From Nitrospirae bacterium MYbin3 (GTDB taxonomy: Bacteria > Nitrospirota > Thermodesulfovibrionia > Thermodesulfovibrionales > Dissulfurispiraceae), in contig PEAD01000014.1 in the NCBI GenBank assembly GCA_002753335.1, positions 1-64,000 on the forward strand: 64,000 bases of DNA, in the 5' to 3' direction. The notes under the pieces are model-generated. The model was given only the letters and a program-made list of their open reading frames with translations. It had not been told where the DNA came from and made no database searches. The position numbers and the translations under genes were made by a program. How positions within the stretch are numbered: the stretch's first letter is position 1; each line of letters opens with the position of its first letter. Below are positions 1 through 64,000 of the stretch, one piece after another.

Positions 1-1
1 C

Positions 2-3000
2 AGGGGGGGGGTGGCGGCAAATCAAGGTGTGGCAAGGGCTTTCATTGAGGTATTCGGTCTAAGCGATCTTTTTATTCCGCCCGATTTTGCTTTAATGGGA
101 GCTATTGGCGCGGCTATGAAGGATATTGACGACCGCAATTTTAATGAATTCGATTTAAGAAAACTCGAAGCTTTTCTCGATGCCGGTTTTGCTGAAGAAG
201 GGTATAAGGCATTGATTCATGACGGCGATGATTTTTTTGACAGACATTCGTCCGTTCATTATGCATGCTGCGGGAATATGTCCAACAAAAAAGAGAAGTC
301 TGCGATAGAAGCTTATTTGGGTATTGATATAGGCTCTATAAGCACGAATCTTGCGGTTATAGACAATAAGGGCACTCTGCTTGCGAAGCGTTATCTTATG
401 ACCGCAGGCAGGCCGATAGAAGCTGTGATGCAGGGATTTTCGGAGATTTATGAGGAGCTCGGCGACGGCGTCAATATTGCCGGCGTTGGAACGACCGGAT
501 CCGGAAGATACATGATAGCCGATTATGTTGGGGCTGACATAGTAAAAAACGAGATTACGGCACAGGCTACAGCCGCAATTTTCATAGACCCTGAGGTGGA
601 TACGATTTTGGAGATAGGCGGGCAGGACTCGAAATATATTTCGATCAAGGACGGCATAATCGTTGACTTTGAGATGAACAAGGCGTGCGCTGCAGGAACA
701 GGCTCGTTTTTGGAAGAGCAGGCAGAGAAGCTCAGCATTTCGGTTAAAGGCGAGTTTGCTGACGCGGCGTTTGGCGCAGAGAGCCCTTGCAGACTGGGTG
801 AGCGCTGCACAGTGTTTATGGAAAACTCTCTTATGGCGAACCTTCAAAAAGGCGCTCCTAAAGACAATCTGCTTGCAGGACTCGCGTACTCCATTGTTCA
901 GAACTACATAAACAGGGTTGTTTCAGGCAGACCTATAGGCAAACGAATATTTTTTCAGGGCGGTGTGGCTTTCAACAAGGCTGTTGTAGCGGCGTTCGAG
1001 AGGTATCTTGATAGAAAAGTTACGGTGCCGGCTAACCATGATGTTACCGGTGCAATCGGAATGGCGCTTATTGCTATGAAGCATAAGCAGTCGAATAAAG
1101 GCGCAACAAAGTTCAAGGGATTCGGGCTTTCCGAACGCAAGTATGAGATAAACTCTTTTGAGTGCAAAGGCTGTCCGAATGTCTGCGAGATAAACAGGGT
1201 AAAAGTTCAGGATGATGACGGACATCTTTTTTACGGAGGCCGCTGTGAAAAATATGATGTAAGAAAGGCCTCAAAAAGCGGACTGCCCGATCTTTTTGCG
1301 TTCAGGGACGAAGAACTCTGGAAATCGCATGAGGCTTATGTTTCGAATAAGCGCAACGGCAAGCCTCCGCGTGCGAAGGTTGGGGTTCCTTACATTTTTT
1401 ATCTTCACGATTATCTTCCGTTCTGGACATCTGTTTTGTGGGAGCTTGGGTTTGAGGTTGAGGTGTCTCCCAAGACCAACAAGCAGACGGTGAATCTTGG
1501 GGTAGAGAATGTCCTGTCTGAGGCCTGTTTCCCGGTAAAAGTGGCTCATGGACATATAAAGTATCTGGTGGACATCGGAGTGGATGCGGTTTTTGTGCCG
1601 AGCTTTGTATGTTTAAACAGCAACGGGGCTGAGTACAAGAGAGGGCTTGCCTGCCCGCATATCCAGTCTATACCTTATGTTTCCAAGGCTGCGATAAAAG
1701 GTGTGAACATGATTTCGCCTGTTATAGACAGCGGCCGCGGAGCCGGTTTTGTGGGTGATGCTATTTATAATTCTCTGAAGTGCTATGGCGTAAGCCGCAA
1801 GGGTGTATCTAACGCAATGGACAAAGCTTTTATGGCTCAGAAAGGTTTTGTGAGAAGCATAAAAAACAAAGGCGCTGAGATTATTGCTGCTTGTTCAGCT
1901 GATATTCCTATTCTGGCGATTGTTGGTCGGGCATACAATTCGTTTGATTCTGGAGTAAATCTCGATATCCCCAAAAAACTGGCGCAGATAAATGTGCTTT
2001 CGATTCCTATGGATTTTCTTCCTATAGAGGAGGAACAGGTTTCGGAACAGTGGCCCGGCATGTACTGGCGTTCGGGCCAGAGAATTCTAAAGGCGGCGCG
2101 GTTTGTCAGGAAAACGCCCGGAATGTATGCTTTATGCGTTTCGAATTTTTCGTGCGGTCCCGATTCGTTCATATTTAAATATTTTGATGAGGAGATGGAG
2201 GGGAAACCGTTCCTGCATATAGAGATTGACGAACACAGCGCCGACGCCGGTGTTATTACCCGTTGCGAGGCTTTTTTGGACAGCATAGGCCAGCAGATTG
2301 CCTGCGGTAAAGTGGAAGGTTCTGAGAAAAAAAATATTGTTGCTGCAACCGAAGTTTTCAGCAAGTCGGATATAAGCAGGCGAACAGTTTTTATCCCTTC
2401 AATGTCGGACCATGCGTTTGCGATAAAGGCGGCCTTTGAATACTGCGGCGCCCGCGCAGAGGTCCTGCCGGAATCGGACAGGTCATCCGTTGATATAGGC
2501 AGAAGGCATGTTTCGGGCAAGGAGTGTTATCCATATACTGTTACGGCCGGAGATATGCTTAAAAAGGCGCTGTCCCCTGATTTTATTCCGGCGAGTTCCG
2601 CTTTTTTTATGCCTTCAGGAACAGGACCTTGCAGGTTCGGCCAGTACAATGTTGCGCACAGCATGATACTGAAAAAGATAGGCATGGACAATGTGCCTAT
2701 CTTTTCACCCAATCAGGATATACAGTTTTATAAAGAACTCGGGGTTGTGGGCGGCGATTTCACAAAAAGGACCTGGACCGGTGTTGTTGCTTACGATCTT
2801 CTTTCTAAGTGTCTGCATGAAACGAGGCCTTACGAGAAGCATCAGGGTGACGCTGAAAGTTTGTACGCCAGGTATCACGAAAAAATTCAGGGTGGGATTG
2901 CGGGCAGGAACGGTGACATTGATGGTGTATTGAAGTCTATGGCACAGGATTTCAGAGCGGTATCGCGAAGGGTTGAAAAAAGGCCGTTGATAGGTGTTGT

Positions 3001-3559
3001 TGGAGAGATTTTTGTAAGGTCACACAGATTTTCTAATGAAGGACTGGTAAGGAATATCGAGGCTTTGGGCGGAGAGGTTTGGCTTGCGCCTGTCGAAGAG
3101 TGGCTTTATTATGTCAATGCTATGGCGATGCGAAAAGCCTTGATAAAAAGAGACGGGTCTGCTATGATGAATATCTTTGCAAAAACGGTCTTTCAAAAGA
3201 GGATAGAGCATAGGATTGGGAGGCATTTTAAGGGATTTCTCAAGACCCTTGAAGAGCCTTCAACCAGGATGCTTTTAAAGAAGGCGCTGCCGTATGTGCA
3301 TCATTCTTTCGAAGGAGAAACCGTTTTGAGCATAGGCAAGGCGGTTAATCTCATAGAAAAGGGCGCTTCAGGGATTATAGTCGCTATGCCTTTTGGATGT
3401 ATGCCAGGCACTATTGTAAGTGCGCTTATGAAGACGGTGGCCAAAGATTTCGGCATACCCTGCATCAGCATCCCCTACGATGGAACAGAGTCGCCGGCAA
3501 CCGCGCTGCAGTTGGAAGCCTTTATGGAAGCGGCGTGTAACAGCAGCAAAAGAGTGTAA
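2..3559 (+). CDS. Acyl-CoA dehydratase activase-related multidomain protein (BadF/BadG/BcrA/BcrD ATPase + DUF2229-like), 5'-truncated by window
   Basis: GIDIGSISTN, EIGGQDSK, MNKACAAGTGSFLEEQA and FQGGVAFN motifs; CKGCPNVC; NFSCGPD; MPFGCMPG. The frame is open to the window edge. Confidence 0.85.
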   Translation, partial: RGGVAANQGVARAFIEVFGLSDLFIPPDFALMGAIGAAMKDIDDRNFNEFDLRKLEAFLDAGFAEEGYKALIHDGDDFFDRHSSVHYACCGNMSNKKEKSAIEAYLGIDIGSISTNLAVIDNKGTLLAKRYLMTAGRPIEAVMQGFSEIYEELGDGVNIAGVGTTGSGRYMIADYVGADIVKNEITAQATAAIFIDPEVDTILEIGGQDSKYISIKDGIIVDFEMNKACAAGTGSFLEEQAEKLSISVKGEFADAAFGAESPCRLGERCTVFMENSLMANLQKGAPKDNLLAGLAYSIVQNYINRVVSGRPIGKRIFFQGGVAFNKAVVAAFERYLDRKVTVPANHDVTGAIGMALIAMKHKQSNKGATKFKGFGLSERKYEINSFECKGCPNVCEINRVKVQDDDGHLFYGGRCEKYDVRKASKSGLPDLFAFRDEELWKSHEAYVSNKRNGKPPRAKVGVPYIFYLHDYLPFWTSVLWELGFEVEVSPKTNKQTVNLGVENVLSEACFPVKVAHGHIKYLVDIGVDAVFVPSFVCLNSNGAEYKRGLACPHIQSIPYVSKAAIKGVNMISPVIDSGRGAGFVGDAIYNSLKCYGVSRKGVSNAMDKAFMAQKGFVRSIKNKGAEIIAACSADIPILAIVGRAYNSFDSGVNLDIPKKLAQINVLSIPMDFLPIEEEQVSEQWPGMYWRSGQRILKAARFVRKTPGMYALCVSNFSCGPDSFIFKYFDEEMEGKPFLHIEIDEHSADAGVITRCEAFLDSIGQQIACGKVEGSEKKNIVAATEVFSKSDISRRTVFIPSMSDHAFAIKAAFEYCGARAEVLPESDRSSVDIGRRHVSGKECYPYTVTAGDMLKKALSPDFIPASSAFFMPSGTGPCRFGQYNVAHSMILKKIGMDNVPIFSPNQDIQFYKELGVVGGDFTKRTWTGVVAYDLLSKCLHETRPYEKHQGDAESLYARYHEKIQGGIAGRNGDIDGVLKSMAQDFRAVSRRVEKRPLIGVVGEIFVRSHRFSNEGLVRNIEALGGEVWLAPVEEWLYYVNAMAMRKALIKRDGSAMMNIFAKTVFQKRIEHRIGRHFKGFLKTLEEPSTRMLLKKALPYVHHSFEGETVLSIGKAVNLIEKGASGIIVAMPFGCMPGTIVSALMKTVAKDFGIPCISIPYDGTESPATALQLEAFMEAACNSSKRV

Positions 3560-3589
3560 TAGAGCAAAACTGAAAAAGGAGGTTAAACA

Positions 3590-3682
3590 TTGGGAAGCGT
3601 TGTAAAGTGGAGAAAGAAGAAAATGCGCAAGCATAAGCACAAGAAACTTCGCAAACAGACTCGCGCACAGAGAAGGAAATAG
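3590..3682 (+). CDS. 30-aa basic protein, bS22 / AURKAIP1-COX24 (mS38-like) small ribosomal protein
   Basis: Manual translation from TTG: MGSVVKWRKKKMRKHKHKKLRKQTRAQRRK*. AGGAGG RBS at 3577-3582. Matches the MGSVxKxRxKxMxKxKHxKLxKxTRxQRR family pattern. Confidence 0.88.
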   Translation: MGSVVKWRKKKMRKHKHKKLRKQTRAQRRK

Positions 3683-3700
3683 CGCGCGTGATTAGCCGGT

Positions 3701-4483
3701 TCAAGACCCGTCAAACCTTGTAATCTTTGCTCCGACAAAGGGCATCTTTTTGATGTAGTCTTGCAGTAAAACTTTTTTTACCGAGCCGCCTACTCCTTTT
3801 CTGCCGCCTGCGTGGATTAGATAGACTTTCTTATGAGAATCGCTCACAGGATCTGTTAGTGCATCGGTTTTTATTATCCCCATATGTCCGACAATCTCGT
3901 CTGTCTTTCTTTTATGCGGAGCTTTTACTAAGAAGATTATATCGCCGTCTTTGAGCCTGTTCAGGCCTTTAAGGATATTTTGCGGCGTTAGCATTGCGAA
4001 TGTTCTTGTGCCTCGTGAGCCTTTTATCTTAACAATTTCTCCTATTTCGGCAGTTATGTCTTTGCCCCATTTGCCGCTAGATATCATATCTTCTCCATAT
4101 TCGAAGCGGTCTTCATAATTCACAACTCTTGTCTTGTCCAGAATTCCCCGCGAGTGAAATCTCTTGTCGAGAGCTATCTGTATTGCGTCTTCCGGTGTAG
4201 CTCCGAGCGCAAGTTCTACGGCCCGGAATGTCAGGTACATACAGTCAACACGTTCGTCCGCAACAATAACAGCTTTTGAAACATATTCACCCAATGGGTC
4301 AGGATCATACGGAGTGCCGAGAAATTTTTCTGCCCACATGGCTATGCGTTCACCAAGCGGTTTGTCAGAGAAATCTTTTTGAAGCTTGGCAGCATCATTC
4401 GTGTTGAAAGCTTTAGCGCTGTTATCGGCAGGGAGAAACAACAGAAATAGAATCGTGAAGAAGGCAAAGCCGCACAGTTTCAT
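3701..4483 (-). CDS. Secreted DUF1460 / NlpC-P60-like amidase
   Basis: Signal peptide; FLGTPY, RVDCMY (catalytic Cys), GDII, GHMGII and LIHA motifs. Confidence 0.7.
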   Translation of the reverse strand: MKLCGFAFFTILFLLFLPADNSAKAFNTNDAAKLQKDFSDKPLGERIAMWAEKFLGTPYDPDPLGEYVSKAVIVADERVDCMYLTFRAVELALGATPEDAIQIALDKRFHSRGILDKTRVVNYEDRFEYGEDMISSGKWGKDITAEIGEIVKIKGSRGTRTFAMLTPQNILKGLNRLKDGDIIFLVKAPHKRKTDEIVGHMGIIKTDALTDPVSDSHKKVYLIHAGGRKGVGGSVKKVLLQDYIKKMPFVGAKITRFDGS

Positions 4484-4493
4484 AGGTGTAAAA

Positions 4494-5642
4494 TCAATCT
4501 TTGTAGTTGTTGAAGATGTCGTCGAGTTTTGGCGCTACGTCTAGAAAAGCGTTGAGAACGTCAGGATCAAAATGTTCCGGAAGCGTCCTGCCGTCGCCCT
4601 CTGTAATAATTTTAAAGACTTTTTCGTGACTGAACTCAGGTTTGTAGGGCCTCTTGCTCCTCAGCGCATCGTACTGGTCCACGAGCATCACTATTCTGGC
4701 CTCGATCGGAATGTCCGCGCCTTTTAGTTTTCTAGGATATCCGCCGCCGTCCCAGCGCTCATGATGAGATACCGCAATAAGCGCGGCCATCTGAATATCT
4801 TCGTATTCTGAGTCTGTAAGTATTTTGCCGCCTATAGTCGTGTGCTCTTTCATCAGCTCAAATTCTTCATTAGTCAGCCCTGAGGGTTTCAGAAGTATGC
4901 TGTCCGGAATTCCTATTTTCCCGATGTCATGCATTGTGCTTGCGAACTTTATGCTTTCACAAAAATCTCTCTGCTTCCCTAATGCCTCTGCAATTATCTC
5001 GGAATACATGCCTATGCGTGATATGTGAACGCCTGTGTCGGTGTCTCTGTATTCAGCGACTATGGTAAGTCTTTGTATCAGTTCTTTGCTCATATTGCCG
5101 AGTTTTAAAAGCGCACGTGACAACTCTCGCGTTTTTTTATTCACCTCGTCTTCGAGCATCTTTTTGTAGCGCTTTTCCATTTTCCTGAAGCGCTTGAAAT
5201 CAAGGGCCCGCTTAACTGAATAGGCGAGGTATTCGAACTGGTATGGTTTAGTGATGAAGTCGAAGGCGCCCTGTTTTACAGCGTTTATCGCCATATCAAG
5301 TTCGGCGAAGCCGGTCATAAGTATTACAGGTATTTCGGGATCGAACTCCCGTATTTTGCTAAGCAGCTCCACTCCTGATAGTTCGGGCATCTTGATGTCA
5401 GACAGCACCATGTCGAACTCTGTATTCTTGAGCATTTCCAGAGCGGTGATGGGGTGGTCACAGGTATAAACCGAATAGCCGTATTCTTTAAGAAGAGCTG
5501 CGCTTACGATGAGGACATTGCGGTCGTCATCCACCACCAGTATTTTTTGAGGCTCGTCCGGATCGGTCTTAATCGAATCTGGCCGAATAGCTTCCCCTTT
5601 ACCCATAGGTTGAATTATAGATGTTTTCATGAAAAATTTCAC
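4494..5642 (-). CDS. RpfG-type response regulator (REC + HD-GYP phosphodiesterase)
   Basis: VDDD/DIKMP/KP receiver; [29 protein letters not shown] and RPYK. Start codon uncertain. Confidence 0.9.
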
Positions 5643-5695
5643 TTTGCTTTATTGTCGCGGTGACATTTTTTGATGTTTTTTTGATAATATTCCCT

Positions 5696-6583
5696 ATGAC
5701 AAAAAACTTTAAAAGCGGTATGGTTGGGTTGTCCGGCAGGCCTAATGTTGGCAAATCTACGCTGCTCAACGCGATAATAGGCGAGAAGATATCTATTGTC
5801 AGCCCCAAACCACAGACCACCCGCAACAGGATACTTGGCATAAAAAATCTTCCGGACTCACAGATAATCTTTGTTGATACACCCGGAATACACAAGCCGC
5901 AGCACAAGCTTGGCGAGTTGATCGTGACAAAGGCCTGCGAGGCTGTAAAGGAAGTGGATCTTATAATTTTTATGGCCGAACCCGAAGAGCCGGGCATGGG
6001 CGATAAATTTATTTTGGATATGCTGAAGGATTTGAACAAAGAGGTGTTTCTTATAATCAACAAAATTGATACGATAAAAAAGCCTGAGCTTTTACCGGTC
6101 ATTGAGGCATACAAAGAGATATATTCTTTTTCCGAAATAATTCCGGTTTCGGCAAAGACCGGTGACGGCATCGATATTCTTATGAAGGGGATTGCAGAAC
6201 GCCTGCCGGATGGACCTAAATACTATCCTGAAGATATAGTCACCGATCAGGTAGAGCGTTTTATGGTCGCCGAAATCATAAGGGAGAAGGTTATGCAAAA
6301 GACGGGAGATGAAGTCCCGTATTCTGTGGCTGTTGAAGTTATAACGTGGAAAGAGAAGAAAGACGGTGTTATTCTTATAGATGCGAATATTTATGTTGAA
6401 AGAGACGGCCAAAAGGGTATTATAATAGGGAAAAAAGGCAGCAAGCTTAAAGAAATAGGAACTGCGGCTAGGTTTGAGGCCGAGAGGCTGCTCGGATGCA
6501 AACTGTTTCTTAAACTGTGGGTAAAGGTGAAGAAAGATTGGAGAGGCGACGAAAAGGTGCTGAAGGACTTAGGGTATAACTGA
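5696..6583 (+). CDS. era: GTPase Era
   Basis: GRPNVGKSTL, PQTTR, DTPG, NKID and KH-domain IIIGKKG. ATG 5696 preferred as start. Confidence 0.97.
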   Translation: MTKNFKSGMVGLSGRPNVGKSTLLNAIIGEKISIVSPKPQTTRNRILGIKNLPDSQIIFVDTPGIHKPQHKLGELIVTKACEAVKEVDLIIFMAEPEEPGMGDKFILDMLKDLNKEVFLIINKIDTIKKPELLPVIEAYKEIYSFSEIIPVSAKTGDGIDILMKGIAERLPDGPKYYPEDIVTDQVERFMVAEIIREKVMQKTGDEVPYSVAVEVITWKEKKDGVILIDANIYVERDGQKGIIIGKKGSKLKEIGTAARFEAERLLGCKLFLKLWVKVKKDWRGDEKVLKDLGYN

Positions 6584-7035
6584 TGCAGATACTTATGAAG
6601 GTTGAAGGGCTTCTCTTTGATCCGCGCAGCGGGATGTATATACTTCTTCTTCAGCAGGTTGAGGGCAGCGAAACTCTGCCCATATGGATCGGCAAGCCCG
6701 AAGCGGATGCCATAGCGCTTGCAATCGGGAAGGTGGCAACTCCAAGGCCGCTTACCCATGACCTTGTTAAAAGCGTGTTTGAAGGCCTGAGTGCAAAAAT
6801 AACGCGTGTTGTTATAACCGAAATTGTTGACAACACCTATTATGCCTTGATATATGCCTTTGACGGCAAGAAGGAGGTTTCGATAGATTCGCGGCCTTCG
6901 GATGCTATAGCGGTTGCTCTGAGAGCACAGGCTCCTATCTATGTTGAAGATGAAATAGTAGGTGTCAGGCGGGGAGATGAACTCGAAGACTGGCTTAAGA
7001 ATCTTAGGCCGGAAGATTTCGGGAATATAATGTGA
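6583..7035 (+). CDS. Bifunctional nuclease family protein (DUF151)
   Basis: LPIWIG..EA.AIA, RPLTHDL and DSRPSDAIAVALR motifs. Confidence 0.92.
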   Translation: MQILMKVEGLLFDPRSGMYILLLQQVEGSETLPIWIGKPEADAIALAIGKVATPRPLTHDLVKSVFEGLSAKITRVVITEIVDNTYYALIYAFDGKKEVSIDSRPSDAIAVALRAQAPIYVEDEIVGVRRGDELEDWLKNLRPEDFGNIM

Positions 7036-7059
7036 ACGTCTTTCGCCGCTCCGGTCGCT

Positions 7060-7812
7060 ATGCTTAACCGAACAGAGGGCATTGTACTGAAAAGCTCCAT
7101 ATTTGGAGAGGCAGATCTCATAGTCACCTATCTCACGAAGGATTTCGGTCTTCTCAGAGTTTTTGTCAAAAGTCCGCGCAAGACTAAAAGCAGATTTGGC
7201 AGCAGCATTGAGCCTCTCACATACGCCAAGATATCATTTTTAGGCAAAGAACAGGCCAATCTCCCAAGGCTTACCCAATCCGATATAATAAAACCTTTTC
7301 ATAAGCTCAGAGAGGATTACTCCGGTATGCTGAACATTATGGAGCTGCTCGAAATGAATCTGCATTTTCTTATCGACAGGGAGCCGCATCCATCGATATT
7401 CAGGCTTTTGCTTACCGCGCTTTCAAAATTGGAATCTGACATAAACAACGGGCTCTATTATCTTTATTACAAGATAAAGTTTCTCGAAATTTCGGGATAT
7501 TCTCCACGGCTTGAAATCTGCGGCAGATGCGGCGGTCTGACCGAAGGCAGGCGGCATCATAATTTTTATGTTTCACACGGCTCGATAATATGCCACGAAT
7601 GCATAGGCGGTGATGACAGGGCGGTGAAGGTTACCGAGAGTGCTTTGAAATTTTACAAGAGCATCTTTAACTGGAAGTATTCAACGATAGATCGGATAAA
7701 GGCTCCGGCACATATGCTGGCAGAAATTCAGAACGTGATAAATTCTCATATCTCGTTTATCAGTTCGGGATCAAAATCTTTTGACAAGAGGCTTTTTCTC
7801 TCGTCCCGTTAA
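7060..7812 (+). CDS. recO: DNA repair protein RecO
   Basis: EGIVLK..GEAD.I N-terminal OB fold; CGRC...CHEC zinc finger; downstream of era. Confidence 0.92.
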   Translation: MLNRTEGIVLKSSIFGEADLIVTYLTKDFGLLRVFVKSPRKTKSRFGSSIEPLTYAKISFLGKEQANLPRLTQSDIIKPFHKLREDYSGMLNIMELLEMNLHFLIDREPHPSIFRLLLTALSKLESDINNGLYYLYYKIKFLEISGYSPRLEICGRCGGLTEGRRHHNFYVSHGSIICHECIGGDDRAVKVTESALKFYKSIFNWKYSTIDRIKAPAHMLAEIQNVINSHISFISSGSKSFDKRLFLSSR

Positions 7813-7815
7813 AGG

Positions 7816-8565
7816 CTATCCGGTATATTTTATTTCTGGTGAGGCTTCGGGATTGAAGGGGTTTGTTCTGACCGCAAATGAATAAAGGAAAGGGTAGTCC
7901 TCTTTCATATGCCGCATGTACGCCAGCCACTCCGTTATAATTGCTGCGTAAGCCCTTTTTATATCGACCGAAAGATGGTCGAGGTCATGTTTGGGAAGTG
8001 CTTTGATGTCAGTCCTTGCTAGCAACTCTTCCGTTAAATGAGATACCGCAAGCAAAAGATCGGTAAAGGCTTCATGTTCCAGCAGGTTGGGGTTTTCCAT
8101 AAGAGTAAGGAGAAAAGGTCTTTTTTCTGACAGAAATAGCTTAAGGCCTTCAAGGTGCCCCTTTTTAGAATCAACACCATAGGCAAAACTCTTCACCAGT
8201 TTTGTTGCGTTATCAAAATCCTGACGAGACCACTTGTCTGTGATAATAAGATGTGTTCTGAGTTCATCAAGTTTGTTGTCAAATTCAAAAAGTTTATGTA
8301 TAAGACCGTTGCCGAGTTCGCTGAAGAAAACGCCTATCACCATATTGAGCTTTTTTATCATCGAAAGTTTTTCCCGCCGAGTGAGCAGTTCGTTGATTAT
8401 GAAAGTTACTATAAGGACCTGTATTGGCAGGAACGCGATGTCTTGCATAAGATAAAAAAATGTGTCTTCAGGCTTTCGGAAAATCAGGATCTGCGCCGAA
8501 TAAGACAGCACCGAAAACAATACTAGAGAAAGCACTAATACTAAGTACCAAGTTCTATGGTTCAT
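7816..8565 (-). CDS. Hypothetical membrane protein (2 N-terminal TM helices)
   Basis: Hydrophobic N-terminus (AFLPIQVLIVT); soluble C-terminus (ENPNLLEHE, RTNPF); 249 aa. Confidence 0.7.
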   Translation of the reverse strand: MNHRTWYLVLVLSLVLFSVLSYSAQILIFRKPEDTFFYLMQDIAFLPIQVLIVTFIINELLTRREKLSMIKKLNMVIGVFFSELGNGLIHKLFEFDNKLDELRTHLIITDKWSRQDFDNATKLVKSFAYGVDSKKGHLEGLKLFLSEKRPFLLTLMENPNLLEHEAFTDLLLAVSHLTEELLARTDIKALPKHDLDHLSVDIKRAYAAIITEWLAYMRHMKEDYPFLYSFAVRTNPFNPEASPEIKYTG

Positions 8566-8659
8566 GGCGTCTAATATAACACGGCCGGCAGAAATGGAGA
8601 AAGAGCTTTTTAGACAAATCGTAATTTTCAGAAATAGCCATTATATGCTATATTTCTTA

Positions 8660-10168
8660 ATGCGAAAATTGCTGTATATTCTGTCCGCCTTGTTAGTTCT
8701 TTCGTGCTTGAGCGTTTATGCTGCATCCGAATCAAAGCCTGCTGCGTCAGGCCCATCCACAGACAGAGGGTACGATGTAATTCTGCTGATGGACAGTTCG
8801 GGCAGCATGAAAAAGACGGACCCGCACGATTACAGAAAGACCGCTGCAAAACTCTTCATTTCTCTTTTAGGCAAGGATGAGCGTATAGGCGTTATCTCAT
8901 TCGGCGATGTAGCAAAGACACTTATACCGCTTACTGCCAACACTTCCCAAAACCAGAACTCTCTTTTCAAGGCGGTCGAGAAGATTTCTTCAAAAGAGTT
9001 TTCAACCCAGATGCATGATGCTGTAAAGCTAGGCTTTGAGGATCTGAAAAGTTCTACAAGAAAGAACAGGATTCTTGTGCTTATGTCTGACGGCAAATTG
9101 ACGACCGGCTCTGATGAGAAGGACAAAGCTGCTTTAGCTGAGCTTTCAAAGATGCTTCCTGAACTTGCGAAGGCGAATATCCGGCTTTATTCGATAGCCT
9201 TTACCGAACTTTCGGACGTCAAGCTTCTTGAGGAGGTTGCAAAGGCCACAGGCGGATTTTTCAGATATGCCAAAGAAGACAAGGACGTGCATGTAACATT
9301 TACGGATATGTTCGAGAAGATGAAGTCTCCGGACTCTGTGCCTTTGGAGGGTGAAGAGTTTTCGATAGACAAAGATATTACAGAGGCCACGCTGGTTATC
9401 ACTAAAAAGAGCGGAACGAAAACCACGCTTTTAGACCCTGCAAAAAAGAGTTACTCCCCGGCAAATAGAGGAAGCAATATCAAGTGGTTCGAATCTCAGG
9501 TATTTGACATGATTACAATACAGAATCCGGCACAGGGCAGATGGAAGGTCAAGCTCAGTACGACCGAGGGCAACCGTATTTTCATACTTACCAACCTCAG
9601 CCTTAAGAGTTCTATGAACAAGGATTTCTTGGATAAAGGTGAAAAGCTTGTGGTGGATGCCAGACTTGAAAAAGACGGCGTATTGCTTAAAGGCAGCGAG
9701 ATATTGGGTCAGGTCTCTTTTTATGCCGACATAATAACTTCTGACGGCAAAACTGCTAAGGTCGAACTTGCGGACAATGGGCAAACAGGCGATTCGCAGG
9801 CGGGAGACGGTATATATTCTATCGGATTTTCTTTTAGCAATGTCGGTGATTATGTTGTAAAGATAGTGTCCGAAGGCAAGACTTTTAAGAGAGAAAAGAG
9901 CTACAGGCTAAAGGTTAACGAACCTTCTCATAAAGATCAGACTAAGGATAATGCCACTCACGGAGATGCTGCTCATGACAACGCGTCGAAGCATGACACA
10001 AAGCATGATTCAAAAAAAGAGCATGACAGGTCATGGAAGCCTGTACTGATTAAATTTGGGATAATAAACGCTGTATTAGCTGCAATCTTTGGGGTTGCGT
10101 TTGGTGTCATGACAATTCTTTCGAAGAAAAAGCTGGCCCGAAAAAAGAAACAGGAAGTGGCTAAATGA
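8660..10168 (+). CDS. Exported vWA-domain protein with C-terminal membrane anchor
   Basis: Signal peptide from ATG 8660; MIDAS DSSGS and MSDG; LADNG..GD..AGDGIYS motif; His/Asp-rich linker; TM helix followed by a Lys-rich tail. Confidence 0.82.
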   Translation: MRKLLYILSALLVLSCLSVYAASESKPAASGPSTDRGYDVILLMDSSGSMKKTDPHDYRKTAAKLFISLLGKDERIGVISFGDVAKTLIPLTANTSQNQNSLFKAVEKISSKEFSTQMHDAVKLGFEDLKSSTRKNRILVLMSDGKLTTGSDEKDKAALAELSKMLPELAKANIRLYSIAFTELSDVKLLEEVAKATGGFFRYAKEDKDVHVTFTDMFEKMKSPDSVPLEGEEFSIDKDITEATLVITKKSGTKTTLLDPAKKSYSPANRGSNIKWFESQVFDMITIQNPAQGRWKVKLSTTEGNRIFILTNLSLKSSMNKDFLDKGEKLVVDARLEKDGVLLKGSEILGQVSFYADIITSDGKTAKVELADNGQTGDSQAGDGIYSIGFSFSNVGDYVVKIVSEGKTFKREKSYRLKVNEPSHKDQTKDNATHGDAAHDNASKHDTKHDSKKEHDRSWKPVLIKFGIINAVLAAIFGVAFGVMTILSKKKLARKKKQEVAK

Positions 10169-11169
10169 CTATAGAAATAGACGCGCTTTATTTCATGCTT
10201 GTAGTTGAGGCGTTTCTTATCATTTTGGTTGCTATGACTCTACTTGCCCGCAAACATGCAAAATACAAGGCCCTTTATGAAAAAATTGTTTCAGGGCAGG
10301 AAGTCGCAGTTAGTGAGTATTCTGCTCCTATTCTAGAGAAGCCTGTTTCTGTTCCTGAGCCCGAAAAAACGGAAGCACAGCCGGTTGCCGAACCTGAACC
10401 AGAGCCAGAGCCTATAGCGGTTTCTGAACCGGAGCCAGAGCCTCAGCCACAGCCGGAGCCAGAACCTGATGCTATTTCGGTTGAGCCCGAAGCTGAGGAG
10501 CCAAAGAAAGATGAAGATCTTGACTGGGGCGATGCCTTTGCTGAGCAGGCGGCTACTAAAACCGCGGATACTATAAATATAGATGACATTATGTCCCAAG
10601 AGCCTGCTTCTGAAGAACAACCTGAAGTTAATGAAGGTTCAGATGAAAAGCAGGAACCTACTGCCGGTCTTCATAAGGTTGTGAAGTTTCAGAAAGAGAA
10701 GATAATTGACTTGATGGGATACAAGGACCTTTTTGAGAGTGCACAGAAAAAACTGAAATCAATTCTGAAAAATTACGAGGATGTTCAGGAGAGATTTACC
10801 ACTTTAGCTACATGGCTGCCTGATAATGAAGAACTTAAGGCTGCTACCGAGCAGGTTATTGGAAACAACAGCGATCTCAGCGGTTTCGTAAACACTATCG
10901 AAAAAAGCACAGCCGTTTTAGCCGAAAAATTCGGTTCGTATGATGAACAGCTAAACGAGCTTATGCAGCAGAGCGATGCTGGTGTTGAAGAGGTTGACGA
11001 AGGTGTTTATAAGGATATACTTAAGGAAAAAGAAGAACTTCTGGCCAAGGTAAAAGAATTTGAAGATATGCTAAAAGAAAAGGCCAGCAAGGTTGCTGAG
11101 GTTGAGGCTCAATATGAAGACCTAGAAAATGAATACATGACTCTTTACAGACAGCAGCAACAGCAGTAG
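10165..11169 (+). CDS. Membrane-anchored acidic protein with Pro-Glu linker and coiled-coil C-terminus
   Basis: N-terminal TM helix, EPEPEP repeats, heptad-like C-terminus; 4-bp overlap with the vWA gene. Confidence 0.75.
   Translation: MTIEIDALYFMLVVEAFLIILVAMTLLARKHAKYKALYEKIVSGQEVAVSEYSAPILEKPVSVPEPEKTEAQPVAEPEPEPEPIAVSEPEPEPQPQPEPEPDAISVEPEAEEPKKDEDLDWGDAFAEQAATKTADTINIDDIMSQEPASEEQPEVNEGSDEKQEPTAGLHKVVKFQKEKIIDLMGYKDLFESAQKKLKSILKNYEDVQERFTTLATWLPDNEELKAATEQVIGNNSDLSGFVNTIEKSTAVLAEKFGSYDEQLNELMQQSDAGVEEVDEGVYKDILKEKEELLAKVKEFEDMLKEKASKVAEVEAQYEDLENEYMTLYRQQQQQ
10350..10500 (+). repeat. Low-complexity GAGCCA/GAACCT-type repeats encoding (EP)n
   Basis: e.g. gaacctgaaccagagccagagcct ... 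ccggagccagagcctcagccacagccggagccagaacct. Confidence 0.7.
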
Positions 11170-11221
11170 CAAAGCATATTCTGTAATTTTCTTTAAGCTT
11201 CCCTATGACGCATTCTGATTG

Positions 11222-12121
11222 TCACAATAGCTGATAAAGAACCGGTAGTGTTGCAAAGCTTAGAATGATTCCTAAGCCGACCAATGCGGCTGTCAGATTA
11301 GGCGAGAGATTCGACAATATAGCAAGTGCTCCTGCCGAAATCATAGGCGGCATACCGGATTCAAATACAGAAACCCTTACCGCTTCTCCTTCCAGTCCCG
11401 CTGCTTTGCAGATGAATAGAGCTGCAAGCGGTGCCCCTACAAGTTTGATGCTTAGCCCTATACAAAGCTGAGTAGTTGCCTCTCTGCTTAATCGCAGGGT
11501 TAGCTGAAACCCCACAGCAATCATAACTACCGGCACGAGGGTTGAGGATAATGCGTTTAAAATACTAACCGTCATAGGCGGATAAGTAAAAGACTTCAAC
11601 AAAAATGCAAGAACGAGTGCAATAAACGGCGGGAATGAGATTATTTTCTTTAACACATCCTGTATTGTCGGTCTGTTTTTTCCTGTGCCGTAAATGGCAA
11701 GAATCAATGAACCGTAGGTGGCCAGCGCCAAGAATGAACCTAACTGGTCATATAGCACTGCGTAGGGAATAGCTTGATCTCCAAAGAATGCTCTCACCAT
11801 AGGAATGCCGAGAAAAGATGTATTCCCGAGTGGAACCAAAAGGAGAAGGCAGCCTGTGGTCGGGCGGTCCCATTTAAGCATTTTGGACAAGATTAATATT
11901 ACAGAGCAAGAAATCAGAAGCATAGCCCAAGGCATAAAAGCGGGTGTTAATAAATTTGGGGCTAAAACCAATTCCGGAATTTTAATAAGGACCAAGGCTG
12001 GCAGGGATATATGAATTACGAATAAATTGAGTACATTGCCGGTCTCGGGCGGAAAAGCAGGTATTCGCCGTAATCCCATGCCGATAAGCAGATATGCCAG
12101 TATTATTGCGAAATTTTCCAT
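11222..12121 (-). CDS. AEC (auxin efflux carrier) family transporter
   Basis: About 10 TM segments; ISLPAL, GNTSFLGIP and SGMPP motifs. Confidence 0.88.
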   Translation of the reverse strand: MENFAIILAYLLIGMGLRRIPAFPPETGNVLNLFVIHISLPALVLIKIPELVLAPNLLTPAFMPWAMLLISCSVILILSKMLKWDRPTTGCLLLLVPLGNTSFLGIPMVRAFFGDQAIPYAVLYDQLGSFLALATYGSLILAIYGTGKNRPTIQDVLKKIISFPPFIALVLAFLLKSFTYPPMTVSILNALSSTLVPVVMIAVGFQLTLRLSREATTQLCIGLSIKLVGAPLAALFICKAAGLEGEAVRVSVFESGMPPMISAGALAILSNLSPNLTAALVGLGIILSFATLPVLYQLL

Positions 12122-12130
12122 CTTAAAATG

Positions 12131-13150
12131 TCAGGAAGCCGCATCCATCTTGCCGAGCATTTTAACAAACGCTGCGAGCAGTGTGCGGTCGTAGTCATTT
12201 TTTTCGGCAGCTATGGTCTTAAGGGCTTCGTAAGGTTTCAGCCCGTATTTGTTGGGGCGCGGTGTGGTCAGGTATTCGTAGCAATCGGCAATCGCCGCAA
12301 TCCTTCCGGCTGTTTTCATTTCTTTGTCGCTTATGCCTAAGGGGTATCCTTTACCTGTGAGTTTTTCATGGTGCTGCAGGACTATGAGCATTGATTCGTC
12401 AGAGAGCCCCCCGACCTCTTTCATTATTTTCACGCCTTGAGCCACATGGGTTTTGTATATATTGAATTCACTGCTGCTTAGCTTTCCCTGCTTGTTCAGG
12501 ATTTCAACCGGTATCGTGGTCTTTCCGATGTCATGCAGCAGAGCTCCAATCCCATGATGCTCGATTGTCTGTTCTGAGAGCCCTAAAATTCTCCCCAATC
12601 CTATAGTTAGAACCGCTACGTTTACAGAATGCATATAGGCATAGAAGTCGTGTTTCTTAAGGGTAAGGAGGTCATGTATGACTTCAGGCTCTTCAAATAT
12701 GCATTTTATGATATGCCCTGCGGTATCTCTTACGGTTTCGACCGTCTGCCGGCTTACCGGGTTTGCAAAGAGATCCTTCATTACCATCTTAGACTGTTCT
12801 TTTACTATGACAGCAGACTTTGACTTGTCACCATTGAACGCGTTGTCTGTTTGGGTAAGCATAGCGAGATAATCCTGATAAAGAGGTATGTCAGAGCTTT
12901 TTATCAGGAAATCACTTTTGTCATCAGCTGTTGTTTTATCTATAACAGCAGGGTTGTTATCATCGCCATCCAGAAGCAGTTTTAACATCTGTCCGTGAAG
13001 TGAAAATACTCGGAACGGGATTTTATTGTTCGGAATAAGAAAAGCCTGATCTATAAGATAGTATTGCTCCGCATTCAGGGTGTATTCCTTGTATGACTGG
13101 AGTTCGTCCTGAGCCTGTTTATCCTGTATGTTTATGACCTTAGTGGACAT
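12131..13150 (-). CDS. HD-GYP domain protein
   Basis: HSVNVA, LLHDIGK and HHEKLTGKGYP; C-terminal motifs slightly degenerate (ADCYE, RPNK). Confidence 0.85.
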   Translation of the reverse strand: MSTKVINIQDKQAQDELQSYKEYTLNAEQYYLIDQAFLIPNNKIPFRVFSLHGQMLKLLLDGDDNNPAVIDKTTADDKSDFLIKSSDIPLYQDYLAMLTQTDNAFNGDKSKSAVIVKEQSKMVMKDLFANPVSRQTVETVRDTAGHIIKCIFEEPEVIHDLLTLKKHDFYAYMHSVNVAVLTIGLGRILGLSEQTIEHHGIGALLHDIGKTTIPVEILNKQGKLSSSEFNIYKTHVAQGVKIMKEVGGLSDESMLIVLQHHEKLTGKGYPLGISDKEMKTAGRIAAIADCYEYLTTPRPNKYGLKPYEALKTIAAEKNDYDRTLLAAFVKMLGKMDAAS

Positions 13151-13176
13151 ATATCAAGCGAAAATCTAAAACAAAA

Positions 13177-15066
13177 CTATGCTATCGGCAGATAAATAGT
13201 AAATGTAGTTTCTTTTTCAGGGATGCTATTGGCGGATATCAAGCCGTCATGCTCTTTGATAATGTTATATGTCACCGAAAGCCCTAAACCGGTGTGTTCC
13301 AGCATGCTTTTTGTTGTAAAGAACGGCTCATAAATTCTTGAGCGCACGCTTTCATCCATGCCGTTTCCCGTATCGCTTATTTGCAACACTATGCTTTTAC
13401 CCAGTTTCTGCCTCGGCTGTTCGGTGACGGTTATTTCTTCCTCATGCATTTCTATCTTCAGTAATCCGCCGTTAGGCATCGCTTCTTTTGCGTTTATGCA
13501 TATGTTCAGAATGGCTTGCTTCAGATGCTCTTTATCACCTTTTATCTTCGGCAGATTTATCTGCGTCTGCTTTTCTATTTTTATGCTTTTTGGGAACGAA
13601 GGTGAGATTATTGCGATAATTTCTTCAACCAGTTCGTGCAGGTTTATAAAGTCTGCTTCAAAGCGGCTTTTTTGTGAGAAGGTGCGCAACTGCTGAATAA
13701 GTGATGATGCCCTGTGCGCAGAGCTTTCTATTGTTTCTGCTATCCGTGCAAGTTCTTCCGCGTCTTTATGCTGAAGGGCGGATAGCTTCATTCGTAAAAG
13801 TCCTGCATATCCGAGTACTCCTACTAGGATATTGTTGAGATTGTGAGATAGGCCTGCTACAAGTGTTGTTATTGACCTTAGCCTTTGGCTTTCAAGAAGA
13901 TGGGTTTCAAGCTGTTCTTTCTCGGTAATGTCTATGCCTGTACCGACCACATACTTTATTTCGTTCTCCTCAATGATAACAGTATTGTTCCAAAGCAGTG
14001 TGAATTCTTTGCCCTCTTTTGAAACAATAGGATGCTTTATTGAGTTCGGAGACTTCTGTTCTATAAGCTCATCAAAGGTTGTGCGCATGGGAGGAACAAA
14101 GCGTTCAGGGATAAGAAAATCCCAGATGCAGCATCCTTTTATCTCGTCCTCATTGTAGCCGGTCAGGTTTTGGGAGGCTTTATTGAACATCACAATTTTA
14201 CCGTCTTTATCCAGCACTACTATTATTGCGCCGACGGTCGAAATCAATTGGTCCATAAAATCTTTTTGGTGCTGTAGTTCTTTGAGGGTGTTATGCAGCC
14301 TCTCTGTTCTGAGTGTTATCACATATTCGAGATTTTTGCGATAGTTGTCCATTTCGGTGTTCATGCTGTTCAGCCGGTCAACCATGAAGTTGAAGTTGTC
14401 CGCAAGCGTCTTGAACTCATCTTTTGAATCGGCAACTACAGACACAGACATCTCTCCGGCCGCTATCTTTATTGATGCATCTGAGATGTCCGAAAGGGGC
14501 TTTATAAGTTTTTTCGAAACAACAATGCCTATGATTATAAAAACAAAGCTTGTCAATAATGTTACTGCTATGAAATATTTGCTTTTGTCCATAAGGTATG
14601 AGGTGAGGAACCCAGCATCGTATTCTATATAAACAAACCCTAGTAGAGAATTTTTTGCAAATATCGGCTCAATGTAGAGCAGGGTGTTGCCTTTCCATTC
14701 GTGGGCTGAAGATTCAAGCCCCATACCCTTTCGCAGCAGAATAGTTTCAAACTCCGGCTGCGTCGCTGATCGGGACTGCTCAGCAAGGAGCTTACTGCTT
14801 CTGTCGTACAAGCCGATTCTGCTGATGTGTTTAAACTTCCGCATAACTTCTTCCATCTGTATGACTGCATCTGCCCCTCTGTTTTTGAGCAGATTGTCCG
14901 AAAATATTATGCCTAGGGCCCTTGCGGTATATTCTACACGCTCGACGATATGCTCTAGTTCGTCTTCCTGGTAATAGCTTTTGAATACATACCCCAGGGC
15001 TAAGCCGGTGGTTAGTACGGCGGTGATGATAAGTATACCGATTTTATGACTGAAGCCTAATTTCAT
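13177..15066 (-). CDS. Membrane sensor histidine kinase (HAMP + PAS + HisKA + HATPase)
   Basis: 2 TM helices, HAMP, PAS, GLSHNLNN H-box, NAKEAM, DTGNGM, EPFFTTK and GLGL. ATG 15066 likely. Confidence 0.88.
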   Translation of the reverse strand: MKLGFSHKIGILIITAVLTTGLALGYVFKSYYQEDELEHIVERVEYTARALGIIFSDNLLKNRGADAVIQMEEVMRKFKHISRIGLYDRSSKLLAEQSRSATQPEFETILLRKGMGLESSAHEWKGNTLLYIEPIFAKNSLLGFVYIEYDAGFLTSYLMDKSKYFIAVTLLTSFVFIIIGIVVSKKLIKPLSDISDASIKIAAGEMSVSVVADSKDEFKTLADNFNFMVDRLNSMNTEMDNYRKNLEYVITLRTERLHNTLKELQHQKDFMDQLISTVGAIIVVLDKDGKIVMFNKASQNLTGYNEDEIKGCCIWDFLIPERFVPPMRTTFDELIEQKSPNSIKHPIVSKEGKEFTLLWNNTVIIEENEIKYVVGTGIDITEKEQLETHLLESQRLRSITTLVAGLSHNLNNILVGVLGYAGLLRMKLSALQHKDAEELARIAETIESSAHRASSLIQQLRTFSQKSRFEADFINLHELVEEIIAIISPSFPKSIKIEKQTQINLPKIKGDKEHLKQAILNICINAKEAMPNGGLLKIEMHEEEITVTEQPRQKLGKSIVLQISDTGNGMDESVRSRIYEPFFTTKSMLEHTGLGLSVTYNIIKEHDGLISANSIPEKETTFTIYLPIA

Positions 15067-15196
15067 TAGTTTTTCCGTTAAACGGCAGGTAGTGAAAGTA
15101 TATGGTCTGCCAGGAGATTTTGCAAGTAGTAAAATTGACAAAAAACGAAAATTGAAACTATAATCACATACTTTTCTTTAAATTAAGGAGGATGTT

Positions 15197-15529
15197 ATGG
15201 CAGAAGGAATTGTTGAGCTCACCTCTTCCACATGGGAGCCTGAAGTGCTGCAGGCTAAGGGCGTCGTGATGGTTGATTTTTGGGCGGTCTGGTGCGGCCC
15301 GTGCAGGATGATTGCCCCAACCGTAGAGGAGCTCGCAAAAGAATATACCGGAAAAATAAAGGTCGGCAAACTTAACACCGATGAAAATTCCGAAGTGGCA
15401 AGCAAGTACAAGATTATGGGAATACCCACCATAATGTTCTTTAAGGACGGACAAAAAGTGGATCAGGTGGTTGGAGCGGTGCCCAAACCGCAGCTCAAAT
15501 CCAAGATAGACAGCCTGCTCGGAGGGTAA
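15197..15529 (+). CDS. trxA: Thioredoxin
   Basis: DFWAVWCGPC and GIPT; AAGGAGG RBS. Confidence 0.96.
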   Translation: MAEGIVELTSSTWEPEVLQAKGVVMVDFWAVWCGPCRMIAPTVEELAKEYTGKIKVGKLNTDENSEVASKYKIMGIPTIMFFKDGQKVDQVVGAVPKPQLKSKIDSLLGG

Positions 15530-16065
15530 TGAGGAAACTCTTACCGTTACTGTTTTTTATAGCGGTAGCTTTACAGATAACAGCCTGCTCTCAGAAGGGG
15601 AACGAAGCTGACAAGACGCAACAGTCCGGCCGTTCCTCTTCTTCATTTACGCTTGTCGGCCTTGATGGGAAAAATACAAACCTAGATGAGTTTAAAGGCA
15701 AGGTTGTTCTGCTCGAGTTTTTTGCGACGTGGTGCTATCCCTGCGAAATTGCGGTGGCTGACTTGCAGCGCATATACAACAAATACAAAGACAAGGGATT
15801 CACGGTAGTGGCCATATCCGAAGACGAAGGCTCAGGCGCTGCGGTTGCTGTGAAAAAATTTGTAAATAATCTTCGAATCTCATACCCTGTTTTTATAGAT
15901 GATGGCAAAGGCAGCGCAGCAAGGCATTACGGGATTTTCGGCCTGCCGACAAGTTTTATAATAGACAGGGACGGCAGGGTTGTTGCAAAGCATTCTGGAC
16001 TGTCACCCGACATGATGAACGAAATGTCGCGCGAGATAGAAACGCTTCTTAAGAAGCCGTTATAA
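15529..16065 (+). CDS. TlpA/ResA-family disulfide reductase lipoprotein
   Basis: Lipobox ITAC; GKVVLLEFFATWCYPC; LPTSFIIDRDG. Confidence 0.88.
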   Translation: MRKLLPLLFFIAVALQITACSQKGNEADKTQQSGRSSSSFTLVGLDGKNTNLDEFKGKVVLLEFFATWCYPCEIAVADLQRIYNKYKDKGFTVVAISEDEGSGAAVAVKKFVNNLRISYPVFIDDGKGSAARHYGIFGLPTSFIIDRDGRVVAKHSGLSPDMMNEMSREIETLLKKPL

Positions 16066-16090
16066 AGATAATTCAATAAGGAAAACCGCT

Positions 16091-17422
16091 ATGTTCGAAA
16101 CACTAAGCGACAAACTTGACTCGATATTCAAAAAACTGAAGGGCAGGGGACTGCTTAAAGAAGAGGATGTCGATGTTGCGCTCAAGGAGATAAGGCTTGC
16201 GCTGCTTGAGGCTGACGTTAACTTCAAGGTCGTAAAAGATTTTGTCGAGAAGGTAAGGGAAAAGGCCATAGGCAAAGAGGTTCTCGAAAGCCTTTCACCC
16301 GGCCAGCAGGTTGTCAAGATAGTTCATGACACTCTCTGCAATTTTCTGGGCGAGAGCAACACAAAAATCCAGCTTGCTGCCAATCCGCCTACGGTTTTGA
16401 TGATGATAGGGCTTCAGGGATCGGGAAAGACCACAACTTCTGCAAAGCTGGCCCGCTTCTTTAAAAAAGAGGGCAGACGGCCAATGCTTGTTGCAGCAGA
16501 CCTCCAGAGACCGGCAGCTATAGACCAGCTGATAACGCTCGGCAAACAGCTTGACATACCGGTTTTCTATTCCAAAGAATCGAAAAATCCTGTGGCGGTC
16601 TGCGGCGATGCTCTCAAACAGGCCAAGCTTGATGGTCGGGACATTGTGATACTAGATACCGCAGGAAGGCTTCATATCAACGAAGAGTTGATGAAAGAGC
16701 TCAAGGACGTAAAAAATTCTACGCTTCCCAAAGAGGTATTGCTTATTGCGGACGCCATGACCGGACAGGATGCTGTGAACATGGCAAAGAGCTTTAACGA
16801 GCAGATAGGTATTGATGGCGTAATCCTTACCAAGATGGACGGCGATGCAAGGGGCGGCGCAGCTTTATCCATAAGGAGCGTAACCGGCAAGCCGATAAAG
16901 TTCCTCGGCATGGGCGAAAAGATAGACATGCTTGAGCCTTTCCATCCCGACAGGATAGCGGGTCGGATATTGGGCATGGGCGATGTGCTCACTCTTATAG
17001 AAAACGCCCAGCAATCCTTTGATCAGAAAGAGGCAGAGAAGCTCCAGAAAAAGATGCTTGAGGACAGTTTCTCTTTTGATGACCTGAAAGATCAGCTAAA
17101 AAAACTGAGGAGCATGGGGCCGTTAGAGAACATCCTGGGCATGATCCCGGGGCTTGGCAAAGCGGTTAAGGATGTGAAGGTTGATGAGCGTGAGTTTGTG
17201 AGGATAGAGGCGATAATCAACTCTATGACTATGAAAGAACGAAACAATGTAAATCTTATGAACGGAAGCCGCAAAAAAAGGATAGCCATGGGCAGCGGCA
17301 CATCTGTTGCCGATGTTAATCGCCTGATAAAGCAGTACCTCGATATGAAAAAGATGATGAAGATGTTCAAAGGCGGCAAGGGCATGAAAGGCTTCAGGAT
17401 GCCCAAGGGTTTCGGGTTCTGA
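16091..17422 (+). CDS. ffh: Signal recognition particle protein
   Basis: GLQGSGKTT, DTAGR, TKMDGDARGG and a Met-rich M domain. Confidence 0.98.
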   Translation: MFETLSDKLDSIFKKLKGRGLLKEEDVDVALKEIRLALLEADVNFKVVKDFVEKVREKAIGKEVLESLSPGQQVVKIVHDTLCNFLGESNTKIQLAANPPTVLMMIGLQGSGKTTTSAKLARFFKKEGRRPMLVAADLQRPAAIDQLITLGKQLDIPVFYSKESKNPVAVCGDALKQAKLDGRDIVILDTAGRLHINEELMKELKDVKNSTLPKEVLLIADAMTGQDAVNMAKSFNEQIGIDGVILTKMDGDARGGAALSIRSVTGKPIKFLGMGEKIDMLEPFHPDRIAGRILGMGDVLTLIENAQQSFDQKEAEKLQKKMLEDSFSFDDLKDQLKKLRSMGPLENILGMIPGLGKAVKDVKVDEREFVRIEAIINSMTMKERNNVNLMNGSRKKRIAMGSGTSVADVNRLIKQYLDMKKMMKMFKGGKGMKGFRMPKGFGF

Positions 17423-17559
17423 TCTTTTGTATGTCATGCCCGAAGTTTGTCTTCGAATGTCGTAATAGTGGGTTCTTAAGTGGGCATCCCGTTTATTTGG
17501 TCTGGTTTGTCCTATAAAGCCGACGCTCCAACAGCCCCTCTTTTCCTGTATAATAGCGT

Positions 17560-19689
17560 ATGGGTTTTTTATCGGATATCAAGCGGGATTTTCGCGCTGT
17601 TTTCGAGCGTGATCCGGCCGCAACAAATGCCTTGGAAGTGGCGCTCACCTATCCCGGATTTCATGCTGCGGCAGCTTATCGTATAGCTCATGCGCTATGG
17701 AATTCTGGCGTGCCTATTTTGCCAAGAATCATCTCGAATATTTCGAGGACTCTCACCGGCATAGACATTCACCCAGCGGCAAAGATTGGAGCAGGTTTTT
17801 TTATTGATCACGGAATGGGAGTTGTTATCGGCGAAACATCCGAAGTGGGAGAAGAATGTCTTTTGTATCAGGGCGTAACTCTTGGAGGGACGGGCAAAGA
17901 CAAGGGTAAGAGGCATCCTACGCTCGGCAATCATGTTGTGGTAGGGGCCGGAGCAAAGATACTCGGGCCTATAACTATCGGAGATTATGTGAAGGTCGGC
18001 GCAAATTCTGTTGTTCTTAAGCCGGTGCCGGATAATGCTATTGTGGTTGGCGTTCCGGGCAAAATCATAAAAAGAAAGGTAGTAAGGATAGGGGAGGAAG
18101 GGCTGTTCGAAACGCTCGACCATGTAAGGCTTCCCGATCCTGTTGACGATAGACTGCAGGAGATGACCGAATATATCGAAAAGCTTGAAGCAAGGATAGA
18201 GAAGCTTGAAGGAAGAGGAGGCAGGATGAAGGTTTTCAACACCATGAGCGGCAGGAAAGAGGATTTTGTCCCGCTCACTAAAAATAAAGTCGGCATCTAT
18301 GCCTGCGGTGTCACGGTTTATGACTACTGCCATATAGGCCATGCCCGCAGCGCTATAGTGTTTGATGTTATGGTGAAGTATCTGCGCCATAAAAATTTTG
18401 ATGTGAAATATGTGCGGAACTTTACGGACATTGATGACAAGATAATCAGGCGGGCGAACGAAGAGGGCAGCGCATGGGATGCGGTGGCCTCAAAATATAT
18501 AGACGAATATTACCGTGATATGGATATGCTTGGAATAGCGAGGGCGGATATAGAGCCGAAGGCTACCGAACATATTCAGGAGATGATTGATGTAATAAAG
18601 GCGCTGGTCGATAAAGGCGTTGCATACGCTGTTGCCGAAGGCGAAAACAGCAGTGTTTATTTTGCGGTAGAGAAATTTGGCGAGTATGGCAAACTCTCGA
18701 AGAAAGAGCAGAAAGACCTGCAGGCAGGCGCGCGTGTGGATGTTGACGAGAGGAAGAAAACCCCGATGGATTTTGCTCTCTGGAAGGCTTCAAAAGAGGG
18801 GGAACCGTGGTGGGAAAGCCCGTGGGGCAAGGGCAGACCGGGATGGCATATAGAATGCACCGCTATGGCTATAAAGCATCTTGGGGAATCGATAGACATT
18901 CATGGCGGCGGCGCGGATTTGATTTTCCCTCATCACGAAAACGAGATTGCCCAGTCGGAAGCGTTCACAGGCAAGCCTTTCGCCAAATACTGGATGCACA
19001 ACGGCTTTATAACTATAGACAAAGAGAAGATGTCGAAATCGCTCGGCAACTTTTTTACGATACGGGACATATTGGAGAAGTATGACGCTGAAGTCGTCAG
19101 GCTGTTCGTTTTATCGAGCCATTACAGGAACCCGATAGAATTTTCTCACGAGCAGTTGAGGGATGCGGAATCATCGCTAGACCGTGTTTACAGCACAATA
19201 GCTAGGATTGAGGAGTTTCTTGTTTCTGACAGCGCATCAAAGAAAACGGTTTCAACCGCCGAGTTCGAAGAGTTTTTAGGAGAGTTCGAAGGGCTCTTTG
19301 CAGAAGCGATGGACGATGATTTTAACACCGCTTTATCAATAGGCCATATATTCGAGTTTGTCAGGGAGATTAATAAATTCTTGGATGCCAAGCCTCACGG
19401 AGACGCTGCAAAGGCTCTTATTGCAAGGGCAAAGGTTATGTTTGCAACAGCAACCGGAGTACTGAATCTTTTCAGGAGAACTCCTCTTCAGTGGAATGTG
19501 GACCTTTTGAGAAGCAAAAAAATAGAGCTTTCTGAACAGCAGATAATTCAGAAGATCGGTGAAAGGCAGGATGCGAGGCAGAAGAAAGACTGGGCAATGG
19601 CCGATGCTGTCAGAAAAGAACTTGAGGACAAGGGAATCCTTCTCGAAGACAAAAAAGAGGGAACCGACTGGAAGGTCAAGATTGCCTGA
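17560..19689 (+). CDS. cysE-cysS: Fusion of serine O-acetyltransferase (CysE) and cysteine--tRNA ligase (CysS)
   Basis: aa 1-~175 CysE ([26 protein letters not shown]); coiled-coil linker; CysRS from aa 223 (CGVTVYD, HIGH, DFALWK, PGWHIEC, KMSKS). No stop between the two parts. Confidence 0.93.
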
Positions 19690-21781
19690 GTCTCTATTTA
19701 ATCCGAAAGCTATAGCGGTAATCGGAGCGTCCAAAGACCCTAAAAAGGTCGGTTATGCGGTGCTCAACAATCTAATTAAGTTTGGATATAAAGGTGAGCT
19801 TTTCCCTATCAATCCTGCGGCACAAGAAATTTTGGGCATTAAGGCTTATCCCAAGGCATCAGAAACAAACTCACCTATAGACCTTGCAATAATAGCGGTG
19901 CCTGCAAAATTTGTTGCTGAAGCGCTGCTCGATTGCGCAAAGGCTGGAGTTACTTCTGCGGTCATACTCAGCGCTGGCTTTAAGGAAACAGGCCATGAAG
20001 GCATAAAGATGGAAGAGGAGCTGAAAAGGATAGGCAGGGAAAACGGGATAAGGATATTAGGTCCGAACTGCTTAGGCGTAATAAGCACCTCAAACAGCAT
20101 GAACGCTTCATTTGCGGGCGACATGTTGCCTCCCGGAAGAATCGCTTTTTTCTCTCAATCCGGAGCGCTCGGAATAGCGATACTGGATTGGGCGCTCGGA
20201 AACAGGATGGGCTTCTCAAAATTCATCAGCCTTGGCAACAAGTGCGATCTGAACGAAATAGATTTCATCGAATACTTTATGAACGACCCTGACACGGATG
20301 TCATACTCGGATACATAGAAGATGTAGTTGACGGCAAGCGTTTCATGGAGGTGGCACGGCGTGCCACAAAGGTTAAGCCCGTAATACTTATTAAATCCGG
20401 AGGGACCGAAGCCGGAGCTCGCGCAGCGTCTTCGCATACAGGCGCGCTTGCAGGTTCAGAAACAGCATTTAACGCGGTATTCAAGCAGACCGGTATTCTA
20501 AGGGCGCAGGGCATTCAGGATCTTTTCGACAATGCGTTGGCTTTTGCTTCAGGAAAAATTCCTGAAGGCAACAGGCTGCTGATAATCACGAATGCGGGCG
20601 GCCCCGGAATACTCGCGGCAGATATGTCAGAAAGGCAGGGGCTGCAGCTGCCGCAGATGACAAAAGACAATATCAAAGCGATGGCGCAGGAACTGCCGGC
20701 GAGCGCGTCGTTATACAATCCTGTGGATATTATTGGGGACGCGACTTCTGAACGTTATTCGGTTGTTCTTGAAAAGGCGATTATAGACCCCGGTGTTGAC
20801 GGCATTCTCGTAATTCTTACGCCTCAGGCTATGACCGATGTCGAAAATGTTGCGGAGATAGTAATTAGCGCGTCCAGAAAAACTGACAAGCCGATTATAT
20901 CCTCATTCATAGGCGAGATGCGCGTAAGGAGTTCTATAGAAAAACTCAAAACCGAATCACTGCCCTGTTTTTCATACCCTGAGGTTGCTGTGTCTGCTTT
21001 CAGGCGTCTTTATGATTTCGGAATTATGAGGCGTTCAAAAAGCGATGATGAATACGAAACGCCCATTTCAAGGAATAGAGAAGCTGCCGGCCGTTTGATT
21101 GATGAAGCCCTAAGCGCAGGCAGGTTTGAGCTGGGCGAGGACTCTGCAATGGATATATTATCTTTGTATGGTTTTTCTTTCCCTGAGCGGGCGCTTGCGA
21201 GAAGTTCAAGAGAGGCTTCGGCAATAGCCGAAAGAATAGGCTATCCGGTGGTTATGAAGATATCGTCGCCCGAAATTCTGCACAAGACCGATGTAGGCGG
21301 GGTTAAAGTCGGAGTCAGTAGCGAAGCAGCTGCGGAGGACGCTTTTACCGAAATCACAACAAATGCGCACAGGCTTATGCCGGGTGCGTTTGTAAAAGGC
21401 GTAATGCTTTATGAAATGATAAAGGGCGGCAAAGAGGTCATTCTTGGTGTAACTTATGACAGGACTTTCGGCCATATGATCATGTTCGGGTTAGGCGGAA
21501 TATATGTTGAGGTGCTCAAAGACGTATCTTTCAGGGTCGCTCCTGTTTCGCGCAGCGATGCGGCGGCCATGATAAACGAGATAAAGACTATAGCTCTTTT
21601 AAAAGGAGCTCGCGGCGAAAAGCCTGCTGACATAAACGCTGTAGTTAACGGCATCCTCGGCATTTCGGCAATAGTAAACGATTTTCCGCAGATAAGGGAG
21701 ATAGACATCAACCCGCTGCTGGTAATGCACAGCGGGGCTATTGCGCTGGATGCCCGTATTATTTTCGAGCATAAAAAGTGA
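19682..21781 (+). CDS. Acetate--CoA ligase (ADP-forming) family protein, fused alpha/beta
   Basis: [33 protein letters not shown] (phospho-His), NPVD, and ATP-grasp HKTDVGGV / DINP. The TTG start overlaps the cysS stop. Confidence 0.88.
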
Positions 21782-21791
21782 AAAAAGGATT

Positions 21792-21877
21792 CACCACAGC
21801 CAGAAGTAGGCGCTTTTAAGCGAGGACGCAGAGAGAAAAGAATTTTAGATTCTTTTAAGCTCTGTGAGTTCTGTGCT
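21792..21877. repeat. Degenerate REP-like palindromic element (copy 1)
   Basis: caccacag...gaggacgcagagagaaaag...tcttttaagctctgtgagttctgtg; resembles 28956-29019. Confidence 0.45.
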
Positions 21878-21920
21878 TAGTTTTTTTAAATACTAATAAG
21901 ATTTTCAAGGAGGAGATAAA

Positions 21921-22973
21921 ATGGTTCCGGTTTTTATATTGTCCAGCAGAAATTATACGGGCAAAACTTTTTTTGCATTGGGGTTGGCTTTAAAACTTAT
22001 ATCTATGGGCTATAAGGTCGGCTATATGAAGCCTCTTGGCAAGATGCCGTTTAAGGTGGGCAGAGACCTGTTTGATGAAGACTCAATATTTGTAAAAGAA
22101 CAGCTTGCTTTACCGGAGGAACTCCAGAGGATTTCTCCGTTTGTGCTGAGTTTTGAAACCCAAAGCATGATTTACAACGGCAGCCTTAAAGGAGTTAAGG
22201 AAAAGATAATGAGCGCTTTTGAATCTTTCAAGGACAAGGATTTCTTGCTAATCGGCGGAGCCGGAGATCTTTTTGATGGGGCCACACTCGATATAGACGC
22301 CATAGGGCTTATACGTCAGATGCAGGCTAGGGCTTTGTTTGTGGAAGAGTGGCGCGGAGATGCTTCTGCTGATGCATTGTTCGGAGCCCGACAGCTTCTC
22401 GGCAGCAGCTTTGCGGGAGGCATACTCAATAAGGTCCCGGTCAACGCATATGGTCATGTGATCGAGTCGGTAAAACCTTTTCTTGAATCCAAAGGAGTCA
22501 ATGTCTTGGGTGTTTTTAAAAAGGACAGCATACTCGAATCGTTCACAGTAAGGCAGTTGAATGAACTGCTGAATGGAACGGTGCTCTGCTGCGAAGACAG
22601 GCTTGATGAAGCGGTCGAGCATTTTTCGGTAGGCGCCATGGATGTTGACAGTGCGCTGAGCTATTTCAGAAGGATCCAGAACAAGGCGGTAATTACCGGC
22701 GCGCATCGCGCTGACATACAGCTTGCGGCAATGGAAACCTCCACAAGATGCATAATACTTACCGGCGGTCTGCATACGAACGAAATTGTTTTAGGCAAGG
22801 CTCAGTCCAAAGGCATCCCTATAATCTCGGTGGCGGACGACACCTTTACCACCATAGATAAGATAGAGGGCGTAATGGGCAAGACAAAGATAAGGGAAAA
22901 AGAAAAAATAAAGCGGACAAAAGAGCTTATTGAAGAACAGTTTGATATTCAGAAATTTTTATCCTGCGTATAA
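21921..22973 (+). CDS. Phosphotransacetylase N-terminal-like (BioD-like + DRTGG) protein
   Basis: YTGKT, GYMKP, VGAM and ITGAHRADIQLAA..LTGG; no catalytic PTA domain; follows the Acd gene. Confidence 0.85.
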   Translation: MVPVFILSSRNYTGKTFFALGLALKLISMGYKVGYMKPLGKMPFKVGRDLFDEDSIFVKEQLALPEELQRISPFVLSFETQSMIYNGSLKGVKEKIMSAFESFKDKDFLLIGGAGDLFDGATLDIDAIGLIRQMQARALFVEEWRGDASADALFGARQLLGSSFAGGILNKVPVNAYGHVIESVKPFLESKGVNVLGVFKKDSILESFTVRQLNELLNGTVLCCEDRLDEAVEHFSVGAMDVDSALSYFRRIQNKAVITGAHRADIQLAAMETSTRCIILTGGLHTNEIVLGKAQSKGIPIISVADDTFTTIDKIEGVMGKTKIREKEKIKRTKELIEEQFDIQKFLSCV

Positions 22974-23046
22974 GATGTGGGTTGATTTTCAAAATACGCA
23001 CATCATTCTTTGAAAATTTCACGGTTTAGAAACGTAATGCCAAAAC

Positions 23047-23076
23047 TTGACAATCCCATCTTTTGTGTGCTCTAAT
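23047..23076 (+). promoter_or_regulatory. Putative sigma70 promoter of fur
   Basis: TTGACA (23047-52), 18 bp, TCTAAT preceded by TG; overlapped by a Fur box. Confidence 0.5.
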
Positions 23077-23093
23077 GATAATAAATATCATTA
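23073..23093. promoter_or_regulatory. Fur box 1 (autoregulation)
   Basis: TAATGATA-ATAAA-TATCATTA palindrome; core TGATAAT-A-AATATCA has 1 mismatch to the 7-1-7 consensus. Confidence 0.8.
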
Positions 23094-23106
23094 CCAAAAC
23101 TGCAAT

Positions 23107-23538
23107 ATGACTATGAATACACCAAGAGAAATATTTGCAAATTATATAAGCAAACAGGGACTGCGTAATACACAGCAGAGAGACGACATTCTTGCTGCAT
23201 TTTTTTCTTCTGAAAAACATATCACTGTTGAGGAGCTTTTTAGCGTGGTAAAAACAAAAAATCCTGCTATTGGCTATGCAACTGTCCACAGGAACCTGAA
23301 TCTGCTTTGTGAGTGCGGCTTGGCTGATGAGATAAAAATAGGAAAACAAAAAGCCAGATATGAGCCTAAATTTGGGCAAAAGCATCATGATCACTTAATC
23401 TGTCTTAGATGCGGCAAATTTACAGAAGTCATTAATAGCAAAATAGAGAAGCTTCAGGACAAGCTTGCAGAAGAGAACGGCTTCATGCCCGTCAGACACA
23501 AGCTGGAGATATACGGAATCTGCAGGGAGTGCAGATAG
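23107..23538 (+). CDS. fur: Ferric uptake regulator family repressor
   Basis: GLRNTQQR, HITVEEL, IGYATVHRNL, HHDHLICLRC and YGICREC. ATG 23107 or 23113. Confidence 0.93.
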   Translation: MTMNTPREIFANYISKQGLRNTQQRDDILAAFFSSEKHITVEELFSVVKTKNPAIGYATVHRNLNLLCECGLADEIKIGKQKARYEPKFGQKHHDHLICLRCGKFTEVINSKIEKLQDKLAEENGFMPVRHKLEIYGICRECR

Positions 23539-23546
23539 TTTTTTTT
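23518..23546 (+). terminator. Terminator-like hairpin within the fur 3' end
   Basis: ATCTGCA-GGGAG-TGCAGAT (7-bp perfect stem), then AG and T8. Confidence 0.5.
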
Positions 23547-23556
23547 GCGTCTAAGA

Positions 23557-23571
23557 TGATATTAATTTTCA
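23557..23571. promoter_or_regulatory. Fur box 2 (upstream of mini-Fur)
   Basis: TGATATT-A-ATTTTCA, 2 mismatches to TGATAAT-N-ATTATCA. Confidence 0.6.
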
Positions 23572-23602
23572 TTTTCAATAATAAAGGAGGAGGTAACTAC
23601 AG

Positions 23603-23770
23603 ATGAGTTTATTTAGAAAAAGTAATTTGGTTTGCTTGAAATGCAAAAAGTGCATCGAGGTCACCGATAGCAAGATCGCTAAACTGCAGTACAGGCTTGC
23701 CAAGGCTAATGATTTCATTCCCATTAGAGAGAGCTTGGAGATATACGGAATCTGCAGGGAGTGCAGATAG
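23603..23770 (+). CDS. 55-aa stand-alone Fur C-terminal dimerisation domain ('mini-Fur')
   Basis: Manual translation: MSLFRKSNLVCLKCKKCIEVTDSKIAKLQYRLAKANDFIPIRESLEIYGICRECR*. RBS AAGGAGGAGG. 30/47 aa identical to the adjacent Fur C-terminus. Confidence 0.8.
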   Translation: MSLFRKSNLVCLKCKKCIEVTDSKIAKLQYRLAKANDFIPIRESLEIYGICRECR

Positions 23771-23778
23771 TTTTTTTT
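23750..23778 (+). terminator. Second copy of the terminator-like hairpin, within the mini-Fur 3' end
   Basis: ATCTGCA-GGGAG-TGCAGAT-AG-T8. Confidence 0.5.
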
Positions 23779-23784
23779 GTGCCA

Positions 23785-23807
23785 CAATTGATAATAATTA
23801 TCAATTG
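23785..23807. promoter_or_regulatory. Fur box 3 (upstream of feoB)
   Basis: Perfect 11-1-11 palindrome CAATTGATAAT-A-ATTATCAATTG containing the exact 7-1-7 consensus. Confidence 0.92.
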
Positions 23808-23833
23808 CAATAAATTAATGCCGAGGTGTTGCA

Positions 23834-25825
23834 ATGACATTGCTTGGGAAAAAACAAAAGTGCCATGCTGCGCAGTCTGTTTCATTTAATGGTAAAAGGA
23901 AGGTTGTGCTGGTAGGAAACCCGAATGTTGGCAAGAGTGTTCTGTTTAATGTTCTTACCGGAGCATATGTAACAGTATCAAACTATCCCGGCACATCGGT
24001 AGAGGTTACTCGCGGCGTAGCAATAATTGAAGAAGAGCAGTTTGAGGTTATTGATACTCCCGGAATGTATTCTCTTATGCCAATCACGGAAGAAGAGCGT
24101 GTAGGCAGGGAGATACTGTTAAACGAGTGCCCTGATATAGTCATTCATGTAATTGATGCGAGAAATCTTGAGCGTATGCTGGCAATGACTATTCAGTTGA
24201 TAGAAGCAGGCTTGCCTGTAATTTTGGTTGTAAATATCATGGATGAGGCAGAGCGTTTAGGACTAGGCATAAACATACCTCTCCTCGGCGAAAAACTTGG
24301 CATTCCGGTCATTGGTGCGGCAATGGCTAAAAAAAGGGGCGTTGAGGAAATAAGAAAGAGCATATCAGGTTTTAATCCGAAAGAAATCCGCCAATTCAAT
24401 TACAATAAAAAATTTGAGGATGATATAACAGAAATAGCATTAATGCTAAAAGGTGACTACAGGCTTTCACGTAAAGCAATAGCCTTGCTGCTTATGCAAA
24501 AGGATAATGAAATTGCCGAATTGATTGAGGAGCAGGAAGGAGCTGGGTATCAGGCAATAGATGAGCTTGTGAGAGAGAAGGTTTTTGAGCGGAGGGAGTC
24601 TCTGCATATGGACATATCAATGCAAAGACGAGAGATTGTGAAGGGCATCATCAAGGATGTTTTCTCAGCGCCGGAGCGTAGAAGGTTTACGCTAAGCGAC
24701 AAGCTGTCAAACTGGAGCGTCAGTCCCCTTACTGGCATACCTCTTCTTTTAATAGTTCTCTATTTTGGTCTCTATCAGTTTGTTGGTGTTTTTGGAGCCG
24801 GGACAGTTGTTGATCTGCTTGAGAAGAAGCTGATAGAGGGAATGTTCAATCCTTGGATTACCGAGACGGTTAACAATGTTGTTCCTTGGGAGATTATTCA
24901 GGAGCTGATTGTCGGAGAATACGGCATTATCACTATGGGTGTTCGATATGCGGTAGGCATTATACTTCCGATTGTAGCCACTTTCTTCCTTTTTTTCTCG
25001 ATGCTGGAAGACAGCGGATACTTTCCCAGATTGGCTCTTCTTGTTGATAGGGTATTCAAAAAAATAGGTCTTTCTGGGCGTGCCGTAATACCTATGGTGC
25101 TTGGGTTCGGCTGCGACACAATGGCTACTATGGTAACAAGGACTCTTGAAACTGTTAGAGAAAGGATTATTGCCACGCTTCTCCTTGCTCTTGCAATTCC
25201 ATGTTCTGCGCAGCTTGGGCTAATCCTATCGCTTTTGTCTAAATCCCAAGGGAGCTTTTTTGTTTGGGCAGGATGCGTACTGATGCTTTTTCTAACTGTT
25301 GGATTTTTTGCCGCACGAGTCATTCCGGGGGACAAAACAATGTTTTATATGGAGCTGCCGCCTATGCGGATGCCCCAACTGTCTAATGTCCTGACAAAAA
25401 CATATACAAGAATGCAGTGGTATTTTATGGAAATACTGCCTTTATTTATTTTTGCATCTGTACTTCTATGGCTTGGAAAGATAACCCACTTTTTCGAAAA
25501 GATGGTGGAATGGTTCAACCCTGTGATAAATGCCATAGGGCTTCCCAAAGAGACCACGGTGGCGTTCATTTTCGGCTTTTTCAGGCGTGATTACGGTGCG
25601 GCAGGGCTTTTCGACCTTCAGGAAAAGGGGCTGCTAGATGTTAGGCAAATAACAGTGGCTGCTGTGACTCTTACCCTTTTCGTGCCATGCATAGCGCAGT
25701 TCCTGATAATGAAAAAAGAGCGAGGCCTCAAAACCGCACTAATGATGGGTCTGTTCGTGAGCGTTATAGCCTTTGGAAGCGGTTATTTTCTAAATAAACT
25801 GCTGGTTACAACCGGAATATTATGA
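23834..25825 (+). CDS. feoB: Ferrous iron transporter B
   Basis: GNPNVGKS, NYPGT, DTPG, LEDSGY, LGFGC, IPCSAQ, MELPP and a multi-TM C-terminus. Confidence 0.96.
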   Translation: MTLLGKKQKCHAAQSVSFNGKRKVVLVGNPNVGKSVLFNVLTGAYVTVSNYPGTSVEVTRGVAIIEEEQFEVIDTPGMYSLMPITEEERVGREILLNECPDIVIHVIDARNLERMLAMTIQLIEAGLPVILVVNIMDEAERLGLGINIPLLGEKLGIPVIGAAMAKKRGVEEIRKSISGFNPKEIRQFNYNKKFEDDITEIALMLKGDYRLSRKAIALLLMQKDNEIAELIEEQEGAGYQAIDELVREKVFERRESLHMDISMQRREIVKGIIKDVFSAPERRRFTLSDKLSNWSVSPLTGIPLLLIVLYFGLYQFVGVFGAGTVVDLLEKKLIEGMFNPWITETVNNVVPWEIIQELIVGEYGIITMGVRYAVGIILPIVATFFLFFSMLEDSGYFPRLALLVDRVFKKIGLSGRAVIPMVLGFGCDTMATMVTRTLETVRERIIATLLLALAIPCSAQLGLILSLLSKSQGSFFVWAGCVLMLFLTVGFFAARVIPGDKTMFYMELPPMRMPQLSNVLTKTYTRMQWYFMEILPLFIFASVLLWLGKITHFFEKMVEWFNPVINAIGLPKETTVAFIFGFFRRDYGAAGLFDLQEKGLLDVRQITVAAVTLTLFVPCIAQFLIMKKERGLKTALMMGLFVSVIAFGSGYFLNKLLVTTGIL

Positions 25826-26004
25826 TGCGCTGCGGTTTTTGCGGATATGATTTTGAAGAGAAAGAAGGAATTCAGGGATGCAAGAACTGCCCCATGTCCG
25901 GCGGATGCAAAATGATAAAGTGTCCGAAATGCAACTATGAAAATCCTTCCGAGCCTTTTTGGGTAAAGAAGGTTAAAGGTTTTTTTAAGGAGGCAAACAA
26001 ATGA
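25822..26004 (+). CDS. Small Cys-rich FeoB-associated protein
   Basis: 60 aa with 7 Cys (CxxC-x12-CxxC-x5-C-x4-CxxC); overlaps both neighbours by 4 bp. Confidence 0.75.
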   Translation: MMRCGFCGYDFEEKEGIQGCKNCPMSGGCKMIKCPKCNYENPSEPFWVKKVKGFFKEANK

Positions 26005-26657
26005 AACTTTCAGAAAATGCTGAAGAAATATTGGAAGCGATGTGGATTGCGATTGAAGAAAATGGGGGCGATTTTGCTGCAATACAATATATTGGAATAG
26101 ATTCTAGGGATCCTGCGTATGCCGAACTTGTAGATTCTGCCCTTATTGAATTAAAGGACGGACATGCGTATTTTTTTGAAAAAGGCAGGGAAGAAGGGCG
26201 TCAGACTATTCGTCGCCATAGACTTGCGGAGCGCCTGTTGATGGATGTTTTAGATATAAGGGGTGAAGAGGGGGATAAAAAGGCTTGTCAGTTTGAACAC
26301 CTCCTAAAAGAAGGTGTTGATATAAAAGTATGCAATATGCTGAACCATCCTTCTACGTGTCCCCATGGAAAGCAGATCCCTATGGGAGACTGTTGCACAG
26401 AGGCGCGCAAAAGCGGCAATCTTGGAGTGCTGCCTTTAACCGAACTGAATCCGAAAGAAGATGGCGAAATAGCTTTTATCCAAACCAAAGACTCAAAAAT
26501 AATGCACAAACTAATGTCTATGGGGGTTTTGCCGGGCAATCAGATTTATCTTGTGCAAAATTTCCCATCGTATATTTTTCGCATAGGCTATTCCGAGTTT
26601 GCGATTGATTCTGAGATGGCTGATAAAATTTATGTAAGACAACTGGTTCGACAATAA
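26001..26657 (+). CDS. DtxR/MntR-family metal-binding protein with C-terminal FeoA domain
   Basis: RRHRLAERLL, ACQFEH and CPHGKQIP; FeoA-like KLMSMGVLPG...FAID...A.KIYV. Confidence 0.88.
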   Translation: MKLSENAEEILEAMWIAIEENGGDFAAIQYIGIDSRDPAYAELVDSALIELKDGHAYFFEKGREEGRQTIRRHRLAERLLMDVLDIRGEEGDKKACQFEHLLKEGVDIKVCNMLNHPSTCPHGKQIPMGDCCTEARKSGNLGVLPLTELNPKEDGEIAFIQTKDSKIMHKLMSMGVLPGNQIYLVQNFPSYIFRIGYSEFAIDSEMADKIYVRQLVRQ

Positions 26658-26758
26658 AAACCGAACGATTTTTATTTTGTCTGCATAAAGAACATTTGCA
26701 TACACCACCTGTCTCGTTATCGATATTATATGATAAGAGTCACCTATACACTTTTTTG

Positions 26759-26788
26759 TGTTAAATGTGTAAACTATCACGATTAACA
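26759..26788. promoter_or_regulatory. Palindromic operator (Rex- or CRP/FNR-family-like)
   Basis: TGTTAAATGTG-TAAACTAT-CACGATTAACA; arms 9/11 complementary; core TGTGT-N6-TCACG. Confidence 0.5.
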
Positions 26789-26837
26789 TTTTTTATAAGA
26801 CCATAATATTTACAATGACCCCTGCATAGAGGGAGAT

Positions 26838-27614
26838 ATGACCAAGAATCGTATATTAGTGGTGGACGATGACCCTGTTATAGGTCTGAGCTGTAAGAGG
26901 ATGCTCGGATCTGAGGGCTTTTCTGTTTTTGCGGTCAAGGACGGCGAGAGTGCTATCGACAAGATATCCAAGGAAGAGTTCGATCTTGTTATAACCGATA
27001 TCAGGCTGCCGGATGTGTACGGGCTTACCATAGTCAAAGAGGCAAAAACGGTTCAGCCGCAGTCGGATGTTCTTGTAATAACAGGCTACCCATCTCTTGA
27101 TGATGCGAAAGAATCAATAAGGCTCGGCGCCTTCGAATATCTAGAAAAACCATTTACTCCGGATTTCATGCTGAATGCTGCCAAGCGGGTTTTTGATGCT
27201 CGCGGCTGGGTGATGAGAAAATCCTATGTTGATCAATTTAAGGATTATGTTGTCTGCCCATCCGAACTTGACGACAAGGCTGTATATTACAAGGACGGAA
27301 CATGGGCTAGGCCTTTAAGCGCAGACCTTTGGGAGATAGGCGTTGATGTTAGGCATTTTCTTGCGGGAGGGCAGCTTCTTTTTGTGGAGCATATTTCTGG
27401 ACTTAAGGCAGTTATGAGCGGAGAGCCTTTTGCAAAGCTGCTTTCTAACGATGGCAGGACAGGCGCGACGTATGAGGTAAAAGCGCCTATGACAGGAATA
27501 ATCAAAGAAATAAATCAGAGAGCGAATGAAGCTATAAGCTCGCTGTTAAAAGAGCATGTATGTGAAAGCTGGTTTATCTGGCTCGCAAAGATAAGCCCTG
27601 TGGCCGCAAAATAA
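26838..27614 (+). CDS. Response-regulator receiver fused to a GcvH-like (lipoyl-fold) domain
   Basis: Receiver motifs DDD/TDIRLP/TG/KP; C-terminus WAR...IGVD...GQLLFVE...GEPFA...APMTG.I.EIN...WLAKI parallels H-protein but lacks the ESVK lysine. Confidence 0.72.
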   Translation: MTKNRILVVDDDPVIGLSCKRMLGSEGFSVFAVKDGESAIDKISKEEFDLVITDIRLPDVYGLTIVKEAKTVQPQSDVLVITGYPSLDDAKESIRLGAFEYLEKPFTPDFMLNAAKRVFDARGWVMRKSYVDQFKDYVVCPSELDDKAVYYKDGTWARPLSADLWEIGVDVRHFLAGGQLLFVEHISGLKAVMSGEPFAKLLSNDGRTGATYEVKAPMTGIIKEINQRANEAISSLLKEHVCESWFIWLAKISPVAAK

Positions 27615-27645
27615 AAGTTTGAACTTATATTAAGGAGGATAAAGG

Positions 27646-28506
27646 ATGGACGGCAATATCCTTGTTGTTGATGATGAAAAGATAGTGCTTAAAAGCTGCG
27701 AGAAGGTGCTCGCTCCTGAAGGCTACAAGGTTTCTACGGTTGCATCAGGGAGAGAGGCTCTCGACCTGCTCGACAAGAACCGTTATGATTTGATAATCAC
27801 GGATATTAAAATGCCAGAGATGGACGGCATAGAGTTTATAAGGCAGGCAAGGAAAAAGAACACTGACATAAATATTATTGTTATAACTGGCTATCCCTCT
27901 CAGGAAAGCATAAGAGAGGCGCTTAGTCTGAGGATCGTGGATTATCTTCCCAAGCCTTTTTCCCCTACTATTCTTCTGGATGTTGTTACAAGGGCGATGG
28001 AGATGAAAAAAATTGGCGTGGCTCCTCAGCCGGATGTTGAGGACTATACGGAAGAGATTGCGTCAAAACTGGATGCCATTATAAAGAAGTCCAGGAACAA
28101 GCTGGGCAGTCTTATACCTGTGCTTCAGGAGGCGCAGGAGCTTGTGGGATATCTGCCGCCGGTAGTTCTCAGGCATATATCGAGGGGGCTCAGGATTCCG
28201 TTGAGCGAGGTTCACGGCGTGGTTTCATTTTATTCCTACTTCACCATGAAGCCGAGAGGCAAACATAATATAAGGATATGCCTCGGGACCGCCTGTTATG
28301 TAAAGGGCGCAGAAGAAATAGTGAAGAAGCTGACAGAGAACCTGCATATAGATGTAGGCAGCGTTACAGAGGACAAGAAATTTTCGCTTGAATCGGTGCG
28401 TTGTCTGGGGGCCTGCGGACTTGCGCCGGTTGTTGTTATAGGCAAGGATACTCATGGTTCTGTGAACCCTGTGGATACTATGGACCTGCTTACAAATTAT
28501 CAATAA
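27646..28506 (+). CDS. Receiver domain fused to NuoE/HydC/HndA [2Fe-2S] subunit
   Basis: Receiver motifs DDE/TDIKMP/TG/KP; then LIPVLQEAQ, VVSFY, CLGTACYVKG and CLGACGLAP. Confidence 0.9.
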   Translation: MDGNILVVDDEKIVLKSCEKVLAPEGYKVSTVASGREALDLLDKNRYDLIITDIKMPEMDGIEFIRQARKKNTDINIIVITGYPSQESIREALSLRIVDYLPKPFSPTILLDVVTRAMEMKKIGVAPQPDVEDYTEEIASKLDAIIKKSRNKLGSLIPVLQEAQELVGYLPPVVLRHISRGLRIPLSEVHGVVSFYSYFTMKPRGKHNIRICLGTACYVKGAEEIVKKLTENLHIDVGSVTEDKKFSLESVRCLGACGLAPVVVIGKDTHGSVNPVDTMDLLTNYQ

Positions 28507-28535
28507 GCATATAGAAAAGGAATTCAGGAGGTTTT

Positions 28536-28919
28536 ATGGCGAAGCTTACGATTGACGACTTGAAAAAAATAAAAGACAACTACAAAGCTACGATGACAGT
28601 CAGGGACGGCGGCTCCCGCGCCAAGGTGACGGTGCATATGGGAACCTGCGGGATTACGGCCGGAGCGCGCAAGGTTATGGAAGCGCTGCTTGACGAGATA
28701 AGCAAAAATAACATTACTGACACTATTGTGACCACGAGCGGCTGCGCCGGTTTTTGCAGCAAAGAGCCTATGGTTACGGTTGAGCTCCTTGGTTCATCAC
28801 CTGTGAAATATATAACGATGGACGAGGACAAGATGCGCAAGGTTGTAAAAGAGCATTTGTTGGGCGGCAAGATTGTTGAGGACTGCGCCCTCGTAGCAGG
28901 CAACGAGTCCTCATATTAA
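28536..28919 (+). CDS. Thioredoxin-like [2Fe-2S] ferredoxin (HndB/HydD-like)
   Basis: VHMGTCGITAGAR and SGCAGFCSKEP motifs. Confidence 0.87.
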   Translation: MAKLTIDDLKKIKDNYKATMTVRDGGSRAKVTVHMGTCGITAGARKVMEALLDEISKNNITDTIVTTSGCAGFCSKEPMVTVELLGSSPVKYITMDEDKMRKVVKEHLLGGKIVEDCALVAGNESSY

Positions 28920-28955
28920 TACAGGTGAAATTTATTTAATGAAAATAAAAAAATT

Positions 28956-29019
28956 AACCACAGAGGTCTCAGAGAAAAAGCTTTTCAGGTCTTTTAATAA
29001 CTCGGTGTTCTCTGTGGTT
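28956..29019. repeat. REP-like palindromic element (copy 2)
   Basis: AACCACAGAG...CTCTGTGGTT perfect 10-bp arms with an imperfect inner extension. Confidence 0.65.
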
Positions 29020-29039
29020 GTCTTTTAACAGGAGGATAA

Positions 29040-30914
29040 ATGGAAAATTATCGTGCGAGTGTTATGCTGTGCGGCGGGACCGGTTGTATGGCCGGCGACA
29101 GCCTTAAGATAAAGGATGCGTTTACTGATGAACTTAACAAAAGAGGGCTGTCCCATGAGATAAATGTTGTTATTACCGGCTGCAACGGCTTCTGTGCTCA
29201 GGGGCCGGTAATGACCGTCTATCCGGATGACATCTTTTACGAAAAGGTGAAAGTAGCCGATGTTCCTCTGATAATAGAAGAGCATTTTATCAAGGGACGG
29301 CCTGTAGAAAAGCTCATGTACAAAGAGCTTGCGAAGAAGAGCGCTATCCCTCTTATGAAGGATATCCCGTTTTTCAGTCTTCAGGTTTTGAGGGCGTTGA
29401 GAAATAAAGGCCTCATAGACCCCGAAAAGATAGAAGAGTACATTGCAAGGGACGGATATATGGCGGCTGCAAAGGCGCTTAACGAAATGACTCCCGAACA
29501 GGTTATAGATGAGATGAAACGCTCAGGGCTGAGAGGCCGCGGCGGCGCTGGATTTCCTACCGGACTTAAATGGGAACTGAGCGCAAAAGTTAAAGGCGGC
29601 GAAAAATTTATCATCTGCAACGGCGATGAGGGCGATCCCGGAGCCTTTATGGATAGAAGCATCATGGAAGGCGACCCGCATGTTGTGCTGGAAGGCATGC
29701 TAATAGGTGCTAGAGCTATCGGAGCAAGCAAGGGATATATTTATGTCAGAGCTGAGTATCCACTTGCGGTTCAGAGGCTTCAGATAGCTATAGATCAGGC
29801 AAAGGAGTTCGGTCTTTTAGGTGACAATATACTTGGATCAGGATTTAATTTCGATATCGAGATTTATCAGGGCGCAGGAGCCTTTGTATGCGGCGAGGCG
29901 ACAGCGTTGATGAGATCGATAGAGGGCAAGCGCGGTATGCCGAGGCCTAAGTTCTGGCGTTCTGCGGTAAAAGGTCTTTGGGACAAGCCTACTGTTTTGA
30001 ACAATGTCGAAACCTTCGCAAATATTCCGCAGATAATTCTTAATGGAGCATCATGGTACACAAGCCTCGGCACAGAAAAATCAACAGGCACCAAAGTTTT
30101 TGCGCTCAGCGGCGCGATAAACAATATCGGTCTTATCGAAGTGCCTATGGGCATTCCTCTCAGCAAGATAATCTATGATATCGGCGGCGGTGTTCCGAAG
30201 GGTAGGAAGTTCAAGGCTGTTCAGCTCGGCGGTCCGTCGGGCGGCTGCATACCTGAATCACTGATAGACACCCCGGTCACTTTTGAAGACATCGTGAAGA
30301 CCGGCGCTATTATTGGCTCGGGCGGAATGGTTGTTATGAACGATCTGAACTGCATGGTCAGTGTTTCTAAATTCTTTCTTGAGTTCACAACCGAAGAGTC
30401 ATGCGGAAAATGCCCGCCCTGCAGGATAGGCAACACAGTGCTGCAGGATCTCTTGGAGAAGATAACTAAAGGCGAAGGAGAGGAAGGGGACATCGAGCTT
30501 ATCGAAGATATCTCGCATGAAATAATAAAGACCTCTCTCTGCGGTTTGGGACAGACTTCGCCTAACCCTGTTTTAACTTCCATCAGATATTTCAGGAGTG
30601 AATTTGAGGAGCATGCAGGGGACAAGTGGTGCAGAACAGGGGTCTGCAAGGACCTATGCACCTTCTATATTGAAGAAGAAAAATGTAAGGCATGCGGAGC
30701 CTGCAAGAGGGTCTGCCCGCAGAAGGCGATAATCGGCGAGAAGAAGGTGCCGCATCGCATTGACCAATCACTCTGCGTTCAGTGCCGCTCATGCTATACG
30801 GTTTGCAAGTTCGATTCTGTCAAGATAGGGCCCCGCGCAATGAGGGACCAGCTTCTTGAGCAGTGGGTAAGCGATTCCGGCAAGACGGTTGCCATGGCAG
30901 GTAAGGAGGAATAG
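29040..30914 (+). CDS. NuoF/HydB/HndC-type flavin subunit with N-terminal Trx-like Fe-S and C-terminal 2x[4Fe-4S]
   Basis: GRGGAGFPTGLKW, DEGDPGAFMDR, GAGAFVCGEATAL, GGPSGG, SCGKCPPCR, LCGLG, H..DK.C...VC and two CxxCxxCxxxC motifs. Confidence 0.93.
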   Translation: MENYRASVMLCGGTGCMAGDSLKIKDAFTDELNKRGLSHEINVVITGCNGFCAQGPVMTVYPDDIFYEKVKVADVPLIIEEHFIKGRPVEKLMYKELAKKSAIPLMKDIPFFSLQVLRALRNKGLIDPEKIEEYIARDGYMAAAKALNEMTPEQVIDEMKRSGLRGRGGAGFPTGLKWELSAKVKGGEKFIICNGDEGDPGAFMDRSIMEGDPHVVLEGMLIGARAIGASKGYIYVRAEYPLAVQRLQIAIDQAKEFGLLGDNILGSGFNFDIEIYQGAGAFVCGEATALMRSIEGKRGMPRPKFWRSAVKGLWDKPTVLNNVETFANIPQIILNGASWYTSLGTEKSTGTKVFALSGAINNIGLIEVPMGIPLSKIIYDIGGGVPKGRKFKAVQLGGPSGGCIPESLIDTPVTFEDIVKTGAIIGSGGMVVMNDLNCMVSVSKFFLEFTTEESCGKCPPCRIGNTVLQDLLEKITKGEGEEGDIELIEDISHEIIKTSLCGLGQTSPNPVLTSIRYFRSEFEEHAGDKWCRTGVCKDLCTFYIEEEKCKACGACKRVCPQKAIIGEKKVPHRIDQSLCVQCRSCYTVCKFDSVKIGPRAMRDQLLEQWVSDSGKTVAMAGKEE

Positions 30915-30917
30915 AAA

Positions 30918-33380
30918 ATGAATTTAGTTGAGCTTACTATAAACGGAAAAACGGTCAAGGCAGCAAAAGGTGCGACCATACTGCAGGCCGCTCTTAAGAA
31001 CGGGATTTACATACCCAATCTTTGCTACGACCGCAGACTTAGTCCATATGGCGGCTGCAGAATGTGTGTTGTAGAGGTTGAAGGACAGAAAGGGTTGTCT
31101 GCTGCATGCTCCACTCAGATTAGGGAAGGTATGGTTGTGTTCACAGAAACGCCGGTTGTAGCCAAGTCGCGCAAGGCGGTTCTCGAACTTTTACTTTTAC
31201 ACCACCCGCTCGACTGCCCTGTTTGCGACAAGGCCGGCGAATGCAAGCTGCAGGATATGGCCTACAAGTACGGCTCGACCAGCAATAGGTTCTCGGCCTC
31301 GAGAAAGGATGAGCCTGAACGCCTTGACTCTCCTGTTGTTGAGCGCAATCCGAACAGATGTATTTTATGTGGCCTCTGCGTGAGGATATGCCAGGACCAT
31401 CAGGGCGTCGGAGCTATTAATTTTATAGGCAGAGGCTTTAAGACCAAGATAAGCCCTGCGTTTGAGGAGACTCTCGACTGCGAATTCTGCGGTCAGTGTA
31501 TTGATGTCTGCCCGGTAGGGGCGCTCGGCAGCAAGACATACAGGTTTATGTCGAGAGTCTGGTACATGAATGAAGAAGAGATGATATGCCCTTATTGTGG
31601 CTGCGGATGCACCACAAACCTGAGTGTTCGTCAGGGAAAAATTATCAGGGGCAGAGGCAAGGAAGGCGTAGGGATAAACGACGGAGACCTGTGTGGCAAG
31701 GGCAGATACGGCTTTGATTATATTTATGCAGAAAACAGGCTCAAGACTCCGATGATAAGAAAAGAAGGAAACCTTGTGCGGGCTTCATGGGACGAAGCGC
31801 TTAAATATGTGGCAGAACGGATGGGCAGTATAATCGAGAAACACGGGCCGGCGTCCGTAGGCGCAATAGGCTCTCAGAGGTGTTCTATAGAAGATAACTT
31901 CATGCTCCAGAAGTTTATGCGCGAAGCTGTTGGAACGGACAACATAGATTCTGCCGCACGCTTCGGATATGCAAAGGCGCATAAGGCTATGGAGAAATCG
32001 TTTGGATCTGATTTTATGCCTATCGGCTGGGAGGCTCCGCTTAACGCAAAGTTCCTGCTTGTTATAGAATCGGACATAACTTCTGCTATGCCTGTATGGG
32101 GGCTTAACTTCATTCTTGCCAGAAACAACGGTGCACATCTTGCTGTTGCTGACTCCAAAGAAACAAAGCTTGTGAGAAACAGCAGCCAATGGATTCGTCT
32201 AGTGCCCGGCACGGGCGTTGCTCTCCTGAACGGCATGATGAAGGTGATTATTGATGAAGGACTTTACGACAAAGAAAAAGCGCAGGGGATACAAAACTTC
32301 TCGGCGCTTGAAAGTTCTCTCAAGGATTATACTCCGGCAGCGGTCTCTGCTATAACAGGAGTTTCTGAGGATGAGATTAGGAATCTCGCACGCGAATATT
32401 CTTCCGCAAAAAGCAGGTTGGTTGCTATGACATCCGGCGCATCAGAGAATATAAAAAGCCTGAACACCATGCTTGCTGGAGCCAATCTGGTGATGCTTCT
32501 CGGCGACAGTCCCGACACATTGCAGATTCCTGCAGAATTTTCTAATACCCTTGGAATGTGGTCTGCAGGTGTAAGGCCTGCTGAGCAGGGCAAGGAAATG
32601 CAGGAGATGCTTTACGCTAAAGATGCAAGCCTAAAGGCGTTGTACATAATGGGAGAAAATCCGATCGTTACATTCCATGACGTTGCCGCTGTTGAAAATA
32701 CGCTTAAGGGCATGGAGCTGCTTGTGGTTCAGGATATTTTCCTTACCGATACCGCAAAGATGGCGGATGTTGTGCTTCCTGCATGCAGCTGGGCAGAGAA
32801 GGATGGAACCTTCATGTCGGCTGCCGGAGCTGTTCAAAAAATAAGGAAGATCGTTAAGGAGACGGGCGAAGCGATTCCGGACTGGGAGATATTTGTCAGG
32901 CTCTCAAAAGCGATGGGAAAAGATTTAGGACTGAATTCAGTTGCTGAAATAAGCGCACAGGTCAGCGAAAAACTTTCGACTCTCGGAAAAAATGATTTGA
33001 AACTTTCGTTCAATCCTGCGGCGTACGAACTTATCGAGAATTCGAGCAGTGAATTCCCGATGCTTCTTGTGACCGCAAATATTCTGCAGCATTCGGGCGC
33101 ACTTTCATCGCTTTCGAGAAACCTTGACTCTGTGGTTTCTGATGCGTATCTGGAATTGAGTCCTGCTGATGCCGAGAAATACAAAATCATAAATGAGAGT
33201 TATGTTAAGGTCATTTCTAAGAGGGGCGAGATTCTCCTTAAAGCCATTATATCTAACGAAGTGCCCGAGAAAACGGTGTTTGTGCCTATACATTTTGCCC
33301 ATGCAAAGGTAAATACTCTTACCTATCCTGCTGTCAATGGAGGCATTCCTCTCGTGCCGGTGAGAATAGAACCGGCTTAA
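30918..33380 (+). CDS. NuoG/SfrA/FdhA-like Fe-S protein with molybdopterin-oxidoreductase fold, likely non-catalytic
   Basis: N-terminal 2Fe-2S (GGCRMC), HPLDCPVC, CILCGLC, CEFCGQC and CPYCGCGC...LC.KG; NIDSAARFG lacks the Mo/W-ligating Cys/Sec of formate dehydrogenases. Confidence 0.85.
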   Translation: MNLVELTINGKTVKAAKGATILQAALKNGIYIPNLCYDRRLSPYGGCRMCVVEVEGQKGLSAACSTQIREGMVVFTETPVVAKSRKAVLELLLLHHPLDCPVCDKAGECKLQDMAYKYGSTSNRFSASRKDEPERLDSPVVERNPNRCILCGLCVRICQDHQGVGAINFIGRGFKTKISPAFEETLDCEFCGQCIDVCPVGALGSKTYRFMSRVWYMNEEEMICPYCGCGCTTNLSVRQGKIIRGRGKEGVGINDGDLCGKGRYGFDYIYAENRLKTPMIRKEGNLVRASWDEALKYVAERMGSIIEKHGPASVGAIGSQRCSIEDNFMLQKFMREAVGTDNIDSAARFGYAKAHKAMEKSFGSDFMPIGWEAPLNAKFLLVIESDITSAMPVWGLNFILARNNGAHLAVADSKETKLVRNSSQWIRLVPGTGVALLNGMMKVIIDEGLYDKEKAQGIQNFSALESSLKDYTPAAVSAITGVSEDEIRNLAREYSSAKSRLVAMTSGASENIKSLNTMLAGANLVMLLGDSPDTLQIPAEFSNTLGMWSAGVRPAEQGKEMQEMLYAKDASLKALYIMGENPIVTFHDVAAVENTLKGMELLVVQDIFLTDTAKMADVVLPACSWAEKDGTFMSAAGAVQKIRKIVKETGEAIPDWEIFVRLSKAMGKDLGLNSVAEISAQVSEKLSTLGKNDLKLSFNPAAYELIENSSSEFPMLLVTANILQHSGALSSLSRNLDSVVSDAYLELSPADAEKYKIINESYVKVISKRGEILLKAIISNEVPEKTVFVPIHFAHAKVNTLTYPAVNGGIPLVPVRIEPA

Positions 33381-34039
33381 TGGGGAAAACCTTATTTGAT
33401 TGCATTGATGAACGATATGATTTCCTGAACCGCCTCTTCTCCGCCTGTCTGGATATATGGTGGAGGAGAGTGATGGTCAAAAAGCTTTCGCCATCCAAAG
33501 ATATGTTGGTGCTGGACCTTGCAACCGGCACAGGCGACAGCGCAAGCGGGATGCTCGATAAGGACGTTCGTGTTATCGGTCTTGACCTCAGCCTGAACAT
33601 GCTTGCGAGAGCGAAACAAAAGATTCAAAATTCTTTTTATCAGTTATCTGCAGGCACGGTCTATTCACTTCCGTTCAGAGATGGAATTTTTGACGGGCTG
33701 ACATGCGCTTTTGGCATAAGGAATATGCATGAAACCGCAAAGGCTCTAGATGAGATATTTCGTGTGATGAAAAAGGGCGGCAAGATTGTGATACTCGAGT
33801 TTTCGATGCCGAGGTCTTTTATAAGGATTCCGTACAACTTTTACCTTAAGAAGGTTATGCCTGCGGTTGCGGCCCTGTTTTCTGAAAGGGACGCGTACCT
33901 GTATCTCGCTGAATCGATCGAGGCTTTTCACAGTCCGGATGAACTTTGCAGGCTGATAGAAACAGCGGGCTTTGTGTCTTGCAAGAAAACAGCGCTATGT
34001 TTTGGAAACGTCTATATACACGAAGCGGTTAAACCATGA
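33380..34039 (+). CDS. ubiE: UbiE/MenG-family quinone methyltransferase
   Basis: RYD..N...S...D..WRR, VLDLATGTGD, AFGIRN, ILEFS and Y.YLAESI motifs. Confidence 0.85.
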   Translation: MGKTLFDCIDERYDFLNRLFSACLDIWWRRVMVKKLSPSKDMLVLDLATGTGDSASGMLDKDVRVIGLDLSLNMLARAKQKIQNSFYQLSAGTVYSLPFRDGIFDGLTCAFGIRNMHETAKALDEIFRVMKKGGKIVILEFSMPRSFIRIPYNFYLKKVMPAVAALFSERDAYLYLAESIEAFHSPDELCRLIETAGFVSCKKTALCFGNVYIHEAVKP

Positions 34040-34102
34040 CAGTATTAAATAATATAAAAGGGAGTATTGCTCGGCTGGAAGCAATGCGCATGCGATCACG
34101 AT

Positions 34103-34744
34103 ATGGATAGACTTTACAAAGGCATTTGGAATTTTCAGAAATCGCACTTCAGGGAGGAAGCAGATTTTTTTCGCAGACTGTCCGAAGGGCAGTCGCCAGA
34201 GGTTCTTTTTATTACATGCTCTGACGCGCGGGTTGATCCTAATCTGGTCACTCAGAGTAGGCCGGGTGAACTTTTTATTGTTCGCAACGTGGGCAATATT
34301 ATTCCTCCATACGGCTCTATAAAAGATAAAAACAGCGTTGCTGCGGCAATAGAGTTTGCTGTATTAGACTTAAAGGTGAAAGATATAATCGTCTGTGGTC
34401 ATTCCAATTGTGGTGCAATGCAGGCGCTTTATAGGGATGAAAGTGAAATTTGCAACATGCCACATTTAAAAGAGTGGCTTCAAATGGCTGATCCGGTGAA
34501 AGACATTATTCTAAAACATTATATAACGGCTCCTGAAGAAATCCGTCATAGAGTTACCGAGGAGGAAAATATCCTCCTCCAATTGAATAATATACAGACT
34601 TATCCTTTTGTCAGGAATGCATTAGATGAAAGCACGCTTCATCTTCATGGCTGGTACTATGATATAGGAACAGGGTTTATCTATTATTACAACTCAGAAG
34701 AAGATGTTTTCGAGCTTATCCGCGAACGGAATATGAGGAAATAA
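34103..34744 (+). CDS. Beta-class carbonic anhydrase
   Basis: CSDAR, GELFIVRNVGN, GHSNCGAM and HGWYYDI. Start is ATG 34103 or TTG 34067. Confidence 0.93.
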   Translation: MDRLYKGIWNFQKSHFREEADFFRRLSEGQSPEVLFITCSDARVDPNLVTQSRPGELFIVRNVGNIIPPYGSIKDKNSVAAAIEFAVLDLKVKDIIVCGHSNCGAMQALYRDESEICNMPHLKEWLQMADPVKDIILKHYITAPEEIRHRVTEEENILLQLNNIQTYPFVRNALDESTLHLHGWYYDIGTGFIYYYNSEEDVFELIRERNMRK

Positions 34745-34746
34745 TT

Positions 34747-35448
34747 ATGACAGCATTTATAGCTTCGCTTATATTTGTGGTGCTTGCAGAGATGGGAGAC
34801 AAAACACAGCTTCTTGCAATGGCCTTTGCCTGTAAGTTTCGCTGGCAGACGGTCATGTGGGGAGTGTTTGTCGCAACCGCGGTCAATCATCTGCTTGCTG
34901 CAGCAGCAGGCAGTTACCTCGCCACGGTTATCCCAATGGTCTATATCAAGGTAGCAGCAGCAGTTTCATTCATAATATTCGGCCTCTGGACAATCAGGGG
35001 CGACACATTGGAAGGTGAAGACAATAAATACAACTGCAGTCCGTTCTGGACCGTTACCATAGCTTTTTTTATGGCAGAAATGGGTGACAAGACTCAGCTT
35101 GCAACAATAGCCCTTGCTGTCGAGTATAACACTATAATAACCGTCTGGATGGGCACCACCATAGGCATGGTAATATCTAACGGTTTTGGTATTATTGTTG
35201 GCAATGTCATGGGCAAACATATTCCCGAACGCGCAATCAAATGGGTCTCGGCTCTTGTATTTATAGCATTTGGCGGATACGGGCTGTACGAAAATCTGCC
35301 GCCTTATGTGTGGAGTCTGCCGATTATAAGTGCAAGCCTTATAGTGCTTGCAGCAGCCATTTATTGCGCGGCAAGGTTGGGCGCTGGAGTAAAAAACCAA
35401 CTGCCTGTTTGTGAAAATCTAGAAACTATTACATCAAATAAGGAGTAG
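34747..35448 (+). CDS. TMEM165/GDT1 (UPF0016) cation exporter
   Basis: Two AEMGDKTQL motifs; about 6-7 TM segments. Confidence 0.93.
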   Translation: MTAFIASLIFVVLAEMGDKTQLLAMAFACKFRWQTVMWGVFVATAVNHLLAAAAGSYLATVIPMVYIKVAAAVSFIIFGLWTIRGDTLEGEDNKYNCSPFWTVTIAFFMAEMGDKTQLATIALAVEYNTIITVWMGTTIGMVISNGFGIIVGNVMGKHIPERAIKWVSALVFIAFGGYGLYENLPPYVWSLPIISASLIVLAAAIYCAARLGAGVKNQLPVCENLETITSNKE

Positions 35449-35483
35449 TAGGTATAAATCTCTAAGACAGGGGGGAAGCAGCG

Positions 35484-36209
35484 ATGGAATGGGCAACTAA
35501 TCCTGATATATGGATAAGCCTCATTACACTTACGGCGCTTGAGATTATTTTGGGTATCGACAACATCGTTGTAATATCCATACTTGCGGGCAAGCTCCCC
35601 AAGAATCAGCAGCCAAAGGCGAGGTTTGTGGGCATAAGTCTGGCGCTTGTAACACGTTTGCTGCTGCTTTTAAGCATTGTATGGCTTGCAGGGCTTACCG
35701 CGCCTTTGTTTAGCTTATTGGGCCGCGCTATATCAATTCGAGATCTCATAATGATAGGTGGCGGACTGTTCCTGCTTGTGAAAGGCACGCATGAAATTCA
35801 CTGTGTATTCGAGACTCCGGAGGACAAAATAAAGGAAGGGGCCGGTCGTACGTTTTCTGTGATCATCTTTCAAATTGTGATGATGGATATTGTATTTTCT
35901 CTCGATTCTGTGATAACTGCGGTTGGCATGGCCCAGCATATCGGAGTAATGGTAGCTGCTGTTGTTATAGCTGTTTTCATTATGCTTGTGGCTTCTGGCA
36001 CCATAAGCTCTTTTATCCATAAACACCAGTCACTGAAAATGCTCGCTCTGAGCTTTCTTCTGATGGTTGGTGTTACGCTGATTGCCGAGGGACTTGCTTT
36101 TCATATTCCCAAAGGGTATATCTATTTTGCGATGGGATTTTCGGGTACAGTAGAAACCCTGAATATACTGGCAGGCAGTAGAAAGAAAGCTGTCACAGCT
36201 GTGCAATGA
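35484..36209 (+). CDS. TerC-family membrane protein
   Basis: LEIILGIDN, DIVFSLDSVITAVG and IPKGYIYFAMGFS motifs. Confidence 0.93.
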   Translation: MEWATNPDIWISLITLTALEIILGIDNIVVISILAGKLPKNQQPKARFVGISLALVTRLLLLLSIVWLAGLTAPLFSLLGRAISIRDLIMIGGGLFLLVKGTHEIHCVFETPEDKIKEGAGRTFSVIIFQIVMMDIVFSLDSVITAVGMAQHIGVMVAAVVIAVFIMLVASGTISSFIHKHQSLKMLALSFLLMVGVTLIAEGLAFHIPKGYIYFAMGFSGTVETLNILAGSRKKAVTAVQ

Positions 36210-36288
36210 TTGAACAAAAATTTTAAAATCCTTGTGTTTAACGTCTCCAATTGATAAAATTAAAAATATTTGCAACTGAGGAGGATTT

Positions 36289-37338
36289 ATGAGAAGATTG
36301 ACAGCTCTTTTTATTATGCTTGCTGTGATATTTGTTTTTTCTTGCGTTTGTTTTGCTGCACCTGCGGGCGAAATTAAGGCAATGAGCGGGGATGTATCTT
36401 ACAGGGACCGGAACAATGTTCCGTATAATGCCGCTGCTGTGGGCACTGCCCTTGAGAAAGGCTGGTGGGTTAAAACCGGAGCTGATGGATGGGCCGAACT
36501 TCTTCTGCCTGATGGAACTAAGATAACCCTTGCCAACAACACCGAGATCGAGATAACCGAATTCACTATGGCCAAGAAGAAGAAAGAGGCTGTGCTAAAT
36601 CTTATGCAGGGCAAGATTAAGGCGAACATAATCAAGCCGGTCGGCGAAAAGATGAACTATACAGTTAAAAGCCCTTCTGCCGTTATTGGGGTGCGCGGCA
36701 CCGAGTTTATGATGATGAATCAGGGTTTTGCCAACGTGTTTTTCGGCAATGAGGGCGTTGCCGATGTATCGGGAGATTCGAAAGAGAAGAAAGCGCTTAC
36801 CGGCAATACGGTTGTGCAAAATACAAGGGGATATGTACCTACAGACCCGGTTGATATAAAGCCCGACACGCCGCTTGCTACAGCAAAGCAGAACTTCAGC
36901 GATATTACGGCAGCACAGCCTCCAAAAGATTGGGAGGCCTCGAACAACCTGCCTCACATTGTTGCGAGATGGAATGTTAACTACGGCCACTATCTTGCCG
37001 ACTCCGGAAAATACGAGCAGGCTCTTTATGTCTTTCAGATAGCATTGGATCTGACCTCATCTCCTGAGATAAGGAGCGACGCACGTCTTGAGCGCGGAGC
37101 GGTTTATGCGAGTTTTCTTCGTAATCCCGAAGCCGCACTATCGGAATACCTGCTGGTTATAGAGGAATATCCTAATGTGCCGCAGAGAGAAGTTGCCCTG
37201 TTTCAGGCCGCAATGACGCTGAAGGAGCTTGGGTTTAATGATCAGGCAAAGCAGAGGTTTCAGCAGTATCTCAAAGAATATCCAACAGGCAAAAAAGCGG
37301 GCAATGCAGAGACTATGTTGAATCTATTGAATAAGTAG
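36289..37338 (+). CDS. Exported FecR-like domain + TPR protein
   Basis: Signal peptide; KTGADG.A.L.LPDGT and SPSAVIGVRGTEF; TPR-like C-terminus (EYPT.KKA). Confidence 0.8.
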   Translation: MRRLTALFIMLAVIFVFSCVCFAAPAGEIKAMSGDVSYRDRNNVPYNAAAVGTALEKGWWVKTGADGWAELLLPDGTKITLANNTEIEITEFTMAKKKKEAVLNLMQGKIKANIIKPVGEKMNYTVKSPSAVIGVRGTEFMMMNQGFANVFFGNEGVADVSGDSKEKKALTGNTVVQNTRGYVPTDPVDIKPDTPLATAKQNFSDITAAQPPKDWEASNNLPHIVARWNVNYGHYLADSGKYEQALYVFQIALDLTSSPEIRSDARLERGAVYASFLRNPEAALSEYLLVIEEYPNVPQREVALFQAAMTLKELGFNDQAKQRFQQYLKEYPTGKKAGNAETMLNLLNK

Positions 37339-37942
37339 ATTTACGGGTTATCAGAATTCCGGTTCCTATTCCTAGCACCGCTCCTCCGATAATGTCTGAC
37401 GGGAAATGGGAAATCCCCATCAGACGATCGAATGCGGTAAGAATGCCAAACCCATAGAAAAGAAGCGTATATTTCGGGAAGATTCTTGACATCAAATATG
37501 CAAGGCAAAATGCGGTTGTGGTATGGCCTGATGGGAAGGAATCGTAGTTTATGTCCAGTGTCGGCCCTATGAAAGCGGTTGATTCTCCCAAGCGAGGCCT
37601 TGCTCTGCCGAGCAGATGCTTTGCTGCCTGGACCGCTACGCCTGATACTACAAAACCTATCGCAAGCGTTTTCCCGATTTCCATAATCTTCTTGTTAAAG
37701 AATCTTCCATAAATGTAAAGTGCTACGGCGGCTATTATCAAGGGCGAGCCGTGGGTGATGAATTTGATAGCCGGTCTCAGCGGGGAGTAAAACTCTAAAG
37801 AGCCTGATTGTTTAAGGCTTCTTAACCATGCGGTCAAAGGAGCATCCAAACAGCACATAAAGATTGCTATAAATACCGCGGCAGAAACCAACATTGCGAT
37901 ATGCAATGTGTTATTTTTCGAAAAGCGCGTATTGTCCGTCAT
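37313..37942 (-). CDS. PAP2-family membrane phosphatase
   Basis: K..LGRARP, SFPSGH and R....HFPSD motifs. Confidence 0.88.
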   Translation of the reverse strand: MTDNTRFSKNNTLHIAMLVSAAVFIAIFMCCLDAPLTAWLRSLKQSGSLEFYSPLRPAIKFITHGSPLIIAAVALYIYGRFFNKKIMEIGKTLAIGFVVSGVAVQAAKHLLGRARPRLGESTAFIGPTLDINYDSFPSGHTTTAFCLAYLMSRIFPKYTLLFYGFGILTAFDRLMGISHFPSDIIGGAVLGIGTGILITRKSTYSIDST

Positions 37943-39458
37943 CCCTGATTAATCTTAATCCAGCCTCTTCCATTATCGCTCTGTTTTTCGAGCCTGTGAT
38001 GGCAAGTGCATTTTTTTTGTCCTGAAGAAATGAGTAAAGGTTTTTTGCATCGCCTATCTGCGCGACCATCCGGTCGGAGTAAAAAACAATGCTTGGTTTG
38101 TTAATATTGTATGCGATAATTTTTTGCTCGCTTGCGGTTTTTTCTTTTGCGTAAATGCTGTAAGTGTGGAGGGTTCCCTGCAGATGCTTGCTGGCTAAAG
38201 GAAGAGCGTTTGCGGCAATAATCACGATGAATGCTCCGCTTAAAACCGCAATCTGAACTGTTGCCTCTTTATTTTTGAAAAAAGCATAAAGGGTATAGGC
38301 GCTAAGCCCGAGCATTACGGCGGCTATCCCATACGTCCATGAAATATCGGCTGCCAATATTTTGGGAATGTATTTGGGCAGAATTATAAAAATGATTCCT
38401 ATTGCAGCAGCAGATACGAATGTAAAAATGTATTCGAACTTTTTCCTGCCTGCCGCAGACCTAATCCCATAAGCGGCCAATATTGCTGCTGCGGGAACAG
38501 CAGGGAAGATATAGTTCGGCAGTTTTGTTGATGATACCGAGAAGAATATAAAAACAAACGCAAACCAGACTAGCGCGAAAAGGGCGAACCGGTCGGTTTT
38601 CTTTAACGCTGTTTTTATTCCTGCCGGAAGGAAGGCTATCCATGGAAATATTCCTGCCGCAAGAACCGGGATGTAGTAATAAAAACCGCCGCTGTGGCCC
38701 GAATTTGCTTCAGCATATCTCTTGAAATGATGCTTGATAAAAAACTGGTCGATGAATTCCTGTCCGTTTATTGCGAGTTGGGCTAGGTACCACGGGGCGC
38801 CGGTCATTAAAAACAGCAGTGAGCCTTTAAGGCTGAATATTTTTCGGACGCCTTTTACCCCTTCCGTAATAAGCATATAAACTGCCGCTATGCCAAAAGG
38901 GAATATTATTCCGATAAGCCCCTTGGTAAGAAATGCGATGGCCGAGAACACATGAAAAGCATAATGATAGCCGCGCGCGCGGTCTTTAGAAACAGAGCTT
39001 TCATGAATATAGCAATAAAAGCATAAGAGAGATAAGCTGATGAAAAGCGCCAGAGTCATGTCAACGACAGCTGCATGAGAGTATGCGAAAAAATAAAGCG
39101 AAAATATGAATGCGGCAGCCGCATAAAAAGCGATATTATCGTCCGAGGTCACTTTTCTCGTCATCATAAAAAGCGTTAGTGCAAGTAGTATTGCCGTAAC
39201 TGCTGACGGGAAGCGCGCCCCGAATTCTGACACCCCGAACATTTTGTAGGACAGGATCATCAGCCAGTAAAAAAATATAGGCTTGTCATAGCGGTTTGCA
39301 CCGTTGTATGTCGGCGTTATCCATTCGTCATTTTGAACCATTTCTTTGGATGCCTGAGAGAATACAGCCTCATCCACATCAAAGAGCGGCACCGAACCGA
39401 GGTCGAAGAAAGCGAGCAGCAGGGTGCATATTGTTAGAGCGAGAAGCTGTTTTTTCAT
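37911..39458 (-). CDS. ArnT/PMT-family (GT83/GT39) glycosyltransferase
   Basis: DVDEA..., DKP..YWL, ARFPSA, LTKG and TKLPNYI; multi-TM. Confidence 0.88.
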   Translation of the reverse strand: MKKQLLALTICTLLLAFFDLGSVPLFDVDEAVFSQASKEMVQNDEWITPTYNGANRYDKPIFFYWLMILSYKMFGVSEFGARFPSAVTAILLALTLFMMTRKVTSDDNIAFYAAAAFIFSLYFFAYSHAAVVDMTLALFISLSLLCFYCYIHESSVSKDRARGYHYAFHVFSAIAFLTKGLIGIIFPFGIAAVYMLITEGVKGVRKIFSLKGSLLFLMTGAPWYLAQLAINGQEFIDQFFIKHHFKRYAEANSGHSGGFYYYIPVLAAGIFPWIAFLPAGIKTALKKTDRFALFALVWFAFVFIFFSVSSTKLPNYIFPAVPAAAILAAYGIRSAAGRKKFEYIFTFVSAAAIGIIFIILPKYIPKILAADISWTYGIAAVMLGLSAYTLYAFFKNKEATVQIAVLSGAFIVIIAANALPLASKHLQGTLHTYSIYAKEKTASEQKIIAYNINKPSIVFYSDRMVAQIGDAKNLYSFLQDKKNALAITGSKNRAIMEEAGLRLIRDDGQYALFEK

Positions 39459-39487
39459 CTGAATATTATAACCGGTTAATCTGTTTG

Positions 39488-41428
39488 TTATTGGATTTTT
39501 TGTTTTAAAGGCAACGTAAATATAAATCTGCTGCCTTTTCCAAATTCGCTTTCAACCCAAATCTTTCCCCCGTGCAGTTCAATCAGATTCTTTGACAGTG
39601 CAAGGCCAAGACCTGTGCCTTCATGTTTCCTGGTGTAAGAAGAATCGAGCTGAACAAATTCTCTGAAAAGTTTTGGTATGTCATCTTCTTTTATCCCGAT
39701 TCCGGTATCTTCAACCGAAATTTCAACATAGTCTTTGCTTGTATTTTTCGCGCGCACTGTTACCTGCCCACCTTTAGGCGTGAATTTAAGGGCATTGCTG
39801 AGAAGGTTGTAGAGTATCTGTTTGAGTCTTTTGTAATCGGCGCACAAATTGTCCGTAACATCCGGTTCTATTTCAACATTTATTTTTACCTGATGATTCA
39901 ATGCTGCTGCGGTTATTATCTTCAATGATGAGTTCAGCACATCTCTTAGGCTGAATGTTGTCAATTCAAGGGCAATCTCGCCTAATGTAAAATCTGAGAA
40001 ATCAAGTATTTCATTCACAAGTTCCAGAAGATGCTTGCCGCTTTTAAGTATATACCCAATCTCTTCCTTTTGTTTCTGATCCAGTTCTTCGTAAGTCAGT
40101 ATCATGTCAGAAAAACCTATGATAGAGTTCAAAGGAGTTCTCAGTTCGTGGCTCATGTTGGCAAGGAAGAGACTCTTAGTATGATTTGCTGCATCCGCTC
40201 TCTTTTTTTCTATGCTGAGTTCCTGCATCATGCGCTTACGCTCTGTTATGTCGCGAGATATTGTAAGCACATGCGGTACCCCACCAATCATAATTTTAGA
40301 TGAATGAACTTCTACATCAATCATAGAACCGTCTTTGCGCCGCTGGGATGTCTCAACCGTTACGGCTTCTCCGGACAGGATGCGGTCAACTATGAGCCTA
40401 AGTGCATCGGGTGGGAAATTAGGGTCAATATCAGAGATGCTCAAACCTAATAATTCATCCCGTGTATATCCAAGATTGCGGCAGGTGGATTCATTGCAAT
40501 CTACAATGCGCCCCTCTCTATCAACGACGTGTATGTCATCAACCGCTTTTTCGAACAGAGTTTTAAATTTTTCTTCGCTTTCCTGCTGTGCGTCTTCTGC
40601 TTTCTTTTGTTCAGTTATGTCCCAGAAAAATCCCAATATGCCGGTAACATTACCGCCTTCATCCTTAATTGATTTTTTTACTGTGCGCACCCAGAACTCT
40701 TGCCCGTCTTTTATGTATTGCTCTTCTATGCTTTCGGATCGGCCCTGTTCAATAAGCCTTCTGTCATCTGCCCTGTATTTCTCAGCAAGCTCTTTAGGAT
40801 AAAAATCGTAATCTGTTTTGCCTGCGATTTCATCTGGTCTAATTTTCAGATCATCGGCATAGTTTTTGTTGCAGGAAATATATACAGAGTCCTTGTTCTT
40901 AAAAAATATCTTCTGCTGAAGATTTTCGAGAAGTGTATTGCATTTGTTCTCACACGCCTGCATTTCCTCCTTAATCCTAACTCTCACAGAAATGTCGTGT
41001 ATTATGCCGCAGGCCACTTTTTGCCCCGTATAAAGAGGAATGAAAGTGCCTGATATCTGAACCGGAAATACAGTGCCGTCTTTCTTTTTATGGTAGCGTA
41101 CCGGAATATGAATGGACTGCTTTAATTCAAGTTCTTTTATGGAAATATCTGAAGCAGCCTGCTCTGAGGTTATGTCACTATGGGTCATTTTTAAAAACTC
41201 TTCCCTGTTGTACCCATACATATTTTCGGCCGCTTTGTTTATGTCTATAATCTGCTTTGTTGTAATATCAAACAAAATTATTGCGTCTTGGGCTGAATGG
41301 AATAGCTGCCTGAATCTTTCTTCGGTATCTTTTTTGTCCTTTACTTCTGATTCCAGTTCCTTTATTTTCAGGCGTAGCCGTTCTAATTCTTCGATAAGCT
41401 GCTTGTTTGATTTATTGTCATCCGTCAT
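39488..41428 (-). CDS. Cytoplasmic multi-PAS sensor histidine kinase
   Basis: Three PAS/PAC repeats; [30 protein letters not shown] and GTGLGL. Confidence 0.92.
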
Positions 41429-41494
41429 ATATAGTTTCCAACAAGTGCAAGAGAATTAACTCTTGTTAATAATAGCACAGTTGCCGAAAATCAC

Positions 41495-43096
41495 TTAATC
41501 TCTGAGCTTGAATGAATAGTTTAGTCCTTTATTGTTGAACATTCCTGAATTGCCTGATGAGACGCAGCAGTTGAAATAGTTGTATAGACGCGATGTGTTT
41601 TTAACCGGCTTCACAAAGAATACTGCATCAAATATTCTGATACTATGAACAGAAGATTTGATTTCATCTTTAAAGGCGGGTTTGTTTGAGTCATAAATGT
41701 TTTTCCATTCTCCCAAACGGTGTTCCGAGAATCCGTAATGAAGAACGATTTTTTTAATGTCTGCTTCATCCTCAAAAACGATTCTGCATTGTTCCTTGTA
41801 TTGTTTGTGCAGAGGATTGTTTTTTGCGATTATGAAAACCGGAAAATTAATCTCTATAAAGTCCGGTCTGTCTTTGAATATCCTGAAGCTGAAGCCCGAG
41901 TCGAAAGATACATTTGATATGGGGCGGTTAAGCAGACCAAGACGTTCAAGTTTGGAGCGTTCATAGAAGTAAGCTTCGATAGCTTTGCGAATGCTTCGGT
42001 TCAGGTAGAGGCGCATATCTTCGACGGTTCCGCCGTATCTCGGAAGCGCCAAGATTTCGCTTCGGTCCCCGAAAATGGCCGGGGGGAGCCCTTTTTTTAA
42101 AAGCATGTAGTTTATGAAGCATCTGCCAACCCTTCCGTTTGAATCTATGAAAGGATGGATGCCTAGAAACATGTAGTAAGCGAGCGCAAGGCTGCTGATA
42201 AAGGCTTCTAGGCTGTTGGTTTTTTTTGAAGCTTTCCCGAGCGTTTCGTCAAGGTGTTTTATTTCGCGCTCGAAATTTCCGAATTCCAGCGTAACTCCGT
42301 TTTTATCTTCGAAATCGTGCTGCCTGAAATCGCCTGCGTGCGGGTCTATGTCCACCGAAATCATGTAGTGTATCTTCTTTAACAGGTCAAGCCCTGTTTC
42401 CTTGAAATCATCGGGCTTGGAGAAACTGTTTCTGCAAAGCTCCAGAAGGTTTCTGTTCCCGATAAGCTTTAGTGTTTTTTCTGACATTAGATTTTGATGT
42501 CCCATGCTGCCTTTCATTATGGTCACAGATTCGCTGCCCGAAGCCAGGAAAAGTTTTTCGAATATTTTTTGGTTTGTGCTTGCTGCTGTTTCTTTTTTGA
42601 TTCGGAAATATTTTTTTAAAAATGCACTGTTTTTAAGGTCTGTTTTTTCTGACTTTGGGCGTAAGGCATAAATCAATGCAGCCGGCGTGATTGCATTCGA
42701 TTGGTTTTTTGCTGCTATGCAATACCTTACAGCCTTGTCTAGGTATTTTTCGAAGCGGCGCTTCAATATGCGCCTTATATTCGATTCGTATTCGTTCTTT
42801 ATATCTTCGAGCGCTTTCAGCAGGTCCCTGTTGACCCCATAGCCGCGATATCCGAGGGCGTGTATGGTTTCCTGTTTTTTATTGATAGACTCTATTATGG
42901 CCGAGAATTCCTCATTACAGGAGCTCCATACTGTGTAGTATTCGAGAATTTCGTTGGGGCTTACCGGTTTGGCGCGTTCAAGTTCAACGAGCCTGGTGAT
43001 GATGTTGTGCAGCCGGTCTCTTATAGAGTTTAACAGGTCATTGCAGTGGTGGTCCCATTGGTAGGCTAAAACGAAATACCCGGCCCTGTGCGGCAT
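41495..43096 (-). CDS. Fic-domain protein with long N-terminal region and CBM-like C-terminal domain
   Basis: HPFIDSNGRVGR Fic motif; LKKIH..I...AGDFR; C-terminal LHYG..W.N.YD ... FNCC....G.FNNKGLNYSF. Confidence 0.82.
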   Translation of the reverse strand: MPHRAGYFVLAYQWDHHCNDLLNSIRDRLHNIITRLVELERAKPVSPNEILEYYTVWSSCNEEFSAIIESINKKQETIHALGYRGYGVNRDLLKALEDIKNEYESNIRRILKRRFEKYLDKAVRYCIAAKNQSNAITPAALIYALRPKSEKTDLKNSAFLKKYFRIKKETAASTNQKIFEKLFLASGSESVTIMKGSMGHQNLMSEKTLKLIGNRNLLELCRNSFSKPDDFKETGLDLLKKIHYMISVDIDPHAGDFRQHDFEDKNGVTLEFGNFEREIKHLDETLGKASKKTNSLEAFISSLALAYYMFLGIHPFIDSNGRVGRCFINYMLLKKGLPPAIFGDRSEILALPRYGGTVEDMRLYLNRSIRKAIEAYFYERSKLERLGLLNRPISNVSFDSGFSFRIFKDRPDFIEINFPVFIIAKNNPLHKQYKEQCRIVFEDEADIKKIVLHYGFSEHRLGEWKNIYDSNKPAFKDEIKSSVHSIRIFDAVFFVKPVKNTSRLYNYFNCCVSSGNSGMFNNKGLNYSFKLRD

Positions 43097-43102
43097 TGTT
43101 TA

Positions 43103-44062
43103 TTACCTTAGAACCGCAAAGACGCCGCAGTGGTCGCTTAGTTCGGGGTTCTTCAGAACGAGAGATGAGGACTGAATTTCGGCATCCCCCTTTACCATTA
43201 TGTAATCTATTCTGTTTGTGGGCGCATCCGAAGGGTATGTTGCACCTCCTGTGGCATTGCAATGCCGGTATGCGTCATTGAATCCGTTCTCTGCAAGAAA
43301 CAGCATAGCCGGAGAATCGGCGTTATCATTAAAATCGCCGGCTATAATCTGACAGTAGTATTTATTTTTATAGAGCCTGTCTATTTCTTTCAGCAGTTTT
43401 TTTGCCTGTGCAAGCCTTATGCTTTTATTCTTGTTGTAGTCCAGATGAACCGATGCAAAGAGTATTTCTTTACCGTATAGTCTAACCTCGCATGCAGAAG
43501 CAAAGCGCGCCATGCTAGGTTTAAGTCCTTTTTCGAGGCCCTTGTTCAGGTCTATAGTCTGTTTGTTTGCTTGAGCAGAGTTTGTTACGGCAGCCACCCC
43601 TTCGGGATATTTGTCCATGAAAAGGTGACATAGCGCGAAATGAGCTCTGTAGTGGCGGCCTGTCATATGTGATAGGTTTTTGGCTATCACGCCTGCTGTG
43701 TCTTCTCCCCCGGATTGAATCGCTTCCTGAAAGGCGCAGATGTCGGGAGCGAGGCTGCTCAGTTCTCTAGATATGAGCAGAGGCCTTGAGCTATTATCTT
43801 TGTGCGTTCCGTGCAGATTGAAGGTGCAAACCTTTATCAATTCAGGATTTGCGGAGCGGTATGCTGCAAAGTCTTCTTCGGTCAGAATGCCGATGGTTTT
43901 GTTTTTTTCATAACACTGCACAAGTTTCATCACATATTCTGGCGCTGCATCAAACTTGACGCAAACTTCTTCCAAACGGACACCGGTTTTTATCAGGCGT
44001 ACCATCTCGATTCTTCTGAGTATCGAATCATTGCTGTCGAGCCCATCAAGTAAGTTTAGCAT
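43103..44062 (-). CDS. N-terminal HTH-like region + EEP (endonuclease/exonuclease/phosphatase) domain
   Basis: TFNLH, AFQEA, SVHL, AGDFN, RIDYI and SDH all intact; extra ~70-aa helical N-terminus. Confidence 0.85.
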   Translation of the reverse strand: MLNLLDGLDSNDSILRRIEMVRLIKTGVRLEEVCVKFDAAPEYVMKLVQCYEKNKTIGILTEEDFAAYRSANPELIKVCTFNLHGTHKDNSSRPLLISRELSSLAPDICAFQEAIQSGGEDTAGVIAKNLSHMTGRHYRAHFALCHLFMDKYPEGVAAVTNSAQANKQTIDLNKGLEKGLKPSMARFASACEVRLYGKEILFASVHLDYNKNKSIRLAQAKKLLKEIDRLYKNKYYCQIIAGDFNDNADSPAMLFLAENGFNDAYRHCNATGGATYPSDAPTNRIDYIMVKGDAEIQSSSLVLKNPELSDHCGVFAVLR

Positions 44063-44092
44063 TCGAAATTATAGCAGGTAGCGGATTAAAAG

Positions 44093-44108
44093 TGGCATTG
44101 ACTTTGCT
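44093..44108 (+). promoter_or_regulatory. Sigma54-type -24/-12 motif
   Basis: TGGCATTGACTTTGCT: GG-N10-GC with TGGCA and TTGCT flanks. Confidence 0.5.
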
Positions 44109-44680
44109 GTTTTGTTGTTGACTTTTTATGAGGCGATTAGATTTTTCTGCAGAATATTTTGCAACTTTTTTTAAAACGTCTTGACAATTTTATAAGGCAT
44201 CTTAATCCTATGATTTCTAATAGTTTTTAACAAATGTTGGTAACTCGTTGAAAAAGGTTTTGCAAAACTGCGAAAGTCTTTTATAAATAAAGGTTTTTTT
44301 TCGTTTCTGCCTATTTTTAAGGCATTTTAAAAACTCTTTAAAATCAATTGGTTTTAAAACATGTAGGACGTTTGTATAACCGTATTTTTTTGAAAAGTTA
44401 AAGGTGTTGTTTGTTTGCAAGGTTTGGGGATGTGTTAAGAAATATTTATGAGGATAGACGTATGTTTTGCCCGCATGTTTGCGAATAAATATTGATATAG
44501 CTAGCATAGCCGCCACAGACTTTTTATAATGCCTGCGTTTGTTTGATCCTTTAAAGTGGGAGGCTCGTAAACTGTCGTATTTATTGAAGGCGGCAGCATA
44601 AAAACGCGAATGTCTTGATTTATGAACCTGCCGCATGTGAAAATCAACATAACTTTATGCGCCCCAATAATTTAAATAGC

Positions 44681-45646
44681 ATGCATGTTCTCAGAAGCTT
44701 TTGTATTGCCGCTTCTGTGATTCTTCTAGTGCTGTTCGTTGCATCGTGCGGGAAGAAGAGCAATCCGACTCTTAAGTCTTTTGAAAAGCCAGAGCCGGTC
44801 AGAATGGTAAAAGTGGAGCATCGCGGAAAAGGACTGATAGTCTCCTGGTCTTATCCTTCTTCTGCAATCAAGTCTCTAAAAGGGTTTGCCATCGAAAAAG
44901 CGGAAGACAGAGGAAATGCGGTACAGGAATTTAAAAAGATAGCGGTGCTGTCTTCGGATGCCTTGCATTATGTTGACGATAAATTCTCTGAAGGCAAAAA
45001 ATATTTTTACAAGGTGCGTCCGGTCAGTTTGCGTGAGATTTTGGGCGACGACTCGCCTGTTGTTGCAGCAGTCCCTGCAACGCTTCCTGAAAGGCCGCAA
45101 GGCCTTGCCTACAGGATAGCGGGTGATGCGGTCGAGATTTCTTGGCAAAAGGGACCTGACAAACTTCTTTATAACATTTATAGATGCGACATAAAGGGTA
45201 AGGAACAGTCAGCACCTATAAACAGCGCACCGCTTAAAGAAGCTTTTTTTAGGGATGCTATAAATCCTTCGGCCTCTATGTATTACCATGTCAAGGCATT
45301 GCTGGGCACCGATATTGTTGACGAGGGGCTTCCTTCAGATGTATTGGCTATAGGCCCAGAAGCCTTTGTGCCTGAGCGTCCTGTAGGTCTTAATTTTGTT
45401 CCGACCGCAAAAAAAGTATTTCTGCTCTGGAAAGAGAATACAGAGTCATGGGTTAAAGGCTACCGGGTTTACCGCAAGCGCTCAGGAGAAGACTCGTTTC
45501 GTTTTATAGGAGATGCTCTAGCTCCCGCTTTCAGTGATAGTGAACCTCTTGCACAAAAAACTTTTTACTATGTCACTGCTCTCGGAACGGTCAAGGAGAG
45601 CGTGCCTTCAACTGCTGTGGAAGCAAACCCGCTCGTTGAGGACTGA
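44681..45646 (+). CDS. Lipoprotein with fibronectin type III-like repeats
   Basis: Lipobox VASC-GKK; three W...Y.I/VY.R-type beta-sandwich repeats. Start uncertain. Confidence 0.78.
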   Translation: MHVLRSFCIAASVILLVLFVASCGKKSNPTLKSFEKPEPVRMVKVEHRGKGLIVSWSYPSSAIKSLKGFAIEKAEDRGNAVQEFKKIAVLSSDALHYVDDKFSEGKKYFYKVRPVSLREILGDDSPVVAAVPATLPERPQGLAYRIAGDAVEISWQKGPDKLLYNIYRCDIKGKEQSAPINSAPLKEAFFRDAINPSASMYYHVKALLGTDIVDEGLPSDVLAIGPEAFVPERPVGLNFVPTAKKVFLLWKENTESWVKGYRVYRKRSGEDSFRFIGDALAPAFSDSEPLAQKTFYYVTALGTVKESVPSTAVEANPLVED

Positions 45647-45648
45647 GT

Positions 45649-46674
45649 TTGGATAAGATTCTGCTCGGCCATGGAAGCGGTGGCAGGCTTATGCATCAGC
45701 TTGTTCGCGAACATTTTGCACCGGCCTTTTCGATCGCAGATCTCTCCGATTCCGCGGTTATCGATATTGCCTTAACAGGACTTTGCGAGCAGGGCGCAAG
45801 GCTTGCCTTTACAACCGATTCGTATGTGGTTTCTCCTCTTTTCTTCCCCGGAGGCAACATAGGAGAGCTTGCGGTAAATGGCACCTTAAATGATCTAGCA
45901 ATGGTTGGAGCCAAGCCGCTATACCTTACCGCCGGCTTTATTATTGAAGAAGGTTTTTCCGGTTCGGAACTTGAGAAGGTTCTTTCTTCGATGTCGGCTG
46001 CCGCAAAAAATGCGGGTGTTAAAGTTGTTGCCGGAGACACGAAGGTTGTTGACAGGGGCAAGGGCGACGGAATCTTTATCAATACTGCCGGAATTGGTGT
46101 TGTTCACCCGTCTGTTAATCTTTCTTCCAAGAAAATAGCTCCGGGCGATGCAGTAATCGTGAGCGGTTTTATAGGCAGCCATGGAATATCTGTTATGGCA
46201 GAAAGGAACGGTCTTACTTTTGACCCGCCGGTGCTGAGCGATACAGTTGCACTGAACGGTCTTGTTGAGGCGATGATGAACTGCACAAAAAATTTAAAGG
46301 TGATGAGAGACCCGACGCGCGGAGGGGTTGCGACCACTCTTAAGGAGCTTGCGCTAGAATCGGGCGTATGCATATCAATAGACGAAAAGGCGCTGCCGAT
46401 AACTGGTGGTGTCAAGGGTGCATGCGAGCTTTTAGGTTTGGACCCTCTCTATGTTGCGAATGAGGGTATCCTTATCGCCATTGTTCAGCAGGATTCGGCA
46501 GAGTCTTTGCTGGCCGAAATGAAGCGGCATCCTTTAGCCAGCAACTCTGCCATAATAGGCAGGGCAGTAGGCCCTGATGCAGGCAAGTCCGGAAAGGTTT
46601 TACTAAGGACCGCTATTGGCGGTTCTCGCATCATCGATATGCTTCAGGGCGAACAGCTTCCGAGGATATGTTAG
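45649..46674 (+). CDS. hypE: Hydrogenase maturation protein HypE
   Basis: HGSGG, FTTDSYVVSPLFFPGG, GDTKVV, MRDPTRGG, ANEG and C-terminal PRIC. Confidence 0.96.
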   Translation: MDKILLGHGSGGRLMHQLVREHFAPAFSIADLSDSAVIDIALTGLCEQGARLAFTTDSYVVSPLFFPGGNIGELAVNGTLNDLAMVGAKPLYLTAGFIIEEGFSGSELEKVLSSMSAAAKNAGVKVVAGDTKVVDRGKGDGIFINTAGIGVVHPSVNLSSKKIAPGDAVIVSGFIGSHGISVMAERNGLTFDPPVLSDTVALNGLVEAMMNCTKNLKVMRDPTRGGVATTLKELALESGVCISIDEKALPITGGVKGACELLGLDPLYVANEGILIAIVQQDSAESLLAEMKRHPLASNSAIIGRAVGPDAGKSGKVLLRTAIGGSRIIDMLQGEQLPRIC

Positions 46675-46727
46675 AATAAAAGACTAAATCCGGCCCGTTA
46701 TGCGGCCGAATGGAGGTTTTAGGGGAT

Positions 46728-47672
46728 ATGAAAAAAGTTCTGGTGTTTTTCTTTATCTGCGCTGTTTTTTTTGTTCAGAATGTTCAGGCCGCAATCCTGC
46801 TCGATAAAGTCATGGCTATCGTGAACAAAGAGGTTATTACATGGAGCGATCTCTACCGTGCTATGGAGTTTGAGGCTACCAAGCCGGTAAAGGCTATGAA
46901 GGACGAAGAGCGGCGCAGGATTTTCAGAGAAAGCGAAATGATGTTTCTTGAGAAACTTATAGACAAAAGGCTTGTATTGCAGGAGGCCGAAGCACTCAAG
47001 ATAATAGTGAGTGAAGAAGAGGTTAATGGTGCGGTAAAAAATATCATGGACAAATATTCTATGAAAGAAGATGCCTTCAAAGAGGCGATGAAGCGTGAGG
47101 GATTTACCTTGGCTCAGTACCGCAAGAGCCTTGGCGAGCAGATTACAATAGGCCGGCTAGTTGATCATGACGTGCGGAACAAAATTGTGGTTTCTGAAGC
47201 CGAGGTGGATAAATATTTTGCTGACAACCCAAACCTTGCAAAAGAGAGCGAAGGCTACGATCTTAGCCAGATATTCATCAAGAAAACGAACAGCAATGCC
47301 CAGACAGAGGCGAAAGTAAAAGAAATAATGGCCAAGATCAAGGAAGGCAGCTCTTTTGCGGCTGTTGCGCAGCAGTATTCCGAAGACGCTACAGCACGTA
47401 TCGGCGGCAGCCTTGGTTTTATAAAGAAGTCGGAGCTCAGCCCTGAATTTATTAAGGCGCTTGCAACTTTAAAGCCCGGCGAGATGAGCGACCCTTTCTG
47501 GGGTGCTAACGGCATGCACATTTTGTTGGTTAATGAGGTGATGTCTTTTAAAGACCAGAAAGAGCTGCGTAACGCTGTAAAGCAGAAGCTGTTTGAAGAA
47601 AAATTCAACGACCAGTACAAGAACTGGCTCAAAGGCCTTAGGGAAAAGGCTTACGTAGAAATCAGGCTTTAG
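46728..47672 (+). CDS. SurA-like periplasmic chaperone / parvulin PPIase
   Basis: Signal peptide; DKVMAIVN.EVIT, A.QYSED...GGSLG and LREKAYVEI. Confidence 0.85.
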   Translation: MKKVLVFFFICAVFFVQNVQAAILLDKVMAIVNKEVITWSDLYRAMEFEATKPVKAMKDEERRRIFRESEMMFLEKLIDKRLVLQEAEALKIIVSEEEVNGAVKNIMDKYSMKEDAFKEAMKREGFTLAQYRKSLGEQITIGRLVDHDVRNKIVVSEAEVDKYFADNPNLAKESEGYDLSQIFIKKTNSNAQTEAKVKEIMAKIKEGSSFAAVAQQYSEDATARIGGSLGFIKKSELSPEFIKALATLKPGEMSDPFWGANGMHILLVNEVMSFKDQKELRNAVKQKLFEEKFNDQYKNWLKGLREKAYVEIRL

Positions 47673-47685
47673 CCTTCGTATTATT

Positions 47686-48408
47686 GTGGAGGAGAGGCTT
47701 CAGAAAATACTCGCCCGCATGGGCATAGCCTCAAGAAGGAGCGCCGAAGAGATTATAGCCGAAGGCCGGGTTACTGTAAACGGTAAGACCGCGCATATCG
47801 GCATGAAGGCAAATCCTGCCAAAGACCACATCAAGGTTGACGGCAAGCTTCTTATCAGAACAGAACCTCTCGTATATTTTGCGTTCAACAAGCCTCGAGG
47901 CGTTGTAACATCACTCTCCGATCCTGAAGGCAGACCAACAGTAAAAGATTTTCTTAAGGCAATAAAATATAGGGTCTATCCTGTCGGCAGGCTCGATTAT
48001 GATTCGGAAGGTCTTTTGATTATCACTAATGACGGCAATCTTGCAAATGCTGTGATGCATCCGGCAAAAGAGATTGCCAAAACTTATGTTGTCAAGGTTA
48101 AAGGTGTTGTTTCTATTGAAGCGGTAGAGAAGTTGAGAAAAGGCATAAAACTTAGCGATGGTATTACGGCGCCTGCAATCGTAAAAAAAATAAAAGAAAC
48201 CGAAATCAACTCATGGATCGAAATAACCATACATGAAGGCAAGAACAGGCAGGTACGGCGCATGCTCGAAAAGTTGCGCTATGATGTTTTAAAACTGAGA
48301 AGGGTTTCTATAGGTGGGCTTAAGCTCGCAGGCCTTGAATCTGGCGGGCTGAGGCGTTTGACTTCAGAAGAACTGGAGCAGATTAAAGAGGCTGTCGGAT
48401 TAGCGTAG
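47686..48408 (+). CDS. rluB: rRNA pseudouridine synthase (RluB/RsuA family)
   Basis: S4 domain RLQK.LA..G.ASRR; NKPRG, PVGRLDYDSEGL and EGKNRQVRRM. Confidence 0.88.
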   Translation: MEERLQKILARMGIASRRSAEEIIAEGRVTVNGKTAHIGMKANPAKDHIKVDGKLLIRTEPLVYFAFNKPRGVVTSLSDPEGRPTVKDFLKAIKYRVYPVGRLDYDSEGLLIITNDGNLANAVMHPAKEIAKTYVVKVKGVVSIEAVEKLRKGIKLSDGITAPAIVKKIKETEINSWIEITIHEGKNRQVRRMLEKLRYDVLKLRRVSIGGLKLAGLESGGLRRLTSEELEQIKEAVGLA

Positions 48409-48471
48409 TTTTTCAAGTAGCCCCGCCTTTTTGCTATACTATCACGATTTTATTGTCGGAGGAGAAATACT

Positions 48472-50250
48472 ATGTTTAGAGATAGATGGTGCGGAGAGCT
48501 TAGAGAGTCTGATGCAGGTTCGAAGATAAAACTTGCCGGATGGGTATTCAGGCGCAGGGACCACGGCGGGTTGATATTCGTTGACCTGCGCGACAGAACT
48601 GGCTTGACGCAGGTGGTTTTCAGCCCTGATGTTGCTGCAGAAGCCCATGAGCTTGCCCACAGCATCAGAAGCGAGTTTGTTATTTCGGTTTCGGGAGAGC
48701 TGAGAAAAAGGCCTGCAGGTACCGAAAACAATAATATCCCGACCGGAATGGTTGAGCTGTACGCAGAAACTCTGACCGTGTTGAATGAATCGGAGGTTCT
48801 TCCATTCCCGATGGAAGAGGCTGCCGAAGCCACAGAATCTCTTAGGCTCAAGTATCGGTATTTAGACCTGCGCAGACCGGAGCTTCAGAACAATCTTGTT
48901 GTAAGGCACAAGACCACAAAGCTTGTGAGGGACTATCTTGACAGTTTGGGTTTTTTAGAAATAGAAACCCCGATGCTTACGAAATCTACGCCCGAAGGAG
49001 CAAGGGACTATCTTGTTCCGAGCAGGCTTAACCCCGGATATTTCTATGCGCTCCCGCAGTCGCCACAGTTGTTCAAGCAGATACTTATGGTGTCGGGTTT
49101 GGAAAGATATTTTCAGATAGTCAAATGCTTCAGGGACGAGGATCTGCGCGCAGACAGGCAGCCTGAGTTCACGCAGATAGATATGGAGATGTCGTTTGTT
49201 TCTATTGAGGATGTCATCGGAATTGTAGAGGGTATGATAGGCAAGGTGTTCAGCGATGTTCTTGGTGTGCAGGTTCAGACTCCTTTTAAAAAGCTGAGCT
49301 ATGCAGAATCTATGGAAAGGTTCGGCAATGACAAGCCTGACTTAAGGTTCGGCCTTGAGCTTAAAGACATGGCAGACCTTGTTGGACAGAGCAGCTTCAA
49401 GGTTTTTCTCGACGCGCTCGCCTCAGGAGGCCGTGTCAAAGCGATAAACGGCAAAGGCATGGCCGGACTTTCACGCAAAGAGATAGACCTGCTTACTGCA
49501 GAGGCGCAGTCTTTCGGCGCAAAGGGGCTTGCATGGATAAAGGTGAAAAACGGGTTTGAATCGCCGATTACGAAATTTTTCTCCGAAGATATTTTGAAAC
49601 AGATGGCAGAAAGGCTCGAAGCTGTTGAAGGCGATTTGATGATGTTTGTTGCTGATAAGGGAAAAGTGGTAAACGATGTGTTGAGCCGCATGAGGCTTGA
49701 GCTTGGCAAGAGGCTGAATCTTGTTAAAGACAGTTTTGAGTTCGCATGGATAACCGACTTCCCGCTCCTTGAATGGGATGAAGAAGAAGGAAGGTTTGCG
49801 GCAATGCATCATCCTTTCACCTCGCCTGCGGATGACAGCATAGCGCAGATGCTTGCGGGCAGCGCAGCGGACAAACAAGTTCTTGCATCGCTTAAGGCAA
49901 AGGCTTACGACATTGTACTTAACGGCTTTGAGATAGGCGGCGGCAGCATCCGTATTCACCGCAAAGACCTTCAGGCCAAGATGTTAGAACTGCTCGGCAT
50001 ATCTGAAGAAGAGGCAAAAACTAAATTCGGTTTTTTACTTGATGCTCTCGATTTCGGCGCTCCACCGCACGGCGGCATCGCGCTCGGCCTCGACAGGCTT
50101 ATAATGCTGATGGTCGGCGCCCAGTCAATAAGGGACGTAATCGCCTTCCCCAAAACGCAGAAGGCATCCTGCCAAATGAGCGGCGCACCATCGTCCGTAG
50201 CCGCGAAACAGCTCAGGGAACTGCATATTAAAACGGATATTCCGGCGTAG
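48472..50250 (+). CDS. aspS: Aspartate--tRNA(Asp/Asn) ligase
   Basis: [38 protein letters not shown] and GLDR. Confidence 0.97.
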
Positions 50251-50256
50251 GAAATC

Positions 50257-50523
50257 TATCAATAGGGATATCCTTCTGTTCAGGACTGATTCGGCGCAGG
50301 GTAACCGCTTTTCATTATTCGCGATTAGTCCGTTGCGGCAATCCTGAAAGTTCTTTCTGATATTTTTCTTTGCGCTCCATTACAGGCTAACGGGCAGGGC
50401 GTTACCTGCCCATCGGATAACCCAGACGCTCATTGCTGAAAAGCAGTTGCCACACGCCTGTGGAGTATTGAGCCTGTTCTCTCCAAACTCCGCATTCACT
50501 ACAGCAACTTATCCCTATTGATA
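50257..50523. mobile_element. Putative MITE or structured ncRNA bounded by 14-bp perfect inverted repeats
   Basis: TATCAATAGGGATA (50257-70) / TATCCCTATTGATA (50510-23); several internal stems. Confidence 0.5.
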
Positions 50524-50557
50524 ATGGTTTGGTTTTTTTAGTTTTTATTGCTTCCGT

Positions 50558-50587
50558 TTGACAAAAAAACCGCTTGGACGTTAGACT
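50558..50587 (+). promoter_or_regulatory. Putative sigma70 promoter of tig
   Basis: TTGACA-18 bp-TAGACT, about 50 bp upstream of the start. Confidence 0.5.
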
Positions 50588-50636
50588 AAACATTCTGTTT
50601 TTAATGAGATTTATCAAATTTTCAGGAGGATAAACC

Positions 50637-51893
50637 GTGTTAAAGTCTTGCGAGGATGTTTCATCAACAAAAAAACGGCTGCAGATAGAGATACCTGCCG
50701 ATCAGATAGAGGCCGAGATCAAAAAAGCGCTTCAGGGATTGCAGCAAAAGGCTAAGATGCCCGGATTCAGGCCCGGCAAGACTCCGATGAGCATGATAGA
50801 AAAGAAGTTCGGCAAGGACGTTGAGGCTGAAGCGCTCGACAAACTGGTGCCTGACCACTACATCAGCGCTCTTAAAGAGGCGAATCTTACGCCGGTTACC
50901 AAACCCGAGATGGAGTCGAAGTTCGATTTCAAGAGAGGCGAAGCGATTTCTATGACGATTTCGGTTGAGGTAAGGCCGAAAGTCGAGAATCTTCAGTATG
51001 AGAACATTGCCGTAAAAGATGTTCCGGTTGAAGTTGCTGACTCAGAAATCGAGGATGTCATAAAGAATCTTGCTGAAGAAAAAGCCACGTTTGAATCTTC
51101 TGAAGAGCCGATTTTATCCGGCGATCTGGTTACGGTTGATTATACCGCGATCGAGGACGGCGGACAGGACCCGACAATCTCTAAAGACGCTGTTTTCAAG
51201 ATAGACAACGGTCCGTTTCCTGAAGAGTTTTTTAATGCGTTAAAGGGTAAGAAAAAAGATGATGCGTTTGAGATGGAAGTTTCGTTTCCGGAAGAACCTA
51301 AAACAGCTTTTTCGGGGAAGAAGGTTAAGTTTGACGGCACTATAAAAGAGTCTAAAAAACGTAGCCTTCCTGCAATAGACGACGAACTTGCAAAAGATAT
51401 AGGTTTTGAGAGCCTTCAGGCTTTGCGGGATAAAATAAAAGAAAACCTGCTTGCCGCAAAAAACAGGGAAGTCGATGCTGTTAAGCAGCGGGAGATTCTG
51501 GACAAACTTCTTGAGACGCACAGTTTTGATCTTCCTGAAGGGCTTGTTAAGGCAGAGGTTGCACAGATTGTAGGTGATATAAAAACAGCAAAAAAAGACG
51601 AGCGCGCCGAGGATGTGATAGCTCAAGAAGTTCTCCCGGATGCCGAGCGCAGGGTCAAAGGCTCGCTGCTGCTTGATATTATAGGCGAGAAGGAAGGCGT
51701 TACCGTAAAAGAGGATGAGCTTAAGCGTGAGGTTGTTTCTATAGCGCAGCGGTTTTATATAGCGCCTGATGCTGTTGTGAAGTTCTATGTTGACCGCGAT
51801 GGCTCACTTGACGGGCTTAAGCATATAGTTTTCGAGAAAAAGGTATTGAAAGTTCTTCTCGACAAGTCTCAGACTGTGAAAGGGGAGGCGTAA
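50637..51893 (+). CDS. tig: Trigger factor
   Basis: PGFRPGK signature; FKBP-like middle domain; upstream of clpP. Confidence 0.94.
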
Positions 51894-51894
51894 C

Positions 51895-52500
51895 ATGAGC
51901 ATTGTTCCGATAGTAATAGAGCAGACAGGAAGGACCGAGAGAGTTTATGACATCTATTCAAGACTGCTGAAAGACAGAATAATCTTTATAGGTACCGCGA
52001 TAGATGATCATGTTGCCAATGTTGTAATCGCGCAGCTCCTATTTCTTCAAACAGAAGACCCCGAAAAGGACATTCATATCTATATTAATTCTCCGGGAGG
52101 AGTTGTATCTGCAGGCCTCGCAATTTACGACACCATGCAGTATGTAAAGCCTTCTATCGCGACTTACTGCATAGGGCAGGCCGCCAGCATGGGCGCGCTT
52201 TTGCTATGCGCCGGATCTAAGGGCAAGAGGTTTGCTCTTCCTCATTCAAGGATTATGATACACCAGCCCACGGGCGGGTTTTATGGGCAGGCGACCGACA
52301 TAGCTATACATGCAAAAGAAATCCTTAAGCTTAAGGAAACTCTGAATGGTATAATGTCAAAACATTCTGGACAGGACATCGAAAAAGTAAGGGCCGATAC
52401 AGAGCGCGACTTTTTTATGTCGGGTGATGATGCCAAGGTGTATGGAATTGTTGATGATGTGATTTCTGCTGTAAAAGAAACAAAAACGGACAAACAATAG
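51895..52500 (+). CDS. clpP: ATP-dependent Clp protease proteolytic subunit
   Basis: [24 protein letters not shown] and MIHQP. Confidence 0.98.
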
Positions 52501-52535
52501 AAACTATCCGGCGTTTAGCCGGTGCGGAGGCTTTA

Positions 52536-53783
52536 GTGGCAAGGAAATCCAGCGAAAATATTTTGAAATGTTCATTCTGCGGCAAAGGGCAGGATGAGGT
52601 TAAAAAGCTTATAGCCGGGCCTTCTGTTTATATCTGCAATGAATGTGTAGGGCTCTGCAACGATATAATCGAAGAGGATCAGCAGACTCAGGGCAAGGCG
52701 CCTGGGAAAAAGCTTCCCAATCCTCAGGAAATACACAAGTTTCTTAACGAGCATGTTGTCGGGCAGGAGAGGGCCAAGAAGGTGCTCTCTGTTGCGGTTC
52801 ATAACCATTACAAGAGGATTTTTAGAGGCGCTAAATTAAGCGTAGAATTGCAAAAGAGCAATATACTGCTTATCGGACCAACCGGCACAGGCAAGACGTT
52901 TCTGGCGCAGACGCTTGCGCGGCTGCTTGATGTGCCATTTACGATAGCTGATGCCACAACCCTTACCGAGGCGGGATATGTGGGCGAAGATGTTGAGAAT
53001 GTTCTGCTGAAACTTCTGCAGGCTGCAGAGTACGATGTGGAGCGTGCACAGCGCGGCATAGTTTATATTGATGAGATAGACAAGATAAGCAGAAAGTCCG
53101 ACAGCCCTTCTATTACGAGGGATGTTTCGGGTGAGGGTGTTCAGCAGGCGCTGTTGAAGATTATAGAAGGAACCGTTGCTAATATCCCTCCTCAGGGCGG
53201 CAGAAAGCATCCTCAGCAGGAATATATACAGCTTGATACCACGAATGTCCTGTTTATATGCGGCGGTGCGTTTGTAGGCCTCGAGAAGGTTATAGAGCAG
53301 AGGATAGGAAAGAGGAGCATAGGATTTGGCTCGGAAGCAAAGGCCGAAAAAATAAAATCTGCATCGGCTTCAGGAATATGGGGGCTGACCGAACCTGAAG
53401 ATCTTATAAAATTTGGCCTGATACCTGAGTTTGTGGGCAGGCTGCCTGTAGTTGCTACTCTCGAAGAACTTGACGAATCTGCTCTGATAAAGATATTGAC
53501 CGAGCCGAAGAACTCGCTTGTAAAGCAGTATCAGCAGCTTTTTCAGCTCGACAATGTGAAGCTGAAATTCACCGAGGCTGCGCTTGCCGCTGTTGCGAAA
53601 AAGGCGCTCGACCGCAAGACCGGTGCGAGAGGCCTGCGCGCAATACTTGAAGATGCGATGCTTGATACCATGTACGAGATTCCTTCAAAGAAGGGCATTG
53701 TAGAGTGTGTTATAAACGAAGAAGCGGTGCTGAACAAAGAAATGCCGCTGATTGTTTACGAGAAGCAGGCAGAGTCGGCCTGA
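52536..53783 (+). CDS. clpX: Clp protease ATP-binding subunit ClpX
   Basis: CSFCGK zinc domain; [19 protein letters not shown] loop and GARGLR. Confidence 0.98.
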
Positions 53784-53798
53784 TTATTACACTGCCCG

Positions 53799-54230
53799 TC
53801 AGGATATAGAGCTTCTTATCAGGCTTCTGAATGCGTCTGCAAGTTCAGGGTCTTTAATTTCTGATAAATTTTCTTCTACCCAGCGCGATTCGTCTTCGGT
53901 AAGCTCACGTCTGTTTTTAGTAGGTGGTTGAGGGGCATGTTTCTGTATTTTTTCATTGATTCGTCCCTGCCTGAAGCGCACTGTTTTTACTCCGTAACCC
54001 GCAAGCTTTCCGATAATCTCATTTTTGAAAAAAGTCAGCTGTTGAAGCCATACAGGAGAATCGACCGTTATCAACAGCTCTCCTCGGTTAAGGTCCGAGG
54101 GAAAGGTGTGAAGAGACATAGGTTCGAGGAAGAGCCGATCCCATCCCGTCCTCATCTTTTCGAGTTTTAGTTTTTCTTCAAAACCTAAAACGTCAAAAAT
54201 GGAGTTGAGGATCGGACCAACCTTCTTCAT
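53799..54230 (-). CDS. DUF721 / DciA-family protein
   Basis: W..L....S.HT.P..L..G.L.I.VDSPVW.QQL.F.K..I pattern. Confidence 0.72.
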   Translation of the reverse strand: MKKVGPILNSIFDVLGFEEKLKLEKMRTGWDRLFLEPMSLHTFPSDLNRGELLITVDSPVWLQQLTFFKNEIIGKLAGYGVKTVRFRQGRINEKIQKHAPQPPTKNRRELTEDESRWVEENLSEIKDPELADAFRSLIRSSIS

Positions 54231-54259
54231 TTTTTTGGGGCTTTAGAAATCAGACATTG

Positions 54260-54448
54260 TTAAGCAGCTTTAATCACCTTCCGTGATCTGATGCAACGCG
54301 TACAGACATGAACTTTTTTAGCAGCTCCTCCGATAGATATCCGTATGCGCTGAACATTCGGTAGTAACGCTCTTTTTGTTTTGTTGTTTGCGTGGCTGAC
54401 GTTGTTGCCCACGGTTTTCTTTTTGCCGCAAATTGAACATGATGCCAT
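54260..54448 (-). CDS. rpmB: 50S ribosomal protein L28 (Cys-containing form)
   Basis: [18 protein letters not shown]...PN ... VCTRC. Confidence 0.96.
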
Positions 54449-54557
54449 GGTAATTACCTCCTTCCTTCATTGCATAAAAAAAGTCTTTTATGATAACATT
54501 TTAAGATTCTTGTGACAAGTTCCCTATTGTTGTAGTTAATTCTGAGAGGAGAATCGG

Positions 54558-57092
54558 ATGTCCGAACATGAAATAAAAAGTACCGAGCTTGCTAAAGAAC
54601 TTGGGGTAAAATCCACCGAGGTCATAACCGCGCTCGGAGAGTTGAGGCATATTCCGTACAAAAAAGGCACCACAAACATAAAGATGGCTACGGACGAGGC
54701 GGACAAGCTGAGGGCTGTATTTAAAGCAAGAAAAGCTGCCGAGCCAGAAAAGAAGGCACCCAAGACACCAGCAAAGACGTCGGCGGCAAAAGAGCCGAAG
54801 AAGGAAAAGCCTGCAGTCAAGAAAGAAAAACCTGAAAAAGCAAAGACTGAAGCAGAAACTCTTCAAAAGACCGAGAAGCCTCAGGCGGCGGTTAAGCCTA
54901 AAGCTAAACCACAGGCTGAAGAAAAAGCTGTTGAGGTTAAAGAGGTTAAAAAGGATGCTGCGCCGGCGCCTAAGCCCAAGCATTTGCATCCGCCCAAGCC
55001 CAAACCGATTATTTTAAAGCCGACAGGTGAATCTCAGGCTCCTTCGATCACAATTCCGGAATCTCTGATTATGCTTGATGAGCCCGAAGTTGTTATAGAG
55101 GCTCCGGTTGTTGTAACGCCTTATGAAGAGGCGGAGCTGAAGGTTCCGGACAAGTTCAAAAAAGACATCGAGGTCGAAAAGCTAGAAAAGTTTAAGGCAA
55201 AGCCTGGGATGCAGAAGGCTTTCCAGACCATAAAGAAGATAGAGCCTAAAAAATGGGCAGACCCCAAGCAGCATAAAAAGTTCAAGGACAAACACAGGAG
55301 AATCGAGCCGGTAATTCCACCCCCTATAACAGCGCCGAGAAAAAAATCTATAAAGCTGGAAGAAGGTACAACAGTAAAGGCATTTGCGGATCTTATCGGA
55401 ACAAAACTTTCTGATGTGATAAAAAAGTTCATGGAATTGGGATATATGCCCACCCTTAATCAGCCGGTTGATATGGACGCGGCGATACTCATTGCCGGTG
55501 GATTCGGTATGAAGGTTGAGATGGTTACGGCTGAGCAGGCCGATATCATAGAAGATATTGTTGATGACGCGTCGGAGCTGCTTCCGAGGCCCCCGGTTGT
55601 CACGATTATGGGGCATGTTGACCACGGCAAGACCTCACTATTAGACGCTATAAGAGAAACTAAGGTAACAGAAACCGAGGCTGGCGGAATTACGCAGCAT
55701 ATCGGCGCTTACAAGATTTCCCTTCAGGGCAAGGACATCACATTCCTCGACACCCCAGGCCATGAGGCCTTTACTGCGCTGAGGGCAAGGGGTGCAAAGG
55801 TTACCGATATAGTCGTGCTTGTAGTTGCGGCTGACGACAGCGTAATGCCGCAGACCATAGAGGCGATAGACCATGCAAAGGCCGCAAATGTTCCGATTGT
55901 GGTTGCGGTTAATAAAGTGGACAAACCTGATGCAAACCCTACAAGAGTAAGAAACGAGCTTTCTGAACACGGTGTCATCTCTGAAGATTGGGGCGGACAT
56001 AATATTTTTGTGGAGGTTTCTGCCAAACAGCGCACAGGCATAGAGCATCTTCTCGAGATGATACTGCTTCAGGCAGAGGTTATGGATCTGAAGGCCAATC
56101 CAAACAGGCTGGCAAGAGGCACCGTAATTGAGGCCAAGCTTGATAAGGGCAGGGGGCCTGTTGCCACTGTGCTTATACAATCAGGCACGCTGAAGGGCGG
56201 AGACGCCTTTGTTGCAGGTATTACGTCCGGCAGGGTCAGGGCTCTGATTAGCGATACCGGCAAAAAGCTGCACGAGGCAGGGCCTTCAACGCCTATTGAG
56301 GTTATCGGTTTTGCCGAGGTGCCGGCAGCTGGCGACACTTTTGTAAGCCTGGATGATGAGAAGAAGGCGCGTCAGGTTGCGCTTGCGAGGCTTCAGAAGC
56401 AGCGGCTTTCGGACATCGCCAAGCACAGGAAGCTTACTCTTGACGAGCTCTACGCAAAGATAAAGGAAGGCCAGATAAAAGAGTTGAACATCATCATAAA
56501 GGGAGATGTTCAGGGCTCTGTCGAGGCGTTAAAACAGTCGCTTGAAGGGATAACCCATCCCGAGGTCAAGGTTCGCGTTATCCACACCGGCGTTGGCGGT
56601 ATCAAGGAATCGGACGTCATGCTGGCTGCAGCATCAAATGCGATAGTTATCGGATTCAACGTCCGTCCGGAGCTTAAGGCCTCGCAGATAGCAGAGAAGG
56701 AGGGCGTTGATCTCAGGCTTTACAATATCATTTATGTGGCTATAGAGGATGTGAGGAAGGCTCTCGCAGGAATGCTCGAACCGACACTCAAAGAAAAGGT
56801 GCTCGGCAGGGCAGAAGTCAGGCAGACGTTCAGTGTTTCGAGGCTTGGAACTATTGCAGGCTGCTATGTGCTTGACGGCATGATAAGCAGGGCAAGCGAA
56901 GGTGTGCGGGTAATAAGAGACAACATTGTTGTGTATGAAGGCAAGCTCGATTCTTTGAAGCGATTCAAGGAAGATGTGAAGGAAGTCCAAACCGGCTACG
57001 AATGCGGAATAATGATCGCCAATTTCAACGATTTGAAGAATGGCGATATTATCGAAAATTACATAATCGAGAAGATAGCCGCAAAACTCTGA
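54558..57092 (+). CDS. infB: Translation initiation factor IF-2
   Basis: [31 protein letters not shown] and NKVD. Confidence 0.98.
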
Positions 57093-57117
57093 TTCAGCCT
57101 CACCGAACGAGGGAATT

Positions 57118-57477
57118 ATGCATCCTTATAAAAGATCGCAGCGCCTCAGCATACTGCTCCGCGAAGAAATAGCGGATATCATCATGAGAAGAGTCAAAGA
57201 TCCCCGCCTAGGTTTTGTAACGGTTACGGATGTAGGCCTTTCGGAAGACTTGAAAATCGCCAAGGTTTACGTAAGCATACTGAACGAAAATGAGAAGGAT
57301 TTGACCCTGGAGATATTGAACGGGGCACGAGGCAGCATCAGGTCAGAAGTTGCCAAGCGTGTCAGGACAAAGTTTATTCCTGTCATAGAGTTCAGAATTG
57401 ACGAATCAGTGGCCACCGGCGAGAGGATAGACAAACTGCTTAGAGAGATAAAGGAGAAGAGTGAAACCGCCGATTGA
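57118..57477 (+). CDS. rbfA: Ribosome-binding factor A
   Basis: KDPRLGFVTVT.V.LS.DL..AKVYVS; follows infB. Confidence 0.95.
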   Translation: MHPYKRSQRLSILLREEIADIIMRRVKDPRLGFVTVTDVGLSEDLKIAKVYVSILNENEKDLTLEILNGARGSIRSEVAKRVRTKFIPVIEFRIDESVATGERIDKLLREIKEKSETAD

Positions 57478-58435
57478 ACTTCTGGATTTTCTTAAAACCG
57501 AAGACCGGTTTGTTATTGCAACGCATATAAACCCGGACGGAGACGGCATCGGCTCGGCAATTGCGCTTTCTGAAGCGCTTAAACAAATGGGCAAGCGCAC
57601 ACTGCTGCTTTGCAGGGACGCAGTTCCTTACATATGCAAATACCTGCCGGGCAGCGACAGATTTTTTACATACGAAACCGTAAAAACAGCGGCTGCTGAT
57701 ATATCTTCCTATAAGAATCTTATACTTGTTGACTGCAACCATCCTTCACGCACAGGCATGGACAAGGTGAATGATATACCCTTCGATATCCGCAAATCGG
57801 CCGTAATAGACCACCATGAAACTGACAGGGACTATGGAGACATCAGATGGATAAACCGTGAAGCACCGGCAACCGCCATGATGATCTACGACCTTCTGAA
57901 AGAGCTTGGTACTCGGATGAGCAAGGATATCGCGGACAATATATATGCCGGCATACTGGTTGATACCGGCAACTTCAGGCATGACAACACTTCTGCCGAG
58001 GTGCTGCGCATCGCCGCAGACCTTGTGGATGCCGGAGCCCAGCCGACCCAGGCCTACCGGTCACTTTTTGAGTCATGGTCCAACGGACGCTTTCTGCTTT
58101 TTATAAAAACCCTAGACACCATGGAAATAAAAGATGGCATTGCAATGGTCACTATTACTAAGAAGATGTTTGAAGAAACAGGAACCACTGCCGATGACAC
58201 CGAGAACTTTGTGGAGTTCCCACGCATAATGAAAGATATCAACGTATCTGTTTTCTTGAGAGAGATGGATTCTGACGGCTATAAAGTAAGCCTAAGATCA
58301 AAAGGCGGCTTTAATGTGGCCAAGATCGCTGCCGAGTTCGGCGGCGGGGGGCATAAGAATGCGGCGGGCTGCACGGTCAAGGGAGATCTTCAGACCGCAA
58401 AGAGAGAGATCCTCAGCCGGATAAAAGCGTCGTAA
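57461..58435 (+). CDS. nrnA: DHH/DHHA1 phosphoesterase (NrnA family)
   Basis: HINPDGD, DHH, DTGNF, SLRS and GGGGHKNAAG. Confidence 0.9.
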   Translation: MKPPIELLDFLKTEDRFVIATHINPDGDGIGSAIALSEALKQMGKRTLLLCRDAVPYICKYLPGSDRFFTYETVKTAAADISSYKNLILVDCNHPSRTGMDKVNDIPFDIRKSAVIDHHETDRDYGDIRWINREAPATAMMIYDLLKELGTRMSKDIADNIYAGILVDTGNFRHDNTSAEVLRIAADLVDAGAQPTQAYRSLFESWSNGRFLLFIKTLDTMEIKDGIAMVTITKKMFEETGTTADDTENFVEFPRIMKDINVSVFLREMDSDGYKVSLRSKGGFNVAKIAAEFGGGGHKNAAGCTVKGDLQTAKREILSRIKAS

Positions 58436-59468
58436 TTTTTTCCTGAACTTCCTCGGGGGTGATTATCGAGCCTCCGGGCTTTCCATAAAAAAGAACCTCC
58501 GATTTTCCATTGACCGCAAGTTTTACATCCTCAACCATCTGGCCTGCGTTTAGTTCGATCGTCAAGAATCTTCTGTCAGGTCCGGCTAACACCTGAAGCT
58601 GTTTTTCTGGAAAAGGAAAGAGCGTTATAGGCCGTAAAAGACCGACTTTCAAGCCTTCACTCCTCAACTTTTTTATGGCAGAAAAAGCTATGCGGGCCGC
58701 TATTCCAAAAGCCACCACGATTAGCTCCGCATCATCTGTGCCGAAAGAGTCAGAGCGCACCTCATGTTCTTTTAGCTTCTCATATTTTCTCTGGAGCATG
58801 TAGTTTCTCTGCTCCAGTTCTCCCTCTCCCAAAAAAAGAGTCTTGATGACATTCGGCTCCCTGTCCTTGCAGCCTGTGAGGGCCCAAGGCTTTTCGGGTA
58901 TGCTGCCTTTGTATGGTGTGGGATTAAAAGGCTCCATCATCTGGCCGATTATCGCATCACCTAGGATCATTACAGGGATCCTGTATTCATCAGCCTTATC
59001 AAAGGCCAGCATCGTAAGATCCCATAGTTCCTGCACATTGTAAGGCGCATAAACGAGAAGCTTGTAGTCTCCGTGGCCTCCGCCTTTCACAGACTGAAAA
59101 TAGTCGGCCTGGCTTGCTGATATGTTTCCTAATCCAGGACCGCCGCGCTGCATATTTACTATCACGGAGGGAAGCTCTGCGCCTGCCAGAAAAGAGAGGC
59201 CCTCCTGCTTAAGGCTTATGCCCGGGCTGCTTGAAGATGTCATGGCGCGGGCACCGCAGGCCGCTGCCCCATACACCATGTTTATTGCGGCGGTTTCACT
59301 TTCTGCCTGAATGAATACACCATTCACTTCGGGCATACGCCACGACATATATTCCGGGATTTCGTTCTGAGGCGTAATGGGGTACCCTGCGTAAAACCTG
59401 CATCCGGCCTCCACAGCCGCAGCAGAAATCGCCTCATTCCCCTTCATAAGGATTTTTTTGTTTTTCAC
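58413..59468 (-). CDS. vorB: 2-oxoacid:ferredoxin oxidoreductase alpha-type subunit (VorB-like)
   Basis: MKGNEA, YAGYPITPQ, QAESE, SSSPGISLKQE, RGGPGLG and GGGHGD. GTG 59468 likely start. Confidence 0.88.
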   Translation of the reverse strand: MKNKKILMKGNEAISAAAVEAGCRFYAGYPITPQNEIPEYMSWRMPEVNGVFIQAESETAAINMVYGAAACGARAMTSSSSPGISLKQEGLSFLAGAELPSVIVNMQRGGPGLGNISASQADYFQSVKGGGHGDYKLLVYAPYNVQELWDLTMLAFDKADEYRIPVMILGDAIIGQMMEPFNPTPYKGSIPEKPWALTGCKDREPNVIKTLFLGEGELEQRNYMLQRKYEKLKEHEVRSDSFGTDDAELIVVAFGIAARIAFSAIKKLRSEGLKVGLLRPITLFPFPEKQLQVLAGPDRRFLTIELNAGQMVEDVKLAVNGKSEVLFYGKPGGSIITPEEVQEKITTLLSG

Positions 59469-59599
59469 AGCAGTAAAATGATAGCCTAATAAATCGTATT
59501 TTTTCAAAAGCTCCAAATCTGTTCAGGTGATTTTTTACGACGCTGTCAAATATGGTAGGATATTGCTAGCTACTTGAAACAACTTACAAGAGGATTCGC

Positions 59600-60442
59600 A
59601 TGAAGATATCTCAGCAGGACATAGTTCATCTGGTAGAAAAGATGCCAGCCTTTCCAAAGACCGTTCATAGGGTAATTGAGCTTACGTCTGACATGAACTG
59701 TAATCCAAAGGATTTAGTTGAACTTATCGAGCACGACCCTGTAATGGTGCTGAACATTCTGAGGCTTGTGAATTCGGCTTATTTTGGACTTGCCCAGCCG
59801 ATAACCTCGGTAAACCATGCGGTGGTTTATATAGGCCTGAATACGGTCAAGAACGTGGCTTTAAGCACCGCAACCATAGGCGTACTGCCTAAGCGCAATG
59901 AAGCAGGCTTTGATATGGAGGCATTCCTTTTGCATTCGCTTGCTACAGCAACAATAGCCCGGATGATGGCAAAGCGGATGAAGGTTCCGTCCAAGGACCT
60001 TTTCGACTATTTTTTGGCCGGACTTATGCACGATTTCGGAAAGATAGTTTTTGCGAATTTTATGCCGCATGAATTCAAGAATGCGCTCAAGATCGCAAAA
60101 GAGAATAATATTCATCTGTATGAGGCCGAGAACGAGATATTCAACATAAACCATGCCGAGGTTGGGTCTCTCTTAGGTGAGAAGTGGCAGATGCCCCAGT
60201 CGCTCATAGAGTCGCTTAAATGCCACCACAGCCACAAAGAAGGCAATTCGCAGATAATCGATCTGGTCTCTGCGGCTGACCAGGTCACCAAAGAACTTAA
60301 GTTCGGCTACAGTGGAGAAAATCTGCTGGAGGCTTTGCCGAAAATAGTCACGAAGCATTTTGGTAAAGATATTAATGCTATTGTGTCTGACCTCGGTGAT
60401 GTTAATGCAGAGATAGATAATGCAAGAATATTCATTTCTTAA
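59600..60442 (+). CDS. HDOD domain protein
   Basis: MPAFP, DP.....LRLVNSAYFG, GLMHDFGK and HAEVG..L.EKW. Confidence 0.9.
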   Translation: MKISQQDIVHLVEKMPAFPKTVHRVIELTSDMNCNPKDLVELIEHDPVMVLNILRLVNSAYFGLAQPITSVNHAVVYIGLNTVKNVALSTATIGVLPKRNEAGFDMEAFLLHSLATATIARMMAKRMKVPSKDLFDYFLAGLMHDFGKIVFANFMPHEFKNALKIAKENNIHLYEAENEIFNINHAEVGSLLGEKWQMPQSLIESLKCHHSHKEGNSQIIDLVSAADQVTKELKFGYSGENLLEALPKIVTKHFGKDINAIVSDLGDVNAEIDNARIFIS

Positions 60443-60454
60443 TGGGAGGTTGCT

Positions 60455-61333
60455 GTGAAGGTTAGATTCTGGGGCGTGAGGGGGTCTATAGCTTCTCCGG
60501 GGCCCAAGACTGTTAGGTACGGCGGCAACACCACCTGTATAGAGGTTGAGACTAATTCTGGGGATGTGATAATAATTGATGCAGGAACAGGAATTTTTCC
60601 GCTTGCACAGTCTCTGCTCAGAAGGCTTCCGGTAAAGTGTTCGGTTTTTATTACGCATACTCATTGGGACCATATTCAGGGGCTGCCTTTTTTTATACCA
60701 CTTTTTATCCCTAAAAACGAGATAAGCATATACGGCGCGTTTGACCCGGTGGCTTCACAGCCGATAAAAGACATCTTGAACAGGCAGATGGAATACTGCT
60801 ATTTCCCTGTTCGTGAAGGCGAGCTTAAGGCCGAGATAACCTACAACAATCTGCGCGAGAGGGAAACCATCGAGGTTGGCTCTGCACGAGTTACCCCTAT
60901 ATTGATGAACCATCCTGTGCTTGACTTCGGCTATCTGGTGGAGTGCGACGGCAAAAAAATGCTCTTTACAGGAGACAACGAGCCTCTGTACAACATATAT
61001 TCTCCTGATGACGATTATTACCACGAGTATGAGACGCTTATTGCGATGAAGAATAAAATGTTTATCGACTTTGTGCGAGGCGTCGATGTTCTGATTGCCG
61101 ACTCTGCTTATACAACGGAAGAGTATCCTTCTAAAAAAGGCTGGGGCCACGGTACTTTCGATTCCTGCATTAAGCTTGCCGCAGAGGCCGGAGTAAAATC
61201 TTTATATCTTACGCACCATGAGCCAACGAGAAGCGATGATGCCCTAGACGTTATATATCAGGGATTGAAACAGAAATATTCTGAGCCTTTCGAGTTCAGG
61301 ATAGCTTCCGAAGGTTTGGAAGTAGAGATTTAA
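60455..61333 (+). CDS. MBL-fold metallo-hydrolase (phosphodiesterase-like)
   Basis: FWGVRGS, YGGNTTC, DAGTG, THTHWDHIQG, WGH and HHEP. Confidence 0.9.
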   Translation: MKVRFWGVRGSIASPGPKTVRYGGNTTCIEVETNSGDVIIIDAGTGIFPLAQSLLRRLPVKCSVFITHTHWDHIQGLPFFIPLFIPKNEISIYGAFDPVASQPIKDILNRQMEYCYFPVREGELKAEITYNNLRERETIEVGSARVTPILMNHPVLDFGYLVECDGKKMLFTGDNEPLYNIYSPDDDYYHEYETLIAMKNKMFIDFVRGVDVLIADSAYTTEEYPSKKGWGHGTFDSCIKLAAEAGVKSLYLTHHEPTRSDDALDVIYQGLKQKYSEPFEFRIASEGLEVEI

Positions 61334-61340
61334 ACAGCGC

Positions 61341-62459
61341 ATGGATATATCAAAGAAAATAACCCAGCTCAATACCCTTATGGAGCTTTCGGGCATAATT
61401 AACTCCTCTCTCGATATCGCCGAGATAAGAAAAAGGTCGATCGAGGCTGCAACGCGAATAGCCGGGGCCGAGGCCGGAAGCCTTTTGTTTTTTGATGAGC
61501 ATTCCGAGACCCTGAATTTTGATGTTGCGCTGGGCGAAAAGGGCGACCTGGTTAAAACAGTGCGGCTTGCAAAAGGGCAGGGCATTGCGGGTTGGGTTGC
61601 TGAGCACAAAGAGCCGGCGATAGTTAACGATACAAAGAGCGATCCGAGGTTTTATAAGGGAGCGGATGATAAGAGCGGATTTAGTACAAGGAATATGATA
61701 TGTCTTCCTATAAGGTCAAAATCCAAACTACTCGGCGTTTTGCAGGCGATAAACAAAAAAGATGGAGATTTCGGCCACGACGAACTTGAGCTTTTGACCG
61801 CGCTTTCCAATCAGGTCGGGGTTGCCATAGAGAATGCAAAACTTTACGAAGAGCTTAAGGACACCTTTTTCTCTGCTCTGCATACGCTTGCCGATTCGAT
61901 AGAAATGAGAGACCCCGATATGAGCGGCCACCCCAAAAGGGTTATGGAATATAGCCTTATAATAGGCCGAGAGATGGGGCTTTCGAAAAAAGAAATGATA
62001 AATCTAAAACTCGCCGCAATGCTTCATGATATAGGCAAGATAGGCATAAGGGACAGCGTACTTCTGAAGACCGAGGCTTTGTCATGGGAAGAGCAGAGGG
62101 CTATGATGATGCATCCTGTTTATGGAGCTGACATACTGCATTATGTGAAACAGCTTCAGGACATTCTTCCTGGAGTGAAGCATCACCATGAGAGATATGA
62201 CGGATCCGGTTATCCGGATGGGCTGAAGGGAGCAAGCATTCCGCTTATCGCCCGGGTAATTGCTGTAGCGGATACTTTTGACTCTATGACCTCAAAAAAA
62301 CCATACAGGAATTATCTTAGGGCTGACAACGCCCTCGATGAGCTCCAGACTAATGCGGGCATTCATTTTGATCCGGCTATTGTGGAGGCTTTTGTCAATG
62401 CTTACCGCAAGAATGAAGTGGACAAACTCAAGGGCAGCGGCCACCTGCACTCATTTTAA
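61341..62459 (+). CDS. GAF + HD-GYP domain protein
   Basis: GAF (GIAGWV, DPRF, INK..G.F); LHDIGK, HHERYDGSGYP and FDP. Confidence 0.9.
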   Translation: MDISKKITQLNTLMELSGIINSSLDIAEIRKRSIEAATRIAGAEAGSLLFFDEHSETLNFDVALGEKGDLVKTVRLAKGQGIAGWVAEHKEPAIVNDTKSDPRFYKGADDKSGFSTRNMICLPIRSKSKLLGVLQAINKKDGDFGHDELELLTALSNQVGVAIENAKLYEELKDTFFSALHTLADSIEMRDPDMSGHPKRVMEYSLIIGREMGLSKKEMINLKLAAMLHDIGKIGIRDSVLLKTEALSWEEQRAMMMHPVYGADILHYVKQLQDILPGVKHHHERYDGSGYPDGLKGASIPLIARVIAVADTFDSMTSKKPYRNYLRADNALDELQTNAGIHFDPAIVEAFVNAYRKNEVDKLKGSGHLHSF

Positions 62460-62463
62460 GACA

Positions 62464-64000
62464 TTACCTGTCCAGCACCTTTCTTATTCTTGCAAGCAGC
62501 GTGTCGGGTTCTATGGGTTTGGGTATAAAATCAAAGCCATCTTCCATTACCAGCTTTTTTTCCATTACATCATGCGTATATCCGCTCATGAATATTGCTT
62601 TTATGTCGGGTCTTATAACCCTAATATCTTCGCAGGCATAACGGCCGTTCTTTACAGGCATTATTACATCTAAAAGTAGCAGGCTTATTGAATCTCTGTT
62701 CTCTTTGAATTTGTTTACAGCGTCTTCTCCATTTTCGGCTTCGATTGTTTTGTAGCCGTTTGAATGAAGGCATATACTTATTGTTTTCCTGACATTGGCA
62801 TCATCATCCGCTATCAGTATGGTCTCGCCTTTTCCTGACACAATAGGCTGATCAGTCTCGGACTTTTTTTCTTCTGCTTTTGTGTTGAGCATAGGAAGAT
62901 ATATTCTGAAAGTCGTGCCCCTGGCTAATTCACTATCTACAATGATGTTGCCGCCATGCTGTTTGACTATCCCGTAGACTATCGCCAATCCAAGGCCGGT
63001 GCCTTTGCCGACCTCTTTTGTTGTAAAGAAAGGCTCGAATATGTTTTCCCTTGTGCTTAGGTCCATACCGGTACCGGTGTCTGATACCGTAAGCACGGCA
63101 TGCATGCCTTTGTTCTCAAAAAGGTGCTTCTCTGCATAGCTGCTGTCAATATTTACCGCATCAGAGCTGATGGTCAACTGTCCGCCGTTAGGCATTGCGT
63201 CACGAGCATTTGTTACAAGGTTCACCAGTATCTGATCTATCTGTCCTGCATCAACCATGACCATAAGCTCTCTGTCGCTCAGGTTTGTGCTAATACAAAT
63301 ATCTTCGCCTATGATTCTTGCAAGCAGCTTATGTGTTTTTCTGATCAGTTCATTGAGGTCAGCCGGGTTTAGAATTATGCTCTGCTTTCTGCTGAAGGCA
63401 AGGAGGCCCTGAGTAAGTTCTGCAGCCCGCTTTGCACCGACAAGTATATCGTTTATAAGCTCTTGCGAAGTCGGATCTTCGCTCAGCCTCTTTTTTGCTA
63501 TGGTACCAAACCCTATAATTGCTGTCAGTATGTTATTAAAATCATGCGCTATGCCTCCGGCAAGGGTTCCTATCGCCTCGATTTTCTGTGACTGCCGGAG
63601 CTGTTCTTCGAGCTTCTTCTGAGGTGTAATGTCACTGCCTATGCTAAGAATCTCGCTGACTGCACCCTGTTCATATTGTACAACCTTATTTGTCCAGGCG
63701 ATCCATACACGCTCACCATTTCGGCGTATGTTCTCGTTGATGTTGCTTTCAAAGGCTTTGGGATTGACGAGAATCTGCTCCATCAGCGGCCTCATATCCC
63801 TTCCGGTGCTTTCTGTTTCAGGCACTATTGTGTCAACAACATGTCTGCCTATAAGCTCTTCTTCAGTATAGCCGAAAAACTTTTGGCCAAATTCGTTCAT
63901 GAAAATAATGATTCCCTCACGATTCCATCTAAGTATGATGCTGTTTGCGTTTTCGACCAGTTCGCGGTATTTGTTTTCATTTCTCACCAATGCCTGCTGT
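62464..64000 (-). CDS. Hybrid PAS sensor kinase / receiver, 5' end beyond the window
   Basis: [37 protein letters not shown] and a C-terminal receiver. The frame is open at the window edge. Confidence 0.9.

Follow-up and report, generated by a model that had tools for sequence, protein, structure and literature searches.

This study provided evidence that the window analysed here, a 64,000-nucleotide stretch of the uncultured Nitrospirae bacterium MYbin3 (genome G000), carries between fur and feoB a 55-codon gene that joins FeoB residues 1-8 to Fur residues 97-143, FeoB(1-8)::Fur(97-143), and that this gene is the junction of a tandem duplication of about 232 bp. To judge by its substitution pattern, the encoded peptide, here called the mini protein, seems to have been maintained by protein-level selection with the loss of two metal ligands, a conclusion that has statistical support. 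By analogy with SinI and H-NST, the mini protein may antagonise Fur, the only one detected in the genome, by pairing with it while being itself under Fur repression, a reading to which we give close to, if slightly under, an even chance.

The genes of the block all lie on the + strand, and the Fur boxes are given without a strand. The fur gene (143 aa, 23107..23538; 141 aa if the start is the ATG at 23113) has a Fur box on its 5' side (23076..23090) and is followed by the mini ORF (55 aa, 23603..23770), by feoB (663 aa, 23834..25825), by a 60-aa Cys-rich ORF (25822..26004) that is kept 3' of feoB in related operons, and by a 218-aa protein with a DtxR-type dimerisation domain and a FeoA domain (26001..26657). 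In the assembly, which is 93.7% complete, fur was the only full Fur-family gene detected; a second, distant pair of feoB and dtxR-like genes lies on contig C20 of the same genome. The names given to homologues place the block among Thermodesulfovibrionales/Nitrospirota. A similar fur-feoB-ideR operon is presumably present in Geobacter, for which a literature check gave no confirmation. Elsewhere in the window, the 709-aa ORF at 17560-19689 presumably encodes a serine acetyltransferase fused in frame to a cysteinyl-tRNA synthetase, to judge by its motifs.

The origin of the mini ORF was traced through a direct repeat, in which positions 23425-23581 match 23657-23813 with a period of 232 nt and 76% identity, and the starts of the mini ORF and feoB are 231 nt apart. 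From the repeat period and the junction alignment, copy A extends approximately over 23395..23626 (+) and copy B over 23627..23857 (+). Copy A contains fur codons 97-143, a hairpin with a T-tract, a Fur box, an RBS, and the feoB-derived codons 1-8 of the mini ORF (23603..23626, +), with the duplication junction at about codon 8; copy B contains the Fur-derived mini codons 9-55, again followed by a hairpin with a T-tract, a Fur box, an RBS, and the real feoB start. Over its first 18 nt, the mini ORF agrees with the start of feoB in the window at 12 positions and with fur at 4, and the start of feoB in the relative G007, whose FeoB begins MSLFRKNKS, matches the mini start at 21 of 24 nt (counted by eye). 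Nine of the 10 genus g7 genomes, and likewise G274, have a single-copy fur-feoB arrangement; their FeoB N-termini read MSLFRKNK, MALFKKSK, MGLFRKNK and similar, behind a similar RBS.

These data also correct one claim of the first-pass annotation, which held that the HHDH motif of Fur had become RKSN by substitution. Since codons 1-8 derive from the feoB start and codons 9-55 from fur, the motif was cut off and not mutated; erasure by point mutation was rejected, as the place of the missing motif is the duplication junction and the RKSN region is feoB-derived. A read-through fusion of fur with the mini ORF was likewise rejected, since the two lie in different frames and the whole open frame of the mini ORF is only 57 codons long. 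The 232-nt repeat, the paired hairpins, a 44-nt exact block, the loss of E114, and a fifth cysteine were all absent from that annotation.

The 44-nt block (23504..23547, +) is identical to 23736-23779, spans the terminator hairpin at the last codons, and is common to both copies, which are otherwise saturated; the identity may be due to gene conversion or to combined RNA and protein constraint. The whole fur-mini-feoB block at 23000-26700 has a GC content of 41.5% versus about 47% in the flanks, and the synteny with G001, of the same genus, stops at the upstream gene, the block being absent at the equivalent position in G001. The low GC content and this absence suggest that the block was acquired horizontally, and the duplication may be older than the transfer. 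The best attachment of the mini branch is the G000/G274 node, a placement that fits an old duplication or a xenologous origin alike and cannot separate them.

The mini ORF is also equipped with expression signals. A Fur-box matrix built from 68 sites of relatives was scored over 2,928,446 genome positions, and the box of feoB ranked 1st (22.8 bits; box B at 23789-23803, within a near-perfect palindrome at 23785..23807), that of fur 2nd (21.5 bits), and that of the mini ORF 6th (16.7 bits; box A at 23557..23571), the weakest of the three. The strong SD sequence at 23584..23594 (+), with AAGGAGGAGG at 23584-23593, was inherited from the feoB translation-start region; scored against the motif that we take to be the anti-SD, the mini ORF gave the strongest pairing of the 8 starts tested, at -13.5 versus -9.8 for feoB. 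The two fur starts gave +1.3 and -0.5, with no recognisable SD before either ATG (23087-23113). The promoter scan found no sigma-70 promoter on the 5' side of the mini ORF (2 sites found versus 2.7 expected), and to call the TTG-16 nt-TATCAT arrangement of relatives a promoter is a guess. In three relatives (G070, G071 and G073; loci L106, L102 and L096), the fur-feoB spacer is shortened and lacks a good Fur box between the genes.

A gapless alignment of the mini ORF to the Fur C-terminus has 30 identical residues, every one of them within 9-55 (30/47), and the mini ORF contains no stop or indel. Both CxxC pairs are kept, as C11/C14 and C51/C54, and a fifth cysteine at position 17 (F105C, seen in 0 of 118 relatives) makes the first pair CxxCxxC. 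In Pfam, FUR (PF01475) was the only match at E<=0.1, with 21.7 bits against a gathering cut-off of 23.1; the match spans only profile positions 80-121, and the N-terminal winged-helix DNA-binding domain is absent. Thus far the first-pass annotation was borne out: it had described a stop-free 55-codon ORF at 23603-23770 between the two genes, a strong RBS, a Fur-box-like site of its own at 23557-23571, a gapless match of 30/47 to Fur, both CxxC pairs, the change of RHK to RES (again seen by alignment), the missing DNA-binding domain, together with the synonymous pairs TTA/TTG, TGT/TGC and CTT/TTG. Its label "unannotated" did not stand, as NCBI already lists an identical 55-aa sequence, which forms a singleton cluster in nr, and the ESM Atlas contains it too.

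Concerning the metal site, an ungapped match equates E114 and H131 of Fur with E108 and H125 of MgFur, and PMC4506495 gives MgFur site 2 as H87, D89, E108, and H125. In the mini protein, the regulatory-metal motif HHxH is missing, and so are the counterparts of E108 and H125; the remaining site-2 ligands E114/H131 are thus lost, those equivalent to H87 and D89 having been removed by the junction. A laboratory double mutant of MgFur site 2, E108A/H125A, lacks the same two ligands as the mini protein, and dimerisation is described there as unimpaired by mutations of site 1 and site 2 (PMC4506495).

An AF2 model of the mini protein, built with a 76-row alignment, reached pLDDT 86 and was predicted to have the topology of the Fur dimer domain, strand-strand-helix-strand. 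In Foldseek, the top matches of this model were Fur, Zur, and PerR, all Fur-family chains, with a TM of 0.77 by query; the fold and both CxxC pairs are thus those of the Fur dimerisation domain in CjFur (4ETS/6D57), HpFur (2XIG), and MgFur (4RAZ), whereas the mini protein lacks the DNA-binding domain and HHDH and has a FeoB-derived N-terminus and an extra Cys. As stated in PMC11353095 and PMC11672702, the Fur dimer is made by helix 5 and strand 5, and a Cys4 site stabilises it. Hydrophobic and interface residues, with the interface assigned from this published statement and not from atomic contacts, are kept at I113, L116, Q117, L120, A121, F126, L133, I135, and Y136, and three acidic residues of the helix, spaced i, i+4, and i+8, are altered (E114A, D118Y, E122K).

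Selection was tested on codons 9-45 (37 codons), the exact 44-nt block at the 3' end being left out for possible gene conversion. In this stretch, the mini ORF and fur differ with a pS of 0.90, at which synonymous sites are saturated, and a pN of 0.26. For the mini branch, the codon model estimated an omega of 0.12 at about 1.9 neutral-equivalent substitutions per site, with an LRT of 10.1 against omega=1; with the 44-nt block included, omega was 0.17 and the LRT 7.1. Among site-class models, the log likelihood rose from -2517.3 for neutral evolution (1 branch parameter) and -2514.4 for Fur-like evolution to -2510.0 for Fur-like then neutral evolution (2 parameters) and -2502.6 for free core, variable and ligand classes (4 parameters). 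The core omega was 0.04 in the free model and near 0.03-0.06 across models. A grid test, in which the background omegas were set close to the site-class estimates, separated neutral from constrained evolution with an LRT of 14.6-28.8. Plain neutral decay after the duplication was rejected by the codon model together with the site-class and grid likelihoods; dN/dS, the test that the first-pass annotation had named for itself, thus turned out to favour it, as did its argument against simple decay. None of the simulated decay segments matched the observed pS and pN jointly, to which little weight is given because the start sequence was a majority proxy and not the true ancestor.

As a low omega could stem from time spent inside a full-length Fur of another lineage, a two-phase test was added. 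Constraint after truncation was favoured over the two-phase null with an LRT of 14.0 when E114/H131, picked after the data had been viewed, formed the ligand class, and with an LRT of 6.7 when four ligands (107, 114, 117, 131) were used; neither value was reached in any of 60 null simulations, with the caveat for both that synonymous sites are saturated and only 37 codons enter. Without a ligand class, the LRT was 3.5-4.1, for which no bootstrap was run.

The residues concerned tell a similar story in comparison with 118 full-length relatives. Across positions 97-133, the only 100%-invariant positions changed in the mini protein are E114 and H131, and the invariant L97, C99, C102, E107, V108, Q117, and F126 are kept. 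Five residues of the mini protein (F105C, E114A, D118Y, H131E, and K132S) were unseen in the relatives, which have 0-3 rare residues each in the same stretch. Near-invariant sites outside the ligands also changed (G103K, F105C, K132S, and D118Y), which fits some decay of the protein sequence. K104 and S111 of the mini protein are rare among the relatives (10/118 and 20/118) but are shared with the adjacent Fur and G274.

As the main alternative, the ORF may be a relic, in which the Fur part diverged inside a full-length fur of another lineage and recombined onto the resident feoB start, or a duplication is awaiting loss, with functionless drift since; we consider this unlikely, though a serious possibility. 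The two-phase model requires just about 0.14 neutral substitutions per site, and about 60% of simulated 37-codon segments remain stop-free, counting substitutions only; the apparent horizontal acquisition of the block also suits a relic. Against it stand the two-phase null, unmatched in all 60 simulations under both ligand-class definitions, the disappearance of both remaining site ligands from a core whose invariant residues stay, and the intact ORF, Fur box, and SD. The shared K104 and S111 argue in the same direction, and, from general knowledge, direct repeats that share an exact stretch of 44 nt should be readily deleted if they serve no purpose. The first-pass annotation had set a microprotein against a duplication relic; selection and the kept fold and dimer core speak for the former, and the tandem-duplication origin is shown, as the latter has it, but duplication origin and later selection are compatible and not exclusive.

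The distribution among relatives was searched at several ranks. Fur-domain matches were found in 64 of 68 family, 66 of 317 order, 105 of 390 class, and 23 of 401 phylum genomes, under differing E-value cut-offs, and two adjacent matches were found in G000 only; a second adjacent match was absent in 67 other family, 389 other class, and 400 other phylum genomes, and in a local check of 39 loci, the locus of the window alone carried two. This restriction to one genome counts in favour of a relic. The protein search for a 30-97-aa relative of the mini protein returned one candidate, the mini protein itself. Among the operons sampled, the closest share 71-77% identity with the window's in Fur, FeoB, and the DtxR-like protein, and the two nearest Fur proteins from any source, P0006 and P0007, are 81% and 77% identical. 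Orthologues, by which the earlier claim could be judged, were thus not found in the relatives; yet none of the operons sampled lies near enough to be a descendant of the duplication, and the absence elsewhere therefore carries little information on conservation.

A separate Fur fragment, independent of the mini ORF and again missing the DNA-binding domain, was found in G130 (L120:2790-3090, contig C4), where Fur residues 80-142 lie directly before feoA-feoA-feoB; it too favours a relic. It is a 61-aa TTG ORF, present on 4 contigs, with no in-frame ATG after the RBS, and is preceded by a TTGACA element and a palindrome as well as by a strong RBS; the search of 11 other genomes of G130's family found no such piece. 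A full-length relative differs from it at only 4 of 70 residues, so that it looks like a recent deletion remnant, and in the full-length relative P0228, YHYH already stands where HHDH would be. The case of G130 indicates that Fur remnants lacking the DNA-binding domain also arise as apparent relics.

Other short frames were read individually. Those of G075 (L073, C13) and G313 (L121, C251) were rejected as frameshift-split full-length fur genes; in G075, feoB is split too, possibly through assembly errors. G327 has a 72-codon Fur-like frame near a contig start. Of 104 HMMER matches, the short proteins among the 25 that were read retain the His ligand wherever its region is covered, and they resemble gene fragments. 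Pattern scans gave 12 genome and 9 metagenome loci, none above 63% identity and one of them (L023) a full Fur, and none of the 42 stretches from the viral scan was confirmed. In the ESM Atlas, Fur-like clusters of 61-70 aa (0.88-0.94) are possibly fragments and serve as leads only.

A stand-alone metal or Fe-S module is a second alternative, in which a homodimer of the mini protein would bind Zn or an Fe-S cluster on its five Cys and would buffer or sense iron or stabilise Fur; we regard this as rather improbable. The four kept Fur Cys and the fifth, gained Cys point to such a role, a review (PMC11353095) describes binding of [2Fe-2S] by the Fur C-terminal domain in isolation, and the constraint on the core is compatible with any folded role. 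However, the operon already encodes a small Cys-rich protein, and a kept Fur dimer surface beside Fur would be expected to form mixed dimers.

The Fur/mini complex prediction scored 0.44, versus 0.00 for the best of 3 controls, with 100% contact agreement between runs and a partner pLDDT of at least 75. The mark applied to such predictions was reached by 116 of 157 solved pairs and 2 of 215 mismatched pairs, but at scores of 0.60 or below by only 18 of the 157 solved pairs and by both mismatches. As Fur dimers have already been solved, the score may reflect likeness only, and the predicted complex lends weak support to a Fur/mini heterodimer.

The history of the proposed antagonist begins with the duplication shown above: an old event of about 232 bp in a fur-feoB operon copied the 3' third of fur with its terminator, then the Fur box and RBS, and finally the opening codons of feoB, so that a new in-frame gene gained ready-made expression signals. 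The statistics, on 37 codons, support that the peptide has since been retained as a Fur dimerisation domain, folded and bound by Cys, with constraint lifted from the ligands of the metal site that truncation had broken. Through helix 5 and strand 5, it could pair with full-length Fur into dimers with one DNA-binding head, which would lower the amount of active Fur, in the way that SinI acts on SinR and H-NST on H-NS. Because its box is weaker than that of feoB and its RBS far stronger than that of fur, the mini ORF might be released first as iron falls, sharpening feoB induction, and the weaker box likewise suggests positive feedback. Translation, mixed dimers, lower DNA binding, and positive feedback are what we infer. 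Speaking against an antagonist, a constitutive antagonist of the sole Fur could be costly, and the gene is known from one locus only. That one 232-bp duplication yielded a Fur-repressed microprotein titrating the only Fur, and turned graded iron sensing into a positive-feedback switch of FeoB, to which the fifth Cys may add Fe-S or Zn dependence, is a tentative proposition that we would sooner doubt than assert.

Several known systems resemble the proposed antagonist. SinI of Bacillus subtilis is a small homologue of the SinR oligomerisation region with a conserved hydrophobic interface, and the SinI-SinR heterodimer was shown experimentally to abolish DNA binding (PMC3163267). In contrast to the mini protein, its fold is unrelated and it is controlled by Spo0A and not by its own target; for the mini protein, binding and antagonism are conjectural and its gene has turned up in a single genome. 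H-NST, a natural truncated homologue, is a dominant-negative dimerisation domain carried on horizontally acquired islands, but it belongs to an unrelated family, is found in a widespread clade, also binds DNA itself, and has no metal sites (PMC7074111). The mini protein shares with both the trait of being a small homologue of a repressor oligomerisation domain without a DNA-binding domain. FurA/Fpa (YlaN) has the effect proposed here, being a small protein that binds Fur and frees it from DNA under iron limitation; it is reported to be confined to Bacilli, whereas the mini protein is a Fur paralogue fragment (bioRxiv 10.1101/2023.09.28.559918). The mini protein showed no homology to YlaN, since FUR was its only Pfam match at E<=0.1 and its top fold matches were all from the Fur family. 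A further study of FurA/Fpa (YlaN) as a Fur antirepressor reportedly exists (PMC11559061). The concept is shared with plant and animal microProteins, single-domain proteins that modulate related full-length ones, although these are eukaryotic and the bacterial mini protein is a candidate (PMC9638782). The mini protein is homologous to neither SinI, H-NST, nor FurA/YlaN, and is not itself a Fur regulator.

The hairpins require a separate consideration, as the duplicated segment may act in cis: a second terminator and a Fur box in series could tighten feoB repression, or translation up to the hairpin could set read-through, with the peptide merely kept harmless. The entire regulatory module was duplicated, and a terminator-like hairpin followed by T8 overlaps the end of fur (23518..23546, +) and, again, the last codons of the mini ORF (23750..23778, +); at -9.1 it was the most stable of those folded and is identical between copies. 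A weaker hairpin with a T-tract occurs at the equivalent place in many relatives. We hold a role in cis to be very unlikely, since the core omega and the selective loss of metal ligands exceed what harmlessness needs, and G070, G071, and G073 have no good box at all between fur and feoB. An assembly artefact at the exact repeat, conceivable in a 66-contig assembly, is hardly credible, as no long repeat lies at the point inside the ORF where feoB joins fur, the two copies have diverged to saturation at synonymous sites, and the identical protein is on record from a contig of 78,860 nt versus 76,549 nt here, a record that is perhaps not independent.

Should the mini ORF be a relic, it would be a commonplace scar of duplication, and would caution that a low dN/dS between neighbours need not imply function. 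Its origin is fully legible at the locus, in the junction, the borrowed start and operator, and the loss of two metal ligands, and the locus is a clean, small test case for microprotein antagonists born of partial duplications. Our literature search, which covered main texts and mostly papers outside subscription, found no natural truncated-Fur antagonist; if true, this would be, within the searches made, the first natural Fur paralogue fragment to act as an anti-repressor. To our knowledge, the Fur antagonists described, FurA/YlaN among them, are proteins unrelated to Fur. SinR and H-NS each have antagonists that derive from the dimer domain of the repressor itself, and a Fur version, if true, would be a new off-switch for the main bacterial iron regulator.

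Follow-up and report, generated by a model that had tools for sequence, protein, structure and literature searches.

The 64,000-nucleotide stretch of Nitrospirae bacterium MYbin3 DNA analyzed here (the window) encodes a response regulator receiver joined to a subunit of a predicted electron-bifurcating flavoenzyme, which raises the question of whether a two-component signal could act directly on such an enzyme and, if so, on which step. The genes concerned form a unit of five (26838 to 33380) that begins one gene before the fusion gene, and this first gene had been missed in the initial annotation. The unit and the gene behind it are as follows:

26838 to 27614, + strand: receiver–GcvH-like (lipoyl-domain-fold) protein without the lipoyl Lys; Pfam Response_reg at residues 6 to 114
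27646 to 28506, + strand: receiver–BfuC (NuoE/HydC) fusion; receiver 1 to 120, variable linker 121 to 135, NuoE/HydC part 136 to 286
28536 to 28919, + strand: HndB-like thioredoxin-fold ferredoxin paralogue, 127 amino acids; Cys38, 70, 74 and 117; weak NCBIfam 2Fe-2S ferredoxin match
29040 to 30914, + strand: BfuB (HydB/NuoF-like FMN subunit), 624 amino acids; motifs B5, B1, B2, B3 and B4; AFM/F/GGPSG
30918 to 33380, + strand: BfuA, full-length NuoG/FdsA-like, 820 amino acids; five Fe-S motifs
33380 to 34039, + strand: UbiE/MenG quinone methyltransferase; overlaps the stop codon of bfuA; TIGR01934 above the cut-off

HndB-like, HydB-like and NuoG-like genes thus follow the fusion, as had been claimed. 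The product of 28536 to 28919, here called HndB-like, resembles the N-terminal domain of BfuB (29% identity). The UbiE/MenG gene is probably cotranscribed with the unit here; among the relatives clustered, no recurring UbiE/MenG cluster was found after bfuA, and the gene is not a conserved member of the unit. In front of the unit at 26838, no sigma-54 consensus was found (the 6 matches of the window, versus 4.1 expected, all lie elsewhere), and a sigma-70-like site at 26783 to 26810 (9/12) is within chance.

The receiver and BfuC form one polypeptide

The open reading frame from 27646 to 28506 is a single frame of 286 amino acids in which Pfam finds Response_reg at residues 5 to 114 (E = 1.3e-30) and 2Fe-2S_thioredx at residues 143 to 286 (E = 1.2e-47). 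The receiver has the acidic pocket, the phospho-Asp, the Thr, the Lys and the (beta/alpha)5 fold of a response regulator: D9, D10, D53 (codon 27802 to 27804), T81 and K103 are all present, and the model matches Spo0F with a TM score of 0.93 (by target). The NuoE part carries C212, C217, C253 and C257, the ligands of the [2Fe-2S] cluster C1, and its top solved relatives are the HydC chains 7t2r_C, 8a6t_C and 7q4v_C. The initial description of an intact receiver fused in frame to a complete four-Cys NuoE/HydC domain therefore holds. In the AlphaFold model of the whole protein (pTM, 0.51), the arrangement of the domains is not fixed.

An assembly error had been named as a possible source of the fusion. 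This was ruled out, because both Pfam domains are present in each of the best 120 homologues listed, the full-length fusion recurs in 81 out of 134 further genomes from the class, and an independent 226-base contig from run X1 bridges the junction (window positions 27905 to 28130) with 1 difference.

The gene in front of the fusion encodes a second receiver. Its orthologues give weak GCV_H matches, and an Atlas structure match is also to GCV_H. All 51 distinct orthologues keep the D/D/D/T/K set, and a conserved Lys in the hairpin, as expected of a lipoate carrier, was looked for and found in none of them. The gene precedes the fusion in 47 of 80 loci, and in two Oligoflexia proteins (P0121 and P0122), receiver, GcvH-like and NuoE domains are united in one polypeptide.

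Cofactor sites of BfuB and BfuA

BfuB matches 7t2r_B with an E value of 3.6e-241 and has the FMN/NADH domain and all five sites B1 to B5, the B2 metal being Fe-S or Zn. The cluster motifs are C11/16/48/52, C455/458/461/501, C438/H525/C531/C536 and two C-terminal CxxCxxCxxxC motifs; together with AFM at 202, F282 and GGPSG at 397, they bear out the motifs reported for the HydB-like subunit, and the cofactor motifs of BfuB and BfuC support the proposed HydABC/Bfu-type core. According to two reports (PMC7311640, PMC8880783), AFM, Phe and GGPSG separate bifurcating from nonbifurcating beta subunits. The canonical NuoF on contig C5 of MYbin3 has TFK/Tyr for AFM/Phe. Like MYbin3, 62 of 78 relatives keep B1 to B5, C1 and the three diagnostic motifs intact; 10 of the 78 lack at least one of AFM/F/GGPSG, and one more is cut by the locus end. 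The module is thus predicted to be electron bifurcating, the motifs being predictive of bifurcation and not proof of it.

The nucleotide pocket of BfuB is of the NADP type, with Ala287 (29898 to 29900) and Arg307 (29958 to 29960), the latter aligned with Arg340 of Thermoanaerobacter kivui HydB, which contacts NADP+ (PMC10021017). Such pockets are rare (6 of 78 relatives), and the enzyme would prefer NADP(H) in MYbin3. Mutants of Escherichia coli NuoF at E183 are said to be a precedent for the use of NADPH.

BfuA has the motifs for all of A1 to A5, including the His-ligated N5/A3 and N7/A5, and no catalytic site. By sequence, FdsA (E = 8e-119) is a nearer relative than any solved NuoG (E = 2e-76), and Gly350 and Tyr351, each at least 90% conserved among 42 orthologues, stand where formate dehydrogenase has the Cys-His molybdenum site. 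With the Mo-ligand Cys/Sec and the His missing, a role of BfuA as a molybdenum formate dehydrogenase (Fdh-Bfu Type 1) was rejected.

Conservation of the fusion in the Thermodesulfovibrionia

Where enough downstream DNA was available, bfuB and bfuA directly follow the fusion in 71 of 72 loci. The five catalytic residues of the receiver and the four cysteines are all kept in 75 of 84 distinct fusions. Among 77 fusions, the mean pairwise identity is 56% for the receiver and 63 to 64% for the NuoE part, the variable linker between them reaching 24%. Moreover, the output face of the receiver, alpha4-beta5-alpha5, is 64% conserved versus 48% for alpha2-alpha3. At the sequence level, the view that selection keeps the receiver intact is supported. 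Among the best 7 candidates from each of 351 genomes around that of the Desulfosarcina locus (G457), there was no full-length fusion.

A candidate kinase outside the window

Three PAS kinases are indeed present in the window (13177 to 15141, 39488 to 41428 and 62464 to 63990), and the initial annotation had pointed to them as possible partners of the receiver. They were dropped, because no receiver or synteny link to the module was found, while a specific kinase family encoded elsewhere accompanies it. In 25 of the 80 loci examined, a dedicated kinase gene adjoins the module, and its MYbin3 orthologue is a membrane kinase on contig C52 (G000:C52:10139-11275). A Ser-Cys motif in helix 1 occurs in only 3 of the 123 receivers of the genome, two in the unit and one in the operon of the C52 kinase, with scores of 52, 42 and 38 versus 19 or less for the remainder. 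The kinase query matches 77 of the 80 fusion genomes (E ≤ 1e-60), G181 and G296 weakly.

The receiver has degenerated in four genomes (G126, G241, G296 and G344), and G288 has lost it. A search for the kinase orthologue found none in G126, G241 or G344, the kinase of G296 is truncated, and that of G288 has a His-to-Asn exchange; also, no GcvH-like domain was found in any of the five. Receiver function and kinase were lost together in two lineages, which are two independent events only. Since the enzyme genes outlive the loss of the receiver, the receiver is not needed for enzyme function. Against the pairing stands G181 (80 contigs), where the receiver is intact and no kinase orthologue was found. 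Synteny, the helix-1 residues and the joint decay point to the C52 kinase as the likely partner of the BfuC receiver.

Linkage to complex I

Of the 80 fusion genomes, 28 have the module within 25 kb of nuoD; in the other 52, nuoD is not within 25 kb on the module contig, many of these contigs being short. In two of the 80, the module sits inside the nuo operon between nuoD and nuoH, replacing nuoEFG in G196 and in tandem with nuoEFG in G142. A canonical NuoF orthologue is absent from 17 of the 80 genomes, and in 15 of these nuoD is directly followed by nuoH. Furthermore, unfused relatives with the same accessory cassette occur inside nuo operons (L008 to L011, L013, L023 and L150). In the BfuB tree, which was built without sequences of the published Nuo-Bfu clades, the module groups with Nitrospirota Nuo-Bfu (SH-aLRT, 92) at an unstarred node that includes an unrelated row (L032), and the BfuA tree does not resolve this pairing.

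Counting against a role as a head of complex I, canonical NuoF is present in 63 of the 80 genomes. MYbin3 itself has the module on contig C44 and a complete nuoA-N with ordinary NuoEFG on C5, so that placement in the nuo operon in lieu of nuoEFG, a trait of Nuo-Bfu Type 3, is not found there. Family f5 has a BfuB match in 0 of 10 genomes; headless complex I can exist without the module. A function as diaphorase of an orphan hydrogenase was also considered and rejected: no orphan hydrogenase and no [FeFe] hydrogenase was found in the 94%-complete genome, and each of its two cytoplasmic [NiFe] enzymes comes with partner subunits of its own.

Working model and alternatives

We tentatively favor, at chances just short of even, a predicted bifurcating module without a catalytic site of its own that docks on complex I as a second head and is phospho-switched through the BfuC receiver. 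Phosphorylation, bifurcation and docking are each what we infer as likely from the sequences. The head would dock on the quinone-reducing arm as a second input head and couple NAD(P)H plus reduced ferredoxin to menaquinone via NuoI/NuoCD, a coupling proposed for Nuo-Bfu (PMC9304861). The mean donor potential would be about -390 to -440 mV versus -74 mV for menaquinone, a gap that roughly equals the cost of four pumped protons; thus, the head could run in reverse. Reverse electron flow might then provide ferredoxin as well as NAD(P)H for the Wood-Ljungdahl pathway, which is encoded in the MYbin3 genome.

The C52 membrane kinase would phosphorylate a single-domain receiver (C52:7638-8006) as well as the receivers of BfuC and the GcvH-like protein, three in all. 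Some relatives probably have a fourth target, a sigma-54 activator encoded in the same cassette. The BfuC receiver possibly pairs with the receiver–GcvH-like protein. The initial annotation had proposed control of assembly or electron gating. We favor the former, with phosphorylation acting on assembly or docking via the conserved alpha4-beta5-alpha5 face; gating through the swing of C1 is less likely, because the receiver is attached by a variable linker to the N-terminal helical domain and not to the mobile [2Fe-2S] domain. Control of docking would let the cell choose between the ordinary NuoEFG head (C5) and the Bfu head. That a heme-sensing membrane kinase, by phosphorylating the receiver of the bifurcating head along with a receiver–GcvH-like adaptor, switches complex I with its two interchangeable heads between NADH oxidation and a reversible ferredoxin/NAD(P)H confurcation, which could also be driven backward by protons for carbon fixation, is a more speculative extension of the model and appears doubtful.

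The third partner might not be complex I at all; a soluble, phospho-controlled Bfu enzyme could instead work with a separate oxidoreductase, such as a formate dehydrogenase subunit or a sulfur metabolism complex. The nearness of BfuA to FdsA, the fdhD or PAS-GAF gene after bfuA in 13 of 80 loci, the several molybdoenzymes of the genome (including an FdhF-like gene at C45), the presence of dsrAB and the 52 genomes that have no nuoD within 25 kb of the module on its contig fit this possibility. We consider it unlikely, since no recurring catalytic partner gene was found beside the module among the loci examined, the fdhD link is mostly confined to the window's own family, and the insertions in G196 and G142 are at the nuoEFG position. 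The idea that the head is a nonbifurcating NADPH (here) or NADH dehydrogenase of complex I, phospho-controlled and with vestigial ferredoxin domains, could draw on the NADP-type pocket and on the loss of AFM/GGPSG from some module BfuBs. It is quite improbable given that the clusters and diagnostic motifs are intact here and in the 62 relatives and that the HydABC of T. kivui uses NADP+ and bifurcates (PMC10021017).

Two further readings leave the enzyme unswitched. The BfuC receiver could be a phosphate sink or redox reporter that loses its phosphate according to the state of the enzyme and so tunes how much phosphate the sigma-54 activator and other receivers obtain: three or four receivers, among them the NtrC-type activator of relatives, seem to share one kinase; in G268, the genes for kinase, single receiver and receiver–BfuC adjoin without neighboring bfuB/bfuA; and the variable linker and the model without a fixed domain arrangement would suit such a role. 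However, a sink has no need of a class-wide fusion to one subunit, conservation is higher in the output face than in alpha2-alpha3, the activator orthologue is unclear in MYbin3 (best, 44 to 45%) and the unit lacks an upstream sigma-54 consensus, which make this reading rather improbable. Finally, the fusion may have arisen from neighboring genes as a neutral passenger or structural add-on whose phosphorylation has no role; the cassette upstream of bfuC is crowded with receiver genes, and the domain has been lost or has degenerated in five genomes. We give this very little credence, since the receiver falls only a little short of the NuoE part in conservation, its catalytic residues are intact in 75 of 84 fusions and its decay coincides with loss of the kinase.

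Relation to known systems

Electron-bifurcating enzymes determine how much energy anaerobes have to spend, and if the favored model is true, one of them would be under direct signal control. A class of Nitrospirota active in sulfur cycling conserves the receiver–BfuC system. With a receiver joined to the flavin-adjacent subunit and an identifiable kinase, the model is testable with small soluble proteins, and natural variants provide built-in controls in the form of dead-receiver lineages and NAD- versus NADP-type pockets. Moreover, the system offers a handle on the hypothetical Nuo-Bfu: is complex I fed by ferredoxin plus NAD(P)H, and does one membrane arm serve two heads? In the literature searched, we found no description of the receiver–BfuC system or of a signal-switched electron-bifurcating enzyme.

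Receivers are joined to metabolic enzymes in REC–thioredoxin reductase and REC–pyruvate phosphate dikinase (PMC5847659), whereas the output here is one subunit of a multisubunit Fe-S flavoenzyme; the main text of that study mentions neither NuoE nor ferredoxin. In mycobacteria, Rv3143/MSMEG_2064 is likewise a receiver tied to complex I, with a proposed control of assembly or activity, but it is a separate single-domain protein at NuoB/A/C/I of a nonbifurcating complex, its Asp is buried and its kinase is not known (PMC10068793, PMC9274095); in the module, the receiver and a subunit of the input head share one chain, and a candidate kinase can be named. FdsABG, the NAD-dependent formate dehydrogenase (6TG9, 9WXB), shares with the module the sequence of the large subunit, FdsA being closest to BfuA, and differs in that BfuA has Gly-Tyr for the Mo-ligand Cys and the adjacent His and in that FdsB has no ferredoxin tail.

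Structures of bifurcating HydABC enzymes are available for the NiFe-HydABCSL of A. mobile (7T2R; PMC8880783) and for Acetobacterium woodii and T. kivui (7Q4V and 8A6T; PMC10021017). They are the top-scoring solved relatives of BfuB and BfuC and have the same motifs, and T. kivui HydB has an NADP-type Ser/Arg pair similar to the pocket of the module. The receiver is attached to the HydC-type N-terminal four-helix bundle, which in these structures is near the HydB/HydA interface. In contrast to the HydABC enzymes, the module has neither an H-cluster nor a HydSL partner.

The nearest counterpart is Nuo-Bfu, a complex I predicted to have 14 subunits and to carry BfuABC as its head, whose BfuB falls into clades 38 and 39, the latter including Nitrospirae (Schut et al. 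2022, PMC9304861). The words "receiver" and "response regulator" are absent from the main text of that study, and "response regulator" is absent from one supplement. Common to both are the BfuBC core, a five-cluster BfuA without a catalytic site, a position between nuoD and nuoH, which some relatives show, and menaquinone as the proposed third substrate. Unlike Nuo-Bfu, the module mostly lies outside the nuo operon, usually in genomes that also have canonical NuoEFG, and it comes with a receiver–GcvH-like gene, a dedicated kinase and an intact receiver on BfuC. We regard it as a variant of the Bfu/Nuo-Bfu kind.

Fusion of a receiver to BfuC within a five-gene module

The module (26838-33380) comprises five co-oriented genes coding for receiver–GcvH-like, receiver–BfuC (NuoE/HydC), HndB-like, BfuB (HydB/NuoF-like) and BfuA (NuoG-like) proteins. 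The initial annotation had begun this unit with the receiver–NuoE gene; the genes it named are all present, but the unit starts earlier, with the receiver–GcvH-like gene:

26838-27614, receiver–GcvH-like protein, a second receiver fusion, directly upstream of the receiver–BfuC fusion
27646-28506, receiver–BfuC fusion ORF in a single frame; Pfam receiver at residues 5-114, NuoE-type domain at 143-286

The in-frame fusion of an intact receiver to a four-cysteine NuoE domain, as annotated, is borne out by these Pfam domains and by the residues kept in the receiver (D9, D10, D53, T81 and K103) and in the NuoE domain (C212, C217, C253 and C257). An AlphaFold model of the fusion based on a 29-sequence alignment (pLDDT 75, pTM 0.51) had a (beta/alpha)5 receiver, a helical bundle and a thioredoxin-like domain without a fixed mutual arrangement, and its halves separately matched receivers and HydC/FdsG/NuoE chains in Foldseek. 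A domain search found both domains in 120 of 120 of the best homologues listed, and the named homologues are nearly all Nitrospirota, e.g., Thermodesulfovibrionales and Ca. Nitrobium versatile. In an independent run, too, a contig crosses the receiver/NuoE junction, with 1 difference in 226 bases. This contig and the two-domain homologues rule out the assembly artefact that the annotation had named as a possible refutation. In a sample of 400 other genomes of the phylum, 134 belong to the window's class (Thermodesulfovibrionia) and 81 of these have the full-length fusion; none of the matches listed from the 266 outside the class spans both domains. No fusion was seen by shallow scoring of 351 genomes sampled around that of a Desulfosarcina locus.

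In 80 loci with flanking DNA (some genomes contribute two), the receiver–GcvH-like gene lies upstream of the fusion in 47 and a membrane kinase beside the module in 25; 31 have a DRTGG/ATPase/PHP/HATPase accessory cassette nearby. Downstream DNA suffices in 72 loci, and in 71 of these bfuB and bfuA come directly after the fusion. All 51 distinct receiver–GcvH-like orthologues have kept the catalytic receiver residues, and the conserved lipoyl lysine is absent from all 51. Two proteins of Oligoflexia (P0121 and P0122, 743-757 aa) carry receiver, GcvH-like, unassigned middle and NuoE parts in one chain, with the Ser-Cys motif in helix 1 of the receiver discussed below; this joining suggests that the receiver, GcvH-like and NuoE parts act together. 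P0124 and similar proteins form a family of ~550 aa with a receiver at each end and a cysteine-rich, repeated middle without a Pfam family.

Directly upstream of the module, on the same strand, are fur, feoB and a DtxR-FeoA regulator (23047-26657); these iron uptake genes, here adjoining an iron-rich module, were not seen as a recurring neighbour among relatives. The window also contains a 709-aa ORF (17560-19689) in which CysE (serine O-acetyltransferase) and CysS (cysteine-tRNA ligase) are joined, both above NCBIfam cutoffs; a similar 710-aa ORF is present in locus L125.

Enzyme core and nucleotide pocket

Among solved structures, BfuB best matched the B subunits of bifurcating enzymes (7t2r_B, E 3.6e-241). 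It has all five cluster sites and the three motifs that separate bifurcating from nonbifurcating beta subunits (PMC7311640, PMC8880783), and with these its sequence fits the Bfu family as defined in PMC9304861. BfuA carries five Fe-S motifs, with Gly-Tyr at the position of the Cys-His molybdenum site of formate dehydrogenase; across 42 orthologues, both residues are at least 90% conserved. The formate dehydrogenase Cys is a molybdenum ligand. Lacking this site, the module is predicted to have no site of its own at which a third substrate could react, and thus to need a partner.

At two pocket positions at which most relatives carry Glu and Phe, BfuB of the window has Ala287 and Arg307. Among 154 distinct NuoF-like sequences in the loci examined, Glu at the first site goes together with Phe, Tyr or Leu at the second (142 sequences), and its absence with Arg, Gln or His (all 12 others); 6 of 78 module BfuBs lack the Glu. 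Arg307 aligns with Arg340 of HydB of T. kivui, whose first site is Ser; this HydABC works with NADP+, and its described nucleotide contacts include Arg340 (PMC10021017). By this parallel BfuB likely prefers NADP(H), but not certainly, since 9mqx_B, a Bfu aldehyde oxidoreductase solved with NADH, also lacks the Glu. Judged from the residues, the NADP-type pocket is a trait of a few lineages and not of the whole family.

Complex I as a candidate partner

The genome encodes DsrA, acetyl-CoA synthase and three [NiFe] hydrogenases, two of which are cytoplasmic and have their own electron transfer subunits; no [FeFe] hydrogenase was detected in it. Contig C5 carries a complete nuoA-N operon including canonical NuoEFG. 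A second, unfused Bfu-like set (C64:113558-119049, L133) contains BfuC, a 781-aa BfuB with a Ser/Arg NADP-type pocket, a 197-aa NuoF-fragment/ferredoxin protein and a degenerate NuoG-like protein. A NuoE-like gene at the end of contig C35 and an FdhF-like fragment at the start of C45 (L135, L136) may be pieces of a single additional flavin/formate dehydrogenase operon split by assembly.

Linkage to nuo genes was analyzed in 80 of the 81 genomes with the fusion. nuoH is present in 77, nuoD in 75 and canonical NuoF in 63; 15 of the 17 without canonical NuoF have nuoH directly after nuoD. In 28 genomes nuoD is no more than 25 kb from the fusion, mostly in divergent orientation; in two, the fusion stands between nuoD and nuoH, in place of nuoEFG (G196) or ahead of it (G142). 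Unfused homologues in another Nitrospirota family and at two deltaproteobacterial loci are inside nuo operons with a full or partial accessory cassette, a placement of bfu genes known as Nuo-Bfu (PMC9304861). In a BfuB tree (56 rows subsampled from 115), a branch (SH-aLRT 82) set the 21 module rows apart from the rest, and they grouped with Nitrospirota Nuo-Bfu and one other row (SH-aLRT 92). Against complex I stand the absence of the module from family f5 (0 of 10 genomes), BfuA scores nearer to FdsA than to NuoG, fdhD or PAS-GAF genes after bfuA in 13 of 80 loci, a BfuA tree that did not recover a pairing of the module with Nuo-Bfu either way, and the kinship of the genomes counted, which are not independent. 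On balance, these sequence comparisons somewhat favor complex I as the partner.

An extra nuoD-nuoI pair adjoins the module at L163:13422-16702 (G344) and at L164 (G288), where the receiver is dead or lost. In G268 (L138, L160), the kinase, a single receiver and receiver–BfuC share one contig, and a divergent bfuB-bfuA pair lies on a different one.

Kinase and receiver decay

Of the kinase family that adjoins the module in relatives, this genome has a single clear orthologue (C52:10139-11275; 53-65% identity, next match ≤43%), the first gene in an operon that also holds the accessory cassette and the gene for a single-domain receiver. The Ser-Cys motif in helix 1 occurs in only 3 of the 123 receiver domains of the genome, the two of the module and this single-domain receiver. 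At ten positions, chosen by analogy and which we take to correspond to known kinase contact sites, these three score 52, 42 and 38, and all others ≤19. A periplasmic CxxCH motif is present in 24 of 27 kinases of the family; the C52 kinase (378 residues) has lost the domain bearing it and kept the histidine.

Seventy-five of 84 distinct fusions are fully intact. Phospho-Asp and Lys are lost in genus g5 (G126, G241 and G296), and Thr and Lys in G344; of the remaining five, Asp is replaced by Glu in two (both second copies) and by Asn in one, and Thr is substituted in two. A kinase orthologue was not found in G126, G241 or G344 and is truncated in G296; in G288, the sister of G344, the receiver is lost and the kinase has His-to-Asn. 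The GcvH-like domain was not found in these five genomes by a search without a positive control. As read from the sequences, the joint decay of receiver and kinase is two independent events. A counterexample is G181, with an intact receiver and no kinase found. Altogether, a dedicated signalling layer on the module has good comparative support.

The second copies with Glu at the phospho-Asp position, a classic phospho-mimic, are L144:9449-10306 (G396) and L146:6404-7219 (G350); the latter has lost most NuoE cysteines, and its BfuB shares the Ala/Arg pocket with that of the window.

Proposed mechanism

BfuBC would handle NAD(P)H and ferredoxin at the FMN, and BfuA would relay electrons via an N5-like cluster to NuoI. 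With potentials of about -280 (NADH), -380 (NADPH), -500 (ferredoxin) and -74 mV (menaquinone) (PMC9304861), the calculated drop from NAD(P)H plus ferredoxin to menaquinone is 630-730 meV per electron pair (about 410 meV for NADH alone). By our calculation, pumping four protons at a typical proton motive force would cost about as much as this drop, and therefore electron flow between module and complex I is plausible in either direction.

The linker from receiver to BfuC (15 residues, 24% mean identity) leads to the helical bundle, which in HydABC is near the HydB/HydA interface and away from the swinging C1 domain (PMC10021017), and the alpha4-beta5-alpha5 face of the receiver is better conserved than alpha2-alpha3 (64% versus 48%). 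For both reasons, we prefer that phosphorylation would control assembly or docking rather than gate cluster movement. The main alternative is that the receiver is a reporter or phosphate sink. Taken as a whole, assembly or docking control of a module feeding complex I is the best explanation, held tentatively at slightly less than an even chance.

Comparison with known systems

Searches of open-access articles, chiefly of their main texts, gave no description of a receiver joined to NuoE/HydC/BfuC; PMC12318220 and a 2026 HoxEFUYH preprint supply background only. Precedents for part of the idea are the receiver subunit of mycobacterial complex I (PMC10068793, PMC9274095) and receiver–enzyme fusions in general (PMC5847659). 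The receiver–BfuC module is real and conserved, an apparently undescribed variant of a known enzyme family, and complex I as its partner has moderate support. By its sequence, it would work like the head of Nuo-Bfu and has the sequence features of Bfu, but in this genome it is located outside the nuo operon.
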